64,000 nt of DNA. Origin: Candidatus Omnitrophota bacterium. Its GTDB lineage: Bacteria > Omnitrophota > Omnitrophia > Omnitrophales > Aquincolibacteriaceae. The notes below the pieces were generated by a model, which was given only the letters and a program-made list of their open reading frames with translations, was not told the DNA's origin and searched no databases. Position 1 is the stretch's first letter. Every line of letters starts with the position of its first letter. Of the stretch, positions 1 through 64,000 are shown in pieces. The stretch covers positions 12,090-76,089 of the forward strand of contig JAHFHG010000002.1 of NCBI GenBank assembly GCA_023247035.1, in the 5' to 3' direction. The position numbers and the translations under genes were made by a program.

Positions 1-13
1 CGAAGAAATCTTT

Positions 14-1159
14 ATGGTCATGAAGGCGATTACGTTTGCGGTGGTGATTCTCATGGCCTTTACGTTTTTGTACCGCGGATTGAGTTATTCCCGCGTTTAC
101 CTTGTCGCTTTGTGGATTCTTTCCATTTTTTTGGTAAGTTTCGCGCGGTATTTTCTGATCCAATGGGAATACCGGCGGAAGATTCAGAAAAAGCAGCTCA
201 TCCGCGTCCTGATCGTCGGCGTGAATGCCAATGCCCGGAACATTATTCAGTGGGCTAACATCAATCCTCATTACGGCCATCAAGTGATCGGAGTCCTGGC
301 AAAAGACGCCTCTCTTACAGGCAAACATTTGGAGGATGCCGCGATCCTCGGGGAAGCGGATCAGTGCGAGAAATACATTGAAGAGCTGAAACCGGACCGC
401 GTCGTGCTTGTGGATCCTCTGTTCTCAAGGCAGAGGATCGCCGATCTTGTCGCTTTATGTGAAGACCGGATGATTGAATTCAAACTTGCCGCGGACCTCT
501 ACGGGCTGATGACTCAGTCGATCGACGTAGAATACATGAGCCGCGTGCCCCTGCTGGGCTTCCGCTCTCTTCCGCTGGATGACCCGTGGAACTGCGTCGT
601 GAAGAGAGCTTTTGATCTGGCGGTTTCACTGCTCTTGGGCGTCCTCGCGCTTCCGGTTTGGTCTTTTGCGATTTTGCTTATTAAGTTAGACGACGGCGGG
701 CCCGTCTTTTACATTCAGGAACGGATGGGCAGGGATCAGAAAATTTTTCCATTGATCAAGTTTAGAACGATGAAAGTGGACGCGGAAAAGGAAACGGGCC
801 CGGTATGGGCAAAGCCGGATGATAGGCGCCGGACAAGGATCGGAAATTTTCTGAGGCGGTGGAACATTGACGAACTGCCCCAGCTCTTCAATGTGCTGCG
901 GGGCGATATGAGCCTGGTAGGCCCGCGCCCGGAACGCCCTCATTTTATTACGGTGTTTCGAGAATCGATACCCCGGTATATGGCGCGGCATCAAATCAAG
1001 TCGGGGATCACGGGCTGGGCCCAAGTCAACGGCTACCGGGGAGACACTTCCATTCAGGAACGGATTAAATATGATCTTTATTATATGGAAAACTGGTCGC
1101 TTTTGCTGGACATCGAAATCTTGTTTATGACCTTTGTGGCGTATCGGAATGCGTATTAG
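14..1159 (+). CDS. Bacterial sugar transferase (polyprenyl-phosphate hexose-1-phosphate transferase, WbaP/EpsL-like). The reading frame is open to the window edge, so the true 5' end may lie upstream.
   Basis: N-terminal TM helices followed by the C-terminal motifs PLIKFRTM and DELPQLFNVLRGDMSLVGPRPERP typical of the Bac_transf domain. Confidence 0.8.
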   Translation: MVMKAITFAVVILMAFTFLYRGLSYSRVYLVALWILSIFLVSFARYFLIQWEYRRKIQKKQLIRVLIVGVNANARNIIQWANINPHYGHQVIGVLAKDASLTGKHLEDAAILGEADQCEKYIEELKPDRVVLVDPLFSRQRIADLVALCEDRMIEFKLAADLYGLMTQSIDVEYMSRVPLLGFRSLPLDDPWNCVVKRAFDLAVSLLLGVLALPVWSFAILLIKLDDGGPVFYIQERMGRDQKIFPLIKFRTMKVDAEKETGPVWAKPDDRRRTRIGNFLRRWNIDELPQLFNVLRGDMSLVGPRPERPHFITVFRESIPRYMARHQIKSGITGWAQVNGYRGDTSIQERIKYDLYYMENWSLLLDIEILFMTFVAYRNAY

Positions 1160-1192
1160 AGGGCTCGAAGTTAAATAACATTTGCAACCGGA

Positions 1193-1981
1193 GTGAAACG
1201 AATCATGGAAAAAGCACCTGTCTCTGTCGTGATTATCGCGAAGAACGAAGAAAAACGGATCGAGGAATGCCTTAAGAGTGCGGCGTGGGCAAGAGAAATT
1301 GTCGTCCTCGACGATATGAGCACGGATAAGACCGTTGAAAAGGCCCGCCCTTTCACGGATAAAATTTTTCAGCGCGCAATGGATATTGAAGGAAGGCAGC
1401 GCAATTTCGCCTATGAAAAGGCGACGGAGGAATGGGTGCTGAGCCTGGATGCGGACGAGCGCGTAAGCCCTGAATTGGCCTGCGAAATTGCCGAAACGAT
1501 CCGCCGGGATAACGGAAAATTTATCTGTTACGCGATTCCGATCAAGACTTTTATCGGTACGGAGTGGGTCCAGGGCGCGGGATATTACCCGGCCGCCAAG
1601 ACGCGGCTTTTCCGCAGGGGAAAATTCCGTTATGAGGAAGCGCGGGTTCATCCCCGCGCCATTTACGAAGGCGCCTGCGGCCTCCTGAAAGGCGATATCC
1701 TTCATTATTCCTGCCGGGATTTGGAGCATTGGATCGCAAAATTTAACCGCGAGACCACCCTGGAAGCCGACAAATGGATCGCGGACGGACGAAAGGTTAC
1801 GCTGTTTTCAAGCCTCCGCAAAACCGCGGATCGGTTTTTGAAAAATTATTTTCTTAAAAAAGGCTGGCGTTCCGGGTTTATGGGATTTTTGATGTCCGTC
1901 TTTCACGGCCTTTACCAGCTTTTCTCCTACGCGAAATACCGGGAAATGAAAAAAGCCCGGCAGAAAAAAGGGAGCTCCTAA
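1193..1981 (+). CDS. Glycosyltransferase family 2
   Basis: VSVVIIAKNEEKRIEECL ... VLDDMSTD ... LSLDADERV (GT2 DXD-type signature). The start may instead be the ATG at 1205. Confidence 0.75.
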   Translation: MKRIMEKAPVSVVIIAKNEEKRIEECLKSAAWAREIVVLDDMSTDKTVEKARPFTDKIFQRAMDIEGRQRNFAYEKATEEWVLSLDADERVSPELACEIAETIRRDNGKFICYAIPIKTFIGTEWVQGAGYYPAAKTRLFRRGKFRYEEARVHPRAIYEGACGLLKGDILHYSCRDLEHWIAKFNRETTLEADKWIADGRKVTLFSSLRKTADRFLKNYFLKKGWRSGFMGFLMSVFHGLYQLFSYAKYREMKKARQKKGSS

Positions 1982-1987
1982 AGACTC

Positions 1988-3124
1988 ATGGCAGAAGAGG
2001 CCGTAAAAATTTCCGTGCCTTATTTTGATCTTACGCGCCAGCGCCGCGAGCTGTCTTCGCAGCTCGAAACGGTTTTGAAGGACGTTTTAGAATCGGGCCA
2101 ATACGTCCTGTCGAGCGCCGTCCGGGACTTTGAAAACGCTTTTGCCCGATTCTGCGGGAGTCCCTATGCCGTGGGCGTAGGTTCAGGGACAGACGCCTTG
2201 ATTTTTGCCCTCAAGGCTTGCGGGATCGAAAAAGGGGATGAAGTCGTCGTCCCTTCTTTCACTTTTATCGCCAGCGCTTTTGGCATTTCTCATGCCGGAG
2301 CCCGGCCTGTTTTTGCGGACGTGGATCCCCGGACTTATACTCTAGATCCCGCCTCCGTCGAAAAAGTTTTAACCCGGCGGACGCGCGCGATTTTACCCGT
2401 TCATTTATACGGCCAGGCCGCGGATATGGAGCCGCTCCTTGCGCTGGCAAAAGAAAAAAAATTAAAAGTCATTGAAGATGCCTGCCAGGCTCACGGCGCC
2501 TTGTGGAAGAATAAAAAAGCCGGAACCCTGGGAGATGCGGGCTGTTTCAGCTTTTATCCTACGAAGAACCTTGGAGCGATCGGAGACGGGGGAATGGTCC
2601 TGACCTCGAAGGCCTCGCGCGCCGAAAGTGTCCGGCGGCTGGGCAATTTGGGACGCACGAGCCTAAAAGATCCGCACTGGGAATTCGGCTGGACGAGCCG
2701 CCTCGATGCGCTGCAGGCGGGAGTTTTGAGCGTCAAGCTGAAATTTTTGGACTCCTTTAATGAAAAACGAAGGAAGATCGCGGAGCGTTACAAAAAAAAT
2801 CTAAAGGATACGCCGCTGGTTCTTCCTTATGAGCGGGAAGATGGCCGGCACGTTTATCATCTTTTCGTGGTCCGGGTCCCGAACCGCCGGCGCGGCCCTT
2901 TGCAAAAATTCCTTCAGGAAGAAGGGGTGCCGACGAGGGTTCATTATCCGCAGCCAATCCACCGGCAGCCTCCTTACCTTGAGTTTGCCAAGGCTTTGAA
3001 ACGCCTTCCGGTTACGGAAATGCTTGCAAAGGAAATCCTCTCGCTTCCGATCTTTCCTGAAATGAAAGAAGAAGAAATTGACCGCGTTTGCGAAGTGATC
3101 AGGCGGTTTTACGGTATGGGTTAA
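1988..3124 (+). CDS. DegT/DnrJ/EryC1/StrS-family PLP-dependent sugar aminotransferase
   Basis: N-terminus SVPYFDLTRQ...ESGQYVL, a central GDEVVVPSFTF motif and a 378-aa length typical of the family. Confidence 0.85.
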   Translation: MAEEAVKISVPYFDLTRQRRELSSQLETVLKDVLESGQYVLSSAVRDFENAFARFCGSPYAVGVGSGTDALIFALKACGIEKGDEVVVPSFTFIASAFGISHAGARPVFADVDPRTYTLDPASVEKVLTRRTRAILPVHLYGQAADMEPLLALAKEKKLKVIEDACQAHGALWKNKKAGTLGDAGCFSFYPTKNLGAIGDGGMVLTSKASRAESVRRLGNLGRTSLKDPHWEFGWTSRLDALQAGVLSVKLKFLDSFNEKRRKIAERYKKNLKDTPLVLPYEREDGRHVYHLFVVRVPNRRRGPLQKFLQEEGVPTRVHYPQPIHRQPPYLEFAKALKRLPVTEMLAKEILSLPIFPEMKEEEIDRVCEVIRRFYGMG

Positions 3125-3135
3125 TCCAAACTTCA

Positions 3136-3675
3136 ATGGAGAAGATTATTTTCATCGACCGGGACGGAGTCATCAACGTGGACCCGATCGGCGATTACGT
3201 GAAATCCTGGGAGGAGTTCAAATTTGAAAACGGGGCGCTTGAGGGGCTTAAAATTCTCTCGGACCGCGGTTACGGGATCATTTTGATTTCCAATCAGGCG
3301 GGCATCGGCGACGGTGTTTTTTCCAAAGAAACCTTAGACGATATTCACCGGAAGATGCTGGAAGTCTTTGCCGGCCGGGGTATCCGGATACGCTCCTCGC
3401 ACTACTGCCTGCACGGCAAAAATGCAGGCTGCAAATGCCGCAAACCCGAAACCGGATTATTCCAGGCCGCCGTGAAGGGGATACAATATGATCCGCAGCG
3501 GACTTTTTTGATAGGAGATAAGGCAACCGATATGGAGGCCGGCGTCCGGTTCGGGATCAAGACTATTTTTGTACGGACCGGACACGGAATTTTTGACGAA
3601 CCCCGGCTTGAGGGAAGATTCAAACCGGATTTTATCGCCGATTCGCTCACGGATGCCGTAAAACTTTTACCATGA
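3136..3675 (+). CDS. gmhB: HAD-IIIA phosphatase, D,D-heptose 1,7-bisphosphate phosphatase (GmhB)-like
   Basis: KIIFIDRDGVIN and ISNQAGIG motifs plus a Cys cluster (CLHGKNAGCKC). ATG at 3136 chosen inside the longer ORF. Confidence 0.65.
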   Translation: MEKIIFIDRDGVINVDPIGDYVKSWEEFKFENGALEGLKILSDRGYGIILISNQAGIGDGVFSKETLDDIHRKMLEVFAGRGIRIRSSHYCLHGKNAGCKCRKPETGLFQAAVKGIQYDPQRTFLIGDKATDMEAGVRFGIKTIFVRTGHGIFDEPRLEGRFKPDFIADSLTDAVKLLP

Positions 3676-4808
3676 AAATTTTAATTTTTCACGCCCCGGC
3701 CGGGCACGGGCACCGCCAGGTCGCGGAAGTCATCGCCGAGACCTTTCGAAAGCGCGGCTTTTCTTCCGACGAAGTAAAAGTCACGGACGCGCTGGAATCG
3801 ACCCCCTTTTTTTTCAAAAAGTCCTACCCTGCCGTTTATTTTAATGCGGTCAAATACCTTCCCAAGATTTGGGGCTGGGTCTATGAGACCTTGGACCGGC
3901 CCGGAATTTACCGGTTTTTAAGGCCTTTGCGTCGTTTTTTTAACAGGCTCACGGGCGCCAGGCTCCTCGGCGAGGTTATCGCTCAAGGGCCGGACGTTAT
4001 CATCTGCGCTCATTTTTTTTCCGCGGAACTTTTTGCGACCGCCAAAAAAAGAGGCGAACTCAACGCCCTGCTGGTTACGGTCATTACGGATTTTTATCCC
4101 CATAGCTTTTGGGTCAATGACGGGACCGACGTTTACTGGGTGATGAGCGAGGAAGGAAAAATGGCCTTAAAAGAGCGCGGGGTGGATGAAAAACAGATTC
4201 ATCCCGGAGGAATTCCGGTCGCGTACGCCTTTAAGCCTTCGGGGCGCAAAGAGGAACTCTTGCGAAGATGGAATTTTTCCAAGGAAAGGATGACGCTTCT
4301 TTTCACAAGCGGCAGCTTCGGCCTGGGTTCGCAAGGGCTTTTATTAAAAGCCCTCGAGCCGTTCAAAGATAAAATCCAATGTTTTGTCGTCTGCGGAATG
4401 AATGAAAAATTGAATACGCTGCTGCGCGCGCGGGCTTTTGAATTTCCCGTTCAAGTTTTCGGATTTGTCCATTTTATGGCCGATCTGATGGAAGCCAGCG
4501 ACCTGATCCTCACCAAATGCGGCGGCTCAACCACCACCGAAGCCCTCGCCAAAGGCGTCCCGATAGTCGTGATGGATCCGATTCCCGGCCAGGAAACGCG
4601 CAACGCCCATTTATTAAAAGCGCGCAACGCCGCTTTTTTCATCGAAAAGCCGGATCAAATTTTTCTTATCCTCAAAGTCATTTTTGAACACCCTGAAATC
4701 CTCGCGGCAAAACATTCCGAGATTCAGCAACTCGCAAAACCCAATGCCGCCGATGACCTCGTCACATTCATTTTAGAGCTTTTAAAAAAGGCGGCGCATG
4801 AAATCTAA
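3672..4808 (+). CDS. GT28-family glycosyltransferase (MGDG synthase / processive diacylglycerol glycosyltransferase-like)
   Basis: N-terminus MKILIFHAPAGHGHRQVAEVIAE and the C-terminal GT-B donor-binding region KCGGSTTTEAL. Confidence 0.7.
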   Translation: MKILIFHAPAGHGHRQVAEVIAETFRKRGFSSDEVKVTDALESTPFFFKKSYPAVYFNAVKYLPKIWGWVYETLDRPGIYRFLRPLRRFFNRLTGARLLGEVIAQGPDVIICAHFFSAELFATAKKRGELNALLVTVITDFYPHSFWVNDGTDVYWVMSEEGKMALKERGVDEKQIHPGGIPVAYAFKPSGRKEELLRRWNFSKERMTLLFTSGSFGLGSQGLLLKALEPFKDKIQCFVVCGMNEKLNTLLRARAFEFPVQVFGFVHFMADLMEASDLILTKCGGSTTTEALAKGVPIVVMDPIPGQETRNAHLLKARNAAFFIEKPDQIFLILKVIFEHPEILAAKHSEIQQLAKPNAADDLVTFILELLKKAAHEI

Positions 4809-5490
4809 AGAAGCCCGTCTTTTTTTGAAATCCCTGAAAGAAGACGGGATCGAAGAAATTTATAGCGATCCTGCCGGACGAAAATCCCCTTCCGTTCCAG
4901 CGCCGGAACAAAACCGAATCCGATCGCCTGAGAAGGAATGGTTTCTGTTAAAAGAAAAAGCGGAGACGTGCACTTTATGCCGGGAACTTGCGGCCAAACG
5001 GAAAAAGGTCGTGTTCGGGGCGGGCAACGCCGGCGCAAAACTGATGTTTGTCGGCGAGGCGCCCGGATACGAAGAAGACGTGCAGGGGCTTCCTTTTGTC
5101 GGAGCGGCGGGCCAGCTTCTGACAAAAATCATTGAATCCATCGGCCTTAGGCGCGAGGAGGTCTTCATCGCCAATGTTTTAAAATGCCGGCCGCCCGCCA
5201 ACCGCCAGCCCAAACCGGATGAAATCTTGAATTGCGAGCCCTACCTGTTAAAGCAAATTGAGTTGATCCAACCCCAGATCCTCTGCGCGCTCGGGACGTT
5301 TGCGGCGCAAACGCTCCTTAAGACGGGAGAATCCATCTCGAGCCTTCGCGGGCGCTTTCACGACTTGCGCGGGATCAAGGTGATGTGTACTTATCACCCG
5401 GCTTATCTCTTGCGCAACCCGGGCGACAAGCGCAAAGTTTGGGAGGATATGAAAAAAATCAAGAAGGAATTGGAGGCCTTCGCCGCGTGA
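4798..5490 (+). CDS. Uracil-DNA glycosylase, family 4
   Basis: CTLCRELAAKRKKVVFGAGNAGAKLMFVGEAPGYEEDVQGLPFVGAAGQLL, matching the family-4 UDG motifs. Confidence 0.85.
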   Translation: MKSKEARLFLKSLKEDGIEEIYSDPAGRKSPSVPAPEQNRIRSPEKEWFLLKEKAETCTLCRELAAKRKKVVFGAGNAGAKLMFVGEAPGYEEDVQGLPFVGAAGQLLTKIIESIGLRREEVFIANVLKCRPPANRQPKPDEILNCEPYLLKQIELIQPQILCALGTFAAQTLLKTGESISSLRGRFHDLRGIKVMCTYHPAYLLRNPGDKRKVWEDMKKIKKELEAFAA

Positions 5491-7601
5491 CGGAGTTACT
5501 GAGCCGGACGGGAATTTGCGTGGATGTTGCCGTGCCTCTTCCGGTCGAGGGATTATTTTCATATCTCGCCCCGGTCCAGGAGGAGGGAAAAAAAATCCAG
5601 GCCGGCGTCCGCGTGCGTATTCCGTTCCGCAACCGCGAAATGATCGGCTATTTAGTCGGCCAGCGTCCGGCGCGGGAAGGGGAGAATCTCAAATCCGTGA
5701 TCCAAATCTTGGATGAAGCCCCTGTTCTTTCCCCGGTGATGCTTGAGCTGACCCGGTGGATCAGCAGTTATTACGGTTCAAGCTGGGGAGAGGCGATCGA
5801 GAACGCGCTTCCGCGCTGGGTAAAATATGGAAAAAAGGCGCTCGATCATTTGGAACGGCGCAAGGAGGAAGAAACCGGCGCAGGCCCGGCCCTTGGCGCT
5901 CCGGAGCCGGAGAACCGAAAACTTTCGGCCGCCCAGACCCGGGCTTTAGACGTTATCAAAAACGCTTTAAATACTCCTCACCCCAAACCGGTTTTGATCT
6001 ACGGAGTGACCGGGAGCGGGAAAAGTGAAATTTATATCCGGGCCATTCAAGAGGTGTTGAAAAGAAACCAATCCGCGATTTGCCTTGTGCCCGAGATCGC
6101 GCTCACCGAGCAGATCCGGCGTTTTTTCCTTCACCATTTCGGCGGCGAGCTGGAAATTCTGCACAGTAAATTGAGCGACGGGGAGAGGTTCCTTGCCTGG
6201 AAACGGCTTGAACAAGGAACCCGGAAGGTCGTCCTGGGTCCGCGCTCCGCCGTTTTTGCTCCTGTCCCGAACCTGGGCCTTATTATTATGGACGAGGAGC
6301 ATGAAGGGACTTATAAGCAGGAAACCTCACCCCGTTATCACGCCCGTGAAGTTGCGGCCTGGCGCGCCCGCCGCGAAAACGCGCTCTTGATGATGGGAAC
6401 CGCGACTCCCTCGCTGGAATCCATGTTCCGCGCGGAGCACGGTGAAATCGATTGTGTCCGCCTGGAGTCGCGGATTGATGAAAAACAAATGCCGCAGGTC
6501 CAGCTTTTGGATTTGAAGGATGAGATCAATCAGCGCAAAAAAGCCGCGATTTTGACGCCTCGCCTTATTGCCGAACTCGAGTTGAATCTGCGAAAAAAAG
6601 AAGGGACGCTCTTGCTGTTGAACCGCCGCGGATTTTCGACTCATATCAATTGCCCCCGATGCGGGTCGGTTGAGACGTGCAGCTCCTGCCACGTTTCACT
6701 GACTTTTCATCAGGAAGAAGAATCCCTTTTGTGCCATTACTGCAATTATCAGAAGCCCGTTTCGCGGGAGTGCTCCCAATGCCGAACCCCGGTCCTGCGT
6801 TTTGGAGGATTCGGCACGGAAAAAGTGGAAAGCGAGGTCGCCAGACATTTCCCCGCCGCGCGCATCGCCCGGATGGACGCCGACAGCGTGCGCAGGAAAG
6901 GCTCGCACGAAGAAATCCTCAAGGATTTCAGAGACCGTAAATACGACATCCTGATCGGGACGCAAATGATCGCCAAGGGTTTTGATTTTCCCCACGTCAC
7001 GCTGGTCGGAGTGATCCTGGCCGATGTCGGGCTCATGCTGCCGGATTTCCGGTCCGCGGAAAGGACTTTCCAGTTGCTGACCCAAGTCGCAGGCCGAGCG
7101 GGAAGGGGAGCGGCGCCGGGCCGGGTTTTTATTCAAACTTTTTCTCCGAGCCATCCGAGCATCCGGTTCGCCAAAGACCACGACTATATGAGTTTTTATA
7201 AACAGGAAAGCCGGGAGCGTTTTCAATACCGCTATCCGCCGGTTTGCCGCTTAATCAATATCATTGTCCGGTCGAAATCCGAAAATCCGGCCTACCTCCA
7301 CGCCCGCGCGATCCGCGATTCCCTGAAGCAGGCGCTTACGTTAAATCCTTCTGAGGAGGCCGCGGCGAACGGATCTTCCAATTCTTTTTCACCGCCCGAT
7401 CCTTTGCAATCCCTTGAGATTATCGGCCCTGCGCCGCTTCCTTTTTACAAACTCCGCGGGCATTACCGCTGGCATATTATGATTAAAATTCCCCGTCTTT
7501 CGGCGGAACTTCCGGCAGCCGTCAAGGCCGTTGTTTCCAAACTAAAAAAGCCTTCGAATGTCGCTTATGCCCTCGATATCGACCCGCTGAATATTCTCTA
7601 A
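5487..7601 (+). CDS. priA: Primosomal protein N' (PriA replication-restart helicase)
   Basis: Walker A GVTGSGKSE, a DEEHE box, a Cys4 zinc finger (CPRCGSVETCSSCH...CHYCNY) and a C-terminal helicase domain. GTG start at 5487 overlaps the UDG stop (GTGA). Confidence 0.85.
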   Translation: MTELLSRTGICVDVAVPLPVEGLFSYLAPVQEEGKKIQAGVRVRIPFRNREMIGYLVGQRPAREGENLKSVIQILDEAPVLSPVMLELTRWISSYYGSSWGEAIENALPRWVKYGKKALDHLERRKEEETGAGPALGAPEPENRKLSAAQTRALDVIKNALNTPHPKPVLIYGVTGSGKSEIYIRAIQEVLKRNQSAICLVPEIALTEQIRRFFLHHFGGELEILHSKLSDGERFLAWKRLEQGTRKVVLGPRSAVFAPVPNLGLIIMDEEHEGTYKQETSPRYHAREVAAWRARRENALLMMGTATPSLESMFRAEHGEIDCVRLESRIDEKQMPQVQLLDLKDEINQRKKAAILTPRLIAELELNLRKKEGTLLLLNRRGFSTHINCPRCGSVETCSSCHVSLTFHQEEESLLCHYCNYQKPVSRECSQCRTPVLRFGGFGTEKVESEVARHFPAARIARMDADSVRRKGSHEEILKDFRDRKYDILIGTQMIAKGFDFPHVTLVGVILADVGLMLPDFRSAERTFQLLTQVAGRAGRGAAPGRVFIQTFSPSHPSIRFAKDHDYMSFYKQESRERFQYRYPPVCRLINIIVRSKSENPAYLHARAIRDSLKQALTLNPSEEAAANGSSNSFSPPDPLQSLEIIGPAPLPFYKLRGHYRWHIMIKIPRLSAELPAAVKAVVSKLKKPSNVAYALDIDPLNIL

Positions 7602-7668
7602 AAGCGCGATTTACAAGCGCGATTGAATTTGCGCGAACCTATAGGGGGGTGATACAATCCCGTCATTT

Positions 7669-8157
7669 ATGGCGCTTCTGAAAATCCGAACCTATCCCGA
7701 TCCTATTTTGAACAAAAAGGCCGAGCCGCTCACCGATTTTGGCCCCGACACGCAGCGTCTTTTCGACGATATGATTCAGACGATGTACGTCGAAGACGGC
7801 GTGGGATTGGCCGCGCCGCAGGTCGGCATTTCCAAACGGATTTTGATCGCTTCGCCGGCGATGAAACAGGGCGAAGAGTTCGTGATCGTGAATCCCGAAG
7901 TTTATTCTTTTTCCGGCCGCGAGTCCGGAATCGAAGGGTGCCTGAGCCTGCCGGGCATCAGCGGGGAGGTCGTGCGCGCCCAAAAAATACGCGTGCGTTA
8001 TCAGGACCGTTTTGGGAAAGCCTTCGATCTCGAAGCCAAGGATTTTTTTGCGCGGATTATCCAGCACGAAATAGATCATTTAGACGGGATTCTGCTTATC
8101 GACCGCCTCAACTTCCATCAACGCCAGGAAGCGCTGGCCCAGTACAAACGTTTCTAA
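7669..8157 (+). CDS. def: Peptide deformylase
   Basis: The three def motifs are present: GVGLAAPQVG, EGCLSLPG and HEIDHLDG. Confidence 0.9.
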   Translation: MALLKIRTYPDPILNKKAEPLTDFGPDTQRLFDDMIQTMYVEDGVGLAAPQVGISKRILIASPAMKQGEEFVIVNPEVYSFSGRESGIEGCLSLPGISGEVVRAQKIRVRYQDRFGKAFDLEAKDFFARIIQHEIDHLDGILLIDRLNFHQRQEALAQYKRF

Positions 8158-8158
8158 T

Positions 8159-9133
8159 TTGACTCTTCTTTTTTTTGGTTCCTCCGACTTTTCCCTGGCC
8201 GCCCTGCGCGCTTGCCTTGACCTCTCCGCGAAAATTCTTCTTGTGATTACGACACCGGACCGCCGGAAGGGAAGAGGCCTCAAGGAAAGCCCGAATCCCG
8301 TCAAACGATTTGCGGAGCGCCGCAATATTTCCGTTCTTGCTCCGGAAAATTTAAAATCAAACGAACTCATCGAGAGAGTCGTCCCGTTCAAGCCCGATCT
8401 TTTTGTCGTCTCCTCTTACGGCAAGATGATCCCTTCAAGCTGGCTTGCGATCCCTTCAAAGCTTGCCCTGAATGTCCATCCTTCTCTGCTTCCTAAATAC
8501 AGGGGCGCCGCGCCTATCAACTGGGCCATTCTGAATGGAGAACCCGAGACCGGCGTCAGCATTGCGGAAGTGACCGGCGAGATCGATCAAGGGGATATTT
8601 TTTATCAGAAAAAGATTCCTCTGGAAGATTCCTTCGACGCCCAGTCGCTTACGCAAAAGCTGGCGGATCTTTCTTATGAAGCGCTCGCTTCCGTATTAAA
8701 GACAATCCGGGAAAATAAAGAAGCAGCCCGGACAAAGCAGGATCATGCCCTGTCTTCTTACGCGCCAAAGCTTAAAAAAGAAGACGGCCTTATCGATTGG
8801 AAAAAATCCGCCGTCGACCTGTTTAATCTCATACGGGGTTTGCAGCCCTGGCCCGGAGCTTACGCCGGCGCGGGTTCAGAGCAGATTCAAATCTTGAAGG
8901 CCTCGGTGAAGGATCGCTCGGAAGCGCCGGGCCAATGCGATGCCGGAACGGTTCTCTCTATTGAGAAGCAAGGAATCCTTCGGGTTCAGACCGGAAAAGG
9001 AGTTTTGGATATCGAAAGAGTCCGGCCCGCAGGGCGGAAAGAAATGAGCGGCGCGGATTTTGCCCGCGGAAAGCGTCTTCAGCCGGGTTTTCTATTCACA
9101 GTATCTTCCCGCCTGCCGGGAGCGGGTTCATAA
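8159..9133 (+). CDS. fmt: Methionyl-tRNA formyltransferase
   Basis: N-terminal formyltransferase fold (LLFFGSSDFS, HPSLLPKYRG) plus the C-terminal fmt domain. TTG start immediately after def. Confidence 0.85.
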   Translation: MTLLFFGSSDFSLAALRACLDLSAKILLVITTPDRRKGRGLKESPNPVKRFAERRNISVLAPENLKSNELIERVVPFKPDLFVVSSYGKMIPSSWLAIPSKLALNVHPSLLPKYRGAAPINWAILNGEPETGVSIAEVTGEIDQGDIFYQKKIPLEDSFDAQSLTQKLADLSYEALASVLKTIRENKEAARTKQDHALSSYAPKLKKEDGLIDWKKSAVDLFNLIRGLQPWPGAYAGAGSEQIQILKASVKDRSEAPGQCDAGTVLSIEKQGILRVQTGKGVLDIERVRPAGRKEMSGADFARGKRLQPGFLFTVSSRLPGAGS

Positions 9134-9134
9134 A

Positions 9135-10256
9135 ATGAAGATTCTGCATTTGACGACCCACCTGAATATCGGAGGCATCACGACTTATATTTTGAGGTTG
9201 ATCCGCCCCTTCAGACAAAACGGCATAGAGACTTTTGTCCTCTCCAGCGGCGGAACTTGCACGGCAATGCTCAGGGCCGCCGGGGCGACTGTTTTTGAAC
9301 TTCCGATCCGGACCAAAAGCGAGCTGAATCCCAAGATTTATTGGGCGATTCCAAAGATCCGAAGAATCATCAGGGAAAACAAAATTGATATTTTGCACGC
9401 CCACACGCGTGTGACGCAGGTTGTGGCATTTTGGATTCAGAAAGCGACCGGTATTCCCGTGGTGACAACATGCCACGGATTTTATAAACGCCGGCTGGGC
9501 AGAAGGATCCTCCCGGCCTGGGGGGATCGGGTGATTGGAATCAGCCAGGGCGTGGCCGGCCATCTCCAGCAAGATCATAAGGTGGGGTTGGAGCGGATCG
9601 TGACTGTCAATAATGGCGTTGATATCGAAGAATTGGACAGGGCTTATGCCGGCCACGATTCCGTAAAGACCAAAGAGGAGTTTGGATTCCTCCGCCGAGA
9701 TCCCGTGGTGGGAATTGTTGCCCGGCTCGTGGCCGACAAGGGGCACGAATATCTCATACGGGCTATCGACCTATTGCGGAAAAAACATCCGGATATCCGG
9801 CTTTTAATTGTAGGCGACGGAATCCAAAAGAATTATTTGCAGCAGATCACTTCCCAATTGGAGCTTCATCAGCACGTGTTTTTTTTGGGGAGCGTTTCAG
9901 ATGTGACCCGACCTTTGGCGGCAATAGATATTTTCGCTTTCCCGGCGACGTGGCGCGAAGGATTCGGCCTAAGTATTGTTGAAGCGATGGCTTGCCGCAA
10001 ACCCGTTATCGTTTCAAATATTTGGGCCTTGAATTCTTTGATTCTCGACCAATCCACCGGCGTTCTGATTGAGCCCAAGAAAATCGAGCCGCTTGCCGAA
10101 GCCATTTCCGAGCTGATCCGCAATCCCGATAAAAGAGCGAAGATCGGCAGGGCAGGCAGGGAAATGGTCGAAGCGTCCTTCTCTGTCTCTCGAATGGCCT
10201 TGGAAATCCAGCAGATTTACCAAGGCCTCCTGCCGCTCGATACCCAACGAACTTGA
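9135..10256 (+). CDS. Glycosyltransferase family 4 (GT-B, group 1)
   Basis: N-terminus MKILHLTTHLNIGG and a C-terminal EGFGLSIVEAMACRKPVI motif. Confidence 0.8.
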   Translation: MKILHLTTHLNIGGITTYILRLIRPFRQNGIETFVLSSGGTCTAMLRAAGATVFELPIRTKSELNPKIYWAIPKIRRIIRENKIDILHAHTRVTQVVAFWIQKATGIPVVTTCHGFYKRRLGRRILPAWGDRVIGISQGVAGHLQQDHKVGLERIVTVNNGVDIEELDRAYAGHDSVKTKEEFGFLRRDPVVGIVARLVADKGHEYLIRAIDLLRKKHPDIRLLIVGDGIQKNYLQQITSQLELHQHVFFLGSVSDVTRPLAAIDIFAFPATWREGFGLSIVEAMACRKPVIVSNIWALNSLILDQSTGVLIEPKKIEPLAEAISELIRNPDKRAKIGRAGREMVEASFSVSRMALEIQQIYQGLLPLDTQRT

Positions 10257-10482
10257 GTCTGCGAAAGCTGGAGGCGCCTCTCGTAGAGCGAGGAATCGCC
10301 GCGAAAAGTTCGCAATCCTAATTTCGGCAGGTATCGCAGGGCCGGATTGAAACTCCCGCGCCGAAATAACGTAGGAAATCGCCTTACGGTTGCTTAAAAC
10401 CCCCGAAAGGAACTTTCCATTTTCAAAATCACCCCGTATACTTGATTCAGAGAGAGAGGATTTTCGTAAACGATAAAGCCAG

Positions 10483-11130
10483 ATGAAAGTATCGGTCATC
10501 ATTCCCACCTTTAATGAAGAGAAGAGAATTTACAGCACTCTCGAAAATTTATTTTCAAAACATTTGCCTGAGGAAGTGATCGTCGTAGACGGTGAATCGA
10601 CCGACCAGACCGTCTCGGTCGCAAACGAATGGACAAAGGTCGTACGGACTTTTAAAGGCCGCGCGCGCCAGATGAACGAAGGGGTTCGGGCCGCTTCAGG
10701 AGGGATCCTTCTTTTCCTTGACGCGGGAACGAGGCTCCCCGAAGACGGCATCCTTAAACTTAAATACGCCATCCGAGAAGGCGCCAAGGCCGGGCGGTTT
10801 CGAATAAGTTTCGACAATGCCCACTGGGTTTTAAAACTCTGCGCGGCTTATACGCAATTTCAGTTGTTTCCGTTCGGCAGCCAGGGATTTTTTGTCCGCC
10901 GCGAGGTCTTTGAAGCGCTGGGCGGTTTTCGCCCCGACGCGCCGTTTGAAGACGTCGATTTTTATATGAGGCTTCTTTCTATCACGAGGCCCGTTATTAT
11001 AAAAGAAGCTGTCGTGGCTTCCGCGCCGAACCTCAGCGGCTCAGGCTGGCTCTGGAAAAAAATCGTCAAGCGGTTTCTGATCAGCCTCTACTACGCCGTC
11101 CACAAAAGCCTTCTTCTTAGAAAAAACTAA
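10483..11130 (+). CDS. Glycosyltransferase family 2
   Basis: MKVSVIIPTFNEEKRI ... VVDGESTDQT ... FLDAGTRL. Confidence 0.75.
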   Translation: MKVSVIIPTFNEEKRIYSTLENLFSKHLPEEVIVVDGESTDQTVSVANEWTKVVRTFKGRARQMNEGVRAASGGILLFLDAGTRLPEDGILKLKYAIREGAKAGRFRISFDNAHWVLKLCAAYTQFQLFPFGSQGFFVRREVFEALGGFRPDAPFEDVDFYMRLLSITRPVIIKEAVVASAPNLSGSGWLWKKIVKRFLISLYYAVHKSLLLRKN

Positions 11131-11137
11131 TTTCAGA

Positions 11138-11290
11138 CTTGAGTTCCGCGAATTTCCAAATTCATAGAGTATCGCTTTTTGTGAGACAAGCGGTTGTCAT
11201 GTCCGCGTCCGCCGATAATCGGCGGGAAAGCGGCCCCGATAAAAACATTCAAGAATGACGGAAAGAAAAGCAAAATCCGCGGAACTCAAG
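11138..11290. repeat. MITE-like palindromic repeat, copy 1 (terminal inverted repeats TTGAGTTCCGCGAATTT / AAATCCGCGGAACTCAA), carrying a roughly 35 nt internal insertion relative to copy 2
   Basis: Near-identical to 18620-18733. The perfect TIRs were read directly in the sequence. Confidence 0.6.
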
Positions 11291-11615
11291 TTCAGAATTA
11301 GGCCATTAGGCCAAGCTCTCTTGGCTGAGGGTTTTGATTTTGGAGGCCTTAACTCCTTGATCCCGCGCGCGTTTGGCTTATTTATTTTTTTTAAGAAGAC
11401 TTCTTCTCGAAATTTTTAATCTTCGCAAGGTTGCTAATTTTTACAATCCTGTTACGGTTTAAGTTAGGGCATGAAATGGAAAAACTTTTCGGGAACCCGG
11501 AGATCCCAAAAATAGGCCGGGCAGCCCAAGATTTCATCGCCAAGCCTTTTGACTCTGGAGCGGCATAAGTAAAAATTTACCGCCAAAATTAGAGATCAAA
11601 GAGGAGAGGAGAATT

Positions 11616-12638
11616 ATGGCAACTGAGAGGCAGCTTCATGCCTGGCTGATTGTTTTTTTGGCCTGTTTTTCCTGCACCATTTTGTTATGGAATTACTTTT
11701 TCAATTCCGCCGAGCCTCTGGACCGAACCATCACAAGCAACATGATTTTTCTGATGGGGTTGTTGTTTTCCGTCTCGACTTCGCTTTGGATCCGATCTCT
11801 GGAGAAGGGCAAAGATCTGGCCGAAAGGGCGGCTCAGGAATCCCAGGCAAAACAGAGGAAGCTTGAAAAGATGTACCGGGAACTTCAGGAGAGCGAAGAG
11901 AATCTGCGCCGGGCGAGCAAGACCGCGCTGATGGGCGAACTGGCCATCGGCCTGGCCAATGAGCTGAACAATCCTTTCGGAGTGATTCTCGGGTTCGCGC
12001 GGTCGGCCAGAAAACAGGGCGCCGAATCGGAATCCTTGAAGCACGCCCTTCATATTATTGAGCATGAAGCCGAGCAGTGCTCCCAGATCATCAAAGATCT
12101 TATGACCTTTTCTTCCTGTAAAGAAATCGTCACCAAACAAAAATTTTCTCTCGGCCCGCTGATCGATGAAGCGGCCTCCTACGTTCTCTCGAATCAAAAC
12201 GGATATTCGATTCAATATGCCAGAGAGCTGGAGACGGAAGATATGGACCTGACCGCAAACCGGAACCAATGCTACCAAATGCTTGTGCATCTTATGAAGA
12301 ATGCGGTCGAGGCGATTCAGGACAACAGTTTCGGCCCTCAGGAAGGCGTCCTCCGCATTCATGCGAAAAAATACCGGGAGAAGGATGAGCCCTGGCTGGA
12401 AATCAGAGTGGAAGATACGGGCATCGGCATTCCCCCCTCCATTCGCTCGCGTATCTTCGAGCCCTTTTTTACAACGAAACATGCCCGCCGAAGAGTGGGG
12501 CTGGGACTGGCCATTGTCCAGGAGGTGGTCAACCGGCACCGGGGCGTTATCACAGTTGAGAGCCAGGCAGGCCAGGGAACAAGCATCGGCGTGGCATTGC
12601 CTGCGGGAGATGATCCCTATGCCGGGCCTGGAGCCTAA
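11616..12638 (+). CDS. Sensor histidine kinase (2 TM helices, HisKA, HATPase_c)
   Basis: H-box ELNNPFGVILGF, N-box HLMKNAVEA, G1 DTGIGIP and G2 GLGLAIV. Confidence 0.8.
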   Translation: MATERQLHAWLIVFLACFSCTILLWNYFFNSAEPLDRTITSNMIFLMGLLFSVSTSLWIRSLEKGKDLAERAAQESQAKQRKLEKMYRELQESEENLRRASKTALMGELAIGLANELNNPFGVILGFARSARKQGAESESLKHALHIIEHEAEQCSQIIKDLMTFSSCKEIVTKQKFSLGPLIDEAASYVLSNQNGYSIQYARELETEDMDLTANRNQCYQMLVHLMKNAVEAIQDNSFGPQEGVLRIHAKKYREKDEPWLEIRVEDTGIGIPPSIRSRIFEPFFTTKHARRRVGLGLAIVQEVVNRHRGVITVESQAGQGTSIGVALPAGDDPYAGPGA

Positions 12639-14241
12639 AAAGCAGGGAAGAATCTTGATCGCTGAGGATGAGCCCGGAATGCAAGAATGGCTCAAGATGG
12701 AGCTTTCCCGCGCGGGGCATTCGGTGGAGGCCGTTTCCAACGGAATCGAGGCGGCCGAGCGCATTGAACGCGGGAAATTTGACCTTGTGATCAGCGATTT
12801 AAAAATGCCCCAAATGGGGGGAGCGGCGCTCTTAGATCATGTGAAGAGGGTGGCCCCGCAGCTTGAAGTCATTCTCATGACCGGCTACGGCACGGTGGAA
12901 TCCGCCGTTCTTGCGATGAAAAAAGGGGCTTATGATTTTATCCTGAAGCCCTTTAGCATCGAGGAGATGATCCTGCTGGTTGAAAAAAGTCTTGAGAAGC
13001 GGGATCTCAAAACCCTCGTGGCGCTTTACGAATCAAGCCGGGCGATTTTTTCTACGATCCAGATGGACAGGCTCTTTGAGATTATTATGGACATGCTGCA
13101 GACTGTCCTGGGAGGGGACGAAGGATCCCTTATGCTGTTTAATGAAGAAAAGAAACTGGTCATTGCGGCAAGCCGCGGCCTTTCGGAGGAAATTGTGCGT
13201 CAAACCCACGTTCAAGTGGGCGAACGGATCGCCGGCCGGGTTGCGGAAAAAAAACAGGCCCTCCTGCTTGTAGACGGGCTTGAAAAATATCCCGACTTTC
13301 GTGATCTCCCAAGCAACGACCGGATCAAGTCCTCGATTATCTGCCCTCTGATTTGGCAGGGAGAATTGTCAGGCATCCTCAATATCAACCGGACCCGGAA
13401 AAGGGAAAATTTCACGGTCGCCGATTTGCAAAGCGCCTCTATTTTTGCGGCCCAGGTATCCTTGGCGATCCAGAATGCGAAACTTTATGAAGGCCTGCGG
13501 CAAGCTTATCAAAAATTAGAGGCCGCTCAAAATCAACTGGTTCAATCCGAAAAACTGGCGTCCATCGGCCGCCTTGTCGCCGGAGTGGCCCATGAGCTGA
13601 ATAACCCGCTGACTTCCGTGATCGGATATTCCCAGCTCGCCCTTGAGTCGGAAGATGATTTAACGGAAATCCGCCGGCGGCTTTCGATCATTTTTGAACA
13701 AGCGCAGCGGTGCAATAAAATCGTCAAAGAGTTGCTTTTATTCGCGCAGCGCCGGACGCCCGAATTTCAGCAAGTCGATCTCTGTCGGCTCATCGATGAA
13801 AGCCTTGAGGGGATTTCAATCGAACTCAACAAGCAGGCCGTCAAGGTTTCAAAGCATTATCCTTCCGCCGGAGTTCATCTCCAAGCCGATCCGCAGTTGA
13901 TCCAGCAGGTTTTTACGAATATCCTCGCCAACGCTTGCCAGGCTTTGGAAGCCGCAGGACACGAAAAGGAGATCGGGATTACGATTTCCAGCTCAAAGGA
14001 AAAAGTCCTGACCTCTTTTTCAGACAATGGCCCGGGCATCTCCCAAGAAGTTCTCCATAAAATTTTCGATCCCTTTTTTACAACCAAAGGCGTCGGTAAG
14101 GGGACGGGGCTTGGGCTGAGTCTTTCCTACGGAATCATCAAAGAACACGGAGGGACGATCACGGTCAAAAGTGAATGCGGCCGGGGGACGGCTTTTACCG
14201 TCGAGCTGCCTTTAGAGAAAATCAGAACGGTTATTCGGTGA
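12619..14241 (+). CDS. Hybrid signalling protein: N-terminal receiver (REC), GAF domain, HisKA and HATPase_c
   Basis: REC motifs ILIAEDEP ... DLVISDLKMPQMGG, a H-box HELNNPLTSV and G-boxes DNGPGIS / GTGLGLS. Start chosen at ATG 12619 inside the longer ORF. Confidence 0.8.
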   Translation: MPGLEPKKQGRILIAEDEPGMQEWLKMELSRAGHSVEAVSNGIEAAERIERGKFDLVISDLKMPQMGGAALLDHVKRVAPQLEVILMTGYGTVESAVLAMKKGAYDFILKPFSIEEMILLVEKSLEKRDLKTLVALYESSRAIFSTIQMDRLFEIIMDMLQTVLGGDEGSLMLFNEEKKLVIAASRGLSEEIVRQTHVQVGERIAGRVAEKKQALLLVDGLEKYPDFRDLPSNDRIKSSIICPLIWQGELSGILNINRTRKRENFTVADLQSASIFAAQVSLAIQNAKLYEGLRQAYQKLEAAQNQLVQSEKLASIGRLVAGVAHELNNPLTSVIGYSQLALESEDDLTEIRRRLSIIFEQAQRCNKIVKELLLFAQRRTPEFQQVDLCRLIDESLEGISIELNKQAVKVSKHYPSAGVHLQADPQLIQQVFTNILANACQALEAAGHEKEIGITISSSKEKVLTSFSDNGPGISQEVLHKIFDPFFTTKGVGKGTGLGLSLSYGIIKEHGGTITVKSECGRGTAFTVELPLEKIRTVIR

Positions 14242-14388
14242 AGCCTTTTACAAAGGGCCGGCTTCTTAAGCGTCATCGGCGCTGTGATTAAAAATAAAGA
14301 TTAAAAAGAAACCGTAGTCAATTCCTCCTTCGATGAATAAAATGTATTCTGTTTTAGTGCGTCGTTTCTTAAGTTCGAGTGGTTATTC

Positions 14389-14445
14389 GTCATTCCCGCG
14401 AAATCGGGAATCCATGGATCCCCGATTAAAGCATTCGGGGATGAC
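14389..14445. repeat. Double-hairpin palindromic unit (outer GTCAT/ATGAC clamp around hairpins ATTCCCG...CGGGAAT and ATCCCCG...CGGGGAT) in the leader of the dsbD-like gene
   Basis: Homologous copy at 30470-30536 and degenerate versions inside both MITE-like elements. Confidence 0.5.
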
Positions 14446-14592
14446 AAGTTGGCATGATCAATCGAATTTAGGAAACAGCGTATTACTGACGTTTCGGAAA
14501 TTAATGGACACACGTTTTCCCTCTGAGAAAGCGTATCCATTCGATTCTGAAAGTTCAGTAGCTTAAATTCGAAAAACTATTCAGGAAATGGA

Positions 14593-15783
14593 ATGCACGA
14601 GAATTCACTGACTCTCCTAGGGGCTTTTGTGGTCGGACTCGGCCTGAACCTGACTCCCTGCGTCTATCCGATGCTTTCGATCACGGTTTCGCTGTTTGCC
14701 CATCCAAAAGAGCCGCGCGCCGGCAGCGCCTTTGCGAATGCCCTGATTTACATTTTTGGAATGGCCACGATGTATAGCGGTTTGGGGCTGGCCGCGGCTT
14801 TTACGGGAGAAATCTTCGGCGCTTTTCTCCAAAACCGTCTTGTTCTTCTGGGAATTGCCTTTTTTCTTTTTTTTACGGCCCTCAGTATGCTGGGGGCCTA
14901 TACCTTCCGGCTGCCCGCCGCGCTTGTGAATAGATTTTCCGCTCAAAAGGGAACCGGCCTGCTCAATTTCTATCTTTCCGGGCTGCTTGTCGGGATCTTT
15001 GCCGCGCCCTGTATCGGCCCTCCGGTGATCGCTCTCTTGACTTTTGCGGGCACGAAAGGGGATCCGCTGCTTGCCTTTTGGATTTTTTTCATTATGTCCG
15101 CGGGGCTGGGATTGCCTTACCTTATTTTGGGAACTTTTTCCGGATTGCTCCAGAGGCTGCCGAAATCGGGAATGTGGCTGGTGTGGGTGGAGCGCCTATT
15201 TGGGGTCGTGCTGATGGGCCTGGCCGGATTTTATTTGATCATCGCAATCCACGCCGAGTATCTCCCTTGGCTTGTTCCCGCGATGCTGGTGTCCGGAGGC
15301 GTTTACCTTGGATTCGTGGAACGTTCGCCCCAATACCGGCCCGCTTTTGTGCGCTTCAAGCAGGCCGTCGGGATCGGCGCGATTGTGATCGGGCTTGCCC
15401 TTCCGTTTCTGGGATCGCGGACGAGCGTAGTCTGGGAAAAATATTCGCCTGATAAACTTGAGTCCGCCAGGAAAAGTAATCAGCCGGTCATCCTCGATTT
15501 TTATGCGGATTGGTGCATTCCTTGCCACGAGCTTGACCGGTATACTTATTCGAATCCGGACGTCATCAAAGCCTTGGCGGGTTTTACCAGGCTCAAAGTG
15601 GACTTGACCCGCCCGGACACTCCGGAAGCTGAAGCGATCATTGAAAAATTCAACGTCCTTGGCGTCCCCACGATTCTTTTCCTGGACCGCGAGGGCAGCG
15701 AGGTGAAAGATTCCAGGATCACGGGTTTCGTGCCGCCGGAGGAATTTCTCAAAATGCTGACGCTTGAATATGAAACGCATTGA
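14593..15783 (+). CDS. dsbD: Thiol:disulfide interchange protein DsbD-like (CcdA-type TM core fused to a C-terminal thioredoxin domain)
   Basis: Multi-pass TM domain with a conserved Cys pair, and a C-terminal WCIPCH thioredoxin CxxC motif. Confidence 0.7.
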   Translation: MHENSLTLLGAFVVGLGLNLTPCVYPMLSITVSLFAHPKEPRAGSAFANALIYIFGMATMYSGLGLAAAFTGEIFGAFLQNRLVLLGIAFFLFFTALSMLGAYTFRLPAALVNRFSAQKGTGLLNFYLSGLLVGIFAAPCIGPPVIALLTFAGTKGDPLLAFWIFFIMSAGLGLPYLILGTFSGLLQRLPKSGMWLVWVERLFGVVLMGLAGFYLIIAIHAEYLPWLVPAMLVSGGVYLGFVERSPQYRPAFVRFKQAVGIGAIVIGLALPFLGSRTSVVWEKYSPDKLESARKSNQPVILDFYADWCIPCHELDRYTYSNPDVIKALAGFTRLKVDLTRPDTPEAEAIIEKFNVLGVPTILFLDREGSEVKDSRITGFVPPEEFLKMLTLEYETH

Positions 15784-16795
15784 TAATCCACCCAATCCCT
15801 TTGCCTCTTATGATTGCGAATACTTCGGAGGCGCCGTCCCGCCCGCGCGCCTTGAAGTTTATGAAGATGCGACCCGGCAGATTCTCTCGCGCAATGATTC
15901 GCCTGACATCGGATTCCGCTGGAGCGTCAATCCTTACCGCGGTTGCGTCCACGCCTGCGCCTATTGCTATGCCCGTCCCACGCACGAGTATTTGGGATTC
16001 GGAGCGGGAACGGATTTCGAAACCCGGATCGTGGTCAAAATGAATGCGGCCAAACTTCTTCGGGAGAGTTTTCTCAAAGAATCGTGGAAAGGGGAACGGA
16101 TTGTGTTTTCAGGCGATACGGATTGCTATCAGCCGCTTGAAGCCGGTTATGAATTGACGCGCCTGCTTTTAGAAGTCTGTCTGGAATTTGGAAATCCGGC
16201 CGGCATTATTACGAAATCCTTTCTGATCCTGCGGGACCTCGATCTGCTCAAAAAAATACATGAAAGGACGCGCCTTTGGGTCTCGATCAGCATTCCTTTT
16301 GCGGATGAAACAACAGCCCGGCAGATCGAGCCTCACGCCTCGGCGATTTCCAAACGCTTCGAGGCCGTTCAAAGGCTTTCCGAGGCCGGGATTTCTACCG
16401 GCGTTTTGATCGCGCCCATTATTCCGGGCTTAAACGATTCGGATATTCCCATTCTGCTTAAGAAAGCGGCGGAATGCGGCGCGCAATTTGCGTCTCCGGT
16501 TCTGCTCCGCCTTCCCGGAAACGTAAAAGATGTTTTTCTTTCGAAAATAAAAACTCTTTTTCCGCTTGCCTATAAAAAGATCATCGGCAGGATCCGCCAG
16601 GTCCGCAAGGGCGAGCTTTATCAGTCGGAATTTGGAAAACGGTTTCAGGGCGAGGGGCCGTATTGGGAAAATATTCAGAAAGTTTTTAGGATTTACTGCG
16701 ATAAATGGGGCCTTAACCGGCAGACCCAGGAACTTCCGCGCGATCCTTTCCGCCGTCCCAGCCTTCAGGAGGAGTTTGCTTTCTCCCGCGATTGA
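15764..16795 (+). CDS. Radical SAM protein, SplB-like (DNA repair photolyase family, COG1533)
   Basis: NPYRGCVHACAYCYA, a CxxxCxxC motif preceded by the SplB-type context. Confidence 0.75.
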   Translation: MNMKRIDNPPNPFASYDCEYFGGAVPPARLEVYEDATRQILSRNDSPDIGFRWSVNPYRGCVHACAYCYARPTHEYLGFGAGTDFETRIVVKMNAAKLLRESFLKESWKGERIVFSGDTDCYQPLEAGYELTRLLLEVCLEFGNPAGIITKSFLILRDLDLLKKIHERTRLWVSISIPFADETTARQIEPHASAISKRFEAVQRLSEAGISTGVLIAPIIPGLNDSDIPILLKKAAECGAQFASPVLLRLPGNVKDVFLSKIKTLFPLAYKKIIGRIRQVRKGELYQSEFGKRFQGEGPYWENIQKVFRIYCDKWGLNRQTQELPRDPFRRPSLQEEFAFSRD

Positions 16796-17039
16796 GGATT
16801 TAGAAAAGCTGCCGCATTTTTCCTTTACGCCACCCGTAAAGCAGGACTTCCGTTCCGGCGTGCATGATTAATGCCGGGCCGGCTCATAAGGTAAATCGGC
16901 ACGAGGGAAAAGATAACTTGTGTTTTGGCGAGAGTCAGTGATAACCTAAAAAGGGACGGCGGAACATCATGCCGTTATAAAAAGTAAAAAGCTGCCGATA
17001 CTCAGTCTCGAAAGTAACTGCTTAAAACAGGAGGATATT

Positions 17040-17330
17040 ATGAAAAAAAGCGCCGCGATTCTGGTTTTGACTCTCATGCTGTGCTCGTTGATGTCTTTTC
17101 CGGCTTATGCTGAAAATACCGCCGTCCAGGGCAAAATGACAGGCCGGACAGCTGTCCATGGACTGGCCTCATTATTACTGTGGCCCGGGCTTGGCCAATA
17201 CCTGAATCACAATGAAACAAAGAAAAATTGGACCCATGCCGCGCTGGGGCTGACGGGTATTTTTCGTCTTTGGTCGGGCTGGGACGCCTTAATTGACCGG
17301 CAGGGCGGCCGCTGGGACGGAAAAATATAA
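17040..17330 (+). CDS. Small exported hypothetical protein (signal peptide)
   Basis: MKKSAAILVLTLMLCSLMSFPAYA signal peptide and an SD-like GGAGGA upstream. Confidence 0.45.
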   Translation: MKKSAAILVLTLMLCSLMSFPAYAENTAVQGKMTGRTAVHGLASLLLWPGLGQYLNHNETKKNWTHAALGLTGIFRLWSGWDALIDRQGGRWDGKI

Positions 17331-17357
17331 GTTTTATAGCCTCAAGATATTTTCTGA

Positions 17358-17378
17358 AGCCGGCCGCAAGGCCGGCTC
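17358..17378 (+). terminator. Stem-loop AGCCGGCC-GCAA-GGCCGGCT downstream of the small exported ORF. No U-tract, so an intrinsic terminator is uncertain.
   Basis: Perfect 8-bp GC-rich stem with a GCAA tetraloop. Confidence 0.3.
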
Positions 17379-17549
17379 TCAACTCTAACGACCTTCCGCA
17401 AGCCCTCCTACAAAAAGGTTGAAAAGTAGTATCCAATTACGAGGCAAAGACCGGCTGGCTTTTGACCGGGATTTAAGTTAGAATCTGCCCCATGCGCCGC
17501 AAGCGATTCATTCCAACCCCATTTTTTACCCCATCCTAAGGAAATTTTC

Positions 17550-18617
17550 GTGCCCGAAATTCTTAAATTAAAAAGCCCTGCGGATTTCATCGGACGGCAG
17601 GGCGCGGGCGTGATCAGTTTTGGTTCCGGCCAGCCGGACCTGCCGCCTCCCAAAGAAGCGTTTGACGGGATCGATCTCAAAAGGGATCTCCGTTACGGGC
17701 TCATTCAAGGAGAATTAAAACTCCGCGAGGCGCTGGCCAAGGAATATCCCGGCTCCACGGCTGAGAACTTCGTGATTACAAACGGGGCGTCCGAAGCGCT
17801 GGACCTGATTTTCCGAAGCTGGGGCAAGGGCGGAAAGGTGCTGCTGCCGCGTCCTTATTATTATTCCTACCCTCCGATTATTGAGCTGGCCCATATGGTT
17901 CCTGTTTATACGGATTTAACCGACGGGCGGATTGATATTGAGGATTTCAAGAAAAAGGTGAAGGGCTGCCGCGCGGCGCTGATCAATTCGCCGTCTAATC
18001 CGACGGGCCGCGTCGAGGCGATCGAGACGCTCAAGGGGATTGAAAAGATCACGCAGAAGCTCGGTGTTTATGTGGTCTCCGACGAGGTGTACAAAGATAT
18101 CATTTACGAGCGCGAAAATTATCCTATTCAGGGCGATTACGTGATCACGGTCAATTCGTTTTCCAAAACCTACTGTATGTGCGGCGTGCGCGTGGGGTAT
18201 TTGTGGAGCGCGGATAAAAAGGTCGTGGAAGACGTGTGCGAGATGAAGACGCACACTTCAATGAATACAAATCTGATCGGGCAGGATATGGCGCTTAGCG
18301 CAATGAAGACGCCGAAGGAATATATCCGCCGGCAGCAGAAGGTCTGGCGCGAGCGGCGCGATTTCATTTATAAAGGGCTCACGGAACTGGGTTTTGATCT
18401 TTGGAAGCCGGAAGGCGCGTTTTATGTCCTGCCCAAGTGCAAGAACGCGCGCAAATTTCTGAGCGTGCTGTATCAGGAATACAAAGTGATTACCTACCTC
18501 GGCGAGTGGTTCGGCGCGCCCGATAGAATCCGCTTGAGCTACGCCCTCGATATTCAGCAGATCGCGGAAGGGTTGGAGCGGATTAAACAAGCCATGCAAA
18601 AGGTGAGGGTCTTTTAG
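17550..18617 (+). CDS. Class I/II PLP-dependent aminotransferase (aspartate aminotransferase superfamily)
   Basis: NSFSKTYCMCGVRVGY with the PLP-lysine context. GTG start. Confidence 0.8.
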   Translation: MPEILKLKSPADFIGRQGAGVISFGSGQPDLPPPKEAFDGIDLKRDLRYGLIQGELKLREALAKEYPGSTAENFVITNGASEALDLIFRSWGKGGKVLLPRPYYYSYPPIIELAHMVPVYTDLTDGRIDIEDFKKKVKGCRAALINSPSNPTGRVEAIETLKGIEKITQKLGVYVVSDEVYKDIIYERENYPIQGDYVITVNSFSKTYCMCGVRVGYLWSADKKVVEDVCEMKTHTSMNTNLIGQDMALSAMKTPKEYIRRQQKVWRERRDFIYKGLTELGFDLWKPEGAFYVLPKCKNARKFLSVLYQEYKVITYLGEWFGAPDRIRLSYALDIQQIAEGLERIKQAMQKVRVF

Positions 18618-18619
18618 AT

Positions 18620-18733
18620 GTTGAGTTCTGCGAATTTCCGAATTCATGGAGTATCGCTCTTTGTAAGACAAGCGCTGTCATTCCCGATAAAAACATTCAT
18701 GACGGAAAGAAAAACAAAATTTGCGGAACTCAA
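18620..18733. repeat. MITE-like palindromic repeat, copy 2
   Basis: Aligns almost base-for-base with 11138-11290 and has terminal inverted repeats. Confidence 0.6.
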
Positions 18734-18942
18734 ATTAGATCCTACTGGGAATACAATGAATACTACAAGATGACAATGAATTGAAAAAGAGAATTGCTCC
18801 AATTCAAAGTGCAAATTAAAATAAATCCGCAAGCGCCAACTCACGCTGTTCGGCGGGGAAGGGTAAAGCGGGATACCGGCATCGAACCCGTGTTTCCGTC
18901 TTGGGAACCCAAAAGTAGAACAGTGGAGGGCACAAAAGGAAA

Positions 18943-19173
18943 ATGAATCTCCTCACAATTTTTGGTTTGTTCGCAGTAACGGCGATGCTGGTGTGTTACG
19001 CGCTTGAGCAGAGAAGCCGGTGGTTCATTCTGGCCTTTGCAGGCGCGTGTGCCCTCGGATCGGTCTACGGATTTTTACAGGCGGCATGGCCTTTCGGCCT
19101 GGTTGAGGCAGTCTGGTCCGTAGTGGCTGTGCGGCGGTGGTCGCTGGCAGTGAAATCGACAAGCGCTGTATGA
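18943..19173 (+). CDS. Small membrane hypothetical protein (2 predicted TM helices)
   Basis: Hydrophobic 76-aa ORF whose stop overlaps the next start (ATGA). Confidence 0.35.
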   Translation: MNLLTIFGLFAVTAMLVCYALEQRSRWFILAFAGACALGSVYGFLQAAWPFGLVEAVWSVVAVRRWSLAVKSTSAV

Positions 19174-19511
19174 AAATCATAAAAGAAAAACTCAGCCTTG
19201 ATGAATTGAAACAGATGGCGGCCGCGATGTTCGGGGACATGGTGAAGGCTGTTGTCGACGCGGACCGTGAATGGATCGCCATTGATGCGGAACTTCATTC
19301 CGATCTTGAGGCTCTGCTTTTGGAAAGCGGATCTCAACAAAGCAGTCTCTGGGGAATCAACCTTTATCCCGGCGCGCAGGAGCAAGATTTTTTGGAATTC
19401 GATTCCATGATCAACATGCGTCCTTCCGGCGGCAATCAAAGCCGGGGCGTCGAAAGTGAAGCCGTGCGAAAAAAAATCCGCGCCGTCGTTTCAAAAAGAA
19501 TCCCGCGATGA
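19170..19511 (+). CDS. Hypothetical protein
   Basis: ORF translationally coupled (ATGA) to both of its neighbours. Confidence 0.4.
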   Translation: MKIIKEKLSLDELKQMAAAMFGDMVKAVVDADREWIAIDAELHSDLEALLLESGSQQSSLWGINLYPGAQEQDFLEFDSMINMRPSGGNQSRGVESEAVRKKIRAVVSKRIPR

Positions 19512-19840
19512 ACTACCGGCATCAGAGCCTTGCGGCAGGCCGCTGGAATCAGATGATGTTTGTCGAGCAAATGGCGAATATCGGAAGTGAAGTGGAACGC
19601 GCCCTCAATGGGCGGGCAAAAAAGAATGAAGGGTCCTCACAAAAAGCGTTTGAGCGGGCTTTGGAGTTAATGGATTTGACGCTGGGAAGCGCTTCAGGCT
19701 TTGCGCGGCTTAAAGAACTTGCCCGCGTCCGGGAAGCCCTGGTCGATTATTTTTTCGGAACCAATCAGTTTCGGTCCACAGAAGAATCGTGGAGGAAGTA
19801 TTTCCTGCATTTTAACTTTGCCGCGCGCAGGAATCGTTGA
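19508..19840 (+). CDS. Hypothetical protein, possibly a small MazG-like all-alpha NTP pyrophosphohydrolase (weak)
   Basis: Acidic helical pattern EVERAL...ERALELMDL. Only weak resemblance. Confidence 0.35.
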   Translation: MNYRHQSLAAGRWNQMMFVEQMANIGSEVERALNGRAKKNEGSSQKAFERALELMDLTLGSASGFARLKELARVREALVDYFFGTNQFRSTEESWRKYFLHFNFAARRNR

Positions 19841-19844
19841 GTCC

Positions 19845-20156
19845 GTGAAGCGGACAGGCTCATTCCACGTCTACATCGTTCAATGCTCGAATGGAAGTTA
19901 TTACACCGGAAGCACGAGCAATTTAAAAAAAAGGATTGAGCGGCACCGCCAAGGCCGCGGAGCAAAATATCTGCGCGGCAAAGCGCCGATCCGGCTCGTG
20001 TACGCCAAAGAATACCGATATTATAAAAATGTGCTGCGGGCGGAAAGGGATTTGAAGAAATTGAAACGAAAACAGAAACAGGCGCTGATTTTGAATGATG
20101 CTCAAACCCGCAAACTCATGGAAAGAGCCCTTCCTCCCTGCAGTTCTCGGGTTTGA
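19845..20156 (+). CDS. GIY-YIG domain protein (YhbQ/UPF0213-like)
   Basis: FHVYIVQCSNGSYYTGSTSNLKKRIERH...YLRG matches the GIY-YIG core. GTG at 19845 chosen. Confidence 0.7.
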   Translation: MKRTGSFHVYIVQCSNGSYYTGSTSNLKKRIERHRQGRGAKYLRGKAPIRLVYAKEYRYYKNVLRAERDLKKLKRKQKQALILNDAQTRKLMERALPPCSSRV

Positions 20157-20260
20157 AGCGCGGCCTTCCCAAGCGATCCGGCCTAAAAGTTTGACCTGTG
20201 AACCGCTCGACGAAGATTGGTTATTTGAAGGAAGGTTTTAGTTTCATCAATAAGGAAAAA

Positions 20261-20902
20261 ATGTTTTCTGGAATCGTTCAAAATCGAGGGATTGTCCGGC
20301 GGCGGATCCCACAAAACGGCCAAGTCCGATTTTCATTCCGTCTGGAAAAGCCGGAAAAAGGATTGAGGATCGGCGAAAGCATTGCCGTGGACGGCGTTTG
20401 TTTAACGGCCGCTAAAATTGGATCGCGGACCTTTGAAGCGGACGTCATCCGAGAGACTTTAGAGGCGACGACCCTCCGCCGCCTTAAAATGGGAGAGCGG
20501 GTCAATCTGGAACGCGCTCTGAAGTTTGGAGATCGGTTAAGCGGGCACTTTGTGACCGGCCACGTCGACGCTCAAGGAATTCTCCGGAAGATCCGGAAAA
20601 AAGGCGCTAACCGGACTTTTTTCATCGAAGCGCCGAAAGACATATTGAAATTCATTGCGCGAAAAGGATCGATTGCCGTCGACGGCGTCAGCCTTACGAT
20701 CCAAGATCGCTTTGGAAGGATTTTTTCCGTGGGTCTTGTCCCTCACACGCTCAGCGCCACTTCATTGCGCCTCAAAAAAATAGGAGACCCTGTAAATTTA
20801 GAAGCCGACTTGATGGCCCGCTATTTGGACCTTTTAAATTCCGCCGTCCCGCGCGACTTCCGGCGCCTTCAAATTTCAACTTTAAAGAAGCGGGGATTTT
20901 AA
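20261..20902 (+). CDS. ribE: Riboflavin synthase alpha chain
   Basis: MFSGIVQNRG...GESIAVDGVCLT repeat and the GHVD motif. Confidence 0.85.
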   Translation: MFSGIVQNRGIVRRRIPQNGQVRFSFRLEKPEKGLRIGESIAVDGVCLTAAKIGSRTFEADVIRETLEATTLRRLKMGERVNLERALKFGDRLSGHFVTGHVDAQGILRKIRKKGANRTFFIEAPKDILKFIARKGSIAVDGVSLTIQDRFGRIFSVGLVPHTLSATSLRLKKIGDPVNLEADLMARYLDLLNSAVPRDFRRLQISTLKKRGF

Positions 20903-20903
20903 A

Positions 20904-22739
20904 TTGCCCAGCGCCCCGCCGCCTCAAGGAATCAGAATCCACAATGTGACGACGAATGTGACGGGCCGCACGCCGGTCGAGCGGATTGTCTCGGATCAAG
21001 TTTGGCAAAGCGAAATCCGGCCGGTTCTTTCCAGATTTCTTCAGGGCCCCGGAATCAAACATCACAAGGCCTTGATCGGGCAATGGATCATCGAATATGT
21101 TGGAAATGACCCGCATATGCACGAGTTTTTCGTCAAGAATTGGAAGCCGGCGCCGGCCGAAGCCTCGCCGCACATTCAAAGTTACGTTTTCACCGGGATT
21201 CAAGATCGTGAAGGGATGAAAAAGTTTCTGGGATTGAGGAGCGAGGAGGAGGTCCGTAATCACCGGGAAAATTTTTTGCGGATCATTCAAAATAATAAAA
21301 AATACCGCAGCGCGCTGCGCGATCCGAGACTCAAAGAGATCGAGAGGTATCCCGAAAACGAGCAGCTTGATATCGCGCTTTTCGCGCCCGCCACGGTCTA
21401 TGGCCCGCAGGAAAAAAGTTTTGTCAGCCTCAACACGAATTACTACGGCCAGCTCAAATCCAAGTCCTCGTTAGGGCCGCTTGAGGAATACCTGATCGAG
21501 AAAGCGCGCGTCACGCCGGAAGGAAAAATTTTGAATCCTGCGGACGTATGGCTTTCAATGCACGCGGGCTGCAGCGAATACACTGCGGAAAACGGCCAAA
21601 AACGGGGCATTGTCATTCTCGCGCCGACGGGAAGCGGAAAATCGACGCACGGCTACGGCCTGGTCGAGGCCAAAAAACGCAACCGCCTGCATTCCGACGA
21701 TTGGGTTTTTGTCAACCTCGCTTCGCGCGAAGTCATGATCTCCGAAAATCAGTTTTATATGCGCACCAATATCGCCGGCATTTACCCTCACTTAATTCCG
21801 CTGCTGGTCAATCAGCCCTTGGAAAACGCCGCCTTGAGTCCGGAAATCATCCGGCTTCTTGAGCATTTTGATTCGCCCGAAGATTTGCGTAACGCTTTCA
21901 CGGACGGCCGCGTCTCCGCTTCGGATTACCGCAAGATCAGGGAACAGATGATCGAAAATAACGCGGCCCGGGCCTTGATCGATCCGCGGCTCATGGTCGG
22001 CGCGGAAAAATTCATCGAAAAAACAGCGCTGACCGATCTCTTTTTGATGAAGAGGGATTATGACAGCCGGATGGTTTTAAAAATTCTCACGGAAGATGAA
22101 ACGATCGAGATCCTGACGTCGAAGGGAAATGTTTTTAATTATGTTTACGGAAAGTCCGACGCGGACGGCTACGGAATCCTGGAAGGCAGGACAACGGAAA
22201 TTTATTATAATCCTTATCTCTGCCAATGCGGCGTGGATGCCGAAAAAGGGAAAATCAGCGGGTTGGATAAGATCAGGATCGAAGCCTACCGCACGCTTGC
22301 GCGTCATCCGGAGATCCGCGTTTCGTGGGTCAATACGCGGCTTCCTGCGGCGCAATGCCAGTTCTGTCTCCGGCGGTTTCTGGAGGGCGGGATCGATTTT
22401 ATCCAGGTGGAAAAAGGCCGGACCGTCGAGCGGGAAATAATGGATTTGCTTCACCTGAATGAAAAGGAAAAATCGCCGCTTCCGGGGCGCAGAGAAATGG
22501 ACAGGACCGGGCTTTACGACCCCAGCGGGCAGGAGGTCGAGGTGATTGCTTTTTACTCGCAGGACAAAGCCGAAGAGGTCATTGCATTTTTTAAATCTGC
22601 GCAGGAGGGCGTAAAAAATCCGGTCGCCGGATATTTAAGCCGCCCTTTTGCGGAGGCTTCGTTTCGCGTGGAACTCCCAGAAACATTTTTCAAAAAATAC
22701 GCGCGCTTAGGCGTCGGCGAATTGCTTGGGAAGAATTAG
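20904..22739 (+). CDS. Hypothetical 611-aa P-loop protein with an HprK/PEPCK-like kinase core
   Basis: GIVILAPTGSGKSTHGYGL...RLHSDDWVFV resembles the HprK Walker A plus its downstream DD motif. Confidence 0.5.
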   Translation: MPSAPPPQGIRIHNVTTNVTGRTPVERIVSDQVWQSEIRPVLSRFLQGPGIKHHKALIGQWIIEYVGNDPHMHEFFVKNWKPAPAEASPHIQSYVFTGIQDREGMKKFLGLRSEEEVRNHRENFLRIIQNNKKYRSALRDPRLKEIERYPENEQLDIALFAPATVYGPQEKSFVSLNTNYYGQLKSKSSLGPLEEYLIEKARVTPEGKILNPADVWLSMHAGCSEYTAENGQKRGIVILAPTGSGKSTHGYGLVEAKKRNRLHSDDWVFVNLASREVMISENQFYMRTNIAGIYPHLIPLLVNQPLENAALSPEIIRLLEHFDSPEDLRNAFTDGRVSASDYRKIREQMIENNAARALIDPRLMVGAEKFIEKTALTDLFLMKRDYDSRMVLKILTEDETIEILTSKGNVFNYVYGKSDADGYGILEGRTTEIYYNPYLCQCGVDAEKGKISGLDKIRIEAYRTLARHPEIRVSWVNTRLPAAQCQFCLRRFLEGGIDFIQVEKGRTVEREIMDLLHLNEKEKSPLPGRREMDRTGLYDPSGQEVEVIAFYSQDKAEEVIAFFKSAQEGVKNPVAGYLSRPFAEASFRVELPETFFKKYARLGVGELLGKN

Positions 22740-22745
22740 CCCGCC

Positions 22746-24158
22746 ATGAATGAAAATTTCCACGCGGTTTTGATTGCCGGCACGCATTCCAGCGCCGGCA
22801 AGACCACCTGGTCGCTCGCTTTAATGGCGCTGGCCCGGAAAAAAGGACTCACGGTGCAGCCCTTTAAGGCGGGCCCGGATTACATCGATCCGGGTTTCCA
22901 TCATGAAATTTGCTCTCCGCGGCGTTCAAGAAACCTCGACCTCTTTTTCCTTTCAAAAGAAAAAATATCCGAGAGTTTTCATAACCGCTCTCGGGATACC
23001 GGCCTCGCGATTGTGGAAGGAGTCATGGGACTTTATGACGGCAAAGGGCCGAGCGGTACCGAAGGAAGCAGCGCGGAACTGGCGAAGATTTTGAGGCTTC
23101 CGGTTCTGTTAGTGATCGACGGCTCGAAAATGGCCGGGAGCGCGGCGGCATTGGTTTCAGGATTTAAAAATTTTGATCCCGCAGTTCATTTGGCCGGTGT
23201 TTTGATCAATCGCGTGCGGCCGGGGCATTTCCATTTGCTCAAGCGGGCGATTGAACTTTCGACGGGGCTCCCGTGTCTTGGATTCCTGCCCGAGGAGGAA
23301 GCCTTTTCGATTCCCGAGAGGCATTTAGGATTGACCCCCGCCGCTGAGACGCAAAATTGGAAAGTGAAAATCGACCGGGCCGCCTCTTTTCTTGAAAAGA
23401 ATTTGGATTGGGATGCTTTCCTCCGGATTTCCACGATTCCAAGACCGCCTGCGCAAGCTCAGCCTAAGGAGAAGGTTGAAAGGAATAAGTCTTCCCAAGA
23501 ACCGGTTAAGATCGGCGTGGCGCGTGACGCCGCTTTTTCCTTTTATTATGAAGACAACTTGGATCTCCTCAACGAGCAGGGAGCGGAGATTCTTTTCTTT
23601 TCTCCCCTTAAGGATCCTGTTTTGCCCGAAGGCTTGGATTTCCTTTATCTGGGAGGCGGATTCCCTGAAATTTACGCCCAGGAGCTCGCCAAGAATGAAT
23701 CGATGATAAAATCCGTCCGGGATTTTTACGCCCGGGGCGGTTTTATTTACGGCGAATGCGGCGGGCTTATTTATTTGGCGGAGGCTTTCTGCGATTCAGA
23801 CGGAACGGAATATCCTTTATTGAAATTGCTGCCGGGAAAAATCGCGATGACCCGCCGGTTGCAGAATTTCGGATACCATGAAATAAAAACGCAAACCGAT
23901 ACTTTCCTATTTTCCAAAAATACGGCGCTTCGATCTCATGAATTCCATTATTCGATTTGGAATCAGGAAGGAAACGCCTCTCCGGCGTATCAGATCGGAG
24001 ACCGGCCGGAAGGTTTTGCGTCCGGGCGGATTTTTGCAAGTTATCAGCACTTGCATTTTGGTTTGGATTCCCGGATTTTAGCCCGGCTGTTTGAAAGTTT
24101 AAAGGCTTCCCAAGATCTTAATCGCGGCAAACAAATAAAAAAGGAGGAAAAACAATGA
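22746..24158 (+). CDS. cbiA: Cobyrinate a,c-diamide synthase (CbiA/CobB)
   Basis: N-terminus AVLIAGTHSSAGKTT and a C-terminal GATase1 domain with a conserved Cys (GECGG). Confidence 0.85.
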   Translation: MNENFHAVLIAGTHSSAGKTTWSLALMALARKKGLTVQPFKAGPDYIDPGFHHEICSPRRSRNLDLFFLSKEKISESFHNRSRDTGLAIVEGVMGLYDGKGPSGTEGSSAELAKILRLPVLLVIDGSKMAGSAAALVSGFKNFDPAVHLAGVLINRVRPGHFHLLKRAIELSTGLPCLGFLPEEEAFSIPERHLGLTPAAETQNWKVKIDRAASFLEKNLDWDAFLRISTIPRPPAQAQPKEKVERNKSSQEPVKIGVARDAAFSFYYEDNLDLLNEQGAEILFFSPLKDPVLPEGLDFLYLGGGFPEIYAQELAKNESMIKSVRDFYARGGFIYGECGGLIYLAEAFCDSDGTEYPLLKLLPGKIAMTRRLQNFGYHEIKTQTDTFLFSKNTALRSHEFHYSIWNQEGNASPAYQIGDRPEGFASGRIFASYQHLHFGLDSRILARLFESLKASQDLNRGKQIKKEEKQ

Positions 24159-24505
24159 AATCAAAACAGACGAAGGCGGTTTTCATTGCGCTGGTTTTGT
24201 CCCTCGGATTTATTTCTAACTTTCCGCTTGCGGCGCAGGCGGCGGGGGAGGGAACGACGGGGGATTATTTCGTCGATATCGGAACGAAGTTCGGCAGGGG
24301 CCTTTGGAACACGGTTTCAAGTCCGGCCGAGATCCCCTGCACGATCACGGCGGATATTCAAAATCAGGGGGGCGTCGGATTTTTCAGCGGTTTTGGAAAG
24401 GGAATCTTGTTTATGCTGCGCCGCATTCTTGTCGGAGTCACCGAAGTCGGCACGTTTATCATTCCGATGGGCGCGACGATTCCTGCTGTTTGCAGTTCGA
24501 AATAA
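24155..24505 (+). CDS. Small exported hypothetical protein
   Basis: Signal peptide MKSKQTKAVFIALVLSLGFISNFPLAAQA. Sits between cbiA and cobQ. Confidence 0.4.
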   Translation: MKSKQTKAVFIALVLSLGFISNFPLAAQAAGEGTTGDYFVDIGTKFGRGLWNTVSSPAEIPCTITADIQNQGGVGFFSGFGKGILFMLRRILVGVTEVGTFIIPMGATIPAVCSSK

Positions 24506-24511
24506 ATACGA

Positions 24512-26041
24512 ATGAAAAAAGCTAAAAGCTTGATGGTGCTCGGCACGGGTTCCGGCGTCGGCAAGTCCTTTGTGGCCGCAGGGCTCTGCCGTTTGCTTTC
24601 CAATTCCGGATTTCGCACGGCCCCTTTCAAGGCGCAAAATATGTCCAACAATTCTTACGTGACGGAGGAGGGCGGAGAAATCGGCCGGGCCCAGGCCGTG
24701 CAAGCGGAGTGCGCCCGGGTCACGCCTCATACGGATATGAATCCGGTGCTTTTAAAACCGGCCTCGGACAACGGCTCTCAAGTGATTTTGCAGGGAAAAT
24801 CGATCGGGCATTTTAAAGCCCGCGAATTTTATTCTCAAAGGGAACGGATCGCAAAGGCCATCCGCGAATCTTACGAACGCCTGTCCGCTTCTTATGAAAT
24901 GATTATCTTAGAAGGCGCGGGAAGCCCGGCGGAAATCAATCTGAAAAAAAATGACCTCGTCAATATGCCGATGGCCCGGCTTGCAGGCGCGCGCTGCATT
25001 CTTGTCGGCGACATTGACCGGGGCGGTGTTTTCGCTTCCCTGATCGGGACGCTGAGCCTGCTGGAGGCTGAGGAACAGGAACGGATCGCCGGATTTGTGA
25101 TCAATAAATTCCGCGGCGATTTCTCGCTTCTTGAAGACGGCCTAGACTTTTTAGAGGAGCGGACGGGAAAAAAAGTCTGGGGCGTGCTTCCTTACGATCG
25201 CGATTTGTGGATCGAGGAAGAGGACGCGCTTGCGGTGGAGAATACGAATTTTCGTGATCCAGATAAACAAAAACTTGATAAACTTGATATCGCCGTCATT
25301 TTGCTGCCGCGGCTTTCCAATTTTACGGATTTCGAAATCCTCAAACACGATCCTTCCGTTCAGCTCCGTTATATCAAAAAACCCGAAGAAGTGGGGGAGC
25401 CTGACCTTTTAATTTTGCCCGGCACGAAAGCGACGCTTGCCGACTTGGCGTACCTTAAGGAAAAGAGATTGGATACAAAGATTCTGGATTTTGCGGATCG
25501 AGGCGGCAGGATCCTCGGCATTTGCGGGGGCTATCAAATGATGGGAACGCGCCTTCGTGATCCGCACGGTTTTGAGGAAAGGAATCAAGGGGAAATCGAA
25601 GGCCTTAAGCTGTTTAAAATGGCCACGGAATTTTATCCTGAAAAGGTGTTGCGAAAGGCCGAAGATTTTGTCGATTCGGAAATTTTCGGCGCGCGCGTTT
25701 CGGGAAAACTGGAGTGTTACGAAATCCATATGGGGCAAAGCACGCTTGAAGAGTCTTATCAACCGTTCGGAACTTGCGGCGCTATCCATCCTTCAGGAAA
25801 AATATTGGGCACGTATTATCACGGATTATTCGACAGCGGGGAATTTCGCGAGTCCTTTTTGAATGCGCTCGCTCAAAGCGCGGGGAAGCGGAGAGCCGGC
25901 GGAGGGCATTTACAATCTGCAGGCCAACTCAAGGAAATTCATTATGAGCGTCTCAGCCGGCTTCTTTTGCAGCGCCTTAATCTGAATTTATTAAGCGAGG
26001 CGTTGGGGATTACGGAATTTCATGCGGTTCCTCAGGCGTAG
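24512..26041 (+). CDS. cobQ: Cobyric acid synthase
   Basis: SLMVLGTGSGVGKS start and a GATase-like C-terminus (ICGGYQMMG). Confidence 0.9.
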   Translation: MKKAKSLMVLGTGSGVGKSFVAAGLCRLLSNSGFRTAPFKAQNMSNNSYVTEEGGEIGRAQAVQAECARVTPHTDMNPVLLKPASDNGSQVILQGKSIGHFKAREFYSQRERIAKAIRESYERLSASYEMIILEGAGSPAEINLKKNDLVNMPMARLAGARCILVGDIDRGGVFASLIGTLSLLEAEEQERIAGFVINKFRGDFSLLEDGLDFLEERTGKKVWGVLPYDRDLWIEEEDALAVENTNFRDPDKQKLDKLDIAVILLPRLSNFTDFEILKHDPSVQLRYIKKPEEVGEPDLLILPGTKATLADLAYLKEKRLDTKILDFADRGGRILGICGGYQMMGTRLRDPHGFEERNQGEIEGLKLFKMATEFYPEKVLRKAEDFVDSEIFGARVSGKLECYEIHMGQSTLEESYQPFGTCGAIHPSGKILGTYYHGLFDSGEFRESFLNALAQSAGKRRAGGGHLQSAGQLKEIHYERLSRLLLQRLNLNLLSEALGITEFHAVPQA

Positions 26042-26118
26042 GGGTTGCAATGCCCCCCCTGCGATCAGCGCAACGAATGTATTGCAATTTAGGATTATTG
26101 TTTTATGATTTTTAATCT

Positions 26119-26529
26119 ATGCCGACGAAAAAAGACGCTTACCTGATTATCGCGCACGGGACCCGGGATCCGGAAGGCCGGCGCGCCTTCGGGGAATTTC
26201 TCGGAAAATTCCGGGCGGCTTATCCGCACCGGCATATCCAGGGCGCATTTTTAAGTATGGGCGAACCGACGGTCCCTCAAGCCGTTGAGCGCTGCGTCCA
26301 GGAAGGGGCCCGGCAAATTTTCGTCATTCCTCTTTTGTTTTTTTCCGGCCGGCACGCAAAGGAAGATATCCCCCGCCGCATTCAGGAGGCGAAAAGCACT
26401 TACCCCGAGATTGACTTTCATTATGCGAGTCCGCTCGCCGAAAATCCCAAGTTGTTTTCACTCTTGGAAGAAAAGATGAAGACCTTAACACAAGGTAAGA
26501 TGAAAGGCAAATGCACCAACGCGGTATAA
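26119..26529 (+). CDS. cbiX: Sirohydrochlorin cobaltochelatase, short form (CbiX-like)
   Basis: AYLIIAHGTRDPEGR ... FVIPLLFFSGRHAKEDI. Confidence 0.7.
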   Translation: MPTKKDAYLIIAHGTRDPEGRRAFGEFLGKFRAAYPHRHIQGAFLSMGEPTVPQAVERCVQEGARQIFVIPLLFFSGRHAKEDIPRRIQEAKSTYPEIDFHYASPLAENPKLFSLLEEKMKTLTQGKMKGKCTNAV

Positions 26530-26559
26530 AGCGATGAGTTCAACCGCTGGAGGTGCAAG

Positions 26560-27106
26560 ATGGAGTATTCAAACCCTTGAGAGGAAAATGTTGGATGAAG
26601 ACCTGGAGTTTTTAGAAGCTTTGAGGACGTTCGGTCTATGGGATCAGTTTTGGAGGAACTGAGAGAAAAGGATGAAGTCGGTAGAGGGTTTGAAGAGCGT
26701 TCCCGGGATCGGGAAATTCTTCGCGATGCCCATACGCCACGAGATTGAGGGCATCGATTGATTTCAGACATCCGATAAGCTTTGTGCTTATGCAGGATGG
26801 GTCTCCTCGACTTGCGGCATCATCAAGCAAGGGAATAAATGCTTACGGTGTGCGCTTATTGAAGCGGTGATTCCGGCCATTAGAGTCGATGCGCAGTTTA
26901 GAAGTTATTACGAATCCATGAAGGTGAAGAAAGGCGCCAACGCAGCGAAGGCGGCGACAGCAAGAAGACTGCTGAGAATCATTTGCCGGATTTGGAAAGA
27001 GAAAAGATTGTATCGAACACAATCACTTAATGGACCGCTCTCCTCACCTCCTAAAGGTCCCGGATTTATGGGGAGCGTTCTTGGACATAGGTTAGAGGAT
27101 CCGTGA
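26560..27106 (+). mobile_element. IS110-family transposase remnant: C-terminal Transposase_20 region only, with at least one frameshift; the DEDD N-terminal domain is absent
   Basis: LKSVPGIGKFFAMPIRHEIEGID then, after a frameshift, FQTSDKLCAYAGW...GANAAKAATARRLLRIICRIWKE; typical IS110/IS116/IS902 C-terminus. Confidence 0.6.
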
Positions 27107-27247
27107 ATCGGATTTTACGATGTGCGGCGCTGATGCGGGCACGAATAGAAGGATGATCAGCTTTTATGAGGGGATCAAAGCAACAAAAGCCAATGCAGCC
27201 CCTTAAAAAATAATCTTGCATTTGGCTTTCATAGAAGGAGACAAGGC

Positions 27248-27442
27248 ATGAGCGAATCGAAAAAACCAAAATATGAACCTCCGAAAGTTTACCGCGTTGT
27301 GCTGAACCACGATCAGGCGATCCTTTCGGGCTGCTCCACAGGGACGACGAGTATTTCCAACACGACCGGCGCGAATTGTAATACCAGCTGCCGCCGAAGC
27401 ACGTCCACCGCGACCAGTTCCAACTCATCGGCTTCCTCGTAA
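27248..27442 (+). CDS. Candidate RiPP precursor peptide (64 aa; leader MSESKKPKYEPPKVYRVVLNHDQAIL, core rich in Ser/Thr/Asn/Gly with 3 Cys)
   Basis: AAGGAG Shine-Dalgarno 7 nt upstream. Stop lies 8 nt before the kinase gene. Low-complexity STNC core. Confidence 0.5.
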   Translation: MSESKKPKYEPPKVYRVVLNHDQAILSGCSTGTTSISNTTGANCNTSCRRSTSTATSSNSSASS

Positions 27443-27450
27443 AACCGGCG

Positions 27451-28326
27451 ATGCGGAATAAACGCTTTGAGATCGCCAATATTCCGTTTAGTTTCCTTCA
27501 CGATTCCTTTCATATTACCGACTGGCCGAACCCTTTTTATTTCCCGTTTCAAACTCAGAAGCCCGAGTTGATCAGGATACAAACCCGCCGCCTGAGAAAT
27601 ATTCCCTCCCGCGCTTCTTTTTCTGACCTGCGCTTCGACGGCGGTGCGCATTGGCGCCTTTTCGAGAATCACGGGCAATTCGAAGTCCATCTTTTCGATC
27701 CCAAAACCAAAGCGCACGACCGGACGGCGCGTATCTCGCCTGATTTTACGGAAGTGGAGCTGATCCATTGGAAAAAGTCTCATTTCCTGAACTGGATCCT
27801 GCGTCCGCTTGCCGAGATTCTGCTCGTCCATTATCTTGCGTCCCGGGAAGGTTTGCTGGTTCACGCAGCGGCGGTGCGGGACGGCGATCAGGCCTATCTT
27901 TTCGTGGGCCGCTCCGGCGCCGGAAAAACCACGATTTCAACGTTTTGGGCCGGCGTCGAGGGCGACGTTTCTGTTTTGGGAGACGAGCGGCTCGTGGTGC
28001 GGCGCGAGGCCGGCGAATGGTTTGCGTACGGCACTCCCTGGCCGGGAATGGGTTTCCGCTGCAACAATGAACGCGTGCGGATCAGCCGCGTTTTTTTTAT
28101 CCGCCACGGGAGTGAGCATGAAATCATCGAGCAGGGTCCCGCCCTTTATTTTAATGAATTGTTCACGCAGGTTTTTTCCTCTTTTTGGAACCTTGAGGCG
28201 CTCGATCAAATCACGCGGACTTGCCAGAAAGCTGTGGAGGAAATTCCCTGCCGCCTGCTGGCCTTCGCGAAAGCGCCGGATGTGACCGGGTTTGTCAGGA
28301 ATTTTAACTGCGCCGCGCAGCCTTAA
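27451..28326 (+). CDS. HprK-related P-loop serine kinase-like protein
   Basis: AYLFVGRSGAGKTTIS...VLGDERLVV parallels the HprK C-terminal kinase core (Walker A plus acidic motif). Confidence 0.6.
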   Translation: MRNKRFEIANIPFSFLHDSFHITDWPNPFYFPFQTQKPELIRIQTRRLRNIPSRASFSDLRFDGGAHWRLFENHGQFEVHLFDPKTKAHDRTARISPDFTEVELIHWKKSHFLNWILRPLAEILLVHYLASREGLLVHAAAVRDGDQAYLFVGRSGAGKTTISTFWAGVEGDVSVLGDERLVVRREAGEWFAYGTPWPGMGFRCNNERVRISRVFFIRHGSEHEIIEQGPALYFNELFTQVFSSFWNLEALDQITRTCQKAVEEIPCRLLAFAKAPDVTGFVRNFNCAAQP

Positions 28327-28334
28327 ATCCGCTT

Positions 28335-29378
28335 ATGGAAAATTTGCCGCAGGTTTCCGTTCATGAGTTCAATGACCGTCTCCGCGCCCGCGCAAAAGAG
28401 CTGCGGATCCCGTTTCAGGCCTCGCTGGAATTGACCTATGCCTGCAACTTTCGCTGCGTCCATTGTTTTAATCCGCACCACGAATCGAAGGACGACCTTG
28501 GAACCGAATTTTGGAAATCCGTTCTTGGCCAGCTTGCCGGCGAGGGCTGTCTCGTCGCGCTTTTTACCGGCGGCGAGCCGCTCGTGCGCAAAGATCTTTT
28601 TGATCTGCTCGCTCACGCCCGCAATTTGGGAATGCAGTGTATTCTCAACACCAACGGCCTTCTGCTCGATCCGGAAAAAATCCAGAGGCTCGAGGAATCG
28701 GGTCTGACCTTGCTGGCGGTTTCCGTTTTCGGGATGAGCGTTCAAAGTTACGAATCGGTGACCCGCATCCCCGGATCGTTCGCGCGCTTTTTGCTCCACG
28801 TGGAGCAGCTCAGGCGGTCCCGAATCCCGCTCCTTTTTAAAATGCCGGTGATGCAAATGAATTACCAGGAAGTGGAATACGCCAAGGATTGGTTTTCAAG
28901 CCGGGGACTTCTCCTCAAACACACTTCGGAGATCCAGCCTCGCGCGGACGGCGATCCGGAACCTTTGCAGCACCGTATTTCAAGCGCCCAAGCAGCGGAT
29001 TTGAGATTCCGTTACGAAGAAGATTTAGGATGCGGAAAACGAAGCCCCCGGAAAGATGAATTTTTTGATTGCCAATGCGGGAAAAGCGCGGTCGCCATTA
29101 CCCCGCGCGGCGAAATGAATCTGTGCGTCTCTTTCCATTATCCGCGCCACTCGCTTTTAAAAGGAAGTGTCCGGGAGGGCTGGAAAAGGCTTGTGGATTT
29201 TGCGGCAGATTTCAAACCCTCCGAAAAATACGAGTGCCCGGGCTGCCGGTTGTCTCCTTACTGCTCGCGCGGCGCAATGGATTCGTGGCTGAATACGGGC
29301 GATTTCAATCCGTGCGTCCCTTACTTTAAGGAAGTCGCAGGCCGGATTGAAGGCGCCCTGAAAAAAAGGAGTGAATGA
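28335..29378 (+). CDS. Radical SAM enzyme with a C-terminal SPASM domain (peptide-modifying maturase class)
   Basis: TYACNFRCVHCFN (CxxxCxxC) near the N-terminus. C-terminal CQCG...CPGCRLSPYC auxiliary-cluster Cys pattern. Confidence 0.8.
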   Translation: MENLPQVSVHEFNDRLRARAKELRIPFQASLELTYACNFRCVHCFNPHHESKDDLGTEFWKSVLGQLAGEGCLVALFTGGEPLVRKDLFDLLAHARNLGMQCILNTNGLLLDPEKIQRLEESGLTLLAVSVFGMSVQSYESVTRIPGSFARFLLHVEQLRRSRIPLLFKMPVMQMNYQEVEYAKDWFSSRGLLLKHTSEIQPRADGDPEPLQHRISSAQAADLRFRYEEDLGCGKRSPRKDEFFDCQCGKSAVAITPRGEMNLCVSFHYPRHSLLKGSVREGWKRLVDFAADFKPSEKYECPGCRLSPYCSRGAMDSWLNTGDFNPCVPYFKEVAGRIEGALKKRSE

Positions 29379-29385
29379 AGAAAGT

Positions 29386-29850
29386 TTAGGGCGGGCTTCC
29401 GGAATGCAATCGCCTTAAAATCCGCGAAGGCGCGTCGAGAAACCAGGGATTGGTCGGTGAAAGGAGGGCCTGCCAAAAGCGAAGAAGGAACGGCCGTTTT
29501 TCCAGGTCGAAAATTTTTTCTCCTCTTTGAACCTGCGTGATCTTTCCCACCAGCGGAGAAATTCCGGCGCGTCCTTTGAAGAAAGGGACAAAACAGGTGT
29601 TCGCATGAAAATTTTCACCGGATATTTTTCTCACCGCGACATCGCCGAATCGAAGGCTCGATTCGTCTGTTTTCTTGATCGTAACGAGGTCGCCCCGGCG
29701 CACCACCGGCCACATGCAATTTCCAAAGAGTTTCATTTGAACGGAGCCGGAAAATTCCAATTCCGAAAGAAGAATCGAGGCCTGCAGGGGTTGGGAAAGG
29801 GCCTTTTCTTCAAGAGGCGGATTAAGGGACGGCACGGCCAAATTTAGCAC
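29386..29850 (-). CDS. S24/S26-like (LexA/signal-peptidase fold) peptidase with Cys in place of the nucleophile Ser
   Basis: GNCMWPVVRRGDLVTIKK ... FGDVAVRKI mirrors G(D/N)SMxP...GDlvlV...GDivVaK of S24 peptidases. Convergent with the rSAM gene, gap 8 nt. Confidence 0.5.
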   Translation of the reverse strand: MLNLAVPSLNPPLEEKALSQPLQASILLSELEFSGSVQMKLFGNCMWPVVRRGDLVTIKKTDESSLRFGDVAVRKISGENFHANTCFVPFFKGRAGISPLVGKITQVQRGEKIFDLEKRPFLLRFWQALLSPTNPWFLDAPSRILRRLHSGSPP

Positions 29851-30020
29851 GGCGGAGCCGGCTTCCGCAACGGATCTTTTGCCTTCGCCGGATTTTCAAT
29901 TCTTTCTAACATTCAGGATCATTTTCAGTCTTCGGCTCAAAAGCGCATTCTGCGCATTTGATCTTACAAAACGAACCGCTATAATTAATGAAACACGGGC
30001 GGCAGGAAATCGAACCCTTC

Positions 30021-33000
30021 ATGAAAACCATCTCTTTATTCCAGAAACCCAGCGCGATTTTTTTAATCTTTTCTTTAAGCCTTTCCCAAAGTCCCTCGTA
30101 TGCCGCTGCCGCGCCGGCGCCTCCGCTGGCGGTTTCTGAGCGCTCCCGGGCGCTTCTTTTTCTTCCCGAAGAACTTGGCGAGATCGAAGAATCCTTTCAG
30201 GGATCGAACGGAAAAACCGTGATCTTCATTCAAGACGCCCACGATTCCCTCGAAGCGCAGGAAAATATCGCCAAGACTATTCAATACCTGGTGGACAAGT
30301 ACGGGGTGAAGACTGTTTTTGAAGAAGGCTATGAAGGTCCTGTTCCCACGGATGATTATTTCGGCTTCATCAAAGATCCGTCCGTCAAAGAGAAAGTTTC
30401 TTACTTTTTATTAGATAAACTCCGCCTCGGCGGCGCGGAATACGCACACATCAACCGCTTTCACAACTTGTCATTCCCGCACGCGTTAAGCGGGAATCCA
30501 AATTTTAGGTCCCCGATAGAAACATTCGGGGACGACAAAAAACGTGTCGATTTCAAACTGATTGGGGCAGACAATATAAAGTTACATCTTGAGAATATCG
30601 ATTGGTATCGCCAGAATGCCAAGCATAAAGAAGAAACTGGAAGAGATTTGACTATTCTGCAAAATGAAATCGACAAACTTGCCAACCGGTATTTTCCTAA
30701 GGAACTCAAAGAATGGATGAAGCTTAAGAAAAGGTTTGATGAGAAACAAATTGATCTTTTGGATTATTTAAAGCGGACAATACAAGTCCCTCATCGAGAA
30801 TCCATAGACCATAAACTTTACCCCAATCTTTCGCTTCTCCTTCAAGCAGAACACACTCAAGACAAAGAAGTCCTAGAGAAAGTGAAAACCATTGAAGCCA
30901 AGATTCTTTTCGAGGAAATCGATTCGTTGGAAAACGCCGCCGCCGGCCCATTCCTACAAAATGGAACAGACCGGAAAATCTTCCAATATTACAAAGGAAT
31001 AAATCTTCTCAAAAGACTCAACGAGATTGAGATTACGCCCGCTGAATATGAGGCGGTCAAAGCGCAGCTTCAACATCTCAGCACCCAGGAACTGGCCCAA
31101 TTTATTGTCCAGCAAACGAATAAATCCATCGTCCTTTCCAAACGATGGGAGGAAAATATTGAAAGCGCCATTCGGTTTTATCAAATCTCACGAGCCAGAG
31201 ATTCTGCGATTGCCGAGCGACTGAATGATTTTCTTAAAAATCATGATGAAAAAGTGGCTGTCCTTGTCTTTGGAGGATTTCATAAAGAGAGGATTACAGA
31301 ATTGTTGAGAAAGAAAGGACTCCCTTACTATATAGTTTCTCCTCGAATAATGAACGTCGACAATAAGCATAAGGAACTCTACGCGCATTTAATGACAAAG
31401 GGATATTCGCTTTTCCCCGTTGCGGCAAATGTTGCTAAGGCAGCGCGTTTAGCAGGAGAGATCGAGCTCGCGGAAATGGGCGGCCAGAACGCAAAGTCAG
31501 AACTCCGAGCGTACCATGCGGCAATCACTAACATTGTTTCTTCATTGGTCTCCAATCGACCCAATCAAACATCTCGAGAACTGCTCGATCGTTTGATTAA
31601 CGGACGATTGATACACGAAGTTCTAAAAGTATCCAAACAAGCAATGGGAAAACGCCGATCCGAACTAAGAAGTAAAGAATCGGATTTTGCTTTAAGAGAA
31701 AAACGCCGTGATTATCTCAAGCGGCTAATGAATCAAGAAAATAAGCAATGGACGTTGGATGAGTTAGCAAACGCTACAGGTCAATCAACAGGACAGATTG
31801 TTAAGGATTTGCGATATTTGAATCTTTTTAAGCCCTCAAATCACCTAAATTTAGATGCCGAACGCATAGACCGAAGAAGACAGTGGGGATTACCAGATTA
31901 TTCTGACCTCGATAAGCTTTTACCTCGCTTGGATGAAGAATTTGCATATCTTCATGGAGAGGCTCTTTTTAATTTTTTAGCTCAAAAAGGCCGCGAGAAT
32001 GACCCCGTAAGCATGGAAGCGGCTATTTACGGCTTCTATAAATTTGTTGGAGAAAAAACCCCCGGTAATATTTCAGAACGAGGGCGATTGCTTGGTGAAC
32101 GCATTTATCACTATCTGAGGTTAAGAGAAAGTATGCCTTCTGACGGCCTGCGTCGAAATCCAGATGTTGAGTTCGATATTGGTATGGCAGAAAAAAGGAA
32201 GCGGGAGTCACGGCTTCCAAAATTTGGAAATATAAAAACAAGGAGGCCGAAGAAGAAAGTTTCTTTTTCGGAAGCACAGCAAATTATGGAAGAAAAAAAT
32301 TTACATTTAGATCAATCAATCGCATTCGTTGCGTTGTCCACGGCAGAAAATGAAACTTTATTTCGAGCGCTTAAATCAAGCGAATTGGAAGAGTCCGAGC
32401 GAAGACAAATTTATGATTATTTGATTCAGAAGCATGTAGGGTTTGTCGGCTGGTGGATCAAACATAAGATGCCGCCTTGGTATTTTGAACATTTTAACTT
32501 CGAAGAACTTTTAGCTTTTGGCCAAATTGGCCTTATGAAAACGATTGAAAGATATGATTTCAAAATGGGGCGGCGCTTTACCAGTTATGCCGAATGGTGG
32601 ATTCGCCATTCTATCCAACGCTCCATAGAGAAAAAAACACATAAATCTTTAAATGTCAGGCGTGATGAGGATAGCCCGGAGTGGATTGATACTTTGTCGG
32701 ATTCAAAAGATCAATCGGAAGAAGAATTATGGCCGGAACTATTTTCCAGTCTTAGGCATCTCGATAGTCGGTCTCGCATTATGTTGAGCTTGCGTTACGG
32801 GATTGGATCAGTAAGAACATACAATCTTCGAGAAATTGGCTTAATGTTTGGTGTAACTCACGAGCGTGTTAGACAAATTACAGAAAGAGCAGTTGAAAAG
32901 TTAAAACGCTTGGTTGGAAAAGTAACGGTTGATGATTCTTCTCAAGACCATACCGATGTTTTTTTATTCGAGGCTATGGAGTTAGAGCCAGAGAATCCAC

Positions 33001-36000
33001 TTTTCAAGCCACTAAGCCATCTCGGAGTTAAAAAGCTTGACCGGATTCGAGAAGTTCTTTCAAAAGAAAATCGCTTCAACTCGGAAATGCTGATGAGGAT
33101 TTTTAGGTCACGCGGCCAGTATGTGATAGCTCCATCGAAATATTTATGGGGTCTGCCTGCGGGTTTGCTTGAAACCGGCGGTGACACTTCCCATCATTTT
33201 GGATCGTGGAATGAAGAAGGTGGAAGACATAACATAGATTTACAAAAACCCAAAAAGATTCATTTTTCCAACGCACTCACAACCACAACCGAAATCATAA
33301 AAAGGTATCCTTATGCTCGGTATCTACTGCCTCCTGAAGAACAACTATTGCTGGCCTCTCAGGCTCAAGGAGAAAGGAGCCGATTCTATGCTTTGGGTAA
33401 GACATTGCAGTGGATTGGACTTTCTCCGCAAGATTTTATTATTTGGCTTGTTGAAAATAAAAAATATTTAGATCAAGAAATCGTTGATTTTATCGCACAA
33501 TCACCACTTTCTAAACGTCCTCGATACGAGCTAACGGCATCCCGCACAGGTGAGCATCTTCATGGGTCTTTACCAAGACCACGTACTGACCGAAAGATTG
33601 CAACGAAATGGATTTCAACTGAAGAAACCAGCTACACGCTAATCACACCTGCTGAATTGGCGGACCGCTTCCCTTCTGCCGAACCCTTCTTGGATAAACT
33701 CGAACCTCAATTACTTCTTGAGGCGGATTCGTCCGAGCATGATGAAATTAAATACTATTCTTTTGTTGAAGATGGACATCATACAAAAATTCTAATAAGG
33801 ATCAATAAAAGAACCGGCGAAATCCAAAGTCCTCATGATGGCCCAATCGGTTTTAGAAAGGAAATTTTGGATTTTGTAAGAAAAGGTGAGTTTGGCAATA
33901 AGCAAAAGCCTCCTGTTACCGCGCCTTTTGAAATGCACGCCGGATCACGGCATTTTATTTATTTCGGAACGATGGGGAAAGGTTCCATTGGCTTGAGTAT
34001 GAAGGGAGTGAAACCTAACACGCGTGTATCAGGAAGCGCTGTTCATTTGGAGCATGCTCCTCTTGGAATGGGGCCGCAATGGCTTTTAAGACTCACTGTT
34101 CATTTGAAAAGACCAAGAGTTGTTTATGCGAGATTCAAACGCTCTGGAACCCGCTTAGGTTTATTTAAAAAATCCCCTCAAACTTATATCGGAGCTTTTG
34201 TCAAACTTGGGAAATGGAATCAGGAAAAAATCCAGCCATTCCCTGAAAATGAAATCGAAATTACCGCGAGTTCCAAAGGACGTTTGGAACTTGGAAGCAA
34301 TGGCGATGGAGAGCGGATTGTTATTCACTTACCACTTTTACCCAAAGATCATAAAGTTTTAATTCGAAAAGTCCGCAATCAAGAAGATGGACAACAGCTC
34401 TTGGTCGTTCATACCCGCAATCCTGCTTATCGATATAGAAAATTTTATTATCGATTCACGAATCGTGGCTATCACACCCGAAGATACCACGAGGAAGTAA
34501 AGGACATAAGTCCCACGGCTAGAAGGAAGCTTAGCTATGAAGAAATTGCAAAGGCACAAGAAGATTTGAGAAGCCGAGAAGGAGCAGAGGCAAACTTATG
34601 GCGCGATCCCGAAAAGATTGCTTATGAGCTTGACCTATTCGACGCTTATTATCTTGTTTCGGAAGTTCAAAGAATAAACGCTTCTTTAGTTGCTCAAGAC
34701 ACAGCTAATTTGCCGCCTCTCGAAATAGACACCTCAAAGATTGTTGAGCTGCCGACTCCGGCTTACGATCAAGTAGGAGACGTTTATCATGCTGTTCCAG
34801 AATCTTCTGAGCGACCGGAGAAATCCGAGAAACCAGTCAAACCTAAACCATTATCCCCTTTAAGACTTGCTCAAAAAAGATTGGAAGAAGCTGAAAAAAA
34901 AACATTAGCTGAACGTTTGAAGGTTGGCTTTCGAGATGTGGGAGAAAGCGGTCGGTTTTTAGATTTGGGCGCAGGAAAGGGTGATTTAACCGCTGAACTT
35001 GCTGGACAATTTCAAGGTGGGGTTGCAGTCGAAATAAATGAAGATCGAGTCGAGCAGCTACGGCAGAGAAAAATTCCAAATCTTAATATTTGGGACATGG
35101 ATTTTTTTGATTATATGGAGATGGCGATTAAAGGGAATCAGCTTTTTGATGCGATTCTCATTTCACATGCTCTTTTATTCATTAAATTTGATCGCCGGGA
35201 CGCTTTCTTAAAAGATGTTCTATCAAGACTTAAGCCGAATGGAAAATTAGCGATTATTTTAAATGGCAGTAAAATTGAAGAGAGAAACCAAGTTCAGTTG
35301 CGAGCAAAGCTCATGAGAAAGCATGAGGCGCTAGCAGGAGACAACCCATCAACCAATATTGAAAGCAAACTGCGACAAATCGGCTATGGGGTACAAACCG
35401 AAAGAGTCAGAATCATTCATGAGACTCCTTCCAGAGACGAAATGATTTCTATTGTAAAAGCAATATTGCCACGCGAAGACCGTTTTCGTCTGTCGAATAT
35501 CACTGGATTTGTCGATTCAGTCCTGAAATTACCTGGAGAAGAAAAGTACCGCCTCTATGTTGATCAAGATATTTTATGGATAACACATCCTCGTTCTGAG
35601 GTTAGAAAGCAAGAAAATGTATTTGCAATGGTGTCTGTCAACGATTGGCAAAACTTTAATCGAACTAATCAGAATACCGAGGCTACGGCCACCAAAGCCG
35701 TCGTTTTTATAGATGGTTCCGTCGATAGCAAAGATGCCAAGCAGCGGGCGGAAGAATTAGCGGTGCTGGCCGCAGGTAATCCGAACCGAACGATTGTGGT
35801 TTATAATGCGGACAAAGTTTTTAAAAATAAAGGCGGTGAAATGGCGGAACTTTTAAAGTCGTTTGGTCTCGCCAATGTCAAGTTCGCTGCGGGTGAGTTG
35901 TCCGAAGCCCTCAAGCCCTACCAATTCCGGGATCAAGTTGATTTGGTGCACTACTCGGCAAGCGAAGAGGAGGCTGTTTTTGTTCAAGCCTCCGTTGGGA

Positions 36001-36209
36001 AATGGCTGGCGCAAAAACTGACCCGATTTGTCGGAGGGCCCGGCGCCTTAGGATACGGAATAAAATATTTGCAGGCTGTGAAATTGGGCAAGCCTGTGGA
36101 AGGTATCACGCCCGAGAACGGCTACTACGCCGTTTCCCCAGGCGCTTCGGAGTGGATGCGAAGCCTTTATCGAGCTCGGTTCGCGACCGTTTTCGCTCAA
36201 GCGGCGTGA
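30021..36209 (+). CDS. Giant multidomain protein (about 2060 aa): signal-peptide-like N-terminus, TraB/GumN/TIKI-like domain, sigma-70 region 2 plus region 4 module, central unknown region, class I SAM-methyltransferase motif, unknown C-terminus
   Basis: Uninterrupted 6.2 kb frame in AT-rich DNA. Motifs IFIQDAHDS...VLVFGGFHKERITELLRKKGLPYYIV; GQIGLMKTIERYDFKMGRRFTSYAEWWIRHSIQRSI; LREIGLMFGVTHERVRQITERAVEKL; FLDLGAGKGDLT. Confidence 0.7.
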   Translation: MKTISLFQKPSAIFLIFSLSLSQSPSYAAAAPAPPLAVSERSRALLFLPEELGEIEESFQGSNGKTVIFIQDAHDSLEAQENIAKTIQYLVDKYGVKTVFEEGYEGPVPTDDYFGFIKDPSVKEKVSYFLLDKLRLGGAEYAHINRFHNLSFPHALSGNPNFRSPIETFGDDKKRVDFKLIGADNIKLHLENIDWYRQNAKHKEETGRDLTILQNEIDKLANRYFPKELKEWMKLKKRFDEKQIDLLDYLKRTIQVPHRESIDHKLYPNLSLLLQAEHTQDKEVLEKVKTIEAKILFEEIDSLENAAAGPFLQNGTDRKIFQYYKGINLLKRLNEIEITPAEYEAVKAQLQHLSTQELAQFIVQQTNKSIVLSKRWEENIESAIRFYQISRARDSAIAERLNDFLKNHDEKVAVLVFGGFHKERITELLRKKGLPYYIVSPRIMNVDNKHKELYAHLMTKGYSLFPVAANVAKAARLAGEIELAEMGGQNAKSELRAYHAAITNIVSSLVSNRPNQTSRELLDRLINGRLIHEVLKVSKQAMGKRRSELRSKESDFALREKRRDYLKRLMNQENKQWTLDELANATGQSTGQIVKDLRYLNLFKPSNHLNLDAERIDRRRQWGLPDYSDLDKLLPRLDEEFAYLHGEALFNFLAQKGRENDPVSMEAAIYGFYKFVGEKTPGNISERGRLLGERIYHYLRLRESMPSDGLRRNPDVEFDIGMAEKRKRESRLPKFGNIKTRRPKKKVSFSEAQQIMEEKNLHLDQSIAFVALSTAENETLFRALKSSELEESERRQIYDYLIQKHVGFVGWWIKHKMPPWYFEHFNFEELLAFGQIGLMKTIERYDFKMGRRFTSYAEWWIRHSIQRSIEKKTHKSLNVRRDEDSPEWIDTLSDSKDQSEEELWPELFSSLRHLDSRSRIMLSLRYGIGSVRTYNLREIGLMFGVTHERVRQITERAVEKLKRLVGKVTVDDSSQDHTDVFLFEAMELEPENPLFKPLSHLGVKKLDRIREVLSKENRFNSEMLMRIFRSRGQYVIAPSKYLWGLPAGLLETGGDTSHHFGSWNEEGGRHNIDLQKPKKIHFSNALTTTTEIIKRYPYARYLLPPEEQLLLASQAQGERSRFYALGKTLQWIGLSPQDFIIWLVENKKYLDQEIVDFIAQSPLSKRPRYELTASRTGEHLHGSLPRPRTDRKIATKWISTEETSYTLITPAELADRFPSAEPFLDKLEPQLLLEADSSEHDEIKYYSFVEDGHHTKILIRINKRTGEIQSPHDGPIGFRKEILDFVRKGEFGNKQKPPVTAPFEMHAGSRHFIYFGTMGKGSIGLSMKGVKPNTRVSGSAVHLEHAPLGMGPQWLLRLTVHLKRPRVVYARFKRSGTRLGLFKKSPQTYIGAFVKLGKWNQEKIQPFPENEIEITASSKGRLELGSNGDGERIVIHLPLLPKDHKVLIRKVRNQEDGQQLLVVHTRNPAYRYRKFYYRFTNRGYHTRRYHEEVKDISPTARRKLSYEEIAKAQEDLRSREGAEANLWRDPEKIAYELDLFDAYYLVSEVQRINASLVAQDTANLPPLEIDTSKIVELPTPAYDQVGDVYHAVPESSERPEKSEKPVKPKPLSPLRLAQKRLEEAEKKTLAERLKVGFRDVGESGRFLDLGAGKGDLTAELAGQFQGGVAVEINEDRVEQLRQRKIPNLNIWDMDFFDYMEMAIKGNQLFDAILISHALLFIKFDRRDAFLKDVLSRLKPNGKLAIILNGSKIEERNQVQLRAKLMRKHEALAGDNPSTNIESKLRQIGYGVQTERVRIIHETPSRDEMISIVKAILPREDRFRLSNITGFVDSVLKLPGEEKYRLYVDQDILWITHPRSEVRKQENVFAMVSVNDWQNFNRTNQNTEATATKAVVFIDGSVDSKDAKQRAEELAVLAAGNPNRTIVVYNADKVFKNKGGEMAELLKSFGLANVKFAAGELSEALKPYQFRDQVDLVHYSASEEEAVFVQASVGKWLAQKLTRFVGGPGALGYGIKYLQAVKLGKPVEGITPENGYYAVSPGASEWMRSLYRARFATVFAQAA
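30470..30536. repeat. Second copy of the double-hairpin unit, located inside the coding sequence of the giant ORF (read through in frame)
   Basis: TTGTCATTCCCGC...GCGGGAATCC...GTCCCCGATAGAAACATTCGGGGACGAC aligns with 14389-14445. Confidence 0.5.
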
Positions 36210-36270
36210 GGAGTTCAATCGAGAAAAAAAGTTTTGAATTCGGAATGCGTGTTCAGAATCGCGGCCGTAT

Positions 36271-36696
36271 CTAATTCAACTTCACGACGTCGCTGACGCG
36301 GTCGCGGTGAATCTTCACAATGAAGGCCCCTGCGGCGAGGCGAGGCTCGATCGTGCGTTCCGTGATTTTATCCACGTAGGGAAGATACCCTTTGTAGTAA
36401 ACAAAATACCAGTCCTGCGAAACGTTCTGCTCAATCGTGCGGATTTCCTGCGGCTGCCCCAAAAGACTCAGGACCTCGTTAGCGCTTTTGCCTTTGAGGA
36501 ACAACTTTCCATTGGCGATGATCCGCCGGTTGGTCATTTGATCCCTGCCGAACTGGTCGCCTCCCTTGAAAAAGGTGTAGGGCTTCTCCTGCAGGGGCTG
36601 CCAAATCCCGATGCCCGCGCAGCCGCTTAAAAATAAAACAAAACAAAAAAGCAAAAGGGAATGCAGAACTTGTAGATTCGAAATTGGGGTCTTCAT
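36271..36696 (-). CDS. Small lipoprotein, hypothetical
   Basis: Lipobox LFLSGCAG after a hydrophobic signal. Confidence 0.5.
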   Translation of the reverse strand: MKTPISNLQVLHSLLLFCFVLFLSGCAGIGIWQPLQEKPYTFFKGGDQFGRDQMTNRRIIANGKLFLKGKSANEVLSLLGQPQEIRTIEQNVSQDWYFVYYKGYLPYVDKITERTIEPRLAAGAFIVKIHRDRVSDVVKLN

Positions 36697-36841
36697 TTTT
36701 ACTGCTAAGCATATCGGCGTTTTTGAGGAGGCCTTAAATCAGATCCCGCGCCCCAGCCGTCCGTTTATTCTGCTAGACGCTTGCCTGAGGCGCTTGATAT
36801 GATTGATCCTTGAACATTCAAGGATCGCTTCAGAGAGGCCT

Positions 36842-38914
36842 ATGAGTTCTCATCATCCGGATCCCGCCAACCGTTTGGCGAAAGAAAAAAGCCCTTACCT
36901 TCTCCAGCACGCCCAAAATCCCGTAGATTGGTATCCGTGGTCGGAAGAGGCCTTCGAAAAAGCAAAGCGCGAGGGCAAGATGATCTTCCTTTCCATCGGC
37001 TATTCGACCTGCCACTGGTGCCACGTGATGGAACACGAATCCTTCGAGAATCGGGAAATCGCCGCGCTCTTGAACCGGCATTTTGTCTCGATCAAAGTCG
37101 ACCGCGAAGAAAGGCCCGATATCGACCAGATTTATATGACCGCGATCCAGACGATGACCGGATCGGGAGGCTGGCCGCTGACCGCATTCCTGACTCCGGA
37201 AGGCCGGCCGGTCACCGGCGGGACCTATTTTCCTCCCGAGGACAAGTGGGGCCGGATGGGAATGAAAACCCTCCTGCCGCGGCTCGCTCAAATGTGGGAA
37301 GAAAAACGCCGGGAAATGGAAACGGCCGGAGAGCAGCTGGCGGGAATCCTTCAATCCCAGCCCTCCCCGTCTTCTCCAATGATCCTGAGTGAAGAAATTT
37401 TTACCGTCGCGCACGGCCAGTTTGCGGCAAGCTTCGATCCCGAGCACGGCGGCTTCGGAAAGGCGCCCAAGTTTCCCCGCCCGCACGATTTGTCCTTCCT
37501 TCTCCGCTATTGGAAAAGGACTTCCGGCGCGCGCGAACTTGAAATGGTGAAGACGACTTTAAATCAGATGGCCCAAGGCGGGATTTACGATCACCTCGGC
37601 GGCGGATTCCACCGCTATTCCACGGACGAGGCCTGGCTCGTCCCTCATTTTGAAAAGATGCTTTACGATCAGGCGCTTCTGGCCCGGACCTACCTTGAGG
37701 CGTACCAGGCGGCGCGAATCCCGGAATACGCGGACGTGGCGCGCGATATTTTCAATTATGTCCAGCGGGATATGACGGCTCCGGAAGGCGGATTCTATTC
37801 CGCCGAAGACGCGGACAGCGAAGGCGAAGAGGGGAAGTTTTACGTCTGGCGCCCGGAAGAAATCCGGAAAATCTTGGGCGAAGAAGACGGGAAAATTTTC
37901 AATGAATTTTATGGAATCACGGACGCCGGGAATTTTGAGCACGGGATGTCCATCCTGCACCTCACTCAGCGCATTCCGGAATTCGCGGCGCAAAAAGGGA
38001 TACCGGTTGAGGAACTGAAAAGAAAACTCGTCGAGGGCCGGCGGAAACTTTTTGAATCCCGCCGCAGAAGAATCCCGCCGCATAAGGACGATAAAATCCT
38101 CACGGCCTGGAACGGGTTAATGATTTCTGCGCTGGCGCTCGGGGCGCAAATCTTAGATGAGCCTTCTTATTCCGCAAGCGCCGGCCGGGCCGCGGATTTT
38201 ATCCTTACAAGCCTCCAGCGCGGAGGAAGGCTTTGGCGCCGCTTCCGCCAAGGCGAGGCTGCGGTCCCGGCGTTTCAGGAGGATTACGCCTTTTTTGCCT
38301 TGGGCCTCCTTGATCTTTATCAGGCCACTTTTGAAATCAAATGGTTTGAAGAGGCGAAACGGCTGACGGAAGACATGATCCGTTTTTTCTGGGATGAAAA
38401 AGCCGGCGGATTTTTTTACACGGCATCAGACAGCGAACCTTTGATCGCCCGGATGAAGGAATATTACGACGGGGCCGTCCCTTCCGGGAATTCCATCGCC
38501 GCCCTTTTGCTTTTAAGATTGAGCCACATGACGGGCGGAAGCTCTTTGCGGGAAACGGCCGAAAAAATTTTTCATTCCAACGCCCAGGCCCTGGAAAAAT
38601 ATCCGATGGCTTTTCCTCAGTTCTTGATCGCGGTCGATTTTGCGCTCGGCCCGGCGCGGGAGATTGTTTTGGCGGGAAAAAAAGACTCCCCGGATTTTCA
38701 AAATTATCTGCGGCTGCTGCGGAGCCGTTTTGAACCGCGCCAGGTCGTCTTGCATCATCCGGAAGATGAAACGGCCGGGAGGATCGAAAATTTGGCGGGT
38801 TTTATCAAGGATCAGATTGCTCCGGCGGGCAGGACCGCGGTTTATGTCTGCCGGAACCGGACGTGCCGGCGGCCGGCCGCGACACTCCAAGAGCTTGAGA
38901 AGATATTATCGTAA
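36842..38914 (+). CDS. Thioredoxin-domain protein of the DUF255 / YyaL (spermatogenesis-associated protein 20-like) family, with a C-terminal six-hairpin glycosidase-like region
   Basis: [17 protein letters not shown]...[16 protein letters not shown]. Confidence 0.8.
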
Positions 38915-38945
38915 ACCCATTTTGAATAACTCCGGCGGCCGATAG

Positions 38946-40079
38946 ATGAAAATACAAGATTTTCCCGATCAAAAATTTGACGCCATTGTCTTGGGAACGG
39001 GAATTGCCGGACTGGCCGCTGCGATCTCGCTGGCGCGCCGCCGGCAAAAAGTCCTCATGATCGGCAAAAAAAATCTGGCGGGCGAGGCCTCTCCGGCCGC
39101 GGCGGGAATTTTGGATCCTTTTCTCGAAATGACTCCCGGCCATCCGCTTTTTAAATTAAGCCGCGAGGCTTTTTTCCGTTATCCGGCCTGGCTTAGGCAT
39201 CTGCGGAAGTTTACAAAAAAGGATTTGGGTTATGCCCGGCCCGGAATGCTTTACGTTGCTTTCAACCGCCGCGAGGAATCAGAATTGAGGAGGCGTTTCG
39301 CGTGGCAGCGCAAAAGCGGGATTCCCGTGATCCGGAAATCGCGTCCGGAAATTCTCAGGAGCGAGCCGCACCTTAACCGGCAAGCCCGCAGCGGTCTTTT
39401 ATATCCGACAATCGGGCGGATTAAGCCGCGCGCTTTTTTGAAGGTTCTTTTCCGCTTCGCAAAGCGCCGCGGCGTTGGAATTCTGAACACAAGGCAGGAT
39501 GCCCGCCTGCTCACGCTTCGAAACCATGTCCGTGGAGTCCAAGTGGATTCTTCGGTATACTTGTCTCCCGTTGTCATTAACGCGACCGGAGCCTGGGCGG
39601 GCAAAAATCCTTACTTAGGGATGAAGCCTCCTATTCTCCCGGCCCGAGGACAGGCGCTTGTCGTGAAGGCAAAAAAAATCACACAAAGGATCCTGCACGG
39701 CCTGGCGGGATTTTATATTGTTCCCTGGGGAAAGAATGCTTATCTTCTGGGTTCCACCGTTGAATTTTCCGGCTTCAAAGCCCGGACAACGCGGGAAGGG
39801 ATCAAAAAAATCAAGGAAGGAGCCGAAAAACTGATTCCGGCGCTGCGGGATTTTAAAGCCGTCAACCGCTGGGCGGGCCTGCGTCCTTTTTCCAAAGACG
39901 GTTTGCCCTGGATCGGCCCTACGCGAATGGGCGGCCTTTATTGGGCGCTGGGTTTTTACCGGAGCGGAATCTTGATGAGCGGTTATATCGGAGAGCTTAT
40001 GGCCGACGGAATTCTTTCGGGGAAGTGGCCGGCAATCTTAAAGCCGTTTGATCCAAGGCGGCTTTCTCGGGGAACGTAA
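38946..40079 (+). CDS. FAD-dependent oxidoreductase (DAO family; glycine oxidase ThiO-like)
   Basis: FDAIVLGTGIAGLAAAISLARRRQKVLMIGKK dinucleotide-binding motif. Confidence 0.7.
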   Translation: MKIQDFPDQKFDAIVLGTGIAGLAAAISLARRRQKVLMIGKKNLAGEASPAAAGILDPFLEMTPGHPLFKLSREAFFRYPAWLRHLRKFTKKDLGYARPGMLYVAFNRREESELRRRFAWQRKSGIPVIRKSRPEILRSEPHLNRQARSGLLYPTIGRIKPRAFLKVLFRFAKRRGVGILNTRQDARLLTLRNHVRGVQVDSSVYLSPVVINATGAWAGKNPYLGMKPPILPARGQALVVKAKKITQRILHGLAGFYIVPWGKNAYLLGSTVEFSGFKARTTREGIKKIKEGAEKLIPALRDFKAVNRWAGLRPFSKDGLPWIGPTRMGGLYWALGFYRSGILMSGYIGELMADGILSGKWPAILKPFDPRRLSRGT

Positions 40080-40101
40080 CCTTAAAAGATCCTATAAAGA
40101 G

Positions 40102-40980
40102 ATGAAAGAAAAACAAATACTGACTACGACAAAAGCCATTAAGTGGTCCGTTGCCACCGCGCTTTTTCTGGTGTTTTTAAAATTCGCGACCGGGATTCTC
40201 ACTCATTCGATGGCCATTTTGGCCTCTGCGCTGGATTCTACAATGGACCTGGCGATTTCGATCGTCAATCTGATCGCGGCCCGGGAAGCGGCGAAACCTC
40301 CGGATGAAGATCACGCCTACGGCCACGGGAAAATCGAAAGCCTCGCCGGCCTTTTGCAGAGCTTTTTGATCGGCGTGAGCGGGCTTTATGTCATTTTTGA
40401 ATCGGTGAAGCGGCTGATCTACGGGACGTATATTCAAATTATTCCCCTGGGGATCGGCGTGATGCTTCTCGCAATGCTGATCAGTCTGAGCCTTGTCTGG
40501 CGGCTCAGGATGACAGCCCGGGAAAATAAATCCCTGATCCTTTCCACCGAGACGCTCCATTACGTCACGGATGTGACCACCAACGGCGGGACGGTGGTGG
40601 CTCTCTTGCTTGTCCAGTTTACCCATTTTCCGGTTTGGGACCTCGGGGTTTCCATTGCCGTATCCTTTTATGTTTTTAGAATGGCCTACCGGATTTTACG
40701 CCAGGCCGTCGATGAGCTCTTGGACCGCAGCCTTCCTCCCGTGCCTAAAGAAGAAATCGAAAAGATTATCCAGGAATTCAGCCCGTCCGTCGTGGGGCTC
40801 CATAATTTCCGAAGCCGCCAGGTCGGCGCTCAAATTTTTTTGGATTTTCATATCGAAATCCGCGGGGAAGATGATTTCAAAAAAGCCCACACGATGACCG
40901 AATCCCTCATCGCGCGCATCCAGACGCATTATCCCGGCGCGGATGTCACGGTCCATTATGATCCGGAAGGAGAGATCTGA
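40102..40980 (+). CDS. Cation diffusion facilitator (CDF) family metal efflux transporter
   Basis: 6-TM core with HSMAILASALDSTMD ... DEDHAYGHGKIE and a C-terminal cytoplasmic domain. Confidence 0.8.
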   Translation: MKEKQILTTTKAIKWSVATALFLVFLKFATGILTHSMAILASALDSTMDLAISIVNLIAAREAAKPPDEDHAYGHGKIESLAGLLQSFLIGVSGLYVIFESVKRLIYGTYIQIIPLGIGVMLLAMLISLSLVWRLRMTARENKSLILSTETLHYVTDVTTNGGTVVALLLVQFTHFPVWDLGVSIAVSFYVFRMAYRILRQAVDELLDRSLPPVPKEEIEKIIQEFSPSVVGLHNFRSRQVGAQIFLDFHIEIRGEDDFKKAHTMTESLIARIQTHYPGADVTVHYDPEGEI

Positions 40981-41654
40981 TGCGGATTCTTCTTGTGGAA
41001 GATGAAAAGAAAATGGCGAGTTTTATCGAGCGCGGGCTTAAAGAAGAAGGCTACGCGGTGGACATTGCCCTGGACGGGGAGAAAGGTTTGGAATACGTAT
41101 CGATCAACGAATATGACGTCATTATTTTGGATATTTTGCTGCCCAAAATCAACGGCTTGGCCCTTTGCGAAAAAATCCGCAAGGCCGGTTCCCGACTCCC
41201 CATCCTGATGGTGACGGCCCGGGATTCGGTCCAGGATAAAATCCGCGGCCTGGATCAGGGGGCCGACGACTATTTAACGAAGCCCTTTTCGTTTGACGAG
41301 CTCCTGGCCCGCATCCGGGCCCTTTCAAGGCGCCCGCGCGAGCTCCAGGAAAAATCCGAACTCCGTTCGGGGGACCTTTCTTTAAATCTCCTGACTCGGC
41401 GTGTGTTGATCGGTAAAAATGAAGCGGCGCTTTCTCAAAAGGAATTTGCGCTTTTGGAATACCTGATGAAGCGCAAAGGCGCGGTCGTTTCCCGCACTCA
41501 AATCGCAGAGCACGTTTGGGACATCCATTTTGATCCGATGAGCAACACCATTGATGTCTACATTAATTTCCTGCGCAAAAAAATCGACGGGGATCGAAAA
41601 CAAAGCCGGATTGAAACCCTTCGAGGGGCGGGCTACCGCCTGTTAGCGGAATGA
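40980..41654 (+). CDS. OmpR-family response regulator (REC plus winged-helix Trans_reg_C)
   Basis: MRILLVEDE...DVIILDILLP...LTKPF and a C-terminal LSQKEFALLEYL...GAGYRL. Confidence 0.85.
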   Translation: MRILLVEDEKKMASFIERGLKEEGYAVDIALDGEKGLEYVSINEYDVIILDILLPKINGLALCEKIRKAGSRLPILMVTARDSVQDKIRGLDQGADDYLTKPFSFDELLARIRALSRRPRELQEKSELRSGDLSLNLLTRRVLIGKNEAALSQKEFALLEYLMKRKGAVVSRTQIAEHVWDIHFDPMSNTIDVYINFLRKKIDGDRKQSRIETLRGAGYRLLAE

Positions 41655-43120
41655 GACGGTTTCAATCCGTTAAATTACGGCTCACGCTTTGGTACGCTTT
41701 TGTTTTGACGGTCCTTCTTTCTTTATTCGCCTTTCTTATGTACGCCGAATTTGCCCGCGCCCTTTACCGGGATACGGACAAAAATCTTTTCTATCAGGCT
41801 TTGGAAGTCGAGCAATCCTTGAGGCGATACTGGGAGAAAATGAATCCGTCCGCCAAGGCCGGGCGGCTGGATCTAAAACCGGCTTCTTCGCTCGAAACAG
41901 TATCAAGGCTTCAAGAGGTTTTGGAAAAATGGAAACGGGAAAACCGTTTGCTGGGCCGCAGCAACCTTATGATCCGCCTGGAGGCTATGGACCACAAGCG
42001 CCTTCTTTCGAACCTTGGCGGCTGGCAGCGGGAGATTATCTTTCCGGATTTTGAGCGCGATTCCTTTTTTATGGAAAAAGGCGAATCGTTTCAGATTATC
42101 CATTTCCAGAATCAGCCCTTTCGGCTTTATTACCGGCTTGTCCGGTTCCGTACCGAGCCGGTCCTAGTGATCCAAACGGCGGATTCCGTGCAGGAAATCA
42201 AAAGGGCCTTGCAGCGGCTGGGTTTCATTATTCTCATCTCGATTCCGGGCGCTGTCGGCGCGGCTTGCATGATCGGATGGTTTTTTATGAAACGCGCGTT
42301 CTGCCCTTTAGATTCTATCGTCCGCAAGGCGCGCGAAATCACGGGAGATCATCTTGAGGGCCGGCTCCCCAGAACTTATGCGGGGGATGAACTGGACCGG
42401 CTGGCCGAGACGCTTAATGAGATGATGGACCGGCTGGAACTTTCCACCCGCGCCATTCAGGATTTCAGTTCCAATATTTCTCACGAATTAAAAACGCCGC
42501 TGGCCATTATTCGCGGAGAGATTGATCTTGCGCTCAGGAAGACCCGCTCGAATGAAGAGCTTATTCAAACCCTCGGGGTGATCGAAGGGGAGGTCAACGA
42601 GTTAATCCGCCTTGTCGACGATTTGATGCTTCTTGTTAAAAGCGACGCCAAACAAATCCATTTTGAGAAAAGAAAGGTCGCGCTTACCGATATTTTGAGG
42701 CCCGTCGCTGAACGGTTCAGGGAAAGAATCCAGACCAGAAAAATCGATTTTGCGTTGAATTTCATCGACACACCTGAGGTCGAAGGCGACGAGGTTTATC
42801 TCAAAAGGCTGTTTAGCAACCTGCTGGATAATGCCATTAAATTTACTTCCGAGGGAGGGCGTATCGGGATCGAACTCAAGAAATCAAGCCGGAATGCTTA
42901 CATTAAGATTTCCGATAACGGGATTGGGATTGAACCGCAAATGCTAACCAAAGTTTTTTCCCGTTTTTATAGGACCGACCAGGCAAGGGCCCATGAAGGA
43001 GCCGGCCTCGGGTTGAATATTGCCAAAACCATTTGCGAGGCCCATCAGGGAATCATTGAAGTTGAGAGCGCTCTCGGCGCTGGAACCACGGTTACGGTTT
43101 GCCTGCCTCTTCAGCATTAA
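41651..43120 (+). CDS. Sensor histidine kinase (2 TM, HAMP, HisKA, HATPase_c), heavy-metal sensor-like
   Basis: SHELKTPLA H-box and DNGIGI / GAGLGL G-boxes. Overlaps the response regulator stop. Confidence 0.85.
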   Translation: MRRFQSVKLRLTLWYAFVLTVLLSLFAFLMYAEFARALYRDTDKNLFYQALEVEQSLRRYWEKMNPSAKAGRLDLKPASSLETVSRLQEVLEKWKRENRLLGRSNLMIRLEAMDHKRLLSNLGGWQREIIFPDFERDSFFMEKGESFQIIHFQNQPFRLYYRLVRFRTEPVLVIQTADSVQEIKRALQRLGFIILISIPGAVGAACMIGWFFMKRAFCPLDSIVRKAREITGDHLEGRLPRTYAGDELDRLAETLNEMMDRLELSTRAIQDFSSNISHELKTPLAIIRGEIDLALRKTRSNEELIQTLGVIEGEVNELIRLVDDLMLLVKSDAKQIHFEKRKVALTDILRPVAERFRERIQTRKIDFALNFIDTPEVEGDEVYLKRLFSNLLDNAIKFTSEGGRIGIELKKSSRNAYIKISDNGIGIEPQMLTKVFSRFYRTDQARAHEGAGLGLNIAKTICEAHQGIIEVESALGAGTTVTVCLPLQH

Positions 43121-43225
43121 AAAAATTTAATCTTATTTTAATCTTTTTTTAACTCACCGCTTGCTATCATTCTTGGAAATTAGTCCTCTTATTCCAAGAG
43201 ACATAAAAAGACAGGAAAATCTCAC

Positions 43226-43579
43226 ATGAAAATTACAGGATTGCTTTTAAAGCCTGATTTGGAAAATTTAAAAGACGATTTTCTGAAACTCCAAAAGGAA
43301 CTAGCGGCCTTTCAACAGCCTTCCGATTTCATTCGGGAACTTAGCGCGCTTGTTCAAAACGGATTAAAGGAAATGGAGCAGAATCTTTTTGCTTTAGACC
43401 TTTATAATAATGTGGCCTCGCCTGAAAATGCGGATCCTCAAAAATTTTACTCGAATTTTCGGCGTCTAAAACTCGGCCTCCATTTCGCCCGCCGCCGAAT
43501 GAGACGTATGATTTCCACCCGCGTGCGAATCCAAAAAATACAGGAGAGACGTTCCCGTGTTTCAACATTTGCTGCATGA
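43226..43579 (+). CDS. Hypothetical protein
   Basis: ORF only; immediately upstream of the EIIA-like gene. Confidence 0.3.
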   Translation: MKITGLLLKPDLENLKDDFLKLQKELAAFQQPSDFIRELSALVQNGLKEMEQNLFALDLYNNVASPENADPQKFYSNFRRLKLGLHFARRRMRRMISTRVRIQKIQERRSRVSTFAA

Positions 43580-44063
43580 ACAGTCGATCCGGACCCATTT
43601 TGAGGCGCCCAATCGCGAAGCCGCGTTAGCCGAGCTCATTGCGCTCCTGCCTTCCCGGTATTTGAGTTCCCAGCAAAAGGGGAAGATACTCGATTTGCTT
43701 CTGCAGCGGGAGAGTTTGGGGACGACCGCGATGGGCGAGGGGATCGCTTTACCGCACTGCTCGATTCCCGATATCGCTTTTCCTTTTGCCTCACTTGGGA
43801 TCAGCCGGAAAGGAATCTATTATCCTTCCTTAGACGGCGCCCCCGTTTACTTGCTCACCCTGATCCTCTTTCCGAGCGGCCAGGGATTTACCACATTTCA
43901 GCGTTACCGTATGCTGCGTGAAGTCGAGATCCTGTTCCGCGACCGGTTTTTAAAAGAACGCCTCAAGATATGCGAGTCGCCGCAGGAAGCTTATGAAATC
44001 ATCTTGCGGGAATCCTCGCATATTTCTGAAATTAAAAAGCTAAGCAATTCCTCAAGAGCCTAA
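43557..44063 (+). CDS. PTS EIIA type-2 domain protein (nitrogen-regulatory PtsN-like)
   Basis: RESLGTTAMGEGIALPHC with the active-site His context. Confidence 0.7.
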   Translation: MFQHLLHEQSIRTHFEAPNREAALAELIALLPSRYLSSQQKGKILDLLLQRESLGTTAMGEGIALPHCSIPDIAFPFASLGISRKGIYYPSLDGAPVYLLTLILFPSGQGFTTFQRYRMLREVEILFRDRFLKERLKICESPQEAYEIILRESSHISEIKKLSNSSRA

Positions 44064-44167
44064 GAAACCCTGATTCCCAAGCAGGGGCGCGCCGCCGCCG
44101 CGAAGGTCATTCTTCCGAGTGACGAACATAACGAGGAGAGTATTTTCCGGCCGCTCTCCGCTTCAGG

Positions 44168-45553
44168 TTGCGCCTTTATTCTTTAGTCCCGCCGAAAATG
44201 GCCGACATAACTCTTATGCGAATTTTGTCGGCGATAACCAGCGAGCCGTTAGTTGTTTTGATGAAGCGAGCCCTTTCGCGTTTTAATTATGAATGGGAGG
44301 ACGTGGAAAACGGCCTCGACGCGTTTCAGCGGGTCATGACCCGGAAATTTGATCTCGTGATCCTGGAATTTGACCTGCCTAGGATGAGCGCCCTTGAGAT
44401 TTTGCGCCGGTTCGGATCGCTTGAACATTTTAACGCCCCGCCCGTCATGGTCCTTACACTTACCGAAGACCAGCGGCTCCAAATTGAATCCGGCCATTTT
44501 CACAGAACGGAGATCGTCGCGCGGCCGATGGCGATCCGGAAATTTGTCGGCAGGGTCCAGCAAATCTTGCACCAGAGCGTGCGCGTTGCGTGTTTAGGCG
44601 GGGGAACGGGGCTCTTTACCCTCCTGTTAGGATTGAAGTCCCTTTCCGGCATCAGCCTCGCCTCCATTGTAAGTATGAGTGACGACGGCGGCTCCACGGG
44701 AAAATTAAGAGATATGTTCGGAATTTTGCCTCCCGGCGATATCCGCCGCAGTCTCGTCGCTCTTTCCACGGCGCCGGATCTTCTCAATGAGTTGATGCAA
44801 TACCGTTTCAAGCGCGGGGAGGGCCTCGCCGGGCACACGCTGGGCAACTTGTTCTTGACCGCGCTTTCCGAAATGAGGGGATCGATGCCGCAAGCCGTAA
44901 AGGCGATCAGCGAAATCCTCAATATTCAAGGAGAGGTGATCCCTGTCACGGACACGGTCAATACCTTGAAGGCCAGACTCGAAAACGGTTCGACCCTTGA
45001 AGGGGAGCGCCGCATTGACCTTTTCGAGGGGCACGATCCGCGCGTAAGGATCAGCGAGCTCTGGCAGGAGCCTGCCGCAGAGGCCAATCCCGAGGCCTTG
45101 GAAGCGCTTTTTAATGCGCGTTTTATTATTTTAGGCCCCGGCGACCTTTTCACCAGCGTGATCTCCAATTTAATCGTAGGCAGCATTGCCGAAGCCATTT
45201 GTTCCAGCCGCGCCAAAAAAATTTATATTTGCAATGTAATGACCAAACCGGGCGAGACCACGGATTTCAGCGTCGGGGATCACGTCCGGGAAATCCTCAA
45301 ATACCTGAAAAAAGATGCGCTGGATTATGTCCTGTGTTCGTCCACTGCATTTTCAGAAACGTCGCTTGAAAAATACGCCGAGAAAAGTCAGATTCCGGTC
45401 GTGGAAAATTTTCCGGATCAGCTTCGCAGCCTCACCAAGGCGGAGGTGTTGTGGGCTGACATGGGATCGGAAAGCGAACTCGTCCGGCACGACAGCGTCA
45501 AATTAGCGGCCGAATTGAAGAAAATTTTGGAAAAAGAAAACAGGCACCTTTAA
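44168..45553 (+). CDS. YvcK/CofD-family protein (gluconeogenesis factor-like) with an N-terminal degenerate receiver-like domain
   Basis: VACLGGGTGLFTLLLGLK...SMSDDGGSTGKLR is the YvcK signature. The first 130 aa are CheY-like, with Glu at the phospho-acceptor position (DLVILEFDLPRM). Confidence 0.75.
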   Translation: MRLYSLVPPKMADITLMRILSAITSEPLVVLMKRALSRFNYEWEDVENGLDAFQRVMTRKFDLVILEFDLPRMSALEILRRFGSLEHFNAPPVMVLTLTEDQRLQIESGHFHRTEIVARPMAIRKFVGRVQQILHQSVRVACLGGGTGLFTLLLGLKSLSGISLASIVSMSDDGGSTGKLRDMFGILPPGDIRRSLVALSTAPDLLNELMQYRFKRGEGLAGHTLGNLFLTALSEMRGSMPQAVKAISEILNIQGEVIPVTDTVNTLKARLENGSTLEGERRIDLFEGHDPRVRISELWQEPAAEANPEALEALFNARFIILGPGDLFTSVISNLIVGSIAEAICSSRAKKIYICNVMTKPGETTDFSVGDHVREILKYLKKDALDYVLCSSTAFSETSLEKYAEKSQIPVVENFPDQLRSLTKAEVLWADMGSESELVRHDSVKLAAELKKILEKENRHL

Positions 45554-45556
45554 AAC

Positions 45557-45580
45557 GGAGCGGGCGCGCCGCTTTTTTTA
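45557..45580 (+). terminator. Rho-independent terminator candidate (GC stem followed by TTTTTTTA)
   Basis: GGAGCGGGCGCGCCGCTTTTTTTA directly after the yvcK-like stop. Confidence 0.5.
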
Positions 45581-45760
45581 TTTGCTTTCTGGTTGTAAAC
45601 TCGTATGATACGAAACAGATCACGGCTAAAATGAAGAAGCGAGTGGCCCTTCAAAAATAGCCCTCATTGTTTTTTTGATTCGCAAAAAATTTCCAACATA
45701 AGGACTTCGCTTTTCAATTGCCCATTCACATCCTAAAAGAGAATCCGCTTCTTTATTGAG

Positions 45761-47485
45761 ATGAGAGGCCCGGAACCGGTTTTTATAAGAGAGCAAGTAC
45801 GTTTTCAAATCGAAAAACGTATTGAGGCCCTGTTGAAAGGTTACCGGCAGAATTTGGGGATCCTGGGCCCCGAAGGGATGGGAAAAACTTTTATTCTGTC
45901 CTCCCTTTTCCGGACGTTCTCCCTGCAGTCCCAATTGATCCCCATTTACGTTCACGCCGAGGCGCTTCATTTCAACCATTTTATCGACCGCTGGCTCAAG
46001 GGCGTGATTTCCGGCCTTCTTACGGGCCTAAGTGAACAGAAAATTTCATCTCAGGGAGAGAATTTTTTTGAGGCGGCGGAGCCGTTTGTCCCGAAGACCG
46101 TAGAGAGAATCAAACATTTGAAGAAGCAGCTCTGTCGTGAAAAAAGTGCGCCGCTTCTTAAAGAGCTTTTTTCTCTGACGGGAGTTGCGGCCCGGGAAAC
46201 GGGACGAAAAATCATTTTAATGATCGATGAGTTTCAAGCCCTTTCGAGGCTTCCGGTGGCAAATCCTTACGCCTTATTGGGACATGAAATCATGATCCAG
46301 CCGAATACGCTTTTTATGGTGGCCAGTTCCCAGGCCGCCAAGGCCCACGAGATTTTCCGCGAACACCTGACCCTGCTTTTTGGAAATTTCGAAGTCATCA
46401 AACTGGTTTCTTTTAGTTTCTCGCAGGCCTCGGCCTTTTTAACCAACCGCCTGCCTTTTCTTTCCCTGACGAACTCGCAAAAAAGGTTCCTCATCCGTAT
46501 GACGGATGGCTGCCCTGCTTATTTGGAGATGCTCTCTGACCGCCTGGCTTCTTTTTTCCCCCGCCGGCAGCGGGAGGCATTTTTTCTCTCGGAGCAAGAC
46601 TTCGCGCCTGCAACCGACGAAGATATCCTGACCGCTTTCCAGGATGAGCTTTTCGATGAGAAAGGCCGGCTGGCTTTGAGGTTTGAAAGGCGCCTTGAAA
46701 ATTGCAAGCATCTTTCAAAAGATCCCGCCGCTTTCGTTCAGGCCCTTTGGGCAGTCGCCGAAGGCAGAAGAAGAGTTTCCGAGATTGCTTTTTCCATTCA
46801 GCGAAAATCGGCCGAGACTAAAAAGATTCTAAGCCGTCTTGTCGAAGAAAATTTTCTTTTTAAACAGGGGGCGTTTTATTCCCTTGAAGATCCGCTGTTC
46901 CAGTTTTGGCTCCGCTGGATTGATCACCGAAAGCAAAGTCTGCCGATTCAGGATGCGGAGCGCTTTCGGGAAGAATTCTACCGGGTCCTCGCCGGAGAGT
47001 TTGAAAAAAGCGAAGCGGAAGAAAATACCGGCGTCGCGGCCAAGGCGGAGGCTTTATTGAGGGAATTTCGTAATGATGTCCTGGAAATCGACGACCGCAA
47101 GATCCGCTGCCCCCAATTTTCCGAAATTTCTATGCGGCCCGCCCACGGCAGGTTTTTTGCGCTTGTCGCCCGCAGCCCCAAAGAAAAATGGATATGCCAC
47201 ATCCTCCGCGAATTAGCGCGCGAAGAAGATGTCTTGTCCCTGTTGGAAGAATCCAAACGTTACCGCCGGAGCGCGCACCGCAAGATTCTGATTACGGTTG
47301 GCGGCATCGAGCAGAATGCGAAGCTTATGGCGCAGGAAGCAAAGGTCCAGCTTTGGGACCTCAGAAGCTTCAACCGTTTGCTGGACCTCTACAATCAACC
47401 CAAAATCGTTCTCTTATCCGAACCCGAAAAAGAGTTTGATGGACCAGCTCTGGGCCCCTTGGCGCAAAGCTTACATTCGGCCTAA
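45761..47485 (+). CDS. AAA+ superfamily ATPase (Arch_ATPase/DUF234-like)
   Basis: Walker A GILGPEGMGKTF and Walker B ILMIDEFQ. Confidence 0.6.
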   Translation: MRGPEPVFIREQVRFQIEKRIEALLKGYRQNLGILGPEGMGKTFILSSLFRTFSLQSQLIPIYVHAEALHFNHFIDRWLKGVISGLLTGLSEQKISSQGENFFEAAEPFVPKTVERIKHLKKQLCREKSAPLLKELFSLTGVAARETGRKIILMIDEFQALSRLPVANPYALLGHEIMIQPNTLFMVASSQAAKAHEIFREHLTLLFGNFEVIKLVSFSFSQASAFLTNRLPFLSLTNSQKRFLIRMTDGCPAYLEMLSDRLASFFPRRQREAFFLSEQDFAPATDEDILTAFQDELFDEKGRLALRFERRLENCKHLSKDPAAFVQALWAVAEGRRRVSEIAFSIQRKSAETKKILSRLVEENFLFKQGAFYSLEDPLFQFWLRWIDHRKQSLPIQDAERFREEFYRVLAGEFEKSEAEENTGVAAKAEALLREFRNDVLEIDDRKIRCPQFSEISMRPAHGRFFALVARSPKEKWICHILRELAREEDVLSLLEESKRYRRSAHRKILITVGGIEQNAKLMAQEAKVQLWDLRSFNRLLDLYNQPKIVLLSEPEKEFDGPALGPLAQSLHSA

Positions 47486-47954
47486 GGCCTCGCCCTTGTC
47501 TCCCAAAGGCTGCTTATTCTGCCGCCTGGATTCGGAAAAGCGAGACAAGAAGAATTACATTCTCAAACGCACCCGCCACAGTTTTGCGGTACTCAATCTC
47601 TATCCTTATAATAACGGGCATACCCTGATCGTGCCGCGCAGGCACGGGAGCAGAGTCGAGACGTTAAGCGCCGCCGAAAAGCTGGACTGGCTCGCTTTGC
47701 ACGACGAGATCCTGAATGCGCTCAAGCGGGCGATGAATCCGGATGGGTTCAATGTCGGCATCAATCTGGGGAAATCCGCAGGGGCAGGAATTCCGGATCA
47801 TCTTCATCTGCACATTGTTCCGAGATGGAGGGGAGACACCAATTTTATGCCCGTTTTGACAAAGACAAAAGTGATCTCGGAATCGCTGGACTCAGCTTAT
47901 GTTTTGATCGCAGCGCAACTGGGCCGGAAGGATCGAAAAAAGCGAGGCCGGTGA
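47439..47954 (+). CDS. HIT-family protein (Ap4A phosphorylase / GalT-like branch)
   Basis: NLYPYNNGHTLIVPRRH ... HLHLHIVPRWRGD histidine triad. ATG at 47439 chosen. Confidence 0.75.
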   Translation: MDQLWAPWRKAYIRPKASPLSPKGCLFCRLDSEKRDKKNYILKRTRHSFAVLNLYPYNNGHTLIVPRRHGSRVETLSAAEKLDWLALHDEILNALKRAMNPDGFNVGINLGKSAGAGIPDHLHLHIVPRWRGDTNFMPVLTKTKVISESLDSAYVLIAAQLGRKDRKKRGR

Positions 47955-47967
47955 TCGCCGATAAGCA

Positions 47968-49134
47968 ATGAATAAAACTGGGGCGATAGGACTGAAAGTC
48001 ACTCGTTTTGATTATCAAAAATATGAGGAAAATTTTCTAGCTCCTTATGCGGTTAAGAGTTCTCAAAGCAGGGGGCGGAAACATAAGGAAAAAGAGCACG
48101 AATTCCGCACCGCTTTTCAGCGTGACCGGGACAGGATCATTCACTCGACCGCCTTCCGCCGCCTAGAATATAAGACGCAAGTTTTTGTCAATCATGAAGG
48201 GGATCATTACCGCACGCGCCTGACCCACACGCTCGAGACCTCCCAAATCGCCAGAACCATTGGCCGCGCCCTCCGGCTTAACGAAGATTTGGTGGAAGCG
48301 ATTGCGCTGGCTCATGATTTGGGCCACGGCCCGTTTGGCCACGCCGGGGAATGGGCTTTAAGCGAACTGATGAAAAATCACGGGGGCTTTGAACATAATG
48401 TTCAGACCTTGAGGATTGTAGAAGAATTGGAAGACAGCTACGTTGATTTCCCCGGACTCAACCTTACCTTTGAAACCTTAGAAGGGCTTAAGAAGCATCC
48501 CGAGCGTTTTTACCGGCGCCGCGCCCAGCGCTTCAGATCTCTTGAAGCGGATATCGTGGATCTTGCCGATGAAATTGCCTATTCCAATCACGACCTTGAC
48601 GACGGTCTCCGTTCCGAACTATTGAGTGAGGCGAGCCTGCGAGACCTTCATTTATGGCGGGAGGCGGAGAAATATATTGGGAATAAATACGCTTCGTTTT
48701 CGTCTAGGACCCAGAAGAAACGCCTGACGATCCGCTTGATGATCAACCGCTTGGCCACGGACGTGGTCGAGCATTCGGTCAAGCAGATCCGGCGGCTCGG
48801 AATCCGCTCTTTGGATGACCTTCAGAAGACCCGACCTCCCGTCATTTCATTATCGGACACAGGCCGGCGCAGTTTGGCGGAGCTTAAAAGATTTCTTTAC
48901 CAAAATCTTTATCAAAACTACCGCGTCATCCGGATGACCGATAAGGGACAGAGGTTTTTAAAGGCTCTTTTTCAGATTTATCTTCAGAAACCCGAGCAGC
49001 TTCCGCCGGATGCGCTGATGCGCCGCAAAAAAGAGGGGATTCACCGGGCCATTTGCGATTATCTGGCGGGAATGACAGACCGCTTTGCCCTGGATGAATA
49101 TAAACGTTTTTTTGAGCCTTATGAGCGTGTGTAG
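47968..49134 (+). CDS. dgt: dGTPase-like HD-domain triphosphohydrolase
   Basis: FQRDRDRIIHSTAFRRL...HTLETSQIAR...AHDLGHGPFGH. Confidence 0.85.
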   Translation: MNKTGAIGLKVTRFDYQKYEENFLAPYAVKSSQSRGRKHKEKEHEFRTAFQRDRDRIIHSTAFRRLEYKTQVFVNHEGDHYRTRLTHTLETSQIARTIGRALRLNEDLVEAIALAHDLGHGPFGHAGEWALSELMKNHGGFEHNVQTLRIVEELEDSYVDFPGLNLTFETLEGLKKHPERFYRRRAQRFRSLEADIVDLADEIAYSNHDLDDGLRSELLSEASLRDLHLWREAEKYIGNKYASFSSRTQKKRLTIRLMINRLATDVVEHSVKQIRRLGIRSLDDLQKTRPPVISLSDTGRRSLAELKRFLYQNLYQNYRVIRMTDKGQRFLKALFQIYLQKPEQLPPDALMRRKKEGIHRAICDYLAGMTDRFALDEYKRFFEPYERV

Positions 49135-49179
49135 GTTATAATCTACATATCATAATGTTATCCTATAGATATTAAAAGT

Positions 49180-50742
49180 ATGAATCAAAAACATAAAACA
49201 ACCGTTCTTGAACATTATCTGCTTCCGAACCCGGCGTGGCAGGAAGGCTATAAATCATTTAACCGCCTCTTTGGCCGTCCGCTGGGATGGCTTTTTCTTG
49301 TGGGAGAAGAAGGGGGCGACCTTCTGATCCGTCTTGACCGTAAAGGAGATTGTTCGTTCTACGCTAATTCTCTTTCGAACGCGGCCAGTTGCGAAGGGTT
49401 TCTTGTGAAATACAGTGAGCAGATGATGCAAAACGAGGAGATGATTAAAAAGCTGCCCTCCTTTTATAAATGTGCTTTTGGAAAAAATGGGGCCGTCTTT
49501 GCGTTGCAGCATCTTGAGCGCGTCAAAGGCTTTCTGATCCTTTGCGCTTTTAAACGCTCGGAAAAAGAAATCCGCGATCTTCTCGGCCCTTTTGACCATT
49601 TTTTAAAAAGCCACGTGGAGCTTGCCTATAAGACTTTTGAGCTCAACAATTTTTATGAGACCGTGCATCCCCGGGCGCTTGCTTTGTCGACGATCCATTC
49701 GGTGCACAGGGTCATCAGCTCCTCGCTGCGTTTAAATGAGCTTCTGCCGCGGATCGGCAGGTTGAGCGCGCAGGTCATGAAAGCCAAAGGGTGTTCCATT
49801 ATGCTGGTTGACTCCAATCACGAATTTTTATTTCCTTTTTTCTCGTTCGGAGATAACCGCAAATTTATTCACCGCCAAAGGCTCAGAATTGGAAGAGGCC
49901 TTGAGGGCCATATGGCCAAGACCGGTGACTTCCACTTGAGCCGGCGCTCAATCGCCGTGCCTTTTATCGACGACGATGTGGTCGGCGTGATCACGCTTTG
50001 GGATAAAATCGACAATCAGCCTTTTACAAAGACCGACCTTGAGATTCTCAAATCGCTTTCCGAGCAGGCCGTCGTCGCGATTAAAAACGCCCAGCTTTAT
50101 GAAGAAACCGAACAGTTGACCCTCGGAAGCATTAAGACCATCAACGAGCTTTTGGAATTAAATTTCGGCGTGGACCGGCGGCAGGTCCCGATTTTCGGCG
50201 AGGTGATTCTGGAAATCGGAAAAGAGTTGACCCTCTCCAGCCGGGAACTCGTGCAGCTTAGCCGGGCCGTGCTCCTTCTGGATACGGGGACTTTGGCGTT
50301 TCCTCAAGAAATTCTCCGGAAAAAAGGAAAGCTCACAAAAAAAGAATTTGAACTGATCAAAAGCATTCCTTTGCGCGGGGCGAATCTTTTGCGCTCGATT
50401 TCTTCCTTGAAACCGGTGATTCCGATCATTCTGCACCATCATGAACGTTATGACGGAAAAGGTTATCCTCAAGGGCTTCGCGGAGAAGAAATCCCTATTG
50501 GCGCACGGATTGTTTCTGTGGTAGACTCCTTCATCGCAATGATTTCGAAAAGTACTTACCGTGAGTCGATGACAATTGAAGAAGCCAAATCCGAAATCCA
50601 AGCCAATTCAGGAACACAGTTTGACCCGCACGTCGTGGAGTGTTTTATGAAGGTCGTTAGCCGGAAAGAAATTTTGGAGAAAGTTCATACCGTTCAAAAG
50701 CGGAACTCGAAAGAAGCCGGTAGTGGAGATCCGAAGAAATGA
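49180..50742 (+). CDS. GAF-domain HD-GYP phosphodiesterase (c-di-GMP signalling)
   Basis: HHHERYDGKGYPQGL HD-GYP signature; upstream GAF-like regions. Confidence 0.8.
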   Translation: MNQKHKTTVLEHYLLPNPAWQEGYKSFNRLFGRPLGWLFLVGEEGGDLLIRLDRKGDCSFYANSLSNAASCEGFLVKYSEQMMQNEEMIKKLPSFYKCAFGKNGAVFALQHLERVKGFLILCAFKRSEKEIRDLLGPFDHFLKSHVELAYKTFELNNFYETVHPRALALSTIHSVHRVISSSLRLNELLPRIGRLSAQVMKAKGCSIMLVDSNHEFLFPFFSFGDNRKFIHRQRLRIGRGLEGHMAKTGDFHLSRRSIAVPFIDDDVVGVITLWDKIDNQPFTKTDLEILKSLSEQAVVAIKNAQLYEETEQLTLGSIKTINELLELNFGVDRRQVPIFGEVILEIGKELTLSSRELVQLSRAVLLLDTGTLAFPQEILRKKGKLTKKEFELIKSIPLRGANLLRSISSLKPVIPIILHHHERYDGKGYPQGLRGEEIPIGARIVSVVDSFIAMISKSTYRESMTIEEAKSEIQANSGTQFDPHVVECFMKVVSRKEILEKVHTVQKRNSKEAGSGDPKK

Positions 50743-50963
50743 CCGCCGGAGTGGCGACGCAAAATCGTCCGTTTCAGACGGAGGTGCGGATGAAAAAAAT
50801 TCGCATTGAGAGGCCTGAAATTTCCCCGGCAAGAAATCCCGGCCAAACCCCGGGGAAGAATCCTTTAGGGCCAGGATTTCTGGGGTTATTGATTCTTACG
50901 TACCTGATTTCGGCGGTTTGCCTTTGCTGGATTTTTTACGTCCGCTCGAAGTTTTAAACCCGT

Positions 50964-51656
50964 TTGACCTCTCCGCAGAAGAGAGAAGGTTTTCTTTTGG
51001 ATGAAGCAGCCCGGATATTTTTAAGGCGGAATTTCCTTTTTTTTATTCTGGGCGCTGCGCTCTTCGGATGCTCCGGAAAGTCCGGCAGCCTCGAAGCCCT
51101 CAATAGGCAGCAGGCCGCGACCCTCCAAAGCCTTCATCATGAAATAGGCCGTTTGAATGCCGAACTTGAGTCCCTCCTTCAGTCCCGCGAAGAATTAGCG
51201 AAAACCAAATCCGACTTAGAAAAAAAATTACGCCAAGAACTGGCTTCCGGGAATCTTTCTGTCTCGATGCAGGATCGCGGGCTGGTCGTTACGGTTCTGG
51301 ACCGCGTTTTATTTGATTCCGGAAAGGCGGAGCTCAAAACGTCTTCCCTTAAGACGCTGGATAAGGTTGCGGAGATATTGGGCCAAAAAGTCCGCAAAAA
51401 CAGGGTTTATGTCGAGGGACACACCGATAACGAACCCATCCATCGTTCGGGGTGGCGCTCGAATTGGGAGCTTTCCGCGGCGCGCGCGACCGAAGTCATC
51501 CACTATTTTGTGGATGTGAAAAAACTCGATCCGGGGCGTCTGGCCGCAACGGGATATGGCGAGTTTTATCCGGTGGCGGAGAACAAAACCGAGAATGGGC
51601 GCCTCAAAAATAGGCGGGTCGAGATCGTCATTTCGCCTAAAAAGATCGGCAGTTAA
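50964..51656 (+). CDS. OmpA/MotB-domain protein (peptidoglycan-binding), probably a lipoprotein
   Basis: FDSGKAELK...YVEGHTDNEPI...WELSAARA OmpA_C motif. LFGCSG lipobox-like. Confidence 0.7.
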   Translation: MTSPQKREGFLLDEAARIFLRRNFLFFILGAALFGCSGKSGSLEALNRQQAATLQSLHHEIGRLNAELESLLQSREELAKTKSDLEKKLRQELASGNLSVSMQDRGLVVTVLDRVLFDSGKAELKTSSLKTLDKVAEILGQKVRKNRVYVEGHTDNEPIHRSGWRSNWELSAARATEVIHYFVDVKKLDPGRLAATGYGEFYPVAENKTENGRLKNRRVEIVISPKKIGS

Positions 51657-52177
51657 TGCTTCAAGAGCGGAGCCTATCCCGCAGGATTGTAAAAAAGGCA
51701 TTTCCCTTTCTAGGGCTTGCGGCTGCGGCCCTTTTTTTTATTCTGCCCGCCGCCGGCTTGTGGGTGGAGCGGGAATTGCAGGCCCGCTTAAAAATCGAGC
51801 TTCATGGAAAATTCGAGCCCGTTCTCTTTTCGCCTTCTTTTTACCTGCGCCATCTCGAATTCGTTTGGAAAGGAAAAGTGAAATTGATTTCCGGAGACCT
51901 TCAAGTGAAATACCGCTTGGGCGGGCTCCTCACGAAGAACGCCCTTCGCCTGGAACTCAAAGGAAAGAATTTGGAGGTTGAATTTTTAGACGAGTGGGCG
52001 GCCGCTCAAGGAATTGAAAAGGTAACCCTGCGATCCTTTTATGCGGATTTGGATCTCGGTCCTGAAGGCTTAAGAGAAATTTTTGCCCTTGATGCCGAGG
52101 CCCCTTCATTTCAGTTTCGAATCCAAAGAACCGAAAATAATGACAAATCACTTCCGTCTCGCGGAGAAAAGGTGTGA
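51656..52177 (+). CDS. Hypothetical membrane-anchored protein
   Basis: N-terminal TM helix. ORF overlaps both neighbours by 1-4 nt. Confidence 0.4.
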   Translation: MLQERSLSRRIVKKAFPFLGLAAAALFFILPAAGLWVERELQARLKIELHGKFEPVLFSPSFYLRHLEFVWKGKVKLISGDLQVKYRLGGLLTKNALRLELKGKNLEVEFLDEWAAAQGIEKVTLRSFYADLDLGPEGLREIFALDAEAPSFQFRIQRTENNDKSLPSRGEKV

Positions 52178-53658
52178 AACTCGGCGCGTTGTTCCAAGAT
52201 GTTCCTGTCCTTGAAAAAATCCACTGGGATCCCCATCGTTCCATAAAAAAAATCACTTCCGATTCGCGCGCGATCGAACCCGGAGATATTTTTGTGGCTT
52301 GTCCCGGTTCCCGGATGGACGGGCACGATTTTCTCGGCCAAGCTGTTTTGGCGAAGGCTTCGGCCGTTATTTTTGAGCGAATGCCGGAGATAAATCTTCC
52401 CAGCCGCGTGACGGGACTGAGAGTGGAGAATTCACAGGCTTGCCTGGCCGAAATTCTAAATCGTTTTTACGATTACCCGGACCGCAAAGTAAAGCTCGTG
52501 GGAGTGACGGGAACGAACGGTAAAACGACGATTGCTTATCTTTTGCACCAGATCCTTCGGGAAAAGGCGCGGGCCGCCTATGTTGGAACGCTTTGGTATG
52601 AGCTTCCGCACGGGAAGATTCAAGCTCCCAATACCACACCCGGCGCGGAGGTTCTTATTCCTCTTTTAAAACAGATGCAGCACGAACGGGTGGCCCATTG
52701 CGTGATGGAAGTATCCTCTCACGCGCTTGAGCAGCGGCGGGTTCACGGCCTTGAATTTGAGCTCGCCATTTTCACCCAGCTCACCCGGGATCACTTGGAT
52801 TATCACAAGGATATGGAGCATTATTTCCAATCCAAGCGTCTTTTATTTTCCAGCAAGCCCTTCCCGCGCCAAATCCTCATAAACAAGGATTGCCTTTACG
52901 GACAGCGGCTCCTCGAGGAGCATCCCAACGCAAAAAGCGTGAGTTTAAAAGGCCCTGCGGATTATGAGGTCGTCTCCTTTTCTCCTTCCTTTCAAGGCAG
53001 CCAGTTCCGGCTCCGCTTTAAAGGAAGGGAAGTCCCTTTTCATATCCGCCTTCCGATGCGGCATAATGTGGCCAATGTGGCAACCGTTTTAGCGGCCCTT
53101 CATCTTATGGGTTTGGATCCCGAAGAGTTTCGAGGGGTTTTATCCGAAATCCACGGCATCCCCGGACGGATGGAGGCCGTTTCAACGCTGGAGGAAAACT
53201 TTCAAGTTTTCGTCGACTACGCGCACACCCCGGACGCGGTCGAAAATGTCCTCTCCGAGGCGAGAAAACTGAATCCGAAACGGGTGCTGGCCCTTTTGGG
53301 CTGCGGCGGCGACCGGGACCGGGGTAAACGCCCGCTTATGGCTCAAATGGCGTGCCGTTATTCCGACATTGTCATTTTTACTTCCGATAATCCCCGTTCC
53401 GAAGATCCCGAAGCCATTTTGAGGGAGATTCAAAAAGGGGTCCCCGCCGCGGGCAAAGCAATCCAAGTGATCGAAATCCTCGACCGGCATGAAGCCATTG
53501 AAAAATTAGTCAGTTTGGCGGAACCGGGCGATGTCCTATTTGTTTTAGGTAAAGGCCACGAAAACTACCAAATCATCGGCGACAAAAAAAATCCTTTCGA
53601 TGATCGCCTGGTCGTCCAGGAATGCCTTAAAAGGAAAAGCGGTGTTTTCCTTTCTTGA
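52174..53658 (+). CDS. murE: UDP-N-acetylmuramoyl-L-alanyl-D-glutamate--2,6-diaminopimelate ligase
   Basis: VGVTGTNGKTT. Mur ligase domains. GTG start. Confidence 0.9.
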   Translation: MKLGALFQDVPVLEKIHWDPHRSIKKITSDSRAIEPGDIFVACPGSRMDGHDFLGQAVLAKASAVIFERMPEINLPSRVTGLRVENSQACLAEILNRFYDYPDRKVKLVGVTGTNGKTTIAYLLHQILREKARAAYVGTLWYELPHGKIQAPNTTPGAEVLIPLLKQMQHERVAHCVMEVSSHALEQRRVHGLEFELAIFTQLTRDHLDYHKDMEHYFQSKRLLFSSKPFPRQILINKDCLYGQRLLEEHPNAKSVSLKGPADYEVVSFSPSFQGSQFRLRFKGREVPFHIRLPMRHNVANVATVLAALHLMGLDPEEFRGVLSEIHGIPGRMEAVSTLEENFQVFVDYAHTPDAVENVLSEARKLNPKRVLALLGCGGDRDRGKRPLMAQMACRYSDIVIFTSDNPRSEDPEAILREIQKGVPAAGKAIQVIEILDRHEAIEKLVSLAEPGDVLFVLGKGHENYQIIGDKKNPFDDRLVVQECLKRKSGVFLS

Positions 53659-55054
53659 TGCGTCCCGCGCCCTGGGCATTGAACTGCAGTTTCCCGACCC
53701 TCGTTTTTCTTTCATTTCAGGGGCCTCGATAGATTCCCGGACCATCGAACGCGGTGAACTTTTTGTCGCTTTGCGGGGAAGCCGTGACGACGGACACCGT
53801 TTTCTTGCCGACGCTTTTCGCAAAGGGGCGTCCGGCGCGCTGATTGAAAAAAGTTTTTTTTCCTTCAAACAAAAAGAGCTGGCCCAAGCGCCTGTCCTTT
53901 ACAGGAATCTCTTGCTCGTGGCCGATCCTCAATCCGCCTTGGTGGATCTCGCCGCGCACCTTCGCCGTTTCTACCATCCTCTGACGGTCGGCATTACCGG
54001 CAGTGTCGGAAAAACGAGCGCCAAAGAATTTTTAAATTATCTCTTGGATAAAAAATTCAAAGTCCTTTCGAGCGCGGGCAATTTTAACAATCACTTGGGG
54101 CTTCCGCTCACCCTTTTGAGATTGAAGCCGGACCACCGGATTTGCATTGCCGAGCTCGGCGCGAATCACAAAGGAGAAATCCGTTGCTTGGCGAACCTTC
54201 TCATGCCGCAGCACGCGATCATTACCCGCATTTCTCCCGCCCATCTGAGCGGCTTCGGGTCGATGGAGGGAATTTATGAAGCGAAATTGGAAATCCTGGA
54301 ACCGCTGCCGGACGGCGCGGGGGTCGTTCTTCCCTATGAAGACCGACTGCTCTTCGAACGGGTCAGAAAGCGGAATGTCAAAATTCTGACCGTCGGACAT
54401 TCGTCGAACGCCGACTATTGCATTGAAAATGTAGCCGTCCGGAATTCGTGTGTAAGCTTCGAGCTGAACGGCCGGAGTTTTGCTTTTCCGGGTGTCGCAG
54501 GTTTTCTTGCAATCAACGCGGCAATGGCCATTGCAATGGCCGGACATATAGGCGTTTCTCCGGGAGAAATTCCGGAACGCTGGAGTGACCTGCGGCTGCC
54601 TGAAGGGCGTTTCCAGGAGCGGCATTTGGATCAGGATATCCGGGTGATTTACGACGGATACAATGCCAGCCCGGCTTCCTTTGAAGCGGCCCTTGACGCC
54701 TTTGAGATGATTGAGGCGACGGGCAGAAAATTTTTAGTCTTTGCGGATATGCTTGAATTGGGGGACGAGGCTTTCAAGTACCACGAAAGACTCGGCCGGA
54801 GGGCCTCGCGTTTTCCTCTGGATTATGCGGCGGCCTATGGGCCGAATGCGAAAGTAAGTATTGACGCCATTCGCCGGGAGAATCCGCTGATTCGGGCTGA
54901 ACACTTTGAGCGCGCCGAAGACGTAGCTGCATTTTTGCGGGATCAAATCCGCGCCGGAGACATCCTGCTTTTGAAGGCCTCGCGCGGCATGAAGATTGAC
55001 GAAGTTTTAGAATTCCTGGATCAGAAAAAATTGACCGCTCCGCCGCAGGGCTGA
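53642..55054 (+). CDS. murF: UDP-N-acetylmuramoyl-tripeptide--D-alanyl-D-alanine ligase
   Basis: ITGSVGKTS and the full Mur ligase architecture. Start approximate (GTG 53642). Confidence 0.85.
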   Translation: MFSFLDASRALGIELQFPDPRFSFISGASIDSRTIERGELFVALRGSRDDGHRFLADAFRKGASGALIEKSFFSFKQKELAQAPVLYRNLLLVADPQSALVDLAAHLRRFYHPLTVGITGSVGKTSAKEFLNYLLDKKFKVLSSAGNFNNHLGLPLTLLRLKPDHRICIAELGANHKGEIRCLANLLMPQHAIITRISPAHLSGFGSMEGIYEAKLEILEPLPDGAGVVLPYEDRLLFERVRKRNVKILTVGHSSNADYCIENVAVRNSCVSFELNGRSFAFPGVAGFLAINAAMAIAMAGHIGVSPGEIPERWSDLRLPEGRFQERHLDQDIRVIYDGYNASPASFEAALDAFEMIEATGRKFLVFADMLELGDEAFKYHERLGRRASRFPLDYAAAYGPNAKVSIDAIRRENPLIRAEHFERAEDVAAFLRDQIRAGDILLLKASRGMKIDEVLEFLDQKKLTAPPQG

Positions 55055-55154
55055 TGATTTTGATTTAAAAGTCGGCGGCCGCATAAGCCGGCGCCGGCTT
55101 CATTGAAAATATTGAAAATCAGGTTATCTTTCGGTTTTCGGACTTAGAAATAAA

Positions 55155-56240
55155 ATGTTTTATTTTTTATACCCTCTCAAAGACATCTCGATTGTTTTCA
55201 ATCTGTTCCGTTACATTACGGTCCGTTCAGCAGGAGCGAGCATTACGGCCTTTCTTCTGTCTTTGTGGCTTGGGCCGCGCATCATTGCGTGGCTGAAAAA
55301 AGTGAATGTGACCCAGAATCAAAAGCGCGAGTACGCCGAATCGATCCATACCTTTTATGCCCATAAAGAAAAAGTCCCCACGATGGGCGGCGTTTTGATT
55401 GTGGCGGCCGTAGTCATTTCAATGCTCCTCTGGGGAAATCTCACGAACTGGTTTGTCTGGATTCTGATCGGGACCATTACGAGTTTCGGCGCCGTCGGTT
55501 TTCTTGACGACTGGATCAAACTGCGCTCCCGAAGCTCGCGCGGCTTAGGTTCGCTTACGAAAGTCGTGGGCCAGCTTGTGATCGGAGTCGCCGTCGGGCT
55601 TTACCTTTATATGGATCCGGTTTTTGACAAATGGCTTTATTTTCCCTTCTTTAAAAAAGGGGCGATTTATCTGAGCGTCTTTTTTATCCCTTTTGTCGTC
55701 CTGGTCCTGGTCGGCTCGTCGAACGCCTTAAATTTGACGGACGGTTTGGACGGACTCGCCATCGGATGCACGCTTTTTACTTCCATTTCGCTGGGAATTA
55801 TCGCTTATCTGGTGGGGCGTGTCGATTTCGCTTCCTACCTTTCAATCCCTTATATTCCGGCCGCTGGAGAGATTGCAGTTTTTGCGGCGGCCCTGATCGG
55901 AGCCAGCGCGGGATTCCTATGGTTTAATTGTTATCCTGCCGAAGTCATGATGGGTGATACGGGATCTCTGGCGCTCGGGGGCGCCATCGGAACCATTGCC
56001 GTGATGACCAAGAAGGAAATGGTCCTCGTCATTATCGGCGGAGTGTTTGTGTGGGAGGCCCTTTCGGTGATCCTTCAGGTGGCAAGTTTTAAACTGTTTC
56101 ACAAAAGGATTTTTCGAATGTCTCCCTTTCATCATCATTTGCAGCTCAAGGGGTGGGCGGAATCCAAAGTGACGATCCGCCTTTGGATTATCGCGTTGAT
56201 TTTGGCTGTCGTGGGATTGAGCACCCTGAAGGTTCGCTGA
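55155..56240 (+). CDS. mraY: Phospho-N-acetylmuramoyl-pentapeptide transferase
   Basis: NALNLTDGLDGLA, and VMMGDTGSLALGG. Confidence 0.9.
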   Translation: MFYFLYPLKDISIVFNLFRYITVRSAGASITAFLLSLWLGPRIIAWLKKVNVTQNQKREYAESIHTFYAHKEKVPTMGGVLIVAAVVISMLLWGNLTNWFVWILIGTITSFGAVGFLDDWIKLRSRSSRGLGSLTKVVGQLVIGVAVGLYLYMDPVFDKWLYFPFFKKGAIYLSVFFIPFVVLVLVGSSNALNLTDGLDGLAIGCTLFTSISLGIIAYLVGRVDFASYLSIPYIPAAGEIAVFAAALIGASAGFLWFNCYPAEVMMGDTGSLALGGAIGTIAVMTKKEMVLVIIGGVFVWEALSVILQVASFKLFHKRIFRMSPFHHHLQLKGWAESKVTIRLWIIALILAVVGLSTLKVR

Positions 56241-56242
56241 AG

Positions 56243-57544
56243 ATGAAGGTTCCGGGACAGAAGGTAGCGATCCTAGGGCTCGGGGTGAGCGGGTATGAAA
56301 GCGCGCGGTTTCTTTTTGATAGGGGATTTCATCTTTTCGTATCGGATCAAAGCCAAACTCCTTTGCTTCAAGACCGGGCCCAAGGCTTGCGGCAAAAGGG
56401 GATCGAAGTGGAAACCGGCCGCCACAGCTTAGACCGCATTCTTAGATCCGACTGGGCGCTGATTTCTCCCGGCATAGCGCCTTCTTCGTCTGTTTATCAG
56501 GCCATTTGTGAAAAGGGGCTGCCGGTTTTTAGCGAGATTGAAGCGGCAAGCTGGTTTTGCCCGTCCCCAAAAATTATTGCGGTCACCGGATCCGCAGGCA
56601 AGACTACCGTTACGACGCTTCTCGCGCAGGCCACCCAAAAAGCATTTGGCGCTTCCTTTCTCTGCGGCAATATCGGCAATCCCTGGATCGGCGAGCTGCA
56701 TAAAATTTCCAAGGAGGATTTCGTCGTCCTTGAAGTGAGTTCTTTTCAGTTGATGCACTGCGAAAGTTTTCGCCCGCAGGTCGGCGTTTTGCTTAATCTC
56801 AGCCCCAATCATCAGGACTGGCACCGGGATATGCGGGAATATGCCGGCGCGAAATTGAGGATTTTCCGGAATCAAACGGAAAATGACTTCGCTGTTTTGC
56901 GCTTTAAGGATCAGGAATGTTTCTTTCCAGAATTCCAAGGGGGAGGGAAGGCCGTTTATTTCGATAAAGAAACGGACAAAAATCCCAATGAAGCTGCGGT
57001 CTTTTGCGTGGCGCGGCTTCTCGGAATCGAGGATTCGATCGTCGAATCGGTCTTGAGGAATTTCGAGGGCATCGAGCACCGCCTTGAAAAGGTGGCGTCT
57101 TCAAAGGGGGTCAATTATATCAACGACTCGAAGTGCACAACTCCGGCCTCACTCGCCTGGGCCCTCCAAAAATTTCCGGACGGGAGCGTCATTCTTTTGG
57201 CCGGGGGGCATCCGAAATCCAATGATTTCGATACGGTCAAAGATCTGGTTCATAAAAAAGTGAAACTGGCCTTGCTTCTCGGGGAGGCCCGGCTCCTGCT
57301 CCGCCGAGCCTGGCAGAAAGTTTGTGATTGGGATGAGGCGGAAAGTTTTCAAGAGGCGGTCTATAAAGCGCATTCGGCGGCGCGCGGCGGGGATACCGTG
57401 CTTCTTTCTCCGGCCTGCGCGAGTTTCGATATGTTCAAAAATTACCAGGAACGCGGAGCGGTATTTAAAAAATTGGTTCTCGAACTCACTGAAAGAAAAG
57501 GCGAAAGAAAAAACGATAAAGGGAAAATGACCGTTAAAAATTAA
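56243..57544 (+). CDS. murD: UDP-N-acetylmuramoylalanine--D-glutamate ligase
   Basis: KVAILGLGVSG...AVTGSAGKTT. Confidence 0.9.
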   Translation: MKVPGQKVAILGLGVSGYESARFLFDRGFHLFVSDQSQTPLLQDRAQGLRQKGIEVETGRHSLDRILRSDWALISPGIAPSSSVYQAICEKGLPVFSEIEAASWFCPSPKIIAVTGSAGKTTVTTLLAQATQKAFGASFLCGNIGNPWIGELHKISKEDFVVLEVSSFQLMHCESFRPQVGVLLNLSPNHQDWHRDMREYAGAKLRIFRNQTENDFAVLRFKDQECFFPEFQGGGKAVYFDKETDKNPNEAAVFCVARLLGIEDSIVESVLRNFEGIEHRLEKVASSKGVNYINDSKCTTPASLAWALQKFPDGSVILLAGGHPKSNDFDTVKDLVHKKVKLALLLGEARLLLRRAWQKVCDWDEAESFQEAVYKAHSAARGGDTVLLSPACASFDMFKNYQERGAVFKKLVLELTERKGERKNDKGKMTVKN

Positions 57545-57614
57545 AAATAAAGTAAAAAAAGAAATTCTGAATTTGAAGTTTCACATTTTTCCGTCTTTCC
57601 TTTTGACTTAAATC

Positions 57615-58712
57615 ATGTCCCGTCAGGCGCAGGTTATCTTTATTTCGGTCTACGTTCTTATCGCCCTAGGCATTATCATGACCTATAGCGCCAGCGCTGT
57701 GTATGCGGAGCGGGTCTATTCGAATCCGAATCATTTTTTGACAAGGCAATTGCTTTATGCCGTTTTAGGCACGCTGGTTTTATTTTTTACCGCTTCCGTT
57801 CCGATTGTATTCTGGAAACGCCGCGCGCGCGCCATGATTTTGACCGCCATTTTCCTTCTGATCCTTGTTTATTTGCCCGTCATCGGCCACAGCGCGGGAG
57901 GGGCGCGCCGTTGGATCGGCCTGGGGGTTATCAATTTCCAGCCCGCGGAATTTGCGAAGATCGCGGCGTCTCTTTATCTGGCCGATTATCTTTCCCGGAA
58001 AAAAAACATCATAAAAAAAGGAAGCCTCTCGGTTTTTTTTCCTCCGCTTCTTCTTATCGGGTGCATCTCGTCCTTGACGCTTCTCCAGCCGGATTTGGGG
58101 TCCACGGCATTTATTTTTTTGATCGTCGTCGTCTTATTTTTTCTCGGCGGCATCCGCTTGCGTTATATTCTAGGATCGGTCGCGTTGATGATTCCCGTTT
58201 TCTATTTTCTCGTGGCGCGCGCGCCGTACCGCGTCAGCCGGATCACGGCCTATTTGAATCCGTGGGAAGATCCTCAAGGCAGCGGCTTTCAAATTATTCA
58301 GTCCTTTCTGGCGTTTGGACTAGGCGGCCTGAAGGGCGCGGGGCTCGGCCAGGGAATGCAGAAACTTTTTTATCTTCCCTCGAGCTATAACGATTTTATT
58401 TTTTCAATCCTCGCCGAAGAATTGGGGTTGATCGGTATTTTATTTGTGTTGATTCTCTACGCGGGAATTTTTATCTCCGGTATTCAAATGGCGGAACGCG
58501 CAGCCCAGGATTACGAAAAATTTCTTATCATCGCTTTAGTCTTATCGATTGTCCTTCAGGCGGTCATCCACATGCTTGTGACGATGGGATTAATCCCAAC
58601 GAAAGGCTTGCCGCTGCCTTTTGTGAGTTTCGGGGGAACGGCGCTTATTTTTAATATGATGGCGGTCGGGCTCCTGATGGCCCTGGACAGGCAGATGCGC
58701 GGCCGGGGATAA
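57615..58712 (+). CDS. ftsW: Cell division protein FtsW (SEDS family)
   Basis: 10-TM SEDS pattern with QPDLGS and FIFSILAEELG. Confidence 0.85.
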   Translation: MSRQAQVIFISVYVLIALGIIMTYSASAVYAERVYSNPNHFLTRQLLYAVLGTLVLFFTASVPIVFWKRRARAMILTAIFLLILVYLPVIGHSAGGARRWIGLGVINFQPAEFAKIAASLYLADYLSRKKNIIKKGSLSVFFPPLLLIGCISSLTLLQPDLGSTAFIFLIVVVLFFLGGIRLRYILGSVALMIPVFYFLVARAPYRVSRITAYLNPWEDPQGSGFQIIQSFLAFGLGGLKGAGLGQGMQKLFYLPSSYNDFIFSILAEELGLIGILFVLILYAGIFISGIQMAERAAQDYEKFLIIALVLSIVLQAVIHMLVTMGLIPTKGLPLPFVSFGGTALIFNMMAVGLLMALDRQMRGRG

Positions 58713-58739
58713 AATGAGGAAGCCGCAAAGAAAGAATCC

Positions 58740-59888
58740 GTGCCCGTAACGCAGGAACCTGCCCCGAATCCCCTTACCGCGCTTGTCTTTGCGGGACACT
58801 CGGGGGGGCATCTTTTTCCGGCGCAGGCCTTCGCGGAATGCTTTCGAAAAAGGCGCCGCCGAAGCCGCCTTTATCTTGTCACCGGCCGAAAGGGAAAAAA
58901 TCTAGCGGCCAAAATGCCGCACGGGCTTTTCAACGAAGTCTTTTATTTGGAAGAATTTCCTTTTCCGTCCGGAATTTCCTTGAGATCAATGACCTTTTTG
59001 TTACAATTGCCCAAGGCTTTTTTAGCGTCTGCAAATCTTTTGCTTCGCTTCAAACCGGACGTGTGCGCGGGCTTCGGCAGCTACGTTTCTTTTCCGGGGA
59101 TATTTCTTGCGTCGCTTTTTAGGATTCCAACGCTTATTCACGAGCAAAACTTAATCCCGGGGAAGGCGACCCGGCTTCTTGCTTCGAGGGTCACGAGCGT
59201 TGCCGTAAGTTTTGAAGAAACTTTGAGCGGCAAACTTGACGGCCGCACCGTCACGGGCCTTCCTCTAAGGTCGCCCTTGCGTGAAAGCGCAAAAAAAAGG
59301 CAGCCCGGGAAAAGAGAAAAGTTTTGCGTATTGGTTGTGGGCGGTTCGCAGGGCGCGCAACGACTCAACGGGCTTTTTTTAGAAGCTTTAGAGGGTTTGA
59401 ATTCTGAAGAAAAGAAAAAAATAGCCGTTATTCATATTGCAGGCACAAACGATTACACGCGCGTCGGAGAATCTTACAAAAAAATGGAAATTGAAAGCGA
59501 CGTTTTTCCTTTCCATGAAAAAATGCAGGAATTATACCTACGGGCCGATATGGCCGTGACGCGCGCCGGCGCGAATACGCTTTTTGAGCTTTCTTTGTTC
59601 CGGCTTCCCGCGATTGTGGTTCCTTATCCTTATGCGGAGGCGCACCAGGCCGCCAACGCAGCCTATTTTGAATCCAGGCAGGCGATCGTTTTTAAAAATC
59701 AAGACACTTTGAGCGCTTACGATCTGCGCCGGGAAATCCTGCGCCTTATGAACAGTCCCGAGGATTGTGAAAGGCTTTCGGAAAACATCGCGGAAATTTA
59801 TTCGGCGGAAGCGGAGGAGCGTCTTGTGGACTTGGCCGAAAACTTAATTCCAAAACTGCGGAAGACTTACGCCTATTGTGGATTCTGA
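58740..59888 (+). CDS. murG: Undecaprenyl-PP-MurNAc-pentapeptide-UDP-GlcNAc GlcNAc transferase
   Basis: LVFAGHSGGHLFPAQA and a GT28 C-terminal domain. Confidence 0.85.
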   Translation: MPVTQEPAPNPLTALVFAGHSGGHLFPAQAFAECFRKRRRRSRLYLVTGRKGKNLAAKMPHGLFNEVFYLEEFPFPSGISLRSMTFLLQLPKAFLASANLLLRFKPDVCAGFGSYVSFPGIFLASLFRIPTLIHEQNLIPGKATRLLASRVTSVAVSFEETLSGKLDGRTVTGLPLRSPLRESAKKRQPGKREKFCVLVVGGSQGAQRLNGLFLEALEGLNSEEKKKIAVIHIAGTNDYTRVGESYKKMEIESDVFPFHEKMQELYLRADMAVTRAGANTLFELSLFRLPAIVVPYPYAEAHQAANAAYFESRQAIVFKNQDTLSAYDLRREILRLMNSPEDCERLSENIAEIYSAEAEERLVDLAENLIPKLRKTYAYCGF

Positions 59889-61272
59889 TTTGATCCGCGA
59901 ATCGCGGCACGCTTATTTCATAGGAATCGGCGGGGTGGGAATGAGCGCCCTTGCGCGCGTGCTCCGGCATCAAGGGCTCAGGGTTTCAGGCTCCGATTCC
60001 AAGGAGACTTATACGACACGCGAACTTCTCAAAAACGGAATTCCCGTCGCCATTGGACAAAAAGAAGTCGGATTCACGGACGCCGATATGATTATTTACT
60101 CTTCCGCTATTCAGCCGGATCATATCGAGCTTCGGGCCGCACGCTCGCTAGGCAGGAAAATTTATCACCGCGCGGAAATTTTGTCCTCCCTTTTAAATCG
60201 CGCAAAGACCTCCATCGCGATCACCGGAACTCACGGTAAAACAACGACCTCGTCCATGATTTCTTTTATCCTGACGGAACTCGGCAAAAATCCTACTTGC
60301 CTCGTGGGCGGAGAGGTCGTCAATTGGGGCACCAATACGGTCTTGGGAAGCTCCGACCTTTGGGTCTCGGAAGTGGATGAAAGCGATAAGACGCACGAAC
60401 TCTACGCGCCCAACTACGCCATTGTCACGAATCTTGAAGAAGACCACATTGATCATTACCACGGACTGGAGGACCTTAAAGATTCTTTCGAGCGTTTTTT
60501 GAGCCACTTAAGGAATCCCGGGCTGGTCGTTTATTCCGAGGATGATCCGGTCCTTAAGGAACTCGTCCTGAAAAGCGGCCGTCCGCAAATAAGTTTCGGG
60601 TTGTCGCCTTCCGCGGATTTTTCCGCGCGGAATATACGGATGACCGATTATGGCTCCGAATTCGACCTTTACGAATACGGTCTTTTCTCGATCCCCATCA
60701 AACTCTCGGTGCCGGGAATGCACAATATTGCGAACGCCCTTGCAGCCCTTTCGGTGTTTGCCCAGCTGGGCCTGGATATGGATTCGATTCCACCTTATTT
60801 TTTCAAATTCCGCGGCGCGCGCCGGCGCCTGGAAATCAAGTGGTCCTCTAAAGACTGCACGGTCATCGATGATTACGCCCATCATCCTACCGAAGTCCGC
60901 GCCTCCATCCGTGCGCTCCGGCGGACGGGGCAGCGCTTGACGGTTGTTTTTCAGCCCCACCGCTTCAGCCGGACAGGCTATTTTTTCAAACAGTTCGGGC
61001 AGGCCTTCGGAGAGGCCGACGAGGTCATTCTTACGGATATTTACGGGGCCGGTGAAAGCAATACGGAACAGATCGACGTCCGCTGGATTTATGACGAAGT
61101 TGTGGCTTCGGGCCATCCCCGCGTGCACATTTTGGAAAAACATAAAATTTTGGAATACCTTTTATTGAATCCCTCCCGCCGGAGCGGAACGATCGCGTTT
61201 CTCGGGGCCGGAGACATCGGAGAACTTGCGGATGAGTTTGCGAACCGATTTAAAGACCTTACTCCGGTCTGA
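59878..61272 (+). CDS. murC: UDP-N-acetylmuramate--L-alanine ligase
   Basis: YFIGIGGVGMSALA...ITGTHGKTTT. GTG start overlapping the murG stop. Confidence 0.9.
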   Translation: MDSDLIRESRHAYFIGIGGVGMSALARVLRHQGLRVSGSDSKETYTTRELLKNGIPVAIGQKEVGFTDADMIIYSSAIQPDHIELRAARSLGRKIYHRAEILSSLLNRAKTSIAITGTHGKTTTSSMISFILTELGKNPTCLVGGEVVNWGTNTVLGSSDLWVSEVDESDKTHELYAPNYAIVTNLEEDHIDHYHGLEDLKDSFERFLSHLRNPGLVVYSEDDPVLKELVLKSGRPQISFGLSPSADFSARNIRMTDYGSEFDLYEYGLFSIPIKLSVPGMHNIANALAALSVFAQLGLDMDSIPPYFFKFRGARRRLEIKWSSKDCTVIDDYAHHPTEVRASIRALRRTGQRLTVVFQPHRFSRTGYFFKQFGQAFGEADEVILTDIYGAGESNTEQIDVRWIYDEVVASGHPRVHILEKHKILEYLLLNPSRRSGTIAFLGAGDIGELADEFANRFKDLTPV

Positions 61273-62170
61273 AGTTAAGCTTTCTAATTATTGCACGATG
61301 CAGGTCGGAGGAACGGCCAGGTATTTTGCCGAACCCTCCCAAGAGGAGGAACTCCTCGATCTGATCGAATTTTCCCGCCACGAGAATATTCCCTTTTTTA
61401 TCTTGGGCAAAGGTTCCAACGTCATTTTTCCGGACGAAGGCTATCCCGGGCTCGTCATCACGCTTATTCATTATGAACTGGATCGTTTCCGTTTTGATGC
61501 GCATCAATGTCTTCTGAACGCTTCCGCCGGCATTCACCTTTACCGGCTGTGCCTTCTGTGCCGGGATCACGGGATGGGAGGCGCGGAATTTTTGGCCAAT
61601 ATTCCGGGCACGCTCGGAGGAGCCCTGTTTATGAATGCGGGATTCAGCCGTTTTCCCGGCCAGAAAAGTGAAATCAGCGATCTCACCGAAGAAGTTACGG
61701 TCCTGGATACGCAGGGTGTGAAAGAAACCCTTCAGCGCTCCCAGCTTCAATTTACTTATCGCCACTCGAATCTGGAGGGAAAAATTGTTCTGGGAGGGAC
61801 GCTTCGATTGTGGCGCCGCCGTCCGGAAGAAATTCAAAAAGAAATTCAGGCGAATTTTGCCTATCGAAATGACAAGCAGGACCTCAAACACCCGAGCTCG
61901 GGATCTATTTTTAAGAATCCCGCAGCGCTGCAGGATCAAACGGATGGATTAAAATTTCGTTCTGCCGGAGAGATCATCGAAGGCTTGGGCGTAAAGGGAA
62001 TGCGGCTTGGCGGGGCGGCCGTTTCTCCCAAGCACGGCAATTATATTATCAATACCGGCGGCGCGAAAAGTTCCGATATTATTCAACTGATCCGTAAAGT
62101 CCAACACATGGTTTTTGATGCTACAGGATTTTTCCTCGAACCCGAGGTTCGCATTATCGAAAAGTCTTAG
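61226..62170 (+). CDS. murB: UDP-N-acetylenolpyruvoylglucosamine reductase
   Basis: FAD-binding MurB N-terminus (TMQVGGTARYF) and a C-terminal MurB_C. Start uncertain because it overlaps the murC 3' end. Confidence 0.8.
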   Translation: MRMSLRTDLKTLLRSEVKLSNYCTMQVGGTARYFAEPSQEEELLDLIEFSRHENIPFFILGKGSNVIFPDEGYPGLVITLIHYELDRFRFDAHQCLLNASAGIHLYRLCLLCRDHGMGGAEFLANIPGTLGGALFMNAGFSRFPGQKSEISDLTEEVTVLDTQGVKETLQRSQLQFTYRHSNLEGKIVLGGTLRLWRRRPEEIQKEIQANFAYRNDKQDLKHPSSGSIFKNPAALQDQTDGLKFRSAGEIIEGLGVKGMRLGGAAVSPKHGNYIINTGGAKSSDIIQLIRKVQHMVFDATGFFLEPEVRIIEKS

Positions 62171-63116
62171 AATTGGCGTCCTCCTTGGGGGCTCCTCTTC
62201 AGAGCGAAAAATTTCTATCCGTTCCGGCCGCGCCGTCAGCAACGCGCTGCGCCGTATCGGATTTAAAACACTTCCGCTGGACGCGAAGTATTCCAATCGC
62301 TTCAAGACGTGGCGCGATCATATTGATTTGGCGTTCGTGGCGCTTCACGGCCGAGGCGGTGAGGACGGCCAAATTCAAAAAACCCTGGAGCAGTGGAAGG
62401 TGCCTTATATAGGTTCTGACGCGCCGAGCAGCCTGAGGGCCTTTCACAAGGGAATAAGCAAAAAAGTTTTTGCGCAGCAGAAAATCTCCACGCCGCCCTT
62501 TCTTCAGGTCCATGCCTCGAACTGGCGGAAGCAATTGAAGCATTTTCCGGTTCCGTTTGTCGTCAAGCCTTTCTGTGAAGGTTCCAGCATCGGCGTTTTT
62601 ATCGTTGAAGATTTAAAGAAGGAAGACGAAAAAATAAGGCGCGCCTTGAATCTTTACGGCGAGCTTTTAATAGAAAAAAAAATTGAAGGAAGGGAATTTA
62701 CAGTGGGCATCTTAGGCCCTAGCGCTCTCCCCGTCGTCGAGCTTAAGACGAAACGTTCTTTTTACGATTACCGCGCAAAATACACCCGGGGAATGACGGA
62801 ATACGAAGCGCCGGCCCTCATTGCCGATTCCTTAAAAAGACGGCTCCAAAACCTGGCTTTAAAAGTTCACAAAAGCCTCGGCTTACGCGACTTCTCCAGG
62901 GTGGATATGATGGTCGACGAGAAAGGAAATCCGTATGTGCTTGAGGCCAATTCCATTCCCGGATTCACGGAACTGAGCCTTCTGCCTAAAGCGGCCCAGG
63001 CCGCCGGATTTTCTTTTGAGGAGCTTTGTTACACGTTGGTCCGGCTGGGGTATGAAAGGAACAAACAGTTGAAGCAAACTCTAAAAGGACGGTCCCATGG
63101 CAAAAAAGAGGCGTAA
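62118..63116 (+). CDS. ddl: D-alanine--D-alanine ligase
   Basis: RIGVLLGGSSSERKISIRSG and an ATP-grasp C-terminus (EANSIPGFT). Confidence 0.85.
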   Translation: MLQDFSSNPRFALSKSLRIGVLLGGSSSERKISIRSGRAVSNALRRIGFKTLPLDAKYSNRFKTWRDHIDLAFVALHGRGGEDGQIQKTLEQWKVPYIGSDAPSSLRAFHKGISKKVFAQQKISTPPFLQVHASNWRKQLKHFPVPFVVKPFCEGSSIGVFIVEDLKKEDEKIRRALNLYGELLIEKKIEGREFTVGILGPSALPVVELKTKRSFYDYRAKYTRGMTEYEAPALIADSLKRRLQNLALKVHKSLGLRDFSRVDMMVDEKGNPYVLEANSIPGFTELSLLPKAAQAAGFSFEELCYTLVRLGYERNKQLKQTLKGRSHGKKEA

Positions 63117-63924
63117 GAAAAGCGGCAAGGGGCCGGGCATTGGGACGGCGCTGGCCGCAGGAGTTAAACTTTCGGCCCAATTCGTCGTCAAGGCCTTTCC
63201 CTTTTTTCTCCTTCTGGTTGCGGCCGCGGCCCTTGGGTTCGGCATTCGAAGCGCTTTATATGCCGATTCGTATTTAAGCATTCAGAAGATTGCCGTGAAA
63301 CCGCCGGAGGCGCTTGCTGTAAAACATTTGGAGCGGCTCAAGGAAAGGCTTCTGGGGAAGAACATTTTGGCGCTGGACATTCAGAGCGTCGCTGAAGAAC
63401 TGGAGCGGGATCCGGAAATCCGCACAGCCCGCGTTCATAAATTGCTGCCCTTTGAACTGGAGATTGAGATTGAAAAGCGCGCTCCTTTTGCTTTTCTCCG
63501 GCTTCCGGGCAAGGGCGCCTACGGGATCATTTCTGAAGACGGCATGATTCTGGATACTGTCCCGGAGCGCAATGTTTCGGGCCTTATCGTGGAAGCCTCA
63601 GACCTCGGCGTTGGAAATCCTTCTGCTGGAAAAAAAGTTGAGATCCGCGGATTGGAAGACGCGGTGAAATTTTCCGGAGAATTCCAAAATCATATCCTGG
63701 CCCGGTATGAAACGCTTACAAAAATAGATTTGGATCACTTGGGGAATGCGACGATCACCTTAGGCCGCGGGCCGGCGGTCCGGCTGGGCCGGCGTCCTAC
63801 GGAAAAGCTGGCCGCGCTGGAGCAGGTTTTGCCTCTCATCGAAGGACAAGGCCGCGAAAAAATTGATTACATTGACTTGGAGTTTGAAAATGTCATCATC
63901 AAACATAAACGGGGAGTGAAATGA
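63097..63924 (+). CDS. ftsQ: Cell division protein FtsQ/DivIB (single TM, POTRA)
   Basis: Basic N-terminus, a TM helix and a POTRA-like region; positioned between ddl and ftsA. Confidence 0.7.
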   Translation: MAKKRRKKSGKGPGIGTALAAGVKLSAQFVVKAFPFFLLLVAAAALGFGIRSALYADSYLSIQKIAVKPPEALAVKHLERLKERLLGKNILALDIQSVAEELERDPEIRTARVHKLLPFELEIEIEKRAPFAFLRLPGKGAYGIISEDGMILDTVPERNVSGLIVEASDLGVGNPSAGKKVEIRGLEDAVKFSGEFQNHILARYETLTKIDLDHLGNATITLGRGPAVRLGRRPTEKLAALEQVLPLIEGQGREKIDYIDLEFENVIIKHKRGVK

Positions 63925-64000
63925 CTTTTGAAATCAAACCGGGGAAAGTAACGGTCTACATCGGGAGCCATAAACTGGTCGCTCTGGAAGGAAACGCAGA
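63921..64000 (+). CDS. ftsA: Cell division protein FtsA, N-terminal fragment (runs off the window)
   Basis: MTFEIKPGKVTVYIGSHKLVALEG resembles the FtsA actin-fold phosphate-1 start. ATG overlaps the ftsQ stop. Confidence 0.45.
   Translation, partial: MTFEIKPGKVTVYIGSHKLVALEGNA

Follow-up and report, generated by a model that had tools for sequence, protein, structure and literature searches.

We propose that the open reading frame (ORF) 27248-27442, on the plus strand of a 64-kb window (the whole stretch of 64,000 nucleotides that was analysed, from a Candidatus Omnitrophota genome), is a genuine precursor gene of a RiPP-type cassette whose product would be matured by the mechanism outlined below, the cassette being present here in a reduced form; we assign to this reading a probability of about 75%. 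The original prediction, a precursor peptide encoded beside kinase-like and radical-SAM genes, is supported by the conservation of the gene, by the folds and motifs of its neighbours and by their co-occurrence. As far as can be read from these sequences, the parts of the cassette are the peptide, a protein of the HprK/PEPCK fold termed ScmC, one to three radical-SAM/SPASM enzymes (rSAM), PqqD-type proteins and an S26/SEC11-like peptidase. The features of the window are collected in Table 1, and the loci of relatives are denoted by L numbers.

Table 1. Positions of the cassette genes, of the peptide landmarks and of the adjoining features in the window
Feature	Position	Strand	Remarks
cbiX	26119-26529		directly followed by the IS110 remnant, which lies between cbiX and the peptide gene
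Decayed IS110-family transposase remnant	26663-27103	+	PF02371 E=1.3e-11, 45 bits against a cutoff of 21.3 (joined translation)
Shine-Dalgarno-like GAAGGAG	27234-27240	+	7 nt before the peptide ATG; read from the sequence
Precursor peptide gene (64 aa + TAA)	27248-27442	+	ATG-to-TAA ORF of 64 codons; homologues, purifying selection
Putative leader, about aa 1-26	27248-27325	+	Y9-x-x-P12, L19, A24, L26
Putative core, about aa 27-64	27326-27439	+	C29, C44, C48 and C-terminal S64, all invariant
C29	27332-27334	+	
C44	27377-27379	+	
C48	27389-27391	+	
C-terminal S64	27437-27439	+	
Minus-strand ORF (183 aa)	27313-27864	-	overlaps the peptide ORF; without family match
ScmC-like P-loop kinase homologue, HprK/PEPCK fold (291 aa)	27451-28326	+	starts 8 nt after the peptide stop
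Radical-SAM/SPASM enzyme rSAM3 (347 aa)	28335-29378	+	Pfam Radical_SAM E=6e-21
Divergent S26/SEC11(S24)-like peptidase homologue (154-aa ORF)	29386-29850	-	convergent with the operon; candidate leader peptidase

The peptide gene and its coding status

The ORF is translated as MSESKKPKYEPPKVYRVVLNHDQAILSGCSTGTTSISNTTGANCNTSCRRSTSTATSSNSSASS, and its limits, its length and the leader and core strings quoted in the original prediction were all found to be exact. The same source had placed three Cys at residues 29, 45 and 49; the count and C29 are right, but the other two lie at 44 and 48, each off by one. Its claim of more than 20 Ser/Thr in the last 36 residues holds, 21 being counted, which ranks first when all 443 six-frame ORF segments of the window with 60 aa or more are compared (per-segment maxima: mean 6.9, 95th percentile 12). 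The peptide gene is co-oriented with the ScmC and rSAM genes that follow it, the gap between ScmC and rSAM also being 8 nt. A scan of 26500-29950 for sigma-70-like promoters found none, terminator-like sites in the scanned region were no commoner than in shuffled sequences, and Rfam and tRNA scans of the window gave no match.

Judged by comparison with its homologues, the ORF is a real, protein-coding and conserved gene. A search of 5.8 billion protein sequences returned seven matches, namely its own exact sequence and six homologues of 64-69 aa with 55-76% identity (E 1.8e-17 to 3.5e-12), and the ORF is thus more than a chance reading frame. These close homologues share an invariant block, YE.PK..RVVLNHDQAILSGCST, and neither the three Cys nor the C-terminal S..A.S varies among them. 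Pairwise codon comparison of seven loci gave pS values of 0.60-0.93, the synonymous sites being saturated, against pN values of 0.16-0.48, and dN/dS was 0.10-0.41 where it could be computed. Within the conserved block of 23 codons, the variable columns number 7, 4 and 18 at codon positions 1, 2 and 3, and the codon for Ser30 is TCC, AGC, TCA or TCG in different relatives, so that only the amino acid is preserved. The frame is conserved across phyla over a range of peptide identity from 76% down to 27%, and in all the relatives that were examined the homologue lies next to the same gene. Some gene callers miss the peptide, for example in L007 and L008, yet it is present there.

The reverse reading is highly improbable; here the peptide ORF would be an artefact, and the true gene would be the minus-strand ORF that overlaps it, or else the region would serve as a non-coding leader of ScmC. 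This reading could draw on the greater length of the minus-strand ORF, on the peptide being left uncalled by several gene callers, and on a codon-usage score for the minus frame that equals that of the sense frame. This score, trained on the long genes of the window, is -0.002 bits per codon for the peptide, true genes averaging 0.24 and wrong frames -0.22, and it is as high for the antisense frame of the ScmC gene as for the sense frame; since it could not separate the frames, the coding question was decided on the comparative evidence. The minus-strand ORF exists, and, as the original prediction stated, it has no recognisable domain, Pfam and NCBIfam giving no match. However, its frame is interrupted by 3-13 stops in three of the six relatives (L001, L002 and L007), and about three-quarters of it (~75%) runs antisense to ScmC, a gene whose conservation is seen at E = 1e-73 to 1e-95; we therefore rejected it as a shadow ORF of ScmC. 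The two outcomes that the original prediction had named as counting against it, conservation of the minus-strand ORF and a region that is non-coding in relatives, were looked for, and neither occurred.

A peptide family with an invariant signature

An alignment of 24 diverse peptides shows no variation at M1, Y9, P12, L19, L26, C29, C44, C48 and the C-terminal Ser. A profile search yielded at least 872 peptide clusters at 90% identity, all without a name or Pfam domain; among the best 120 of these 872 clusters, the pattern Y..P.{6}L.{6}L..C and the C-terminal Ser are each found in 120/120, and exactly three Cys in 116/120. An exhaustive HMMER search of 1.84 billion representatives with the close-clade profile only gave 156 matches. 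Inspection of 146 of these showed a final Ser in 127 and three Cys in 117, most of the exceptions appearing truncated or frame-shifted. Neither the window peptide nor any of seven diverse members of the family was matched by a Pfam or NCBIfam model.

Two types of member can be distinguished. The 'long' members (n=33) have a tail of 12-16 residues, with Arg after the third Cys (CR) in 30/33, and the 'short' members (n=87) follow the consensus Y.KP....v.L.P.EAVLG.CKt....GP....C.....Cs..gS. The sequence between the Cys is highly variable across the family, and the Ser/Thr-rich tail is limited to the clade of the window, the Nitrospirae-type and short-type members being rich in Gly/Ala. The leader pattern given above resembles the YxxPxL motif of lasso precursors, and binding by PqqD is accordingly predicted from the motif.

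The enzymes beside the peptide

The ScmC homologue combines the HprK/PEPCK fold with a Walker-A P-loop and a downstream acidic catalytic motif, as expected of a kinase of this type. Its invariant residues are G153-x-S155-x-x-G158-K159-T160-T161, L176, D178-E179-R180, H138 and D144, with G156 and G177 nearly invariant. The Pfam family PF27840 'ScmC' is a precomputed annotation on the window protein and on nearly all of 120 listed homologues. A profile search against PDB sequences gave matches at the level of the P-loop only, so that a fold search was needed to recognise HprK/PEPCK, and HprK-related kinase models match weakly (E about 0.007-0.01). A 611-aa P-loop ORF at 20904-22739 was considered as a second ScmC-like kinase and rejected; its similarity to ScmC has E=0.11, and it has no Pfam or PDB match.

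The rSAM3 enzyme carries the CxxxCxxC motif at C37/C41/C44 and seven C-terminal Cys (246, 248, 264, 301, 304, 310 and 327). All of these cluster-binding Cys are intact and invariant in the alignment of orthologues, and no invariant residue has been lost. The first Cys motif begins after only about 30 residues, and there is no fused N-terminal recognition domain. Among PDB entries, SkfB is the top match, followed by PqqE, BlsE, CteB and SuiB as further best matches, and many NCBIfam rSAM/SPASM families match, every one below its cutoff. The enzyme is orthologous to the third rSAM of the relatives, to which it scores 467 bits, the other two reaching 161 and 131. In the short cassettes described below, the single rSAM, compared in four loci, scores 197-248 bits with rSAM2 against 143-206 bits with rSAM3; as it is closer to rSAM2, by a modest margin, the window may lack the ancestral Cys-modifying enzyme.

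The peptidase homologue has weak matches to archaeal signal peptidase I (E=6e-4), Peptidase_S24 and SEC11, its whole-protein scores of 19.6 and 13.3 bits falling short of the respective cutoffs of 51.85 and 23.3 bits. In place of the S26/SEC11 motif G-x-S-M-x-P, whose nucleophile Ser is paired with a His or Lys as general base, the window copy reads G-N-C-M-W-P, in which Cys replaces the Ser; the His is retained and the GD....D loop is absent. The Ser is present in most cassette-linked homologues. The Cys-for-Ser replacement recurs in the copies of L007 and L011, and the L007 copy, which is 40% identical to that of the window, lacks the loop as well. The peptidase is considered to belong to the system because 29 of the loci that were retrieved have a homologue no more than ~1 kb from ScmC. 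It is also called as a gene on an independent contig.

Cassette layout in relatives and truncation in the window

The full cassette comprises eight genes on the same strand, in the order PqqD - TPR protein - PqqD - rSAM1 - rSAM2 - peptide - ScmC - rSAM3, and it is found in every close relative with enough flanking sequence (L001, L002, L007, L008, L013, L015, L056, L057 and a JGI contig; L007 and L010 are the same contig). The peptide is immediately beside ScmC in the eight L-numbered loci of this list, and near ScmC, if not immediately beside it, in L011, L012, L014, L016, L021 and the short-type loci. Adjacency of peptide and maturase extends to at least 13 independent loci, accompanied by purifying selection, as expected of a precursor. 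The more distant L020, L025, L028 and L029 have a 'short' cassette, PqqD - rSAM - peptide - ScmC - S26-like peptidase. The PqqD proteins of the relatives score best against models of lasso-peptide PqqD chaperones.

Several further genes flank the cassette in relatives. A sugar-nucleotide operon overlaps the stop codon of rSAM3 in L002, L007, L008 and L057, PMT_2-related proteins of ~690 aa and NTP_transf_5 genes flank the cassette, and ABC-2 exporters do so in L001 and L056.

The window holds the set peptide - ScmC - rSAM3 plus the peptidase, with all four ORFs intact, and the same reduced arrangement is found on identical contigs from two other samples. The contig occurs in the samples ERZ27276474 and SRR14366783. 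Searches of the 64-kb window by tblastn and HMM for PqqD, the TPR protein, rSAM1 and rSAM2 found none of them, the relatives having one or two PqqD genes; the locus is therefore without a gene for a recognition (PqqD/RRE) protein. Also absent from the window are the sugar-nucleotide, GT-C and NTP_transf_5 genes that adjoin the cassette in the relatives. The cassette of the window is a reduced copy, with a decayed IS110 element in place of the PqqD-TPR-PqqD-rSAM1-rSAM2 half. Of this element only the C-terminal Transposase_20 domain remains, with an in-frame stop at 26759-26761 and the N-terminal catalytic domain missing; the IS110 C-terminus model of NCBIfam matches it with E=4.6e-4. The remnant marks the 5' break of the cassette. 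The reduced module is either a relic or in need of a PqqD supplied from elsewhere.

Comparison with known systems

Among curated systems, the SynChlorMet cassette (ScmC TIGR04249, ScmD TIGR04248, ScmE TIGR04250 and ScmF TIGR04251; Pfam PF27840) comes closest, having the same types of component, namely an HprK-like ScmC, PqqD-family proteins and PqqE-like radical-SAM/SPASM enzymes. The scores, however, stay below the equivalog cutoffs of these models. The ScmC of the window reaches 17.1 bits (E=0.0027) against a TIGR04249 cutoff of 125, and the L002 orthologue gives no match to that model at 1e-5; the rSAM of the window reaches 52 and 54.7 bits against the ScmE/ScmF cutoff of 400, the rSAMs of L002 or L029 at most 88 bits, and the PqqD2 of a relative 46 bits against a ScmD cutoff of 100. 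The cassette described here also differs in having three rSAMs, two PqqDs, a TPR protein and an S26-like peptidase. Searched against the NCBIfam families of known chemistry, none of the cassette proteins reaches a curated cutoff.

The likeness to phosphorylated lasso peptides (paeninodin; the kinases PadeK, ThcoK, SyanK and BsfK) lies in an HPr-kinase-fold gene that adjoins a short precursor, in a leader with Y-x-x-P-x-L/V, in PqqD-type proteins (here in the relatives) and in the invariant C-terminal Ser; the NTP_transf_5 and sugar genes of the relatives recall phosphoglycosylated pseudomycoidin. Neither the asparagine-synthetase-like lasso cyclase nor the transglutaminase-like B2 protease was found in the window or among the annotated genes of eight flanked relatives, and the reading of the product as a lasso peptide was rejected because both are absent. 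In their place stand radical-SAM/SPASM enzymes and three invariant Cys.

These latter features are shared with the sactipeptide and ranthipeptide systems (SkfB, AlbA, StsB, CteB and PapB), whose maturases likewise have CxxxCxxC and seven auxiliary-cluster Cys, and whose precursors carry Cys in the core. SkfB is the best solved match, and the StsB, AlbA, SkfB and PapB models match below cutoff; the best scores with these maturase families are 51.8-61.6 bits against cutoffs of 300-850, which places the enzyme outside them. In contrast to those systems, the cassette has discrete PqqDs, a kinase and an S26-like peptidase, and rSAM3 is without a fused N-terminal domain. With the PQQ and mycofactocin systems (PqqA/D/E; MftA/B/C), it has in common a small peptide, a discrete PqqD-family chaperone, a SPASM radical-SAM enzyme (PqqE and MftC being among the best matches) and a modification that is predicted here to centre on conserved residues at or near the C-terminus. 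It differs from them in the residues concerned, three Cys and a Ser here against Glu/Tyr or Val-Tyr, in its other kinase and peptidase components, and in that no downstream cofactor-processing genes are found here. Taken by its sequence features, the system appears to be like a hybrid of the phosphorylated lasso peptides and the sacti/ranthipeptides, while being a member of neither.

Proposed mechanism and alternative readings

We hypothesise that the leader of ~26 residues (Y-x-x-P-x-hydrophobic ... L ... A-x-L) would be bound by PqqD proteins and presented to the enzymes, by analogy with lasso precursors, whose YxxPxL leader motif is bound by PqqD (PMC10368454). The radical-SAM/SPASM enzyme or enzymes would crosslink the three invariant Cys, most likely as thioethers, these being expected from related enzymes of the SkfB and PapB type. 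With ATP, ScmC would phosphorylate a Ser, most probably the invariant C-terminal one, and the S26-like peptidase would remove the leader. The choice of Ser follows the HprK-homologue kinases of lasso clusters, whose phosphorylation target is the C-terminal Ser of linear precursors and which need little beyond it for recognition (PMC8498205). The lasso kinase BsfK, however, phosphorylates Ser3 and not the C-terminal Ser (PMC10368454), so that the site is not fixed by analogy. A further and more tentative suggestion, to which we give somewhat less than even odds, is that the product represents a new RiPP class or a peptide-derived cofactor, with crosslinks made at the three Cys by rSAM/SPASM enzymes and a phosphate placed on the C-terminal Ser by an HprK-fold kinase; the larger cassettes may then add a sugar to the phosphoserine and modify Arg by an arginase-like TPR protein.

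It is quite possible, though we lean against it, that the family is real and the copy in the window a relic, left after the IS-associated loss and giving no product or a partly modified one; this would be compatible with the best explanation for the family, as it concerns only the function in this genome. Such a decay would account for the contrast with the close relatives, all of which carry the eight-gene cassette where the flank suffices, for the absence of the five upstream genes and of the sugar-nucleotide, GT-C and NTP_transf_5 neighbours, for the IS110 remnant abutting the peptide gene, and for a peptidase without Ser nucleophile and conserved loop. However, the four intact ORFs have kept all the residues that are invariant in the orthologues, a good ribosome-binding site still precedes the peptide, and the arrangement recurs in two other samples. 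Moreover, the short cassettes make do with one rSAM beside ScmC and a peptidase, compared with which only PqqD is formally missing and could lie outside the window, and the Cys-type peptidase occurs in L007 beside a full cassette.

The chemistry and destination of the product may also be read otherwise. The original prediction implied that the whole Ser/Thr-rich tail is the substrate, with multi-site phosphorylation or O-glycosylation, and the extreme Ser/Thr content of the peptide, the sugar-nucleotide operon with the PMT_2-related and NTP_transf_5 genes beside the cassettes of relatives, and the abilities of lasso kinases, which can polyphosphorylate and in one system phosphoglycosylate (PMC8498205), all point in that direction. 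We nevertheless regard it as unlikely; the richness is a trait of the window's clade, only the terminal Ser is invariant elsewhere, and the sugar and glycosyltransferase genes of the relatives are all absent from the window. A little less probable still is that the peptide is the precursor of a redox cofactor or metal-binding peptide, comparable to PQQ or mycofactocin, and not of a secreted bioactive RiPP. The discrete PqqD and PqqE-like rSAM/SPASM genes would fit, as would the presence of PqqE and the mycofactocin maturase among the best family matches, and the fixation of three Cys and a terminal Ser over hundreds of clusters in several phyla is a pattern that suits cofactors better than antibiotics. 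Against this stand the variable sequence between the Cys, the ABC-2 exporters in L001 and L056, the lack of a dependent dehydrogenase or oxidoreductase conserved nearby, and the leader peptidase of signal-peptidase type, which fits a released peptide better.

Novelty and significance

Our search of the open-access literature found no paper on ScmC-type cassettes or their substrate peptide; the papers found on HprK-type peptide kinases concern lasso peptides only, a whole-word search for 'ScmC' returned unrelated acronyms only, and two compendium papers on radical-SAM RiPPs mention neither kinases nor Scm. What is new is the RiPP precursor family for ScmC-type cassettes, the cassette enzymes being already modelled in NCBIfam and Pfam. 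The peptide family provides a candidate substrate for these cassettes, with a signature (Y..P, three Cys and a terminal Ser) and a recurrent S26-like partner. It also provides genome miners with a precursor profile for a cassette that is common in hard-to-culture phyla of soil and groundwater. The kinase-plus-radical-SAM chemistry of the family is directly testable, and the value lies in the family signature and not in the functionality of this locus. If the proposal is true, radical crosslinking and HprK-type phosphorylation would form a combination not described before, and the SynChlorMet-type cassettes, which have long been orphans and have a wide distribution in Acidobacteriota, Nitrospirota, Elusimicrobia and relatives, would acquire a defined product. 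For this genome, an IS-associated truncation of the cassette is documented.

Sugar genes and candidate modifications of the peptide

The start of a sugar-nucleotide operon overlaps the stop codon of rSAM3 in four relatives of the window (the related loci L002, L007, L008 and L057), and its products comprise an epimerase, a nucleotidyltransferase, a GHMP kinase, a dehydratase/epimerase, split transketolase-like subunits and a DegT aminotransferase. PMT_2-related proteins of ~690 aa adjoin the cassette in L001, L002, L007, L008, L056 and L011, as do NTP_transf_5 genes in L001, L007 and L056; the window contains none of these three kinds of gene. Their position beside the cassette suggests that the peptide is glycosylated or phosphoglycosylated. 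A different modification is hinted at by the long cassette's TPR protein, whose N-terminal region resembles FlmR/OhkR-family peptide arginases (NCBIfam NF052474, E=7.7e-10; the Pfam FlmR_OhkR_N match is weak). Arg directly follows the third Cys in 30 of the 33 long-type peptides, whereas this is the case for 13 of the 87 short-type peptides, whose cassettes lack the TPR protein. Given this likeness and this distribution, Arg may be converted to ornithine in the long-type peptides.

Coordinates of cassette-associated features and other ORFs in the window and in related loci (L numbers, outside the window)
Feature	Location	Strand	Remarks
Peptide gene	L005:798-989; L007:8801-9001; L008:8798-8998		
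Sugar-nucleotide operon	L002:10169-16204; L007:10969-17633; L008:10979-17045; L057:5329-10725		Outside window
TPR protein of long cassette	L002:4177-5664; L007:5129-6502; orthologues		Outside window
Cys-type S26/SEC11-like peptidase	window 29386-29850	-	Cassette-linked
Cys-type S26/SEC11-like peptidase, relatives	L007:160-573; L011:8174-8512		Cassette-linked
Decayed IS110-family transposase remnant	window 26663-27103	+	Transposase_20 domain, E=1.3e-11
2073-aa ORF	window 29988-36209	+	Directly adjoins cassette
611-aa ORF	window 20904-22739	+	Walker-A-like APTGSGKST, then HSDDW motif
116-aa ORF	window 24155-24505	+	Signal-peptide-like N-terminus

Peptidase variants, cassette edge and gene calls

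The nucleophilic Ser of the cassette-linked peptidase is replaced by Cys in the window, L007 and L011 (motif GNCMWP or GMCMAP), and the copies of the window and L007 also lack the conserved GD....D loop; G-x-S-M-x-P is retained in ~27 other cassette-linked homologues. The Cys-type peptidase has either undergone a Ser-to-Cys nucleophile switch or is an inactive paralogue. Between cbiX and the peptide gene of the window lies the IS110 remnant, in which Transposase_20 is the sole domain left and an in-frame stop occurs at 26759-26761; it occupies the very point at which five cassette genes are absent by comparison with all close relatives. The peptide gene was left uncalled by the source-assembly gene callers in several contigs, including one identical to the window; L005, L007 and L008 are the loci concerned. 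Annotation of the peptide family in public data is incomplete as a result. In one JGI contig, a 43-aa antisense ORF was called in its place.

Other ORFs of the window

The 2073-aa ORF beside the cassette is an unusual fusion, in which a ChaN/Tiki-like haem-binding domain (aa ~350-435, weak match) is joined to regions 2 and 4 of sigma-70 (aa ~836-973) and to a methyltransferase domain of the SAM-dependent type (aa ~1652-1760). The 611-aa ORF, directly upstream of two large ORFs that may be cobalamin-amidation genes, has no Pfam match at E<=0.001 and no PDB sequence match at E<=1, and its similarity to ScmC is not significant (E=0.11). The 116-aa ORF, for which no Pfam match was found, is flanked by these two putative cobalamin-amidation genes.

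Follow-up and report, generated by a model that had tools for sequence, protein, structure and literature searches.

The genes at 27248-29850 of a 64,000-nucleotide stretch of DNA from a Candidatus Omnitrophota bacterium (the whole stretch is called the window hereafter) probably form a compact RiPP cluster, in which a 291-aa P-loop protein would phosphorylate a serine of the precursor peptide beside a radical-SAM cross-linker. It is very likely that the 291-aa protein is a component of peptide maturation. The narrower proposal, that it is specifically a precursor-serine kinase acting on the C-terminal serine, has slightly less than an even chance of being correct. The features are listed in Table 1.

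Table 1 Positions of the cluster genes and of the 611-aa gene region in the window
Feature	Position	Strand	Remark
RiPP precursor peptide, 64 aa	27248..27442	+	leader KYEPPKVYRVVLNHDQAIL with YxxP RRE-type motif; Ser/Thr-rich core; C29, C44, C48; C-terminal Ser
ScmC-family P-loop protein, 291 aa, mini-PEPCK/HprK fold	27451..28326	+	predicted ATP-dependent precursor-peptide Ser kinase
Radical-SAM enzyme, 347 aa, Cys-rich SPASM-like C-terminal extension	28335..29378	+	predicted three-Cys cross-linker
SpI/S26-like peptidase, 154 aa, Cys for Ser nucleophile	29386..29850	-	predicted leader peptidase of the same system
ribE	20198-20902		directly 5' of 611-aa gene
Divergent PEPCK-fold enzyme, 611 aa (597 aa by gene callers)	20904..22739	+	riboflavin-operon-linked, outside peptide system

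Results

A P-loop protein of the ScmC family

The original prediction described the 291-aa protein as an HprK-family kinase outside any PTS context. The motifs that it named are present in the translation: GRSGAGKTT corresponds to residues 153-161 and the acidic LGDERLVV to residues 176-183. The statement that HPr and EI are not encoded nearby was also borne out, as tblastn and phmmer searches of the window with E. coli HPr, EI and IIA-Glc gave no match. The family assignment could be kept only at the superfamily level. The protein is a P-loop protein of the HprK/PEPCK superfamily and of PF27840, but neither TIGR00679 nor PF07475 matched it, or the 611-aa protein described below, at E<=0.01, and we found neither an HprK N-terminal domain nor an HPr/PTS partner.

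Against the curated NCBIfam and Pfam profiles, the 291-aa protein scored only 15-18 bits, with cut-offs of 26.5-369. PEPCK_ATP (PF01293) gave 17.6 bits, which is under the gathering threshold (26.5 bits). TIGR04249 (SCM_chp_ScmC) gave 17.1 bits (E 0.0027; equivalog cut-off, 125), and TIGR04352 and TIGR04355, the models for HprK-related kinases A and B, gave 15.5 and 15.0 bits (cut-off, 200). For an identical protein (P0001), a match to Pfam PF27840 (ScmC) has been precomputed at E<=1e-5, a value to be read as it stands and not against the gathering threshold. In a large protein database, the PF27840 "ScmC" label is attached to the 291-aa protein and to nearly all of 197 relatives, and the match is weak in several orthologues. 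The faint curated-profile scores together with the PF27840 label indicate that this is a "mini-PEPCK/HprK" protein.

The fold comparison gave a consistent result. The protein contains a mixed alpha/beta P-loop domain with the arrangement His-x(n)-Walker A-x(n)-D(D/E) of the PEPCK/HprK superfamily; it is structurally nearer to PEPCK and HprK than to other P-loop folds, and its overall fold is closest to PEPCK. Profile alignments pair H138 with His232, the Walker A motif with the P-loop and D178/E179 with the "DD" (D268/D269) of PEPCK. These catalytic motifs (H138, K159/T160/T161 of Walker A, and D178/E179) are invariant in 36 family members. The family-invariant columns are W68, G134, H138, G153, S155, G158-K159-T160-T161, L176, D178, G194, P196, G199 and P266, and E179 is kept in at least 90% of the family. 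The phosphoryl-transfer machinery looks intact. The N-terminal beta-domain contains W25, P26, F29 and W68, which are invariant in the subfamily. The protein lacks most of the length of PEPCK as well as the N-domain of HprK, and the PEPCK substrate motifs GRSP and YGGEMKK, of which the 611-aa protein has look-alikes, are missing from it. Searches of the available literature on SynChlorMet, ScmC, and HprK with PqqD returned nothing relevant and no experimental function for ScmC.

Genes of the cluster

A strong AGGAG ribosome-binding site stands ahead of the ORF of the 64-aa precursor. The peptide matches no model of NCBIfam or Pfam, and its relatives likewise have no NCBIfam model. The radical-SAM ORF begins 8 nt past the stop codon of the 291-aa gene. 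Its 347-aa product matches PF04055 with 75.7 bits, has CxxxCxxC at C37/41/44 and carries 8 cysteines in the final 115 residues, which is a SPASM-like pattern. The best NCBIfam matches are SPASM-type maturases (AhbD, NirJ, PqqE and ScmE/F), all far under their cut-offs; for the ScmE and ScmF models, for example, the scores were 52-55 bits against a cut-off of 400. The 154-aa product of the last gene matches TIGR02228 (E 6e-4) and aligns with SEC11 near the nucleophile, where it resembles archaeal/SEC11-type signal peptidase I. It reads GNCMWP at this position, so that Cys45 stands for the serine; His82 follows 37 residues on, and there is no obvious conserved Asp. None of the four ORFs is disrupted, and each retains its invariant residues.

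Neither a PqqD/RRE gene nor a further radical-SAM gene was detected in the 64-kb window by tblastn and custom HMMs, although the leader bears the YxxP RRE-type motif. The RRE for this leader may lie elsewhere in the genome. A scan of the window proteins (ORFs to 43.5 kb) found neither NTP_transf_5 nor an MsbA-like pump. Lasso cyclase (C) and B2 protease were absent from the proteins flanking the 291-aa gene and from the called genes of the related loci L003-L008, L100 and L101. No Rfam family was found in the window, and promoter and terminator scans around the cluster gave nothing above the shuffled expectation.

Conserved gene order and the precursor family

Eight other contigs from metagenomes (L003, L004/5, L006, L007/8, L100, L101, L018-20 and the P0008 contig) carry orthologues of the 291-aa protein (40-54% identity). 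The original prediction had placed the 291-aa gene between peptide and radical-SAM genes, and this arrangement proved to be general: the order small ORF (63-69 aa), ScmC-like gene, radical-SAM gene is kept in 8/8 of the other loci. Directly 3' of every ScmC-like homologue lies a radical-SAM orthologue with 46-51% identity to that of the window, and in all loci the two genes abut or overlap. Within the trio, the stop codon of one gene usually overlaps the start codon of the next.

The small ORFs constitute a precursor family that is newly recognised here. We collected ten distinct homologues of the window precursor (55-76% identity) from the other loci, each immediately 5' of the ScmC-like gene and each with three cysteines and a terminal serine. 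The leader of the family reads KKYExPK(V/L/I)(Y/H/F)RV(V/A)L(N/Q/K)HDQA(I/L)LS(G/S)C, and the window-type leader retains YExPKV...HDQAIL. The core is rich in Ser, Thr and Asn, and contains three invariant cysteines and an invariant C-terminal serine.

In all eight other loci, a PqqD-TPR-PqqD-rSAM-rSAM module lies directly upstream, so that full related clusters possess two PqqD and three radical-SAM genes. The window alone is without this module, so that its locus may be a copy that is reduced or in decay. In its 700-bp gap at 26530-27247 there is no remnant of the module, and only the start region of the peptide itself matches the other loci. Downstream, L003, L004, L007, L008 and L101 run into sugar-nucleotide genes, namely epimerases and a GHMP kinase, with an NTP_transferase in 4/5 of them. 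NTP_transf_5 is present in L003, L006 and L100, and ABC exporters are present in L006 and L100. The window and the P0008 contig have the trio of peptide, ScmC-like and radical-SAM genes without sugar genes.

The C-terminal serine of the precursors

We searched the complete set of 7,203 small ORFs from the retrieved loci with a leader-type regular expression. Every match directly upstream of a radical-SAM-linked ScmC-like gene ends in serine, against a background of 9.9% of small ORFs. The C-termini are ...ASS, ...SSS and ...AGS in the window type, ...QGS in L009 and L010, ...TVS in L021, and ...KNS and ...KLS in L011-L014; in L050, where no radical-SAM gene was detected, the match beside the ScmC-like gene ends in ...ERS. 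These candidates make up 4-5 core families that are unrelated save for two or three cysteines.

Because the tail of the window-type family is rich in serine, the terminal serine is weak evidence within this family alone. The cross-family scan argues against its being a by-product of such a tail. The other radical-SAM-linked precursor families are not Ser/Thr-rich, yet keep the cysteines and the terminal serine. The candidate precursor of L066, an LPP-like locus without a radical-SAM gene, ends in alanine, which counts the other way, and for this reason the terminal-serine rule seems specific to the radical-SAM-linked clades. At the LPP-like position, beside the first cysteine, every window-type precursor has a serine (S27), but this residue is not conserved from family to family.

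The wider ScmC-like family

A family profile search retrieved 30,123, 13,860 and 2,796 clusters (50% identity) at E <= 1e-3, 1e-10 and 1e-30, respectively. In most of about 80 loci, the ScmC-like gene adjoins PqqD/RRE. In Nitrospirota, Binatia, Thermomonas and Acidobacteriota, it stands beside PqqD and one rSAM/SPASM gene, and many rumen/gut contigs have a lasso-type PqqD after it and no radical-SAM gene nearby. In L066 and L083, the two rumen/gut-type loci that we examined, an MsbA-like ABC pump comes after the ScmC-like gene and PqqD; L066 additionally has NTP_transf_5 and an SpI-like peptidase upstream. The ScmC-like domain is fused to S24/S26 peptidase (P0210 and P0277), to PqqD (P0316 and P0075) and to a methyltransferase (P0214). 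These neighbourhoods and fusions connect the P-loop protein with the binding of peptides and the cleavage of leaders. The peptide-maturation context that had been proposed for the 291-aa protein is thereby upheld by the conserved trio, by PF27840 and by the fusions of its relatives.

The SpI-like gene of the window also belongs to the peptide system, because L003 holds a homologue with 40% identity and the same GNCMWP, SpI-like genes adjoin ScmC-like genes in other loci (L009, L014, L015 and L066), ScmC-S24/S26 fusions exist, and LppS (see Discussion) is a precedent.

The 611-aa protein

The original prediction also pointed to a second P-loop ORF upstream and suggested that the two proteins are divergent HprK-like kinases of the kinase A/B type. 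This ORF encodes 611 aa and carries the PTGSGKST and LHSDDWVFV motifs as described. PF01293 and the NCBIfam PEPCK models gave no match to it at E<=0.01 (gathering threshold of PF01293, 26.5 bits), and a profile of its family run against the PDB found no PEPCK by sequence. Thus, neither protein scores as canonical HprK or PEPCK in the searches with HprK, kinase A/B and PEPCK profiles, as the prediction had anticipated.

The 611-aa protein is nevertheless better described as PEPCK-like than as HprK-like. We compared it with the PEPCK reference motifs (R65 in GRSP, Y207/K212-213, H232, K254/T255 of the P-loop and D268/D269) in E. coli PckA. SMH218, GSGKST243, SDDW264 and LENA306 of the 611-aa protein correspond to SMH230, GTGKTT251, GDDEH267 and LENV310 of PckA, and in the N-terminal part GRTP21 and YYGQLKSK180 were equated by eye with GRSP64 and YGGEMKK207. 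These look-alike motifs are collinear and invariant in the family of the 611-aa protein; the hhalign comparison of this family with PEPCK supports positions 217-314 only (E 1.3e-3, 18% probability). The 611-aa protein differs from ATP-dependent PckA in its low identity (~16% in the structural alignment) and in an extra C-terminal region of ~110 aa, and its family differs in the fixed place after ribE and in one fusion to nucleoside-diphosphate kinase (NDK). The family has 56 members, none with a Pfam domain, and the few named ones are "Candidatus Omnitrophica" and "Elusimicrobia".

In the window as well as in L016 and L017, the gene comes immediately after ribE and is itself followed by cobalamin-type genes; in L016 and L017 the entire ribBA-ribH-nusB-ribD-ribE operon stands ahead of it. 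No ScmC-like gene was found near the 611-aa homologues elsewhere, 0/~95 ScmC-like loci contain a 611-aa homologue, and in GCA_964385615.1 the homologues of the two proteins are on different contigs. From this synteny and the lack of co-occurrence, the closeness of the two genes in the window is coincidental. The motifs suggest that the 611-aa protein is a separate PEPCK-like small-molecule enzyme outside the peptide system, and the likeness of the two proteins is, as judged from their alignments, at the superfamily level only.

Discussion

Four kinds of known system resemble the window cluster. The LPP (linear polyphosphorylated peptide) RiPP clusters of Bacillota (Popov et al. 2026, PMC13381572) have a core set of LppS (SpI-like leader peptidase), LppB (RRE), LppK (HprK-like kinase), LppN (NTP-transferase) and LppD (MsbA-like pump). 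LppK puts several phosphates on one serine, Ser3 of the core, and LppS (Ser29/His68/Asp93) cleaves the leader in an RRE-dependent manner, preferring substrate that has been phosphorylated; the leaders follow the consensus YxxPxVLxHQxIxFETxxS (PMC13381572). L066 has all five core genes and L083 has the kinase, the RRE and the pump, and both hold homologues of the window protein. Precursors of acidobacterial ScmC-PqqD-rSAM loci read YxKPxFxHExVFET, which is almost the LPP leader consensus. In contrast, the window has only the kinase-like and SpI-like genes of the core set, lacks the RRE, the NTP-transferase and the pump, and has a radical-SAM gene and a three-Cys core instead. Its peptidase has a cysteine for the LppS-type serine nucleophile, and across the radical-SAM-linked families the C-terminal serine is conserved whereas the Ser3-type site is not. 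The hosts differ as well, since the source of the window is Candidatus Omnitrophota.

In lasso peptide clusters, the HPr kinase homologues PadeK, ThcoK and SyanK (Zhu et al. 2016, reviewed in PMC8498205) phosphorylate the C-terminal serine of the linear precursor with little sequence requirement beyond this residue, after which the phosphate can be glycosylated by a nucleotidyltransferase (PMC8498205). These kinases, which we compared by description, are of the HprK superfamily, and their need for a C-terminal serine agrees with the invariant feature of the radical-SAM-linked ScmC precursors. However, the window has no lasso cyclase or B2 protease, and the partner is a radical-SAM enzyme. SynChlorMet ScmC (TIGR04249; PF27840) shares the Pfam family and the combination of a P-loop protein with PqqE-like rSAM/SPASM enzymes. 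The SynChlorMet cassette has ScmD (PqqD) and the rSAM/SPASM proteins ScmE and ScmF, whereas the window has one radical-SAM gene and no PqqD; a further difference is that a precursor family has been identified for the window system. The HprK-related kinases A and B (TIGR04352/TIGR04355, HPr-rel-A) are of the same superfamily and occur in a PqqD peptide-chaperone context, but the window contains no A/B pair, as its second protein is PEPCK-like and unlinked.

Considering the conserved trio of a Cys/Ser-rich precursor, the P-loop protein and a radical-SAM enzyme, we propose that the 291-aa protein most likely phosphorylates the precursor. It would use ATP to modify one serine hydroxyl. The most likely site would be the invariant C-terminal Ser64, as in the paeninodin-type kinases; the alternative, on the model of LppK, is Ser27, which is likewise invariant and adjoins the leader. 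The rSAM/SPASM-like enzyme may cross-link Cys29, Cys44 and Cys48, and the SpI-like Cys/His protein would take off the YxxP leader. Direct support for this scheme extends to the fold, the intact motifs for nucleotide binding and phosphoryl transfer, the gene order, the conservation of the precursor and the homology to kinases of LPP- and lasso-type clusters. Points that count against it are the distance of the protein from every curated model, the lack of PqqD/RRE and of the upstream module in the window, the Ser-rich tail of the window-type family, the alanine at the end of the L066 candidate precursor and the cysteine variant of the peptidase.

Because the window has no PqqD, the ScmC-like protein might instead be an ATP-binding scaffold or chaperone, which binds the leader in place of PqqD/RRE so that the radical-SAM enzyme or the peptidase is offered the precursor. 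W25, P26, F29 and W68 of the beta-domain could form a peptide groove, and the abutting or overlapping radical-SAM gene at all loci agrees with this idea. However, each of the eight other subfamily loci, like most loci of the wider family, has PqqD as well, so that ScmC does not substitute for PqqD; moreover, the phosphoryl-transfer residues (His, Lys, Thr and Asp/Glu) are invariant and the characterised relatives are true kinases. We consider a scaffold role rather doubtful. It is less probable still that the kinase activates internal Ser/Thr for elimination, with attack by cysteine giving lanthionine-like rings in the style of class III/IV lanthipeptides, while the radical-SAM enzyme does something else. 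No lyase or cyclase domain is encoded in the window or the related loci, and in known relatives the phosphate stays on the peptide. The extremely Ser/Thr-rich core with three cysteines, and CST after the first cysteine in most precursor members, would fit such rings, but the other radical-SAM-linked precursor families keep the cysteines and the terminal serine without being Ser/Thr-rich.

The sugar-nucleotide genes of five related loci, NTP_transf_5 in three and the closeness of the fold to PEPCK might point to a small-molecule kinase, for example of a sugar or sugar-phosphate, that feeds peptide glycosylation. This is very unlikely, since the trio exists without sugar genes in the window and the P0008 contig, the 291-aa protein lacks GRSP and YGGEMKK, and the ScmC-like fusions join peptide-handling domains. 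Even less credence can be given to cooperation of the 291-aa and 611-aa proteins as a pair of the kinase A/B type. The two share the core of His, Walker A and D(D/E) and are encoded on the same strand, 4.7 kb apart (6 kb in the original prediction); nevertheless, the scores with TIGR04352 and TIGR04355 are far below 200 for the 291-aa protein and the 611-aa protein matches neither model, and the latter carries look-alikes of the PEPCK small-molecule motifs and belongs to a family whose synteny is with ribE rather than peptide genes. The absence of co-occurrence in about 95 other loci also speaks against the pair. There is a negligible probability that we are dealing with a canonical HPr kinase/phosphorylase or PEPCK in the 291-aa protein, with partners elsewhere in the genome: the weak PEPCK match and the shared fold are outweighed by the profile scores, the lack of PTS genes in the window, the small portion of PEPCK that 291 aa can hold, and the strict synteny with a precursor peptide and a radical-SAM gene, and we rejected this identity. 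Phosphorylation of the precursor by the 291-aa protein is therefore the reading that we retain.

More tentatively, the peptide-ScmC-rSAM unit may represent a new RiPP class, with predicted O-phosphorylation of the C-terminal serine, radical-SAM cross-links of cysteines, leader removal by an SpI-like (Cys-His) protein and, in the larger clusters with NTP_transf_5 and sugar-nucleotide genes, possible phosphoglycosylation. Two RiPP families have HprK-like kinases as established tailoring or primary enzymes: the paeninodin lasso peptides and, from 2026 on, the LPPs. The window appears to be a variation on this theme, in which an LPP-like core of kinase and SpI-like peptidase is joined to radical-SAM chemistry in a minimal, PqqD-less form. 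The comparison with the 611-aa protein also shows that a shared Walker A core alone can suggest kinase pairs that are coincidental; that protein represents a new family of PEPCK-like proteins linked to the riboflavin operon, which deserves some attention in its own right. The wider ScmC-like family comprises ~14,000-30,000 clusters at 50% identity, and the locus makes the role of its radical-SAM-linked branch testable, as it offers a conserved substrate family, a minimal four-gene version and a link to an SpI-like peptidase by neighbourhood and gene fusion. If the proposal is true, the window would contain the minimal functional core of the class, and phosphorylation of the precursor would be the first function for the radical-SAM-linked ScmC branch and for the old 'SynChlorMet cassette'.

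Putative peptide kinase loci outside the window resemble the LPP system

Unannotated precursor candidates were found in four loci of Acidobacteriota and Thermomonas (L011-L014), in which the ScmC-like gene is accompanied by genes for the leader-binding protein PqqD and a radical-SAM (rSAM) protein. These candidates share the leader YxKPxFxHExVFET, contain two Cys residues and end in ...K(N/L)S. The leader is close to the published consensus of the linear polyphosphorylated peptide (LPP) system of Bacillota. A complete LPP-type core is present in the human-gut locus L066, where a short ORF with an FxxPxL leader is accompanied by genes for a signal peptidase I (SpI)-like peptidase, ScmC-like kinase, PqqD, MsbA-like pump and NTP_transf_5 protein. 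The C-terminus of this candidate precursor is ...DPWA, not Ser. The genes for the peptidase and the kinase are separated by a 378-aa ORF that matches no informative family. In the human-gut contigs L067, L068, L070 and L076, the positions of the ScmC-like and PqqD genes are identical to those in L066, and L073 and L074 carry the same pair.

Features described in this section
Feature	Locus	Position
PEPCK-fold family gene	window	20904-22739
PEPCK-fold family gene	L016	8001-9788
PEPCK-fold family gene	L017	8001-9419
116-aa protein	window	24155-24505
CbiX-type chelatase	window	26119-26529
Gap upstream of precursor	window	26530-27247
SpI/S26-like protein	window	29386-29850 (-)
SpI/S26-like protein	L003	1160-1573
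2073-aa ORF	window	29988-36209
Precursor candidate	L011	7125-7292
Precursor candidate	L012	6400-6570
Precursor candidate	L013	7125-7310
Precursor candidate	L014	6827-7090
LPP-type core locus	L066	5933-11804

Surroundings of the window precursor

PqqD-TPR-PqqD-rSAM-rSAM genes precede the precursor in all eight other loci of the window subfamily. In the window, about 700 bp without convincing genes separate CbiX from the precursor, and no remnants of these five genes were detectable there. The CbiX-type chelatase is small (136 aa), and its top-scoring model is the F430 nickelochelatase CfbA (59.5 bits; cut-off, 120). The CbiA-like and CobQ-like amidotransferase genes flank the gene of a 116-aa protein, which scores 51 bits (cut-off, 50) against the exosortase-system-associated model TIGR04073.

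The 2073-aa ORF has an unusual domain architecture. Sigma-70 regions 2 and 4 lie at aa 836-973 and a SAM methyltransferase domain at aa 1652-1760, and there is a weak match to ChaN/Tiki-like sequences at aa 350-435. Its GC content (0.41-0.43) is markedly lower than that of its surroundings (about 0.51), and it was possibly acquired horizontally.

In the SpI/S26-like protein, Cys occupies the position of the nucleophilic Ser (GNCMWP), and His is retained 37 residues C-terminal of it; no Asp is obviously conserved. GxSMxP is retained in relatives adjoining other ScmC-like genes. The protein possibly represents a Cys-His version of the signal-peptidase-I fold.

A riboflavin-linked PEPCK-fold family

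The 611-aa protein belongs to a PEPCK-fold family of 56 members without a Pfam domain. In the window, L016 and L017, ribE is always directly 5' of the family gene; the latter two loci carry a complete ribBA-ribH-nusB-ribD-ribE operon upstream. CbiA/CbiX/CobD-type genes lie downstream. P0162, a family member of 758 aa, carries a fusion to nucleoside-diphosphate kinase. The substrate and metal motifs of PEPCK appear to be conserved in this family.

Follow-up and report, generated by a model that had tools for sequence, protein, structure and literature searches.

A cysteine-type, anchorless relative of S26B signal peptidases from an Omnitrophota bacterium and its possible role in peptide maturation

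Introduction

Peptidases of the Sec11/SipW/archaeal signal peptidase I branch (S26B, TIGR02228), represented by SEC11A (PDB 7p2p), belong to the LexA/signal-peptidase clan and carry a Ser-His-Asp center, whereas the S24 and S26A types rely on a Ser-Lys dyad. To our knowledge, this clan (MEROPS SF) consists of serine enzymes only. An engineered Ser90Cys variant of E. coli leader peptidase nevertheless stays active, and a thiol signal peptidase is viable. Within family S26, SodX (TIGR02754) is dedicated to one substrate, nickel superoxide dismutase, and cleaves off a short leader at its N terminus.

Two peptide-maturation systems are also pertinent. The SynChlorMet cassette comprises ScmC (TIGR04249), a PqqD homologue, ScmE, and ScmF; as far as we know, the NCBIfam descriptions of the SCM families list neither a peptidase nor an identified precursor. 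Our literature search found no paper on the SynChlorMet cassette and nothing relevant on Cys-type S26 peptidases, cysteine peptidases of clan SF, the combination of HprK, PqqD, and S24, or PF14907. The second system is that of the lasso peptides, whose leaders carry a YxxPx(L/V) motif. For a lasso precursor, phosphorylation at the C-terminal Ser by an HprK-family kinase and transfer of hexose to the resulting phosphate by the NTP-transferase-like PsmN have been described (PMC6993621).

Here, we describe a gene for a small S26B-like protein in a 64,000-nucleotide stretch of DNA from a Candidatus Omnitrophota bacterium, referred to below as the window, and compare it with its homologues and their loci.

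Results

The peptidase gene occupies positions 29386..29850 of the minus strand and encodes a protein of 154 residues; starting instead from the GTG at 29835, in agreement with the start of homologue P0002, would shorten it to 149 residues. The motifs noticed in a sequence-only reading of this DNA are all present in the ORF translation, GNCMWP at residues 43-48, GDLVTIKK at 53-60, and GDVAVRKI at 69-76. Among 5.8 billion proteins searched, the clade to which the protein belongs is rare and numbers 17, one of which (P0001) is an N-terminally truncated call of the same window ORF. A genome scan for more members returned one locus, and a metagenome scan returned one locus, already in the set. Alignment of the clade revealed 14 invariant residues in addition to the start Met, and comparison with the copy in locus L002, the closest homologue at 73% identity, gave a dN/dS of 0.145. 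The 17 homologues, the invariant residues, and the dN/dS value together establish that the ORF is a real gene.

Taken as a single protein, the translation scores below the cutoffs of the relevant family models. The match to Pfam Peptidase_S24 (PF00717) has E = 0.07 and 13.3 bits (cutoff 23.3), and that to TIGR02228 has E = 6e-4 and 19.6 bits (cutoff 51.85); the protein has no match to PF10502 or TIGR02754, and a three-sequence profile searched against the PDB gave E values of about 0.4-0.8. Because the Pfam and NCBIfam matches all fall below their cutoffs, homology is established only through wider relatives as intermediates. By hhalign, the clade aligns with these wider relatives at a probability of 99.9% (E 7e-33, 129 columns), and the wider relatives in turn align with SEC11A (E 2e-12), with Ser56, His96, and TKGDNN in register. 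The TIGR02228 cutoff is passed by relatives P0016, P0018, and P0020 and also by P0049 and P0027, which carry Cys. The S24/S26 resemblance noted earlier is therefore not borne out by the single protein but holds for the family, and the LexA/signal-peptidase fold proposed with it is supported by the family-level profile alignments.

A first AF2 model, built from three sequences, was poor (pLDDT 66.8) and was replaced by a model built from 136 sequences. The window protein has the LexA/signal-peptidase beta-fold, and the only domain-like part before the core is one helix at residues 20-34. The structural matches include LexA, UmuD, and lambda cI, which, together with the weak Peptidase_S24 match, could be taken to point to a self-cleaving regulator of the LexA/UmuD type (family S24). 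We regard such a regulator as extremely unlikely, given that the protein has no DNA-binding domain and no conserved Lys, that its sequence affinity is to S26B (SEC11, TIGR02228) rather than to S24, and that its gene context is biosynthetic. As judged from the alignments, the window peptidase is a descendant of the Sec11/SipW/archaeal S26B branch with the LexA/signal-peptidase fold.

At the position where S26B peptidases have the Ser of GxSMxP, the window protein has Cys45 (codon TGC, 29716..29718, minus strand). Cys45 falls on the column of the catalytic Ser of S24/S26 peptidases in every alignment made, including the Ser of SGSMEP in SEC11A/C and that of GnSMxP in the wider relatives, which confirms the nucleophile substitution suggested by the sequence-only reading. 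The substitution is also consistent among homologues, as all 16 full-length clade members carry Cys. Relatives number more than 250 at E<1e-10; across the 136 that were aligned, the same column contains 95 Ser, 41 Cys, and no third residue, and at least 16 Ser/Cys switches, many of them independent, map onto a neighbor-joining tree of the relatives. Such free interchange is what a nucleophile that is paired with His would be expected to show.

The clade offers a candidate for this partner in His82 of the FHANT motif (codon CAT, 29605..29607, minus strand), which is invariant in the first clade alignment (13/13) and in the 16 full-length members. Cys45 and His82 are thus both retained across a clade whose identities range from 31 to 73%. 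His82 lies on the strand that bears the catalytic His in S26B (His96 of SEC11A), and in both the MAFFT and the hhalign alignments it precedes the canonical His column by two residues; that column is occupied by Asn84 (codon AAC, 29599..29601, minus strand), which is conserved almost throughout the clade, apart from a Tyr. The spacing from nucleophile to His is 37 residues in the window protein and 37 to 40 in the relatives. The hairpin (T)KGD(N)...D, whose Asp is invariant in the wider relatives, is kept there and is missing from the clade between His82 and Gly102. By contrast with His82, Lys75, which had been read as a retained general base (VRKI), appears as K, Q, R, A, E, H, and other residues. 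Lys60 is also variable, and there is no invariant Lys in the clade, which rules out a Ser-Lys dyad of the S24 or S26A type. The earlier framing of the protein as a Ser-Lys enzyme is accordingly replaced by derivation from the Ser-His-Asp branch, with His82 as the conserved partner and the Asp hairpin deleted. From this conservation pattern, His82 is likely to be the general base.

The loss of the Asp hairpin and the displacement of His82 from its canonical column would also suit a protein that no longer cuts at all. Such a protein could act like SipA of S. pyogenes as a peptide-binding scaffold, with a groove that presents the precursor to modifying enzymes and with Cys45 and His82 in structural or metal-binding roles; the window cluster has no PqqD/RRE gene, so that a further leader-binding protein would be useful. 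We consider this improbable. SipA lost its catalytic residues, whereas here Ser or Cys (136 of 136 sequences) and His are kept, and free Ser/Cys interchange is a typical trait of nucleophiles, unlike metal ligands or structural residues. Moreover, Cys45 and His82 are the only invariant Cys and His residues of the clade, and two ligands are insufficient for a metal site. A different alternative accepts the Cys-His pair and assigns to it the chemistry of a thiol transpeptidase or ligase, in which an amine or hydroxyl would attack the thioester, in the manner of sortases or butelase, either to cyclize the peptide or to join it to a glycan, lipid, or carrier. Thioester intermediates favor aminolysis, Arg109 and Arg119 are invariant alongside the Cys-His pair, and the gene is tightly coupled to those of glycan-handling membrane proteins. 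However, Ser- and Cys-type relatives occur in like contexts, which argues for a shared, ordinary hydrolytic chemistry, and no acceptor substrate is identifiable; we give this alternative little credence.

None of the 17 clade members has a transmembrane segment, and among 15 sampled wider relatives only P0020 was borderline; a membrane anchor is absent from all 32 proteins. The maximum of the 19-residue Kyte-Doolittle window reaches 0.86 in the window protein and does not exceed 1.05 in any clade member, and the window protein has no hydrophobic N-terminal segment. It follows that the window peptidase is not a Sec signal peptidase and, without an N-terminal membrane anchor, that it would be cytoplasmic. 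Several relatives are fused to other enzymes, including NTP_transf_5 (P0115, P0118, and P0124), GNAT (P0029, P0042, P0070, P0073, and P0126), and methyltransferase (P0019) domains.

In the window, three genes of the plus strand lie within 2.2 kb beside the peptidase gene and have the appearance of a precursor and its modifying enzymes. The first (27248..27442) encodes a precursor-like peptide of 64 residues behind a strong ribosome-binding site (GAAGGAG), with a K-Y-E-P-P-K-V leader motif, three Cys residues, a Ser/Thr-rich tail, and a C-terminal Ser; a homologous peptide is present in L009 and related ones in L013, L016, and L017. The second (27451..28326) encodes an HprK-related P-loop protein, a presumed peptide kinase, with weak matches to TIGR04249, TIGR04352, and TIGR04355; it is 53.5% identical to the ScmC-like protein of L009 and homologous to proteins of L013, L017, and L011. 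The third (28335..29378) encodes a radical-SAM/SPASM maturase-like protein (Pfam Radical_SAM 6e-21, weak SPASM) with PqqE/AhbD-like NCBIfam matches below cutoff. Neither enzyme, though related, is a member of the SynChlorMet equivalogs, the ScmC-like protein scoring 17.1 bits against 125 and the radical-SAM protein about 52-55 against 400. The adjacency of the peptidase and radical-SAM genes pointed out in the sequence-only reading is real in that 7 nt separate the peptidase gene from the radical-SAM stop codon. However, the two genes are convergent and so do not form one operon, and their direct adjacency is seen in this window only.

The window contains no PMT_2-like, NTP_transf_5, or PqqD gene and no Rfam family, and a scan for promoters and terminators was uninformative. 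A possible IS110-like transposase remnant at ~26640-27106, seen by eye, was supported neither by Pfam nor by tblastn against plasmids and was set aside. We also rejected a Sec/lipoprotein signal peptide in the precursor, in which LSGC resembles a lipobox but the leader has, by eye, no hydrophobic core; we treat LSGC as a coincidence or a reflection of small residues at -1/-3. A paper on lipidated RiPPs deals with true Lsp substrates.

Similar gene sets recur near related peptidases. Among 11 loci having at least 6 kb of flank, 6 have an HprK-like (ScmC) gene within 10 kb, usually accompanied by radical-SAM genes and a short peptide with a YxxPxV leader ending in Ser, and the ScmC-like proteins of the loci are mutually homologous. 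In L009, the homologous precursor lies directly upstream of the ScmC-like gene, which is followed by a radical-SAM gene whose product is 42% identical to that of the window, 8.5 kb from the Cys-peptidase. L013, L016, and L017 present the order ScmC-PqqD-rSAM/SPASM-peptide-...-peptidase, all on one strand; their peptidases are distant Ser-type relatives. The Y-x-x-P-x-V motif and the C-terminal Ser are common to all five peptides (window, L009, L013, L016, and L017). This recurrence lends comparative support to the idea of a leader peptidase and makes it plausible.

Most clade members, on the other hand, are translationally coupled to a PMT_2-like membrane glycosyltransferase, and it is possible to view the peptidase as an enzyme of cell-envelope glycoconjugates, partnered by the PMT_2-like GT-C protein and NTP_transf_5 and acting on, for example, a glycoprotein, a carrier, or the GT-C partner itself, with the radical-SAM adjacency an accident of rearrangement. 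The PMT_2-like gene overlaps the peptidase gene by 4 nt in L001, L004/L005, L007/L008, and L015 and adjoins it in L006 and L009. NTP_transf_5 is divergent upstream in L004, L007/8, L009, and L010, and genes for a sugar epimerase, a C-methyltransferase, and glycosyltransferases surround the peptidase gene. In addition, the neighborhood of the closest homologue, in L002, differs from that of the window on both sides, with no similarity in the downstream sequence. The fetched flanks of L001, L006, L007, and L015 contain no ScmC or radical-SAM gene, and the pattern of a precursor with modifying enzymes is not found in those of L001, L006, L007, L012, and L015.

Several loci nevertheless tie the two contexts together and lead us to consider this glycoconjugate role unlikely on balance. 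A RiPP-type cassette lies in the same island as the Cys-peptidase in L009 and probably also in L004, at whose edge are a PqqD gene, 70% identical to that of L009, and a TPR gene. In L011, an HprK-like gene overlaps the peptidase gene, genes for an ABC exporter and a PMT_2-like protein come next, and there is no radical-SAM gene; this single run suggests one pathway rather than two. Furthermore, the operons with distant Ser-type relatives in L013, L016, and L017 have no GT-C gene, and the window copy is under purifying selection though the 64 kb contain no GT-C gene.

Discussion

Taking the sequence comparisons together, we lean modestly toward a soluble and cytoplasmic S26B derivative with a rebuilt catalytic center, acting as a thiol-type peptidase in leader removal or other processing within an uncharacterized peptide pathway. 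In this center, Cys45 would take the place of the nucleophilic Ser and His82 would act as general base, with Asn84 in the ancestral His column and the Asp hairpin lost. An extended peptide would bind in the substrate groove of the fold and be cut through a thioester acyl-enzyme. The most likely substrate is the ribosomally made peptide whose gene (27248-27442) lies 2 kb away, with a putative cut at the leader/core junction near ...AILSG/C... (the slash marks the cut), which would fit the specificity of S26 because of the small residues at -1. The kinase that acts on the C-terminal Ser of the peptide is probably the HprK-like (ScmC-type) protein, and crosslinks at its Cys residues are probably introduced by the radical-SAM/SPASM enzyme. 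Glycosylation of the product in sister genomes is probably the task of NTP_transf_5, sugar-nucleotide enzymes, and PMT_2-like GT-C membrane proteins.

A bolder and more doubtful proposal, which we offer tentatively, is that the LexA/signal-peptidase clan has in these proteins its first natural thiol lineage, with a Cys45-His82(-Asn84) center in which the His has shifted by two residues and the Asp hairpin has been lost. The enzyme might then be the cytoplasmic leader peptidase, comparable to lasso B2 and possibly RRE-dependent, of an uncharacterized class of radical-SAM-modified peptides. ScmC-type kinases, NTP_transf_5, and GT-C enzymes would add phosphate and sugar to the C-terminal Ser of these peptides.

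Where source names are available, relatives of both the Ser and the Cys type are labeled "signal peptidase I" or "S24/S26 family peptidase." These labels are probably wrong because the relatives have no membrane anchor and lie within peptide-maturation operons. With Sec11, SipW, and archaeal signal peptidase I, the window protein has in common the fold, the GxSMxP...GD...GD(I/V)VVF core, the nucleophile column, and a His on the corresponding strand, and the wider relatives retain the full Ser-His-Asp signature. The window protein differs in having Cys, a His aligned two residues earlier, and no TKGD...D hairpin; it is also anchorless and cytoplasmic, in a context of peptide maturation and not secretion. 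Several wider relatives match the SodX model TIGR02754 (e.g., P0049 at 3.8e-10), although SodX differs in its Ser nucleophile, substrate, and context.

A matching functional logic is that of lasso systems such as those of paeninodin and pseudomycoidin, in which B2 works with a PqqD-like B1, an HprK-type kinase, and PsmN. Shared elements are a PqqD/RRE protein, a protease of the Cys type, an HprK-family kinase for the C-terminal Ser, and an NTP-transferase-like enzyme for adding sugar to the phosphate, and the peptides of the present loci also have the lasso leader motif and the C-terminal Ser. Lasso B2, however, has a transglutaminase fold unrelated to the window peptidase, and the present loci have radical-SAM/SPASM enzymes instead of a lasso cyclase (an Asn-synthetase homologue). 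The SynChlorMet cassette resembles the window in its ScmC-like and PqqE-like radical-SAM/SPASM neighbors, and its set of PqqD, radical-SAM, and ScmC genes is present in L009 and in acidobacterial loci, although all scores lie below the equivalog cutoffs (17-46 bits vs 125). SynChlorMet-type cassettes would gain new components in the peptidase and the candidate precursors. Since a protease and candidate precursors (with a Y-x-x-P-x-V leader, Cys, and a C-terminal Ser) are now linked to ScmC-type cassettes, the pathway is directly testable by heterologous expression.

With regard to catalysis, SipA (PDB 4n31) is membrane-anchored and extracellular and has no catalytic residues, whereas the window clade keeps nucleophile and His strictly. 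Proteases of the picornain 3C type likewise use Cys within the fold of a Ser protease, but that fold is the chymotrypsin fold. The Ser90Cys E. coli leader peptidase is an artificial form of a Ser-Lys enzyme, whereas the present substitution is natural, recurrent, and paired with His. If such a natural and recurrent Cys-His version is true, clan SF would become a mixed-nucleophile clan like that of chymotrypsin, and the clade and its relatives would be a clean setting in which to study how a Ser-His-Asp center converts to Cys-His.

Peptidase gene and locus

The peptidase gene (29386..29850, minus strand) is a 154-aa ORF with a GTG start, and a second GTG at 29835 aligns with the ATG of its closest homologue. 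It is a real gene, with homologues (a clade of 17) and a dN/dS of 0.145 against the 73%-identical copy in locus L002. The ORF translation contains the three motifs reported earlier, GNCMWP (43-48), GDLVTIKK (53-60), and GDVAVRKI (69-76). The gene converges on a radical SAM (rSAM)/SPASM gene (28335..29378), with 7 nt between the two stops, and upstream of the rSAM gene lie genes for a ScmC-like, HprK-related P-loop protein (27451..28326) and a 64-aa peptide (27248..27442, plus strand) with a strong ribosome-binding site.

Further upstream, roughly 700 nt between cbiX and the precursor gene (26530-27247) hold only short broken ORFs; assignment by eye of the 79-aa ORF at 26867-27106 as an IS110-type transposase C terminus was unsupported by Pfam or by tblastn against plasmids. 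Cobalamin-pathway genes precede this gap (22746-26529: a CobB/CbiA-like amidase, an ORF called CobQ-like on sequence alone, and CbiX), and no cobalamin riboswitch or other Rfam family reached threshold anywhere in the 64 kb. On the other side, a 2073-aa ORF (29988-36209, plus strand) encodes a ChaN/Tiki-like region together with sigma-70 regions 2 and 4 and a SAM methyltransferase domain. This giant gene is either an insertion in the window or a deletion in L002, because the distance from the orf141 homologue's end to the peptidase upstream region is 6.4 kb in the window versus about 60 nt in L002.

Fold and nucleophile

Alone, the protein matched Pfam Peptidase_S24 (E 0.07, 13.3 bits; cutoff 23.3) and NCBIfam TIGR02228, the archaeal/ER-type signal peptidase I model (E 6e-4, 19.6 bits; cutoff 51.85), below threshold, yet the S24/S26 fold claimed by the sequence-only reading was secured through intermediate sequences. 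An exhaustive profile search recovered a clade of 17, of which 16 are full length (136-154 aa) and the last, P0001, is a truncated call of the window ORF itself; below a score gap followed about 140 small relatives. Aligning the clade with 63 relatives by hhalign (probability 99.9%, E 7e-33, 129 columns) set GNCMWP on the relatives' GnSMxP, and the relatives' profile in turn matched SEC11A (E 2e-12), bringing Ser56, His96, and the TKGDNN box into register. A three-sequence profile against human SEC11A/C (E about 0.4-0.8) likewise placed Cys45 opposite the Ser of SGSMEP. The TIGR02228 cutoff was passed by 5 of 10 relatives scanned, two of which bear Cys (P0049 at 63.6 bits, P0027 at 53.0 bits); an AlphaFold model from 136 sequences had a pLDDT of 87.3. 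Through these intermediates and the model, both the fold and the Cys at the catalytic Ser position are confirmed, and C45 is invariant within the clade. A LexA-like self-cleaving regulator, for which the weak S24 match speaks and against which the affinity to SEC11A speaks, is most improbable.

No membrane-spanning hydrophobic segment was found in the clade (maximum 19-residue Kyte-Doolittle mean <=1.05); sampled wider relatives were mostly as low, P0020 alone being borderline at 1.73. The usual anchor is replaced by an amphipathic N-terminal helix (residues 20-34), and a C-terminal helical element, SP(A/T)NP(Y/W), is conserved. Source labels on Cys-type members read "signal peptidase I"; the protein is not a signal peptidase, and from the lack of a membrane-spanning segment its site of action should be the cytoplasm.

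Catalytic residues

The nucleophile column of 136 aligned relatives holds 95 Ser, 41 Cys, and no other residue. Fitch parsimony gave at least 16 Ser/Cys changes, to be read as "many" because the neighbour-joining tree is rough. Such interchange is consistent with a nucleophile paired with His and inconsistent with a structural residue or metal ligand.

The general-base Lys once assigned to VRKI did not survive comparison: homologues replace Lys75 by Q, R, A, or other residues, and the clade alignment shows no invariant Lys, ruling out Lys as the catalytic partner. The clade-invariant residues are G43, C45, M46, P48, D54, D70, H82, F87, G102, R109, R119, N134, P135, and L138. His82, part of the motif [FL]-H-[AV]-[NY], is on the strand bearing the catalytic His of Sec11-type enzymes, 37 residues after the nucleophile (37-40 in relatives, 40 in SEC11A). 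In both the MAFFT and the hhalign alignment, Asn84 occupies the canonical His column and His82 falls two residues before it, an offset at which His82 would be on the same strand face; in the intermediate clade P0014, P0015, P0017, and P0019, the corresponding residues read H-x-Y or H-x-H. We infer that His82 is the candidate general base. Wider relatives invariably have the TKGD...D hairpin, which bears the third catalytic residue; the aligned clade and the intermediates lack it. The loss of this hairpin speaks for a non-catalytic, SipA-like peptide holder and the invariant Cys45 and His82 speak against one; such a holder is unlikely.

Gene neighbourhoods

The commonest neighbour of clade peptidase genes encodes a PMT_2-like multi-pass (GT-C type) protein, with a 4-nt stop/start overlap at four loci (L001, L004/L005, L007/L008, and L015) and adjacency in L006 and L009. 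A divergent NTP_transf_5 (PF14907) gene is also common beside them, and the surroundings include sugar-nucleotide epimerase, C-methyltransferase, and glycosyltransferase blocks plus an amine oxidase. These neighbours speak for a peptidase tied to GT-C/NTP_transf_5 glycoconjugate genes, apart from the rSAM peptide, which we consider rather doubtful: tblastn found neither gene within the 64-kb window, and this setting is lost in the window and L002. L009 moreover carries PqqD, TPR, PqqD, two rSAM, precursor, ScmC-like, and third rSAM genes 4-10 kb downstream. Its ScmC-like protein and third rSAM are 53.5% and 42% identical to the window counterparts, and its precursor reads MEKKTEKKKYESPKVHRVALNHDQALLSGCSTGTTSLSNN...SAASS, that of the window MSESKKPKYEPPKVYRVVLNHDQAILSGCSTGTTSISNT...SSASS. 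The edge of L004 shows the start of an L009-type cassette (PqqD, 70% identical to that of L009, and TPR). The rSAM gene directly beside the peptidase gene is specific to the window, since other clade loci, L002 included, differ in neighbours; downstream of the peptidase gene, L002 has no similarity to the window.

L006 comes from an organism related to that of the window, because synteny is conserved (window 36271-43120, L006 1849-8622: orf141 homologue, DUF255/thioredoxin protein, DAO oxidoreductase, cation-efflux protein, response regulator, and histidine kinase); its Cys-peptidase adjoins a GT-C-like gene, with no rSAM in that place. A stand-alone 79-84-aa protein consisting of a LexA-type DNA-binding domain, probably a local regulator, is encoded beside NTP_transf_5, at about 3-4 kb from the stand-alone gene for the peptidase fold, in L004 (5798-6052), L007 (6532-6771), and L008 (2730-2969), always on the minus strand.

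Outside the Cys clade, a clearer connection with peptide maturation emerges. Acidobacterial Ser-type relatives in L013, L016, and L017 end one-strand runs of ScmC-PqqD-rSAM/SPASM-(54-56 aa peptide)-...-peptidase, and the L011 relative (Bacteroidales), whose gene overlaps one for an HprK-like protein, is itself followed by genes for an ABC exporter and a PMT_2-like protein; around the L012 relative, no such genes occur within 8 kb. Each of the ScmC-like proteins from the window, L009, L013, L017, and L011 is homologous to the others. In addition, S26-like domains are fused to NTP_transf_5 (P0115, P0118, and P0124), GNAT acetyltransferase (P0029, P0042, P0070, P0073, and P0126), or methyltransferase (P0019), tailoring enzymes of the kind working alongside, or just after, leader removal.

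Candidate precursors and proposed role

To our knowledge, the substrate of ScmC-type cassettes is listed as unknown. Short peptides beside ScmC-like genes in the window (27248-27442, plus strand), L009 (10187-10387), L013 (7548-7718), L016 (1652-1822), and L017 (2872-3036) make up one family and are candidate precursors: all five have K-x-Y-x-x-P-x-V in common, contain two or three Cys, and end in Ser, and those of the window and L009 add a Ser/Thr-rich tail. Y-x-x-P-x-V is similar to the motif at which PqqD-like RRE domains bind lasso leaders. Residues before the first core Cys are small (ALA|C in acidobacterial peptides, LSG|C in the window). The ...A-I-L-S-G-C... stretch (LSGC codons 27326-27337) matches a lipoprotein lipobox in the window and L009; a Sec/Lsp substrate seems unlikely, because the leader appears polar by eye, without a hydrophobic core.

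The peptidase thus has an S26B-derived fold, is cytoplasmic, conserves Cys45 and His82, and occurs in or near ScmC/rSAM peptide cassettes. The leader-peptidase idea of the sequence-only reading gained comparative support and gives its most likely candidate role. The enzyme would cut the precursor leader via a thioester intermediate, before the first core Cys, where the small residues would fit S26 specificity at -1 and -3; a sortase-like transpeptidase exploiting that thioester is quite improbable. Our literature search, of incomplete coverage, found no description of a LexA/signal-peptidase clan member with a natural Cys nucleophile, no function for ScmC cassettes, and no association of the peptidase with them.

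Lasso precursors offer a precedent: their C-terminal Ser is phosphorylated by an HprK-family kinase, and attaching hexose to this phosphate requires the NTP-transferase-like PsmN (PMC6993621). If the pathway here is analogous, phosphorylation of the peptide's terminal Ser would fall to the ScmC-like protein, and NTP_transf_5 and sugar genes would decorate that residue. The peptidase would in this view hold the place that B2, a Cys protease unrelated to it, has in lasso pathways.

Follow-up and report, generated by a model that had tools for sequence, protein, structure and literature searches.

What kind of protein carries a sigma-70 module about 800 residues from its N-terminus, and where could such a sigma factor work? 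The question is raised by a 6.2 kb open reading frame in the window (the whole stretch of DNA analysed, 64,000 nucleotides of a Candidatus Omnitrophota bacterium), in which the earlier note had seen a single, highly unusual fusion of a TraB/GumN-like domain, sigma regions 2 and 4 and a SAM-dependent methyltransferase. Domain searches did place a TIKI/TraB-superfamily domain, sigma2/sigma4 and a SAM methyltransferase on the one ORF, but the fusion is not unique: judged by sequence comparison, the gene is one paralogue of a large, undescribed, Omnitrophota-restricted family of modular proteins with >120 members. The features of the locus are the following (coordinates in the window):

29958–29985, + strand: promoter-like site TTGATC-16 nt-TATAAT (10/12 match), directly 5′ of the 6.2 kb ORF
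30021–36209, + strand: complete ORF of 6.2 kb, 2,062 aa plus stop codon
30021–30104, + strand: Sec-type signal peptide, residues 1–28, read directly from the sequence
30153–31490, + strand: head, residues ~45–490, of Ere/ChaN/TIKI/TraB fold and interrupted by a large helical insert
30400–35600, no strand: GC-poor tract, ~40–42% GC and GC3 32–37%, in a chromosome of ~52% GC and GC3 56–64%
31494–31508, + strand: linker motif copy 1, KSELR, residues 492–496, at the head end
31656–31670, + strand: linker motif copy 2, RSELR, residues 546–550
31704–31823, + strand: possible winged-helix HTH, residues 562–601, weak (Pfam HTH_11, E 0.054, below cut-off)
32415–32639, + strand: sigma-70 sigma2, regions 2.1–2.4, residues 799–873, retaining FTSYAEWWIRHSIQRSI, the segment for melting and −10 recognition
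32751–32906, + strand: sigma-70 sigma4, region 4.1–4.2 HTH, residues 911–962
33048–33854, + strand: uncharacterised region ‘a’, residues ~1010–1278, shared only with P0125 and P0127
33855–34487, + strand: two ‘PQW’ repeats of ~105 aa, residues 1279–1384 and 1385–1489, an undescribed repeat domain
34941–35270, + strand: class I SAM-dependent methyltransferase core, residues 1641–1750, motif I LDLGAGKG
35592–35606, + strand: linker motif copy 3, RSEVR, residues 1858–1862, at the tail start, where the GC-poor tract ends on the right
35607–36206, + strand: tail, residues 1863–2062, a conserved alpha/beta (Rossmann-like) domain ending ...ATVFAQAA-COOH

The family frame consists of a Sec-type signal peptide, a head of ~450 aa, a variable cargo and an alpha/beta tail of ~200 aa. 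Residues ~1–500 were shared by all non-self matches (119/119) and were always N-terminal in the match, while the middles of these 119 proteins were unrelated to one another. Head identity between the query and most relatives was 38–62% (34–35% to the most divergent one, P0116), and the query tail was 55% identical to the tails of P0003 and P0004; family tails end in hydrophobic-x-x-[AS]A. With membership defined by a head at the N-terminus, RSExR motifs behind the head and ahead of the tail, and a tail at the C-terminus that ends in [AS]A, the query belongs to the family, whose proteins range from 1,141 to 3,561 aa. Among GTDB species representatives we counted at least 167 loci, every named one in Omnitrophota, with 3–5 copies per MAG. 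Cargo across the family comprised sugar enzymes, PPDK_N, NUDIX, epimerases, radical SAM, HAD, GT4, amylase, CPBP and HEAT; sigma factors were rare.

The N-terminus, which the earlier note had likened to a signal peptide, has the parts of one: an n-region with K2/K9, the h-region AIFLIFSLSL and the c-region SYA|AAA; the same n/h/c pattern was read in nearly all of 120 family members. Positive charges before a short h-region of 10–11 residues and an AXA-type site after it suit a cleaved signal better than an anchor. Furthermore, there was not one cysteine in the 2,062 aa of the query (0.95% in neighbouring genes), and the family median was 0.1%. Because of the family-wide signal-peptide pattern and the cysteine depletion, the protein is likely to be exported via Sec. 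Export, however, makes the work site of the cargo a puzzle, as cargo enzymes need ATP, SAM, NAD or Fe-S, which are absent outside the cytoplasm; searches of the neighbourhood found no secretion or delivery apparatus linked to the gene.

The head passed the superfamily fold test (alpha/beta, with a parallel beta-sheet core as in Ere, ChaN, TraB and RRSP), although its core is split by a helical insertion of ~190 residues that sets it apart from the TIKI/Ere/ChaN/TraB superfamily. Invariant residues were D72-x-H74, E102/E105, E140/H143/R146, E377, R393, G418-G-F-H421 and H450. Of these, H74, E102 and H421 are candidate counterparts in the 2His/2Glu set defined for RRSP and Bcr135: the spacing of 28 from H74 to E102 equals that of the catalytic His-Glu pair of both proteins, whereas the first catalytic Glu of RRSP, Glu3900, is replaced in the head by Asp72. 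The TraB/GumN-like label thus held for the fold and failed at the level of Pfam: no family of the superfamily reached its cut-off on the head, the query had no TraB match against the TraB/PrgY/GumN threshold, and Cofac_haem_bdg gave 22.1–25.1 bits (cut-off 27.7) in only 2 of 28 heads. A profile search of PDB sequences with the head found nothing. It had also been argued that the proteases of the superfamily fit a release of sigma. Since esterases (Ere) and a haem binder (ChaN) belong to the superfamily too, peptidase activity is not proved by the fold alone.

Between modules we found, family-wide, a linker pentapeptide R-S-E-(V/L/M/A/I)-R, present in 520 copies where 12.3 ± 3.8 were expected (∼40-fold enrichment). 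A copy follows the head in 102 of 120 members (a double one in 36 of 120), and one lies 165–260 aa from the C-terminus in 76 of 89 complete proteins; the median spacing between motifs is 307 aa. Flanks are small or acidic, the motif falls in low-pLDDT segments of both structure models, and in P0005, P0013 and P0051 it stands beside Pfam domains, never inside them. Since motif codons vary synonymously, selection acts on the peptide; this ORF is the one place in the 64-kb window that has the strict motif. Release of sigma by proteolysis, as imagined earlier, gains indirectly from this border motif and from P0116, in which two sigma modules each occupy an RSELR-to-RSELR block of their own (425 and 390 aa, the size of a free sigma). 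The protein in the window, however, has no motif between sigma and methyltransferase, and its cutting would therefore not set a sigma free. Rather than a cleavage site, the motif could be an element for docking, modification or structure.

The cargo of the query is a single block of 1,300 aa: the possible wHTH, sigma2 with sigma4, region a, two PQW repeats and the methyltransferase. The claim of sigma regions 2 and 4 some 800 aa in, which the earlier note had made dependent on domain searches, is confirmed by Pfam and NCBIfam scores above cut-offs: sigma2 scored 27.5 bits with PF04542 (cut-off 24) and 73.2 bits with TIGR02937 (cut-off 42.9), and sigma4 39.9 bits with PF04545 (cut-off 24.1). 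Against RpoD/SigA chains of the PDB (60–76 bits), sigma2 with its WWIR melting segment aligned to RpoD 354–401, with F-x-x-Y-A-x-W-W-I-R conserved, and the sigma4 HTH to RpoD 459–545. Sigma3 is absent: only 5 query residues bridge RpoD positions 401 and 459, leaving ∼57 RpoD residues between sigma2 and sigma4 without counterpart, and there were no Pfam matches to Sigma70_r3 or r1_2. The module is thus nearest in sequence to RpoD/SigA/RpoS of groups 1–2 but has the domain layout of group 4 (ECF); it differs from sigma-70 factors in lacking sigma3 and region 1.1 and in lying 800 aa into a signal-peptide-bearing protein of 2,062 aa. RpoD/RpoS equivalog scores were all far below cut-offs, the closest database relative of the module was 36% identical across 24% of its length, and neither an anti-sigma domain (Pfam) nor an anti-sigma partner was found for the query. 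MzaA, the sigma of the MZA anti-phage system, was tried and rejected (79.6 bits, below the cut-off of 800, and no Mza neighbourhood).

Among 1.84 billion representative proteins the PQW repeat had 12 matches, and no Pfam family corresponds to it. Pfam Methyltransf_25/31/11/12/23 were all above cut-off at residues 1641–1750; PADLOC mad2 and PHROG 4752 were generic methyltransferase matches, and no motifs specific to DNA methyltransferases were seen. Similar combinations occur in relatives: sigma with SNF2 in P0009; sigma, SNF2, PQW and HTH in P0136; region a, PQW and methyltransferase in P0127. By its predicted domains the cargo block is DNA- or transcription-themed.

Composition follows these borders. 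GC3 was 47% in the head, 32–37% in the cargo, 52% in the tail and 56–64% in the neighbours; the left edge of the GC-poor tract coincides with the end of the most conserved stretch of the head, and its right edge, exactly at the tail motif RSEVR, suggests cassette replacement. The gene is chromosomal, with CobB/CobQ, radical SAM, DUF255, DAO and CDF genes as neighbours in the window, and family relatives lie among housekeeping genes. No integrase, tRNA, flanking repeats or Mza partners were present around the gene, and 2.9 million viral contigs held no relatives of the head.

These demonstrated features (architecture, family, motif enrichment, near-absence of cysteine and compositional mosaic) are best explained, with somewhat better than even probability, if the gene is a frame-plus-cargo paralogue encoding an exported polyprotein that proteolysis probably processes; its export, its cleavage and the place where sigma acts are what we infer. 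The protein would leave the producer through Sec, and a cut at the RSExR linkers, made by the head itself or by a trans-acting protease, would give head, cargo and tail. The cargo, in need of SAM, DNA and RNA polymerase, would then act in another cytoplasm, or stay inert until processed. Cargo diversity could stem from recombination in the interval from the conserved 5′ head part to the tail border, and the tract at 30400–35600 may be the trace of one such event. Omnitrophota are widespread, uncultured and mostly ultra-small, and are suspected to live on other cells. One could speculate that the polyprotein is a delivery platform of such host-dependent cells, whose head cuts the RSExR linkers and whose cargo acts in another cell, with a sigma factor, coupled to methyltransferase and PQW repeats, binding the RNA polymerase of host or prey and reprogramming transcription there; this we consider unlikely, though if true it would be the first case of a bacterial sigma factor serving as a trans-kingdom or trans-cell effector.

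Could the ORF instead be an assembly or sequencing artefact that joins TraB-like, sigma and methyltransferase genes through frameshifts, overlooked stop codons or chimeric joining? The source genome is metagenome-type, the edges of the GC-poor tract are sharp and a chimeric metagenome assembly is possible in principle. Nevertheless, the ORF opens with the family signal peptide and head and closes in frame 6.2 kb on with a canonical tail and the terminal AA; >100 independent relatives from different samples repeat the head-cargo-tail frame at 1.1–3.5 kaa; and a search for stand-alone orthologues of the sigma or mid region found none. An artefact is therefore very improbable, and the ORF is genuine, as had been claimed. 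Just as improbable is the reading as a protein of anti-phage defence or as a ‘polyvalent’ one of a mobile element, of the MzaA-like or the phage/conjugative-element type, in spite of the best NCBIfam/PADLOC matches by E-value (MzaA/mad2), the phage sigma family PHROG 351 and the atypical GC of the gene: the MzaA match covers only generic sigma regions far below cut-off, and the surroundings of the gene and its relatives, like the viral contigs, speak against mobility. The earlier ‘polyvalent or effector-type’ idea accordingly fits the grammar of head, swappable cargo, linker and tail, but not a mobile element.

Two further readings keep the protein in the service of its producer. The first, fairly unlikely, has it as a non-exported, uncleaved cytoplasmic multi-enzyme scaffold, e.g. 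a sigma-tethered methyltransferase on promoter DNA or RNA, in which the hydrophobic N-terminus would be fortuitous or serve as a peripheral anchor and RSExR would be a structural or docking element. It would account for the dependence of family cargo domains on cytoplasmic cofactors, for the one uninterrupted block of sigma, PQW repeats and methyltransferase in the window, and for P0127, which retains region a, PQW and methyltransferase side by side; it is at odds with the conserved signal-peptide pattern, the extreme cysteine depletion, the position of RSExR in disordered linkers at module borders, and the signal peptide or TM helices predicted in 94% of the larger Omnitrophota long proteins (bioRxiv 10.64898/2026.06.07.730766). 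The second, decidedly unlikely, is a membrane-tethered or latent sigma of the producer, with an anchoring N-terminal segment, a TIKI-like head that senses a signal or cleaves and a released sigma that redirects the cell's own RNA polymerase. Sigma2 and sigma4 are indeed intact with RpoD-like melting and HTH residues kept, the head has conserved catalytic-type residues, sigma modules are motif-delimited in P0116, and the gene is chromosomal with its own promoter-like site. Yet no transmembrane or hydrophobic segment was seen between head and sigma, so the membrane would not separate the two; the N-terminus is typical of a cleaved signal, not an anchor; zero cysteine with family-wide depletion points to an extracytoplasmic fate, as in secreted proteins; no anti-sigma domain was found by Pfam; and a frame that holds dozens of unrelated metabolic enzymes is no device for sigma regulation. 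The membrane-tethered sigma of the earlier note thus finds no support as stated.

The exported polyprotein that we favour resembles, and differs from, several known systems. Like MARTX toxins, it would be a large secreted polypeptide with conserved ends and variable recombining modules; MARTX effectors are freed by linker cleavage, as those here may be, and the TIKI fold, cargo there in the effector RRSP, forms here the constant head. MARTX toxins have glycine-rich repeat regions, an InsP6-activated cysteine protease domain, type I secretion and eukaryotic target cells. The query had no Pfam matches of the MARTX cysteine protease domain or RTX type, and a Sec-type signal instead of T1SS genes, none of which is annotated in the 64 kb of the window. 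The polyvalent proteins that phages and conjugative elements encode, reportedly described by Iyer, Burroughs and Aravind in 2017, are said to carry many unrelated enzyme domains (methyltransferases, SNF2 helicases, peptidases) on one huge polypeptide that is presumably processed and active in the recipient cell; they belong to mobile elements and travel with DNA, whereas the present genes sit on chromosomes in several copies, encode a Sec signal and had no relatives in the viral contigs.

Also comparable are the long ‘multi-enzyme’ or Archaeovorin-type giants of the same phylum (West-Roberts et al. 2023, bioRxiv 10.1101/2023.11.21.568195; Nielsen & Lui 2026, bioRxiv 10.64898/2026.06.07.730766), which share a repertoire of methyltransferase, NUDIX, PPDK_N, radical SAM, HAD, GT, HEAT and HATPase, likewise have a predicted signal peptide or membrane association, and for which possible cutting by internal peptidases has already been suggested. 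Those giants reach at least 10 kaa (up to 147 kaa) with C39, S8 or SecA-like N-terminal features, in contrast to the strict head-cargo-tail order and 1.1–3.5 kaa here. With 2,062 aa the query is below the length set for giant proteins (≥10 kaa, Nielsen & Lui; genes >20–30 kb, Seymour; West-Roberts), but it does join unrelated enzyme domains in a signal-peptide-bearing protein of Omnitrophota. Term searches of the giant-protein studies found no mention of a TIKI/Ere head, conserved tail, RSExR motif, cysteine depletion or sigma cargo. The huge proteins are a recognised puzzle without mechanism, for which this smaller family is more tractable: the locus reveals a testable grammar of constant hydrolase-fold head, constant tail, five-residue motif, near-zero cysteine and exchangeable cargo, and offers as experimental handles a motif that may mark cleavage sites, three or four residues that may be catalytic, and an expressible 2-kaa protein. 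The sigma cargo sharpens the question of the work site, as a sigma is useless without cytoplasm, DNA and RNA polymerase; delivered to another cell, it would mean a new way of host takeover, and if not delivered, a new way of sigma latency.

The ORF product is identical to NCBI protein P0001. The site at 29958–29985 is the best promoter match of the region, where the number of such sites is not above shuffle expectation. An in-frame ATG at 29988 is an alternative start of the 6.2 kb ORF.

The frame from 30021 to 36209 (+) was found open throughout, as the earlier note had described, and an identical 2,073-aa product is present at NCBI (record P0001). The ORF may start at 29988 or at 30021 (2,073 or 2,062 aa); the start at 30021 is favoured, since the promoter-like site would put the transcription start after the first ATG (29988). 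This gene is ~3 times longer than the next-longest among all ORFs of the 64 kb window, and its GC content is 43% versus 51–54% for the chromosome. The sigma-70 regions 2 and 4 and the SAM methyltransferase recognized in the earlier note were recovered as Pfam families above cut-off. What had appeared to be an unusual one-off fusion is instead a member of a large Omnitrophota family with a common head. The gene is real and unusual; its chief interest lies in the grammar of this family and in the sigma factor carried by an exported-looking protein. The features of the gene and its product (the query; residues counted from the Met at 30021) are as follows.

Features of the gene under study
29958-29985: promoter-like TTGATC-16-TATAAT, the best consensus match in the region, a consensus match only
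Residues 492-496: KSELR, end of the head
Residues 546-550: RSELR
Residues 562-601: possible wHTH, a weak call
Residues 799-963: TIGR02937 (NCBIfam)
Residues 825-873: Sigma70_r2 (Pfam, above cut-off)
Residues 911-962: Sigma70_r4 (Pfam, above cut-off)
Residues ~1010-1278: region 'a', common to the query and the PQW-repeat proteins P0125 and P0127
Residues 1279-1384 and 1385-1489 (window 33855-34487): two PQW repeats of ~105 aa each, no Pfam family
Residues 1641-1750: class I methyltransferase (five Pfam families, above cut-off)
Residues 1858-1862: RSEVR, start of the tail, beginning at nt 35,592

Among 5.8 billion proteins there were 170 matches to the query, nearly all of 1.1–3.5 kaa and from Candidatus Omnitrophota. 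In BLAST mapping, query residues ~1–500 alone were common to all 119 non-self matches, always at the N-terminus of the match; the last ~180 residues were common also to about nine matches, always at the extreme C-terminus. The middles of relatives are unrelated: they contain PPDK_N, NUDIX, sugar epimerase, radical SAM, HAD, GT4, amylase, CPBP, HEAT, WD40 and methyltransferase domains. Sigma-70 domains occupy the middle of four family proteins (the query, P0009, P0053 and P0116). With one genome scanned per GTDB species, 167 loci were obtained, the named ones being Omnitrophota save for one MAG labelled Planctomycetales, with three to five or more copies in single MAGs.

Alignment of 28 heads had 38 invariant columns, with D72-A-H74, E102-G-x-E105-G, A-E140-x-A-H143-x-x-R146, E377, R393-D394 and G-G-F-H421 (H421 lying within a GxxH-type motif) among the invariant residues; H450 was nearly invariant. 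By sequence, the N-terminal region gave only a sub-threshold match to Cofac_haem_bdg (Tiki superfamily). Fold comparison matched the head to erythromycin esterase EreC (score 9.0), two Ere-like 'succinoglycan biosynthesis' proteins (9.0 and 8.8), ChaN (8.7), the type III effector HopBA1 (8.3), the MARTX effector RRSP (8.2) and a TraB family protein (8.0). Every one of these seven is a member of the Ere/ChaN/TIKI/TraB superfamily; that the scores are no more than moderate is partly due to a helical insertion of ~190 residues dividing the core. The TraB/GumN-like assignment of the earlier note thus stands at the superfamily level, although no Pfam threshold was reached. With the head alignment as a profile, a search of PDB sequences gave no match, the relatives being recovered by fold comparison alone; as the head is also below every Pfam threshold, it constitutes a new family inside the superfamily. 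Activities among members of the latter differ: TIKI and RRSP are peptidases, Ere enzymes are esterases and ChaN binds haem. Residue conservation makes a hydrolytic activity of the head likely, and we infer that it could be that of a peptidase. The catalytic set of the superfamily is 2His/2Glu, with His85-Glu113 in Bcr135 and Glu3900, His3902, Glu3930 and His4030 in RRSP (PMC6254334). The 28-residue His-Glu spacing of these two proteins is the same as that of H74-E102; the first Glu of RRSP (Glu3900), however, stands against Asp72 in the head.

Modules of the family are parted by a short motif, [RK][SA]E[VLMAIF]R, present in 520 copies in 120 proteins versus 12.3 ± 3.8 in residue shuffles. In 410 of 457 cases the residue before S-E-hydrophobic-R is Arg, and Ala, Gly, Ser, Pro, Glu and Asp abound in the flanks (120 proteins). 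The strict form, RSE[VLMAI]R, is confined to the gene under study within the window. The motif lies at most 130 residues past the head core in 102 of the 120 family proteins (two copies in 36) and 165–260 residues ahead of the C-terminus in 76 of 89 complete proteins; the spacing between copies is domain-sized (median 307 residues). In the three relatives scanned, motifs border Pfam domains without interrupting any; for instance, in the family member P0005 PseudoU_synth_2 (3008–3152) has motifs on either side, at 2997 and 3354. The segments that hold the motif are of low confidence in both AlphaFold models. The most telling case is P0116, with two sigma modules that each take up a separate block from RSELR to RSELR (508–933 and 1290–1680); with lengths of 425 and 390 aa, both blocks match a free sigma factor in size. 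The idea that the motif reflects a conserved DNA site (a recombination signal, for instance) was rejected: at 178 sites in 83 loci the motif codons vary synonymously, with both Ser and both Arg codon families in use, so that selection acts on the peptide. We take the motif for a probable processing site; a docking or modification element is possible instead. Full-text searches for the motif returned nothing relevant. Two motifs ~50 residues apart directly follow the head of the query (residues 492–550, window 31494–31670); if both sites were cut, they would bracket a peptide of ~45–50 aa.

The C-terminus is AA or SA in 89 of 120 family proteins (AA 52, SA 37) with a hydrophobic pattern before it, so that hydrophobic-x-x-[AS]-A-COOH is nearly invariant; the query ends in ATVFAQAA (window 36183–36206). 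We liken the terminal Ala-Ala, as a lead only, to the apolar C-termini read by tail-specific and ClpX-type proteases.

From RSELR at 546 to RSEVR at 1858, the query cargo is one 1,300-aa block with no motif inside. In the PDB its sigma module best matches RpoD/SigA, which are primary sigma factors, at up to 76 bits; it keeps the region 2.3–2.4 segment (FTSYAEWWIRHSIQRSI versus FSTYATWWIRQAITRSI) and the region 4.2 HTH, while ~57 RpoD residues, the sigma3 domain, have no counterpart. As the best matches are RpoD/SigA yet sigma3 is absent, the module is RpoD-like in sequence and ECF-like in layout. Used as a query, the whole 1,306-aa cargo matched only itself, and the sigma segment alone gave one ordinary sigma factor and no close relative, both in searches with a word pre-filter that limits sensitivity. 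In these pre-filtered searches no stand-alone orthologue of the kind expected from gene fission came up.

Residues 975–1640 had only 12 matches in an exhaustive HMMER search of 1.84 billion representative proteins. The PQW repeat (...KPP...G...PQW(V/I)L...Y(R)FT...) is undescribed; small signal-peptide-bearing proteins (P0126, P0129, P0131, P0132 and P0134) are built of three to six such repeats. Large proteins have them too: P0136 (3,915 aa) has sigma r2-r3-r4, an SNF2 helicase, PQW repeats, HTHs and DnaJ; P0127 (1,397 aa) has region a, PQW repeats and a SAM methyltransferase; P0125 (1,547 aa) has region a, PQW repeats and HTH_23/HTH_3; P0128 (3,924 aa) has PQW repeats, 13 RSExR motifs and a C-terminal SA. 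The head-bearing P0009 has sigma region 4 and an SNF2-related domain (sub-threshold, 21.3 bits versus a cut-off of 24.9). The query cargo is one case of this recurring DNA/transcription-themed set, which argues that the sigma module has a function in a nucleic-acid context of some kind. The methyltransferase belongs to class I and is generic, with no DNA-methyltransferase signature on inspection. A second short motif, (H/N)TLRP(I/M)A, sits just past the signal-peptide-like N-termini of the PQW-repeat proteins P0125 (~33–40) and P0126 (~24–31); possibly it is a further signal for processing or sorting.

At the N-terminus of nearly all members stand a basic n-region, a hydrophobic core of 11–15 residues and a site of the form (S/G)YA or AFA; the query has K2/K9, AIFLIFSLSL and SYA, before AAA. 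Cysteine depletion is typical of proteins leaving the cytoplasm. Among the 2,062 residues of the query there is not one cysteine, where ~20 would be expected from the 0.95% Cys of chromosomal neighbours; family proteins have a median of 0.1%, and P0005, of 3,561 residues, is cysteine-free too. We take this depletion as a possible sign that the query, too, leaves the cytoplasm. Among larger Omnitrophota long proteins 94% are predicted to have a signal peptide or TM helices (bioRxiv 10.64898/2026.06.07.730766).

A sigma factor in an exported-looking protein poses the question of where the cargo acts. In the favoured reading, Sec would export the protein, and the RSExR linkers would be cut, by its own head or in trans, freeing a sigma-PQW-methyltransferase cargo of ~145 kDa; to this sequence of events, taken jointly, we give slightly better than an even chance. 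Family cargo depends on ATP, SAM, NAD or Fe-S clusters, that of the query on DNA and RNA polymerase as well; it would either work in the cytoplasm of another cell, or export would not be its fate. An uncleaved cytoplasmic scaffold is unlikely, given the signal-peptide pattern and the cysteine depletion. That the protein is a latent or membrane-tethered sigma factor of its producer is quite improbable: many relatives do have TM-length segments, past the head or within cargo that is itself a membrane protein (CPBP, for example), but the query has no further hydrophobic segment of TM length, hence none between head and sigma, and the same frame carries metabolic cargo in relatives.

A defence or mobile-element protein seems very improbable. 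The similarity to defence systems (MzaA, mad2) is that of generic domains only, no relatives were found among 2.9 million viral contigs, and the window locus has no tRNAs or flanking direct or inverted repeats as signs of mobile insertion. Family genes are solitary among housekeeping genes in the window (PriA, DsbD, CobB/CobQ, a radical SAM gene, DUF255, a CDF transporter, histidine kinases, Mur ligases) as well as in relatives; gene-context comparison around the family members P0116, P0009, P0018 and P0012 gave no conserved partner gene, protease or secretion system.

The gene is a compositional mosaic: GC3 is 47% in the head, 32–37% in cargo segments and 52% in the tail, with 56–64% in neighbouring genes. 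In 400-nt windows GC drops from ~50 to ~40% near nt 30,400, immediately past the head stretch of highest conservation, whose last residues are GAEYAHINR (nt 30432–30458), and is back to 47–53% from nt 35,600, close to the tail RSEVR. The simplest reading is that most of the gene was replaced via recombination with a lower-GC paralogue or allele. Such replacement would use the conserved 5′ head region and the tail border; recombination between these borders would also explain the shuffling of cargo. A chimeric assembly could leave a similar mosaic; that the gene itself is an assembly artefact we hold to be very improbable.

Omnitrophota giants of at least 10 kaa, Archaeovorin-type or 'multi-enzyme', have been described (bioRxiv 10.1101/2023.11.21.568195; 10.64898/2026.06.07.730766) and have the same odd enzyme repertoire as the family of the query. 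The accounts of these giants that were searched by term make no mention of the head, tail, motif, cysteine depletion or sigma cargo, and full-text literature searches for Omnitrophota with polyprotein, esterase or sigma gave no prior description. The closest functional analogy is with MARTX toxins, in conserved ends, swappable effectors and linker cleavage (the last a predicted trait of the present family); the query has none of the parts that define MARTX toxins.

In the locus of P0012 (L003; contig logan:SRR14271346_2357), a second very long ORF (1–5996, >4,052 aa, no Pfam match on record) lies 4 kb upstream of this family member and runs off the locus; also, for both P0012 and the family member P0083 the longest contig has a length of 97,616. 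Clustering of paralogues and other giant genes is thus possible.

Several other genes of the window deserve mention. At 44168–45553 (+) a response-regulator receiver domain is N-terminal to CofD (2-phospho-L-lactate transferase), an unusual regulatory fusion. Two adjacent paralogous CobB/CobQ-type amidotransferases (CbiA + GATase_3) at 22746–24158 and 24512–26041 (+) point to cobalamin biosynthesis capacity in the genome, which would be of note in a reduced, host-dependent member of Omnitrophota, should the organism be one. ORFs of 611, 291 and 154 aa at 20904–22739 (+), 27451–28326 (+) and 29386–29850 (−) have no Pfam match, the last being immediately upstream of the giant gene on the opposite strand. 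Converging on the 3′-end of the giant gene is a 141-aa ORF (36271–36696, −) outside any Pfam family, with a lipoprotein-type N-terminus, LFLSGC.
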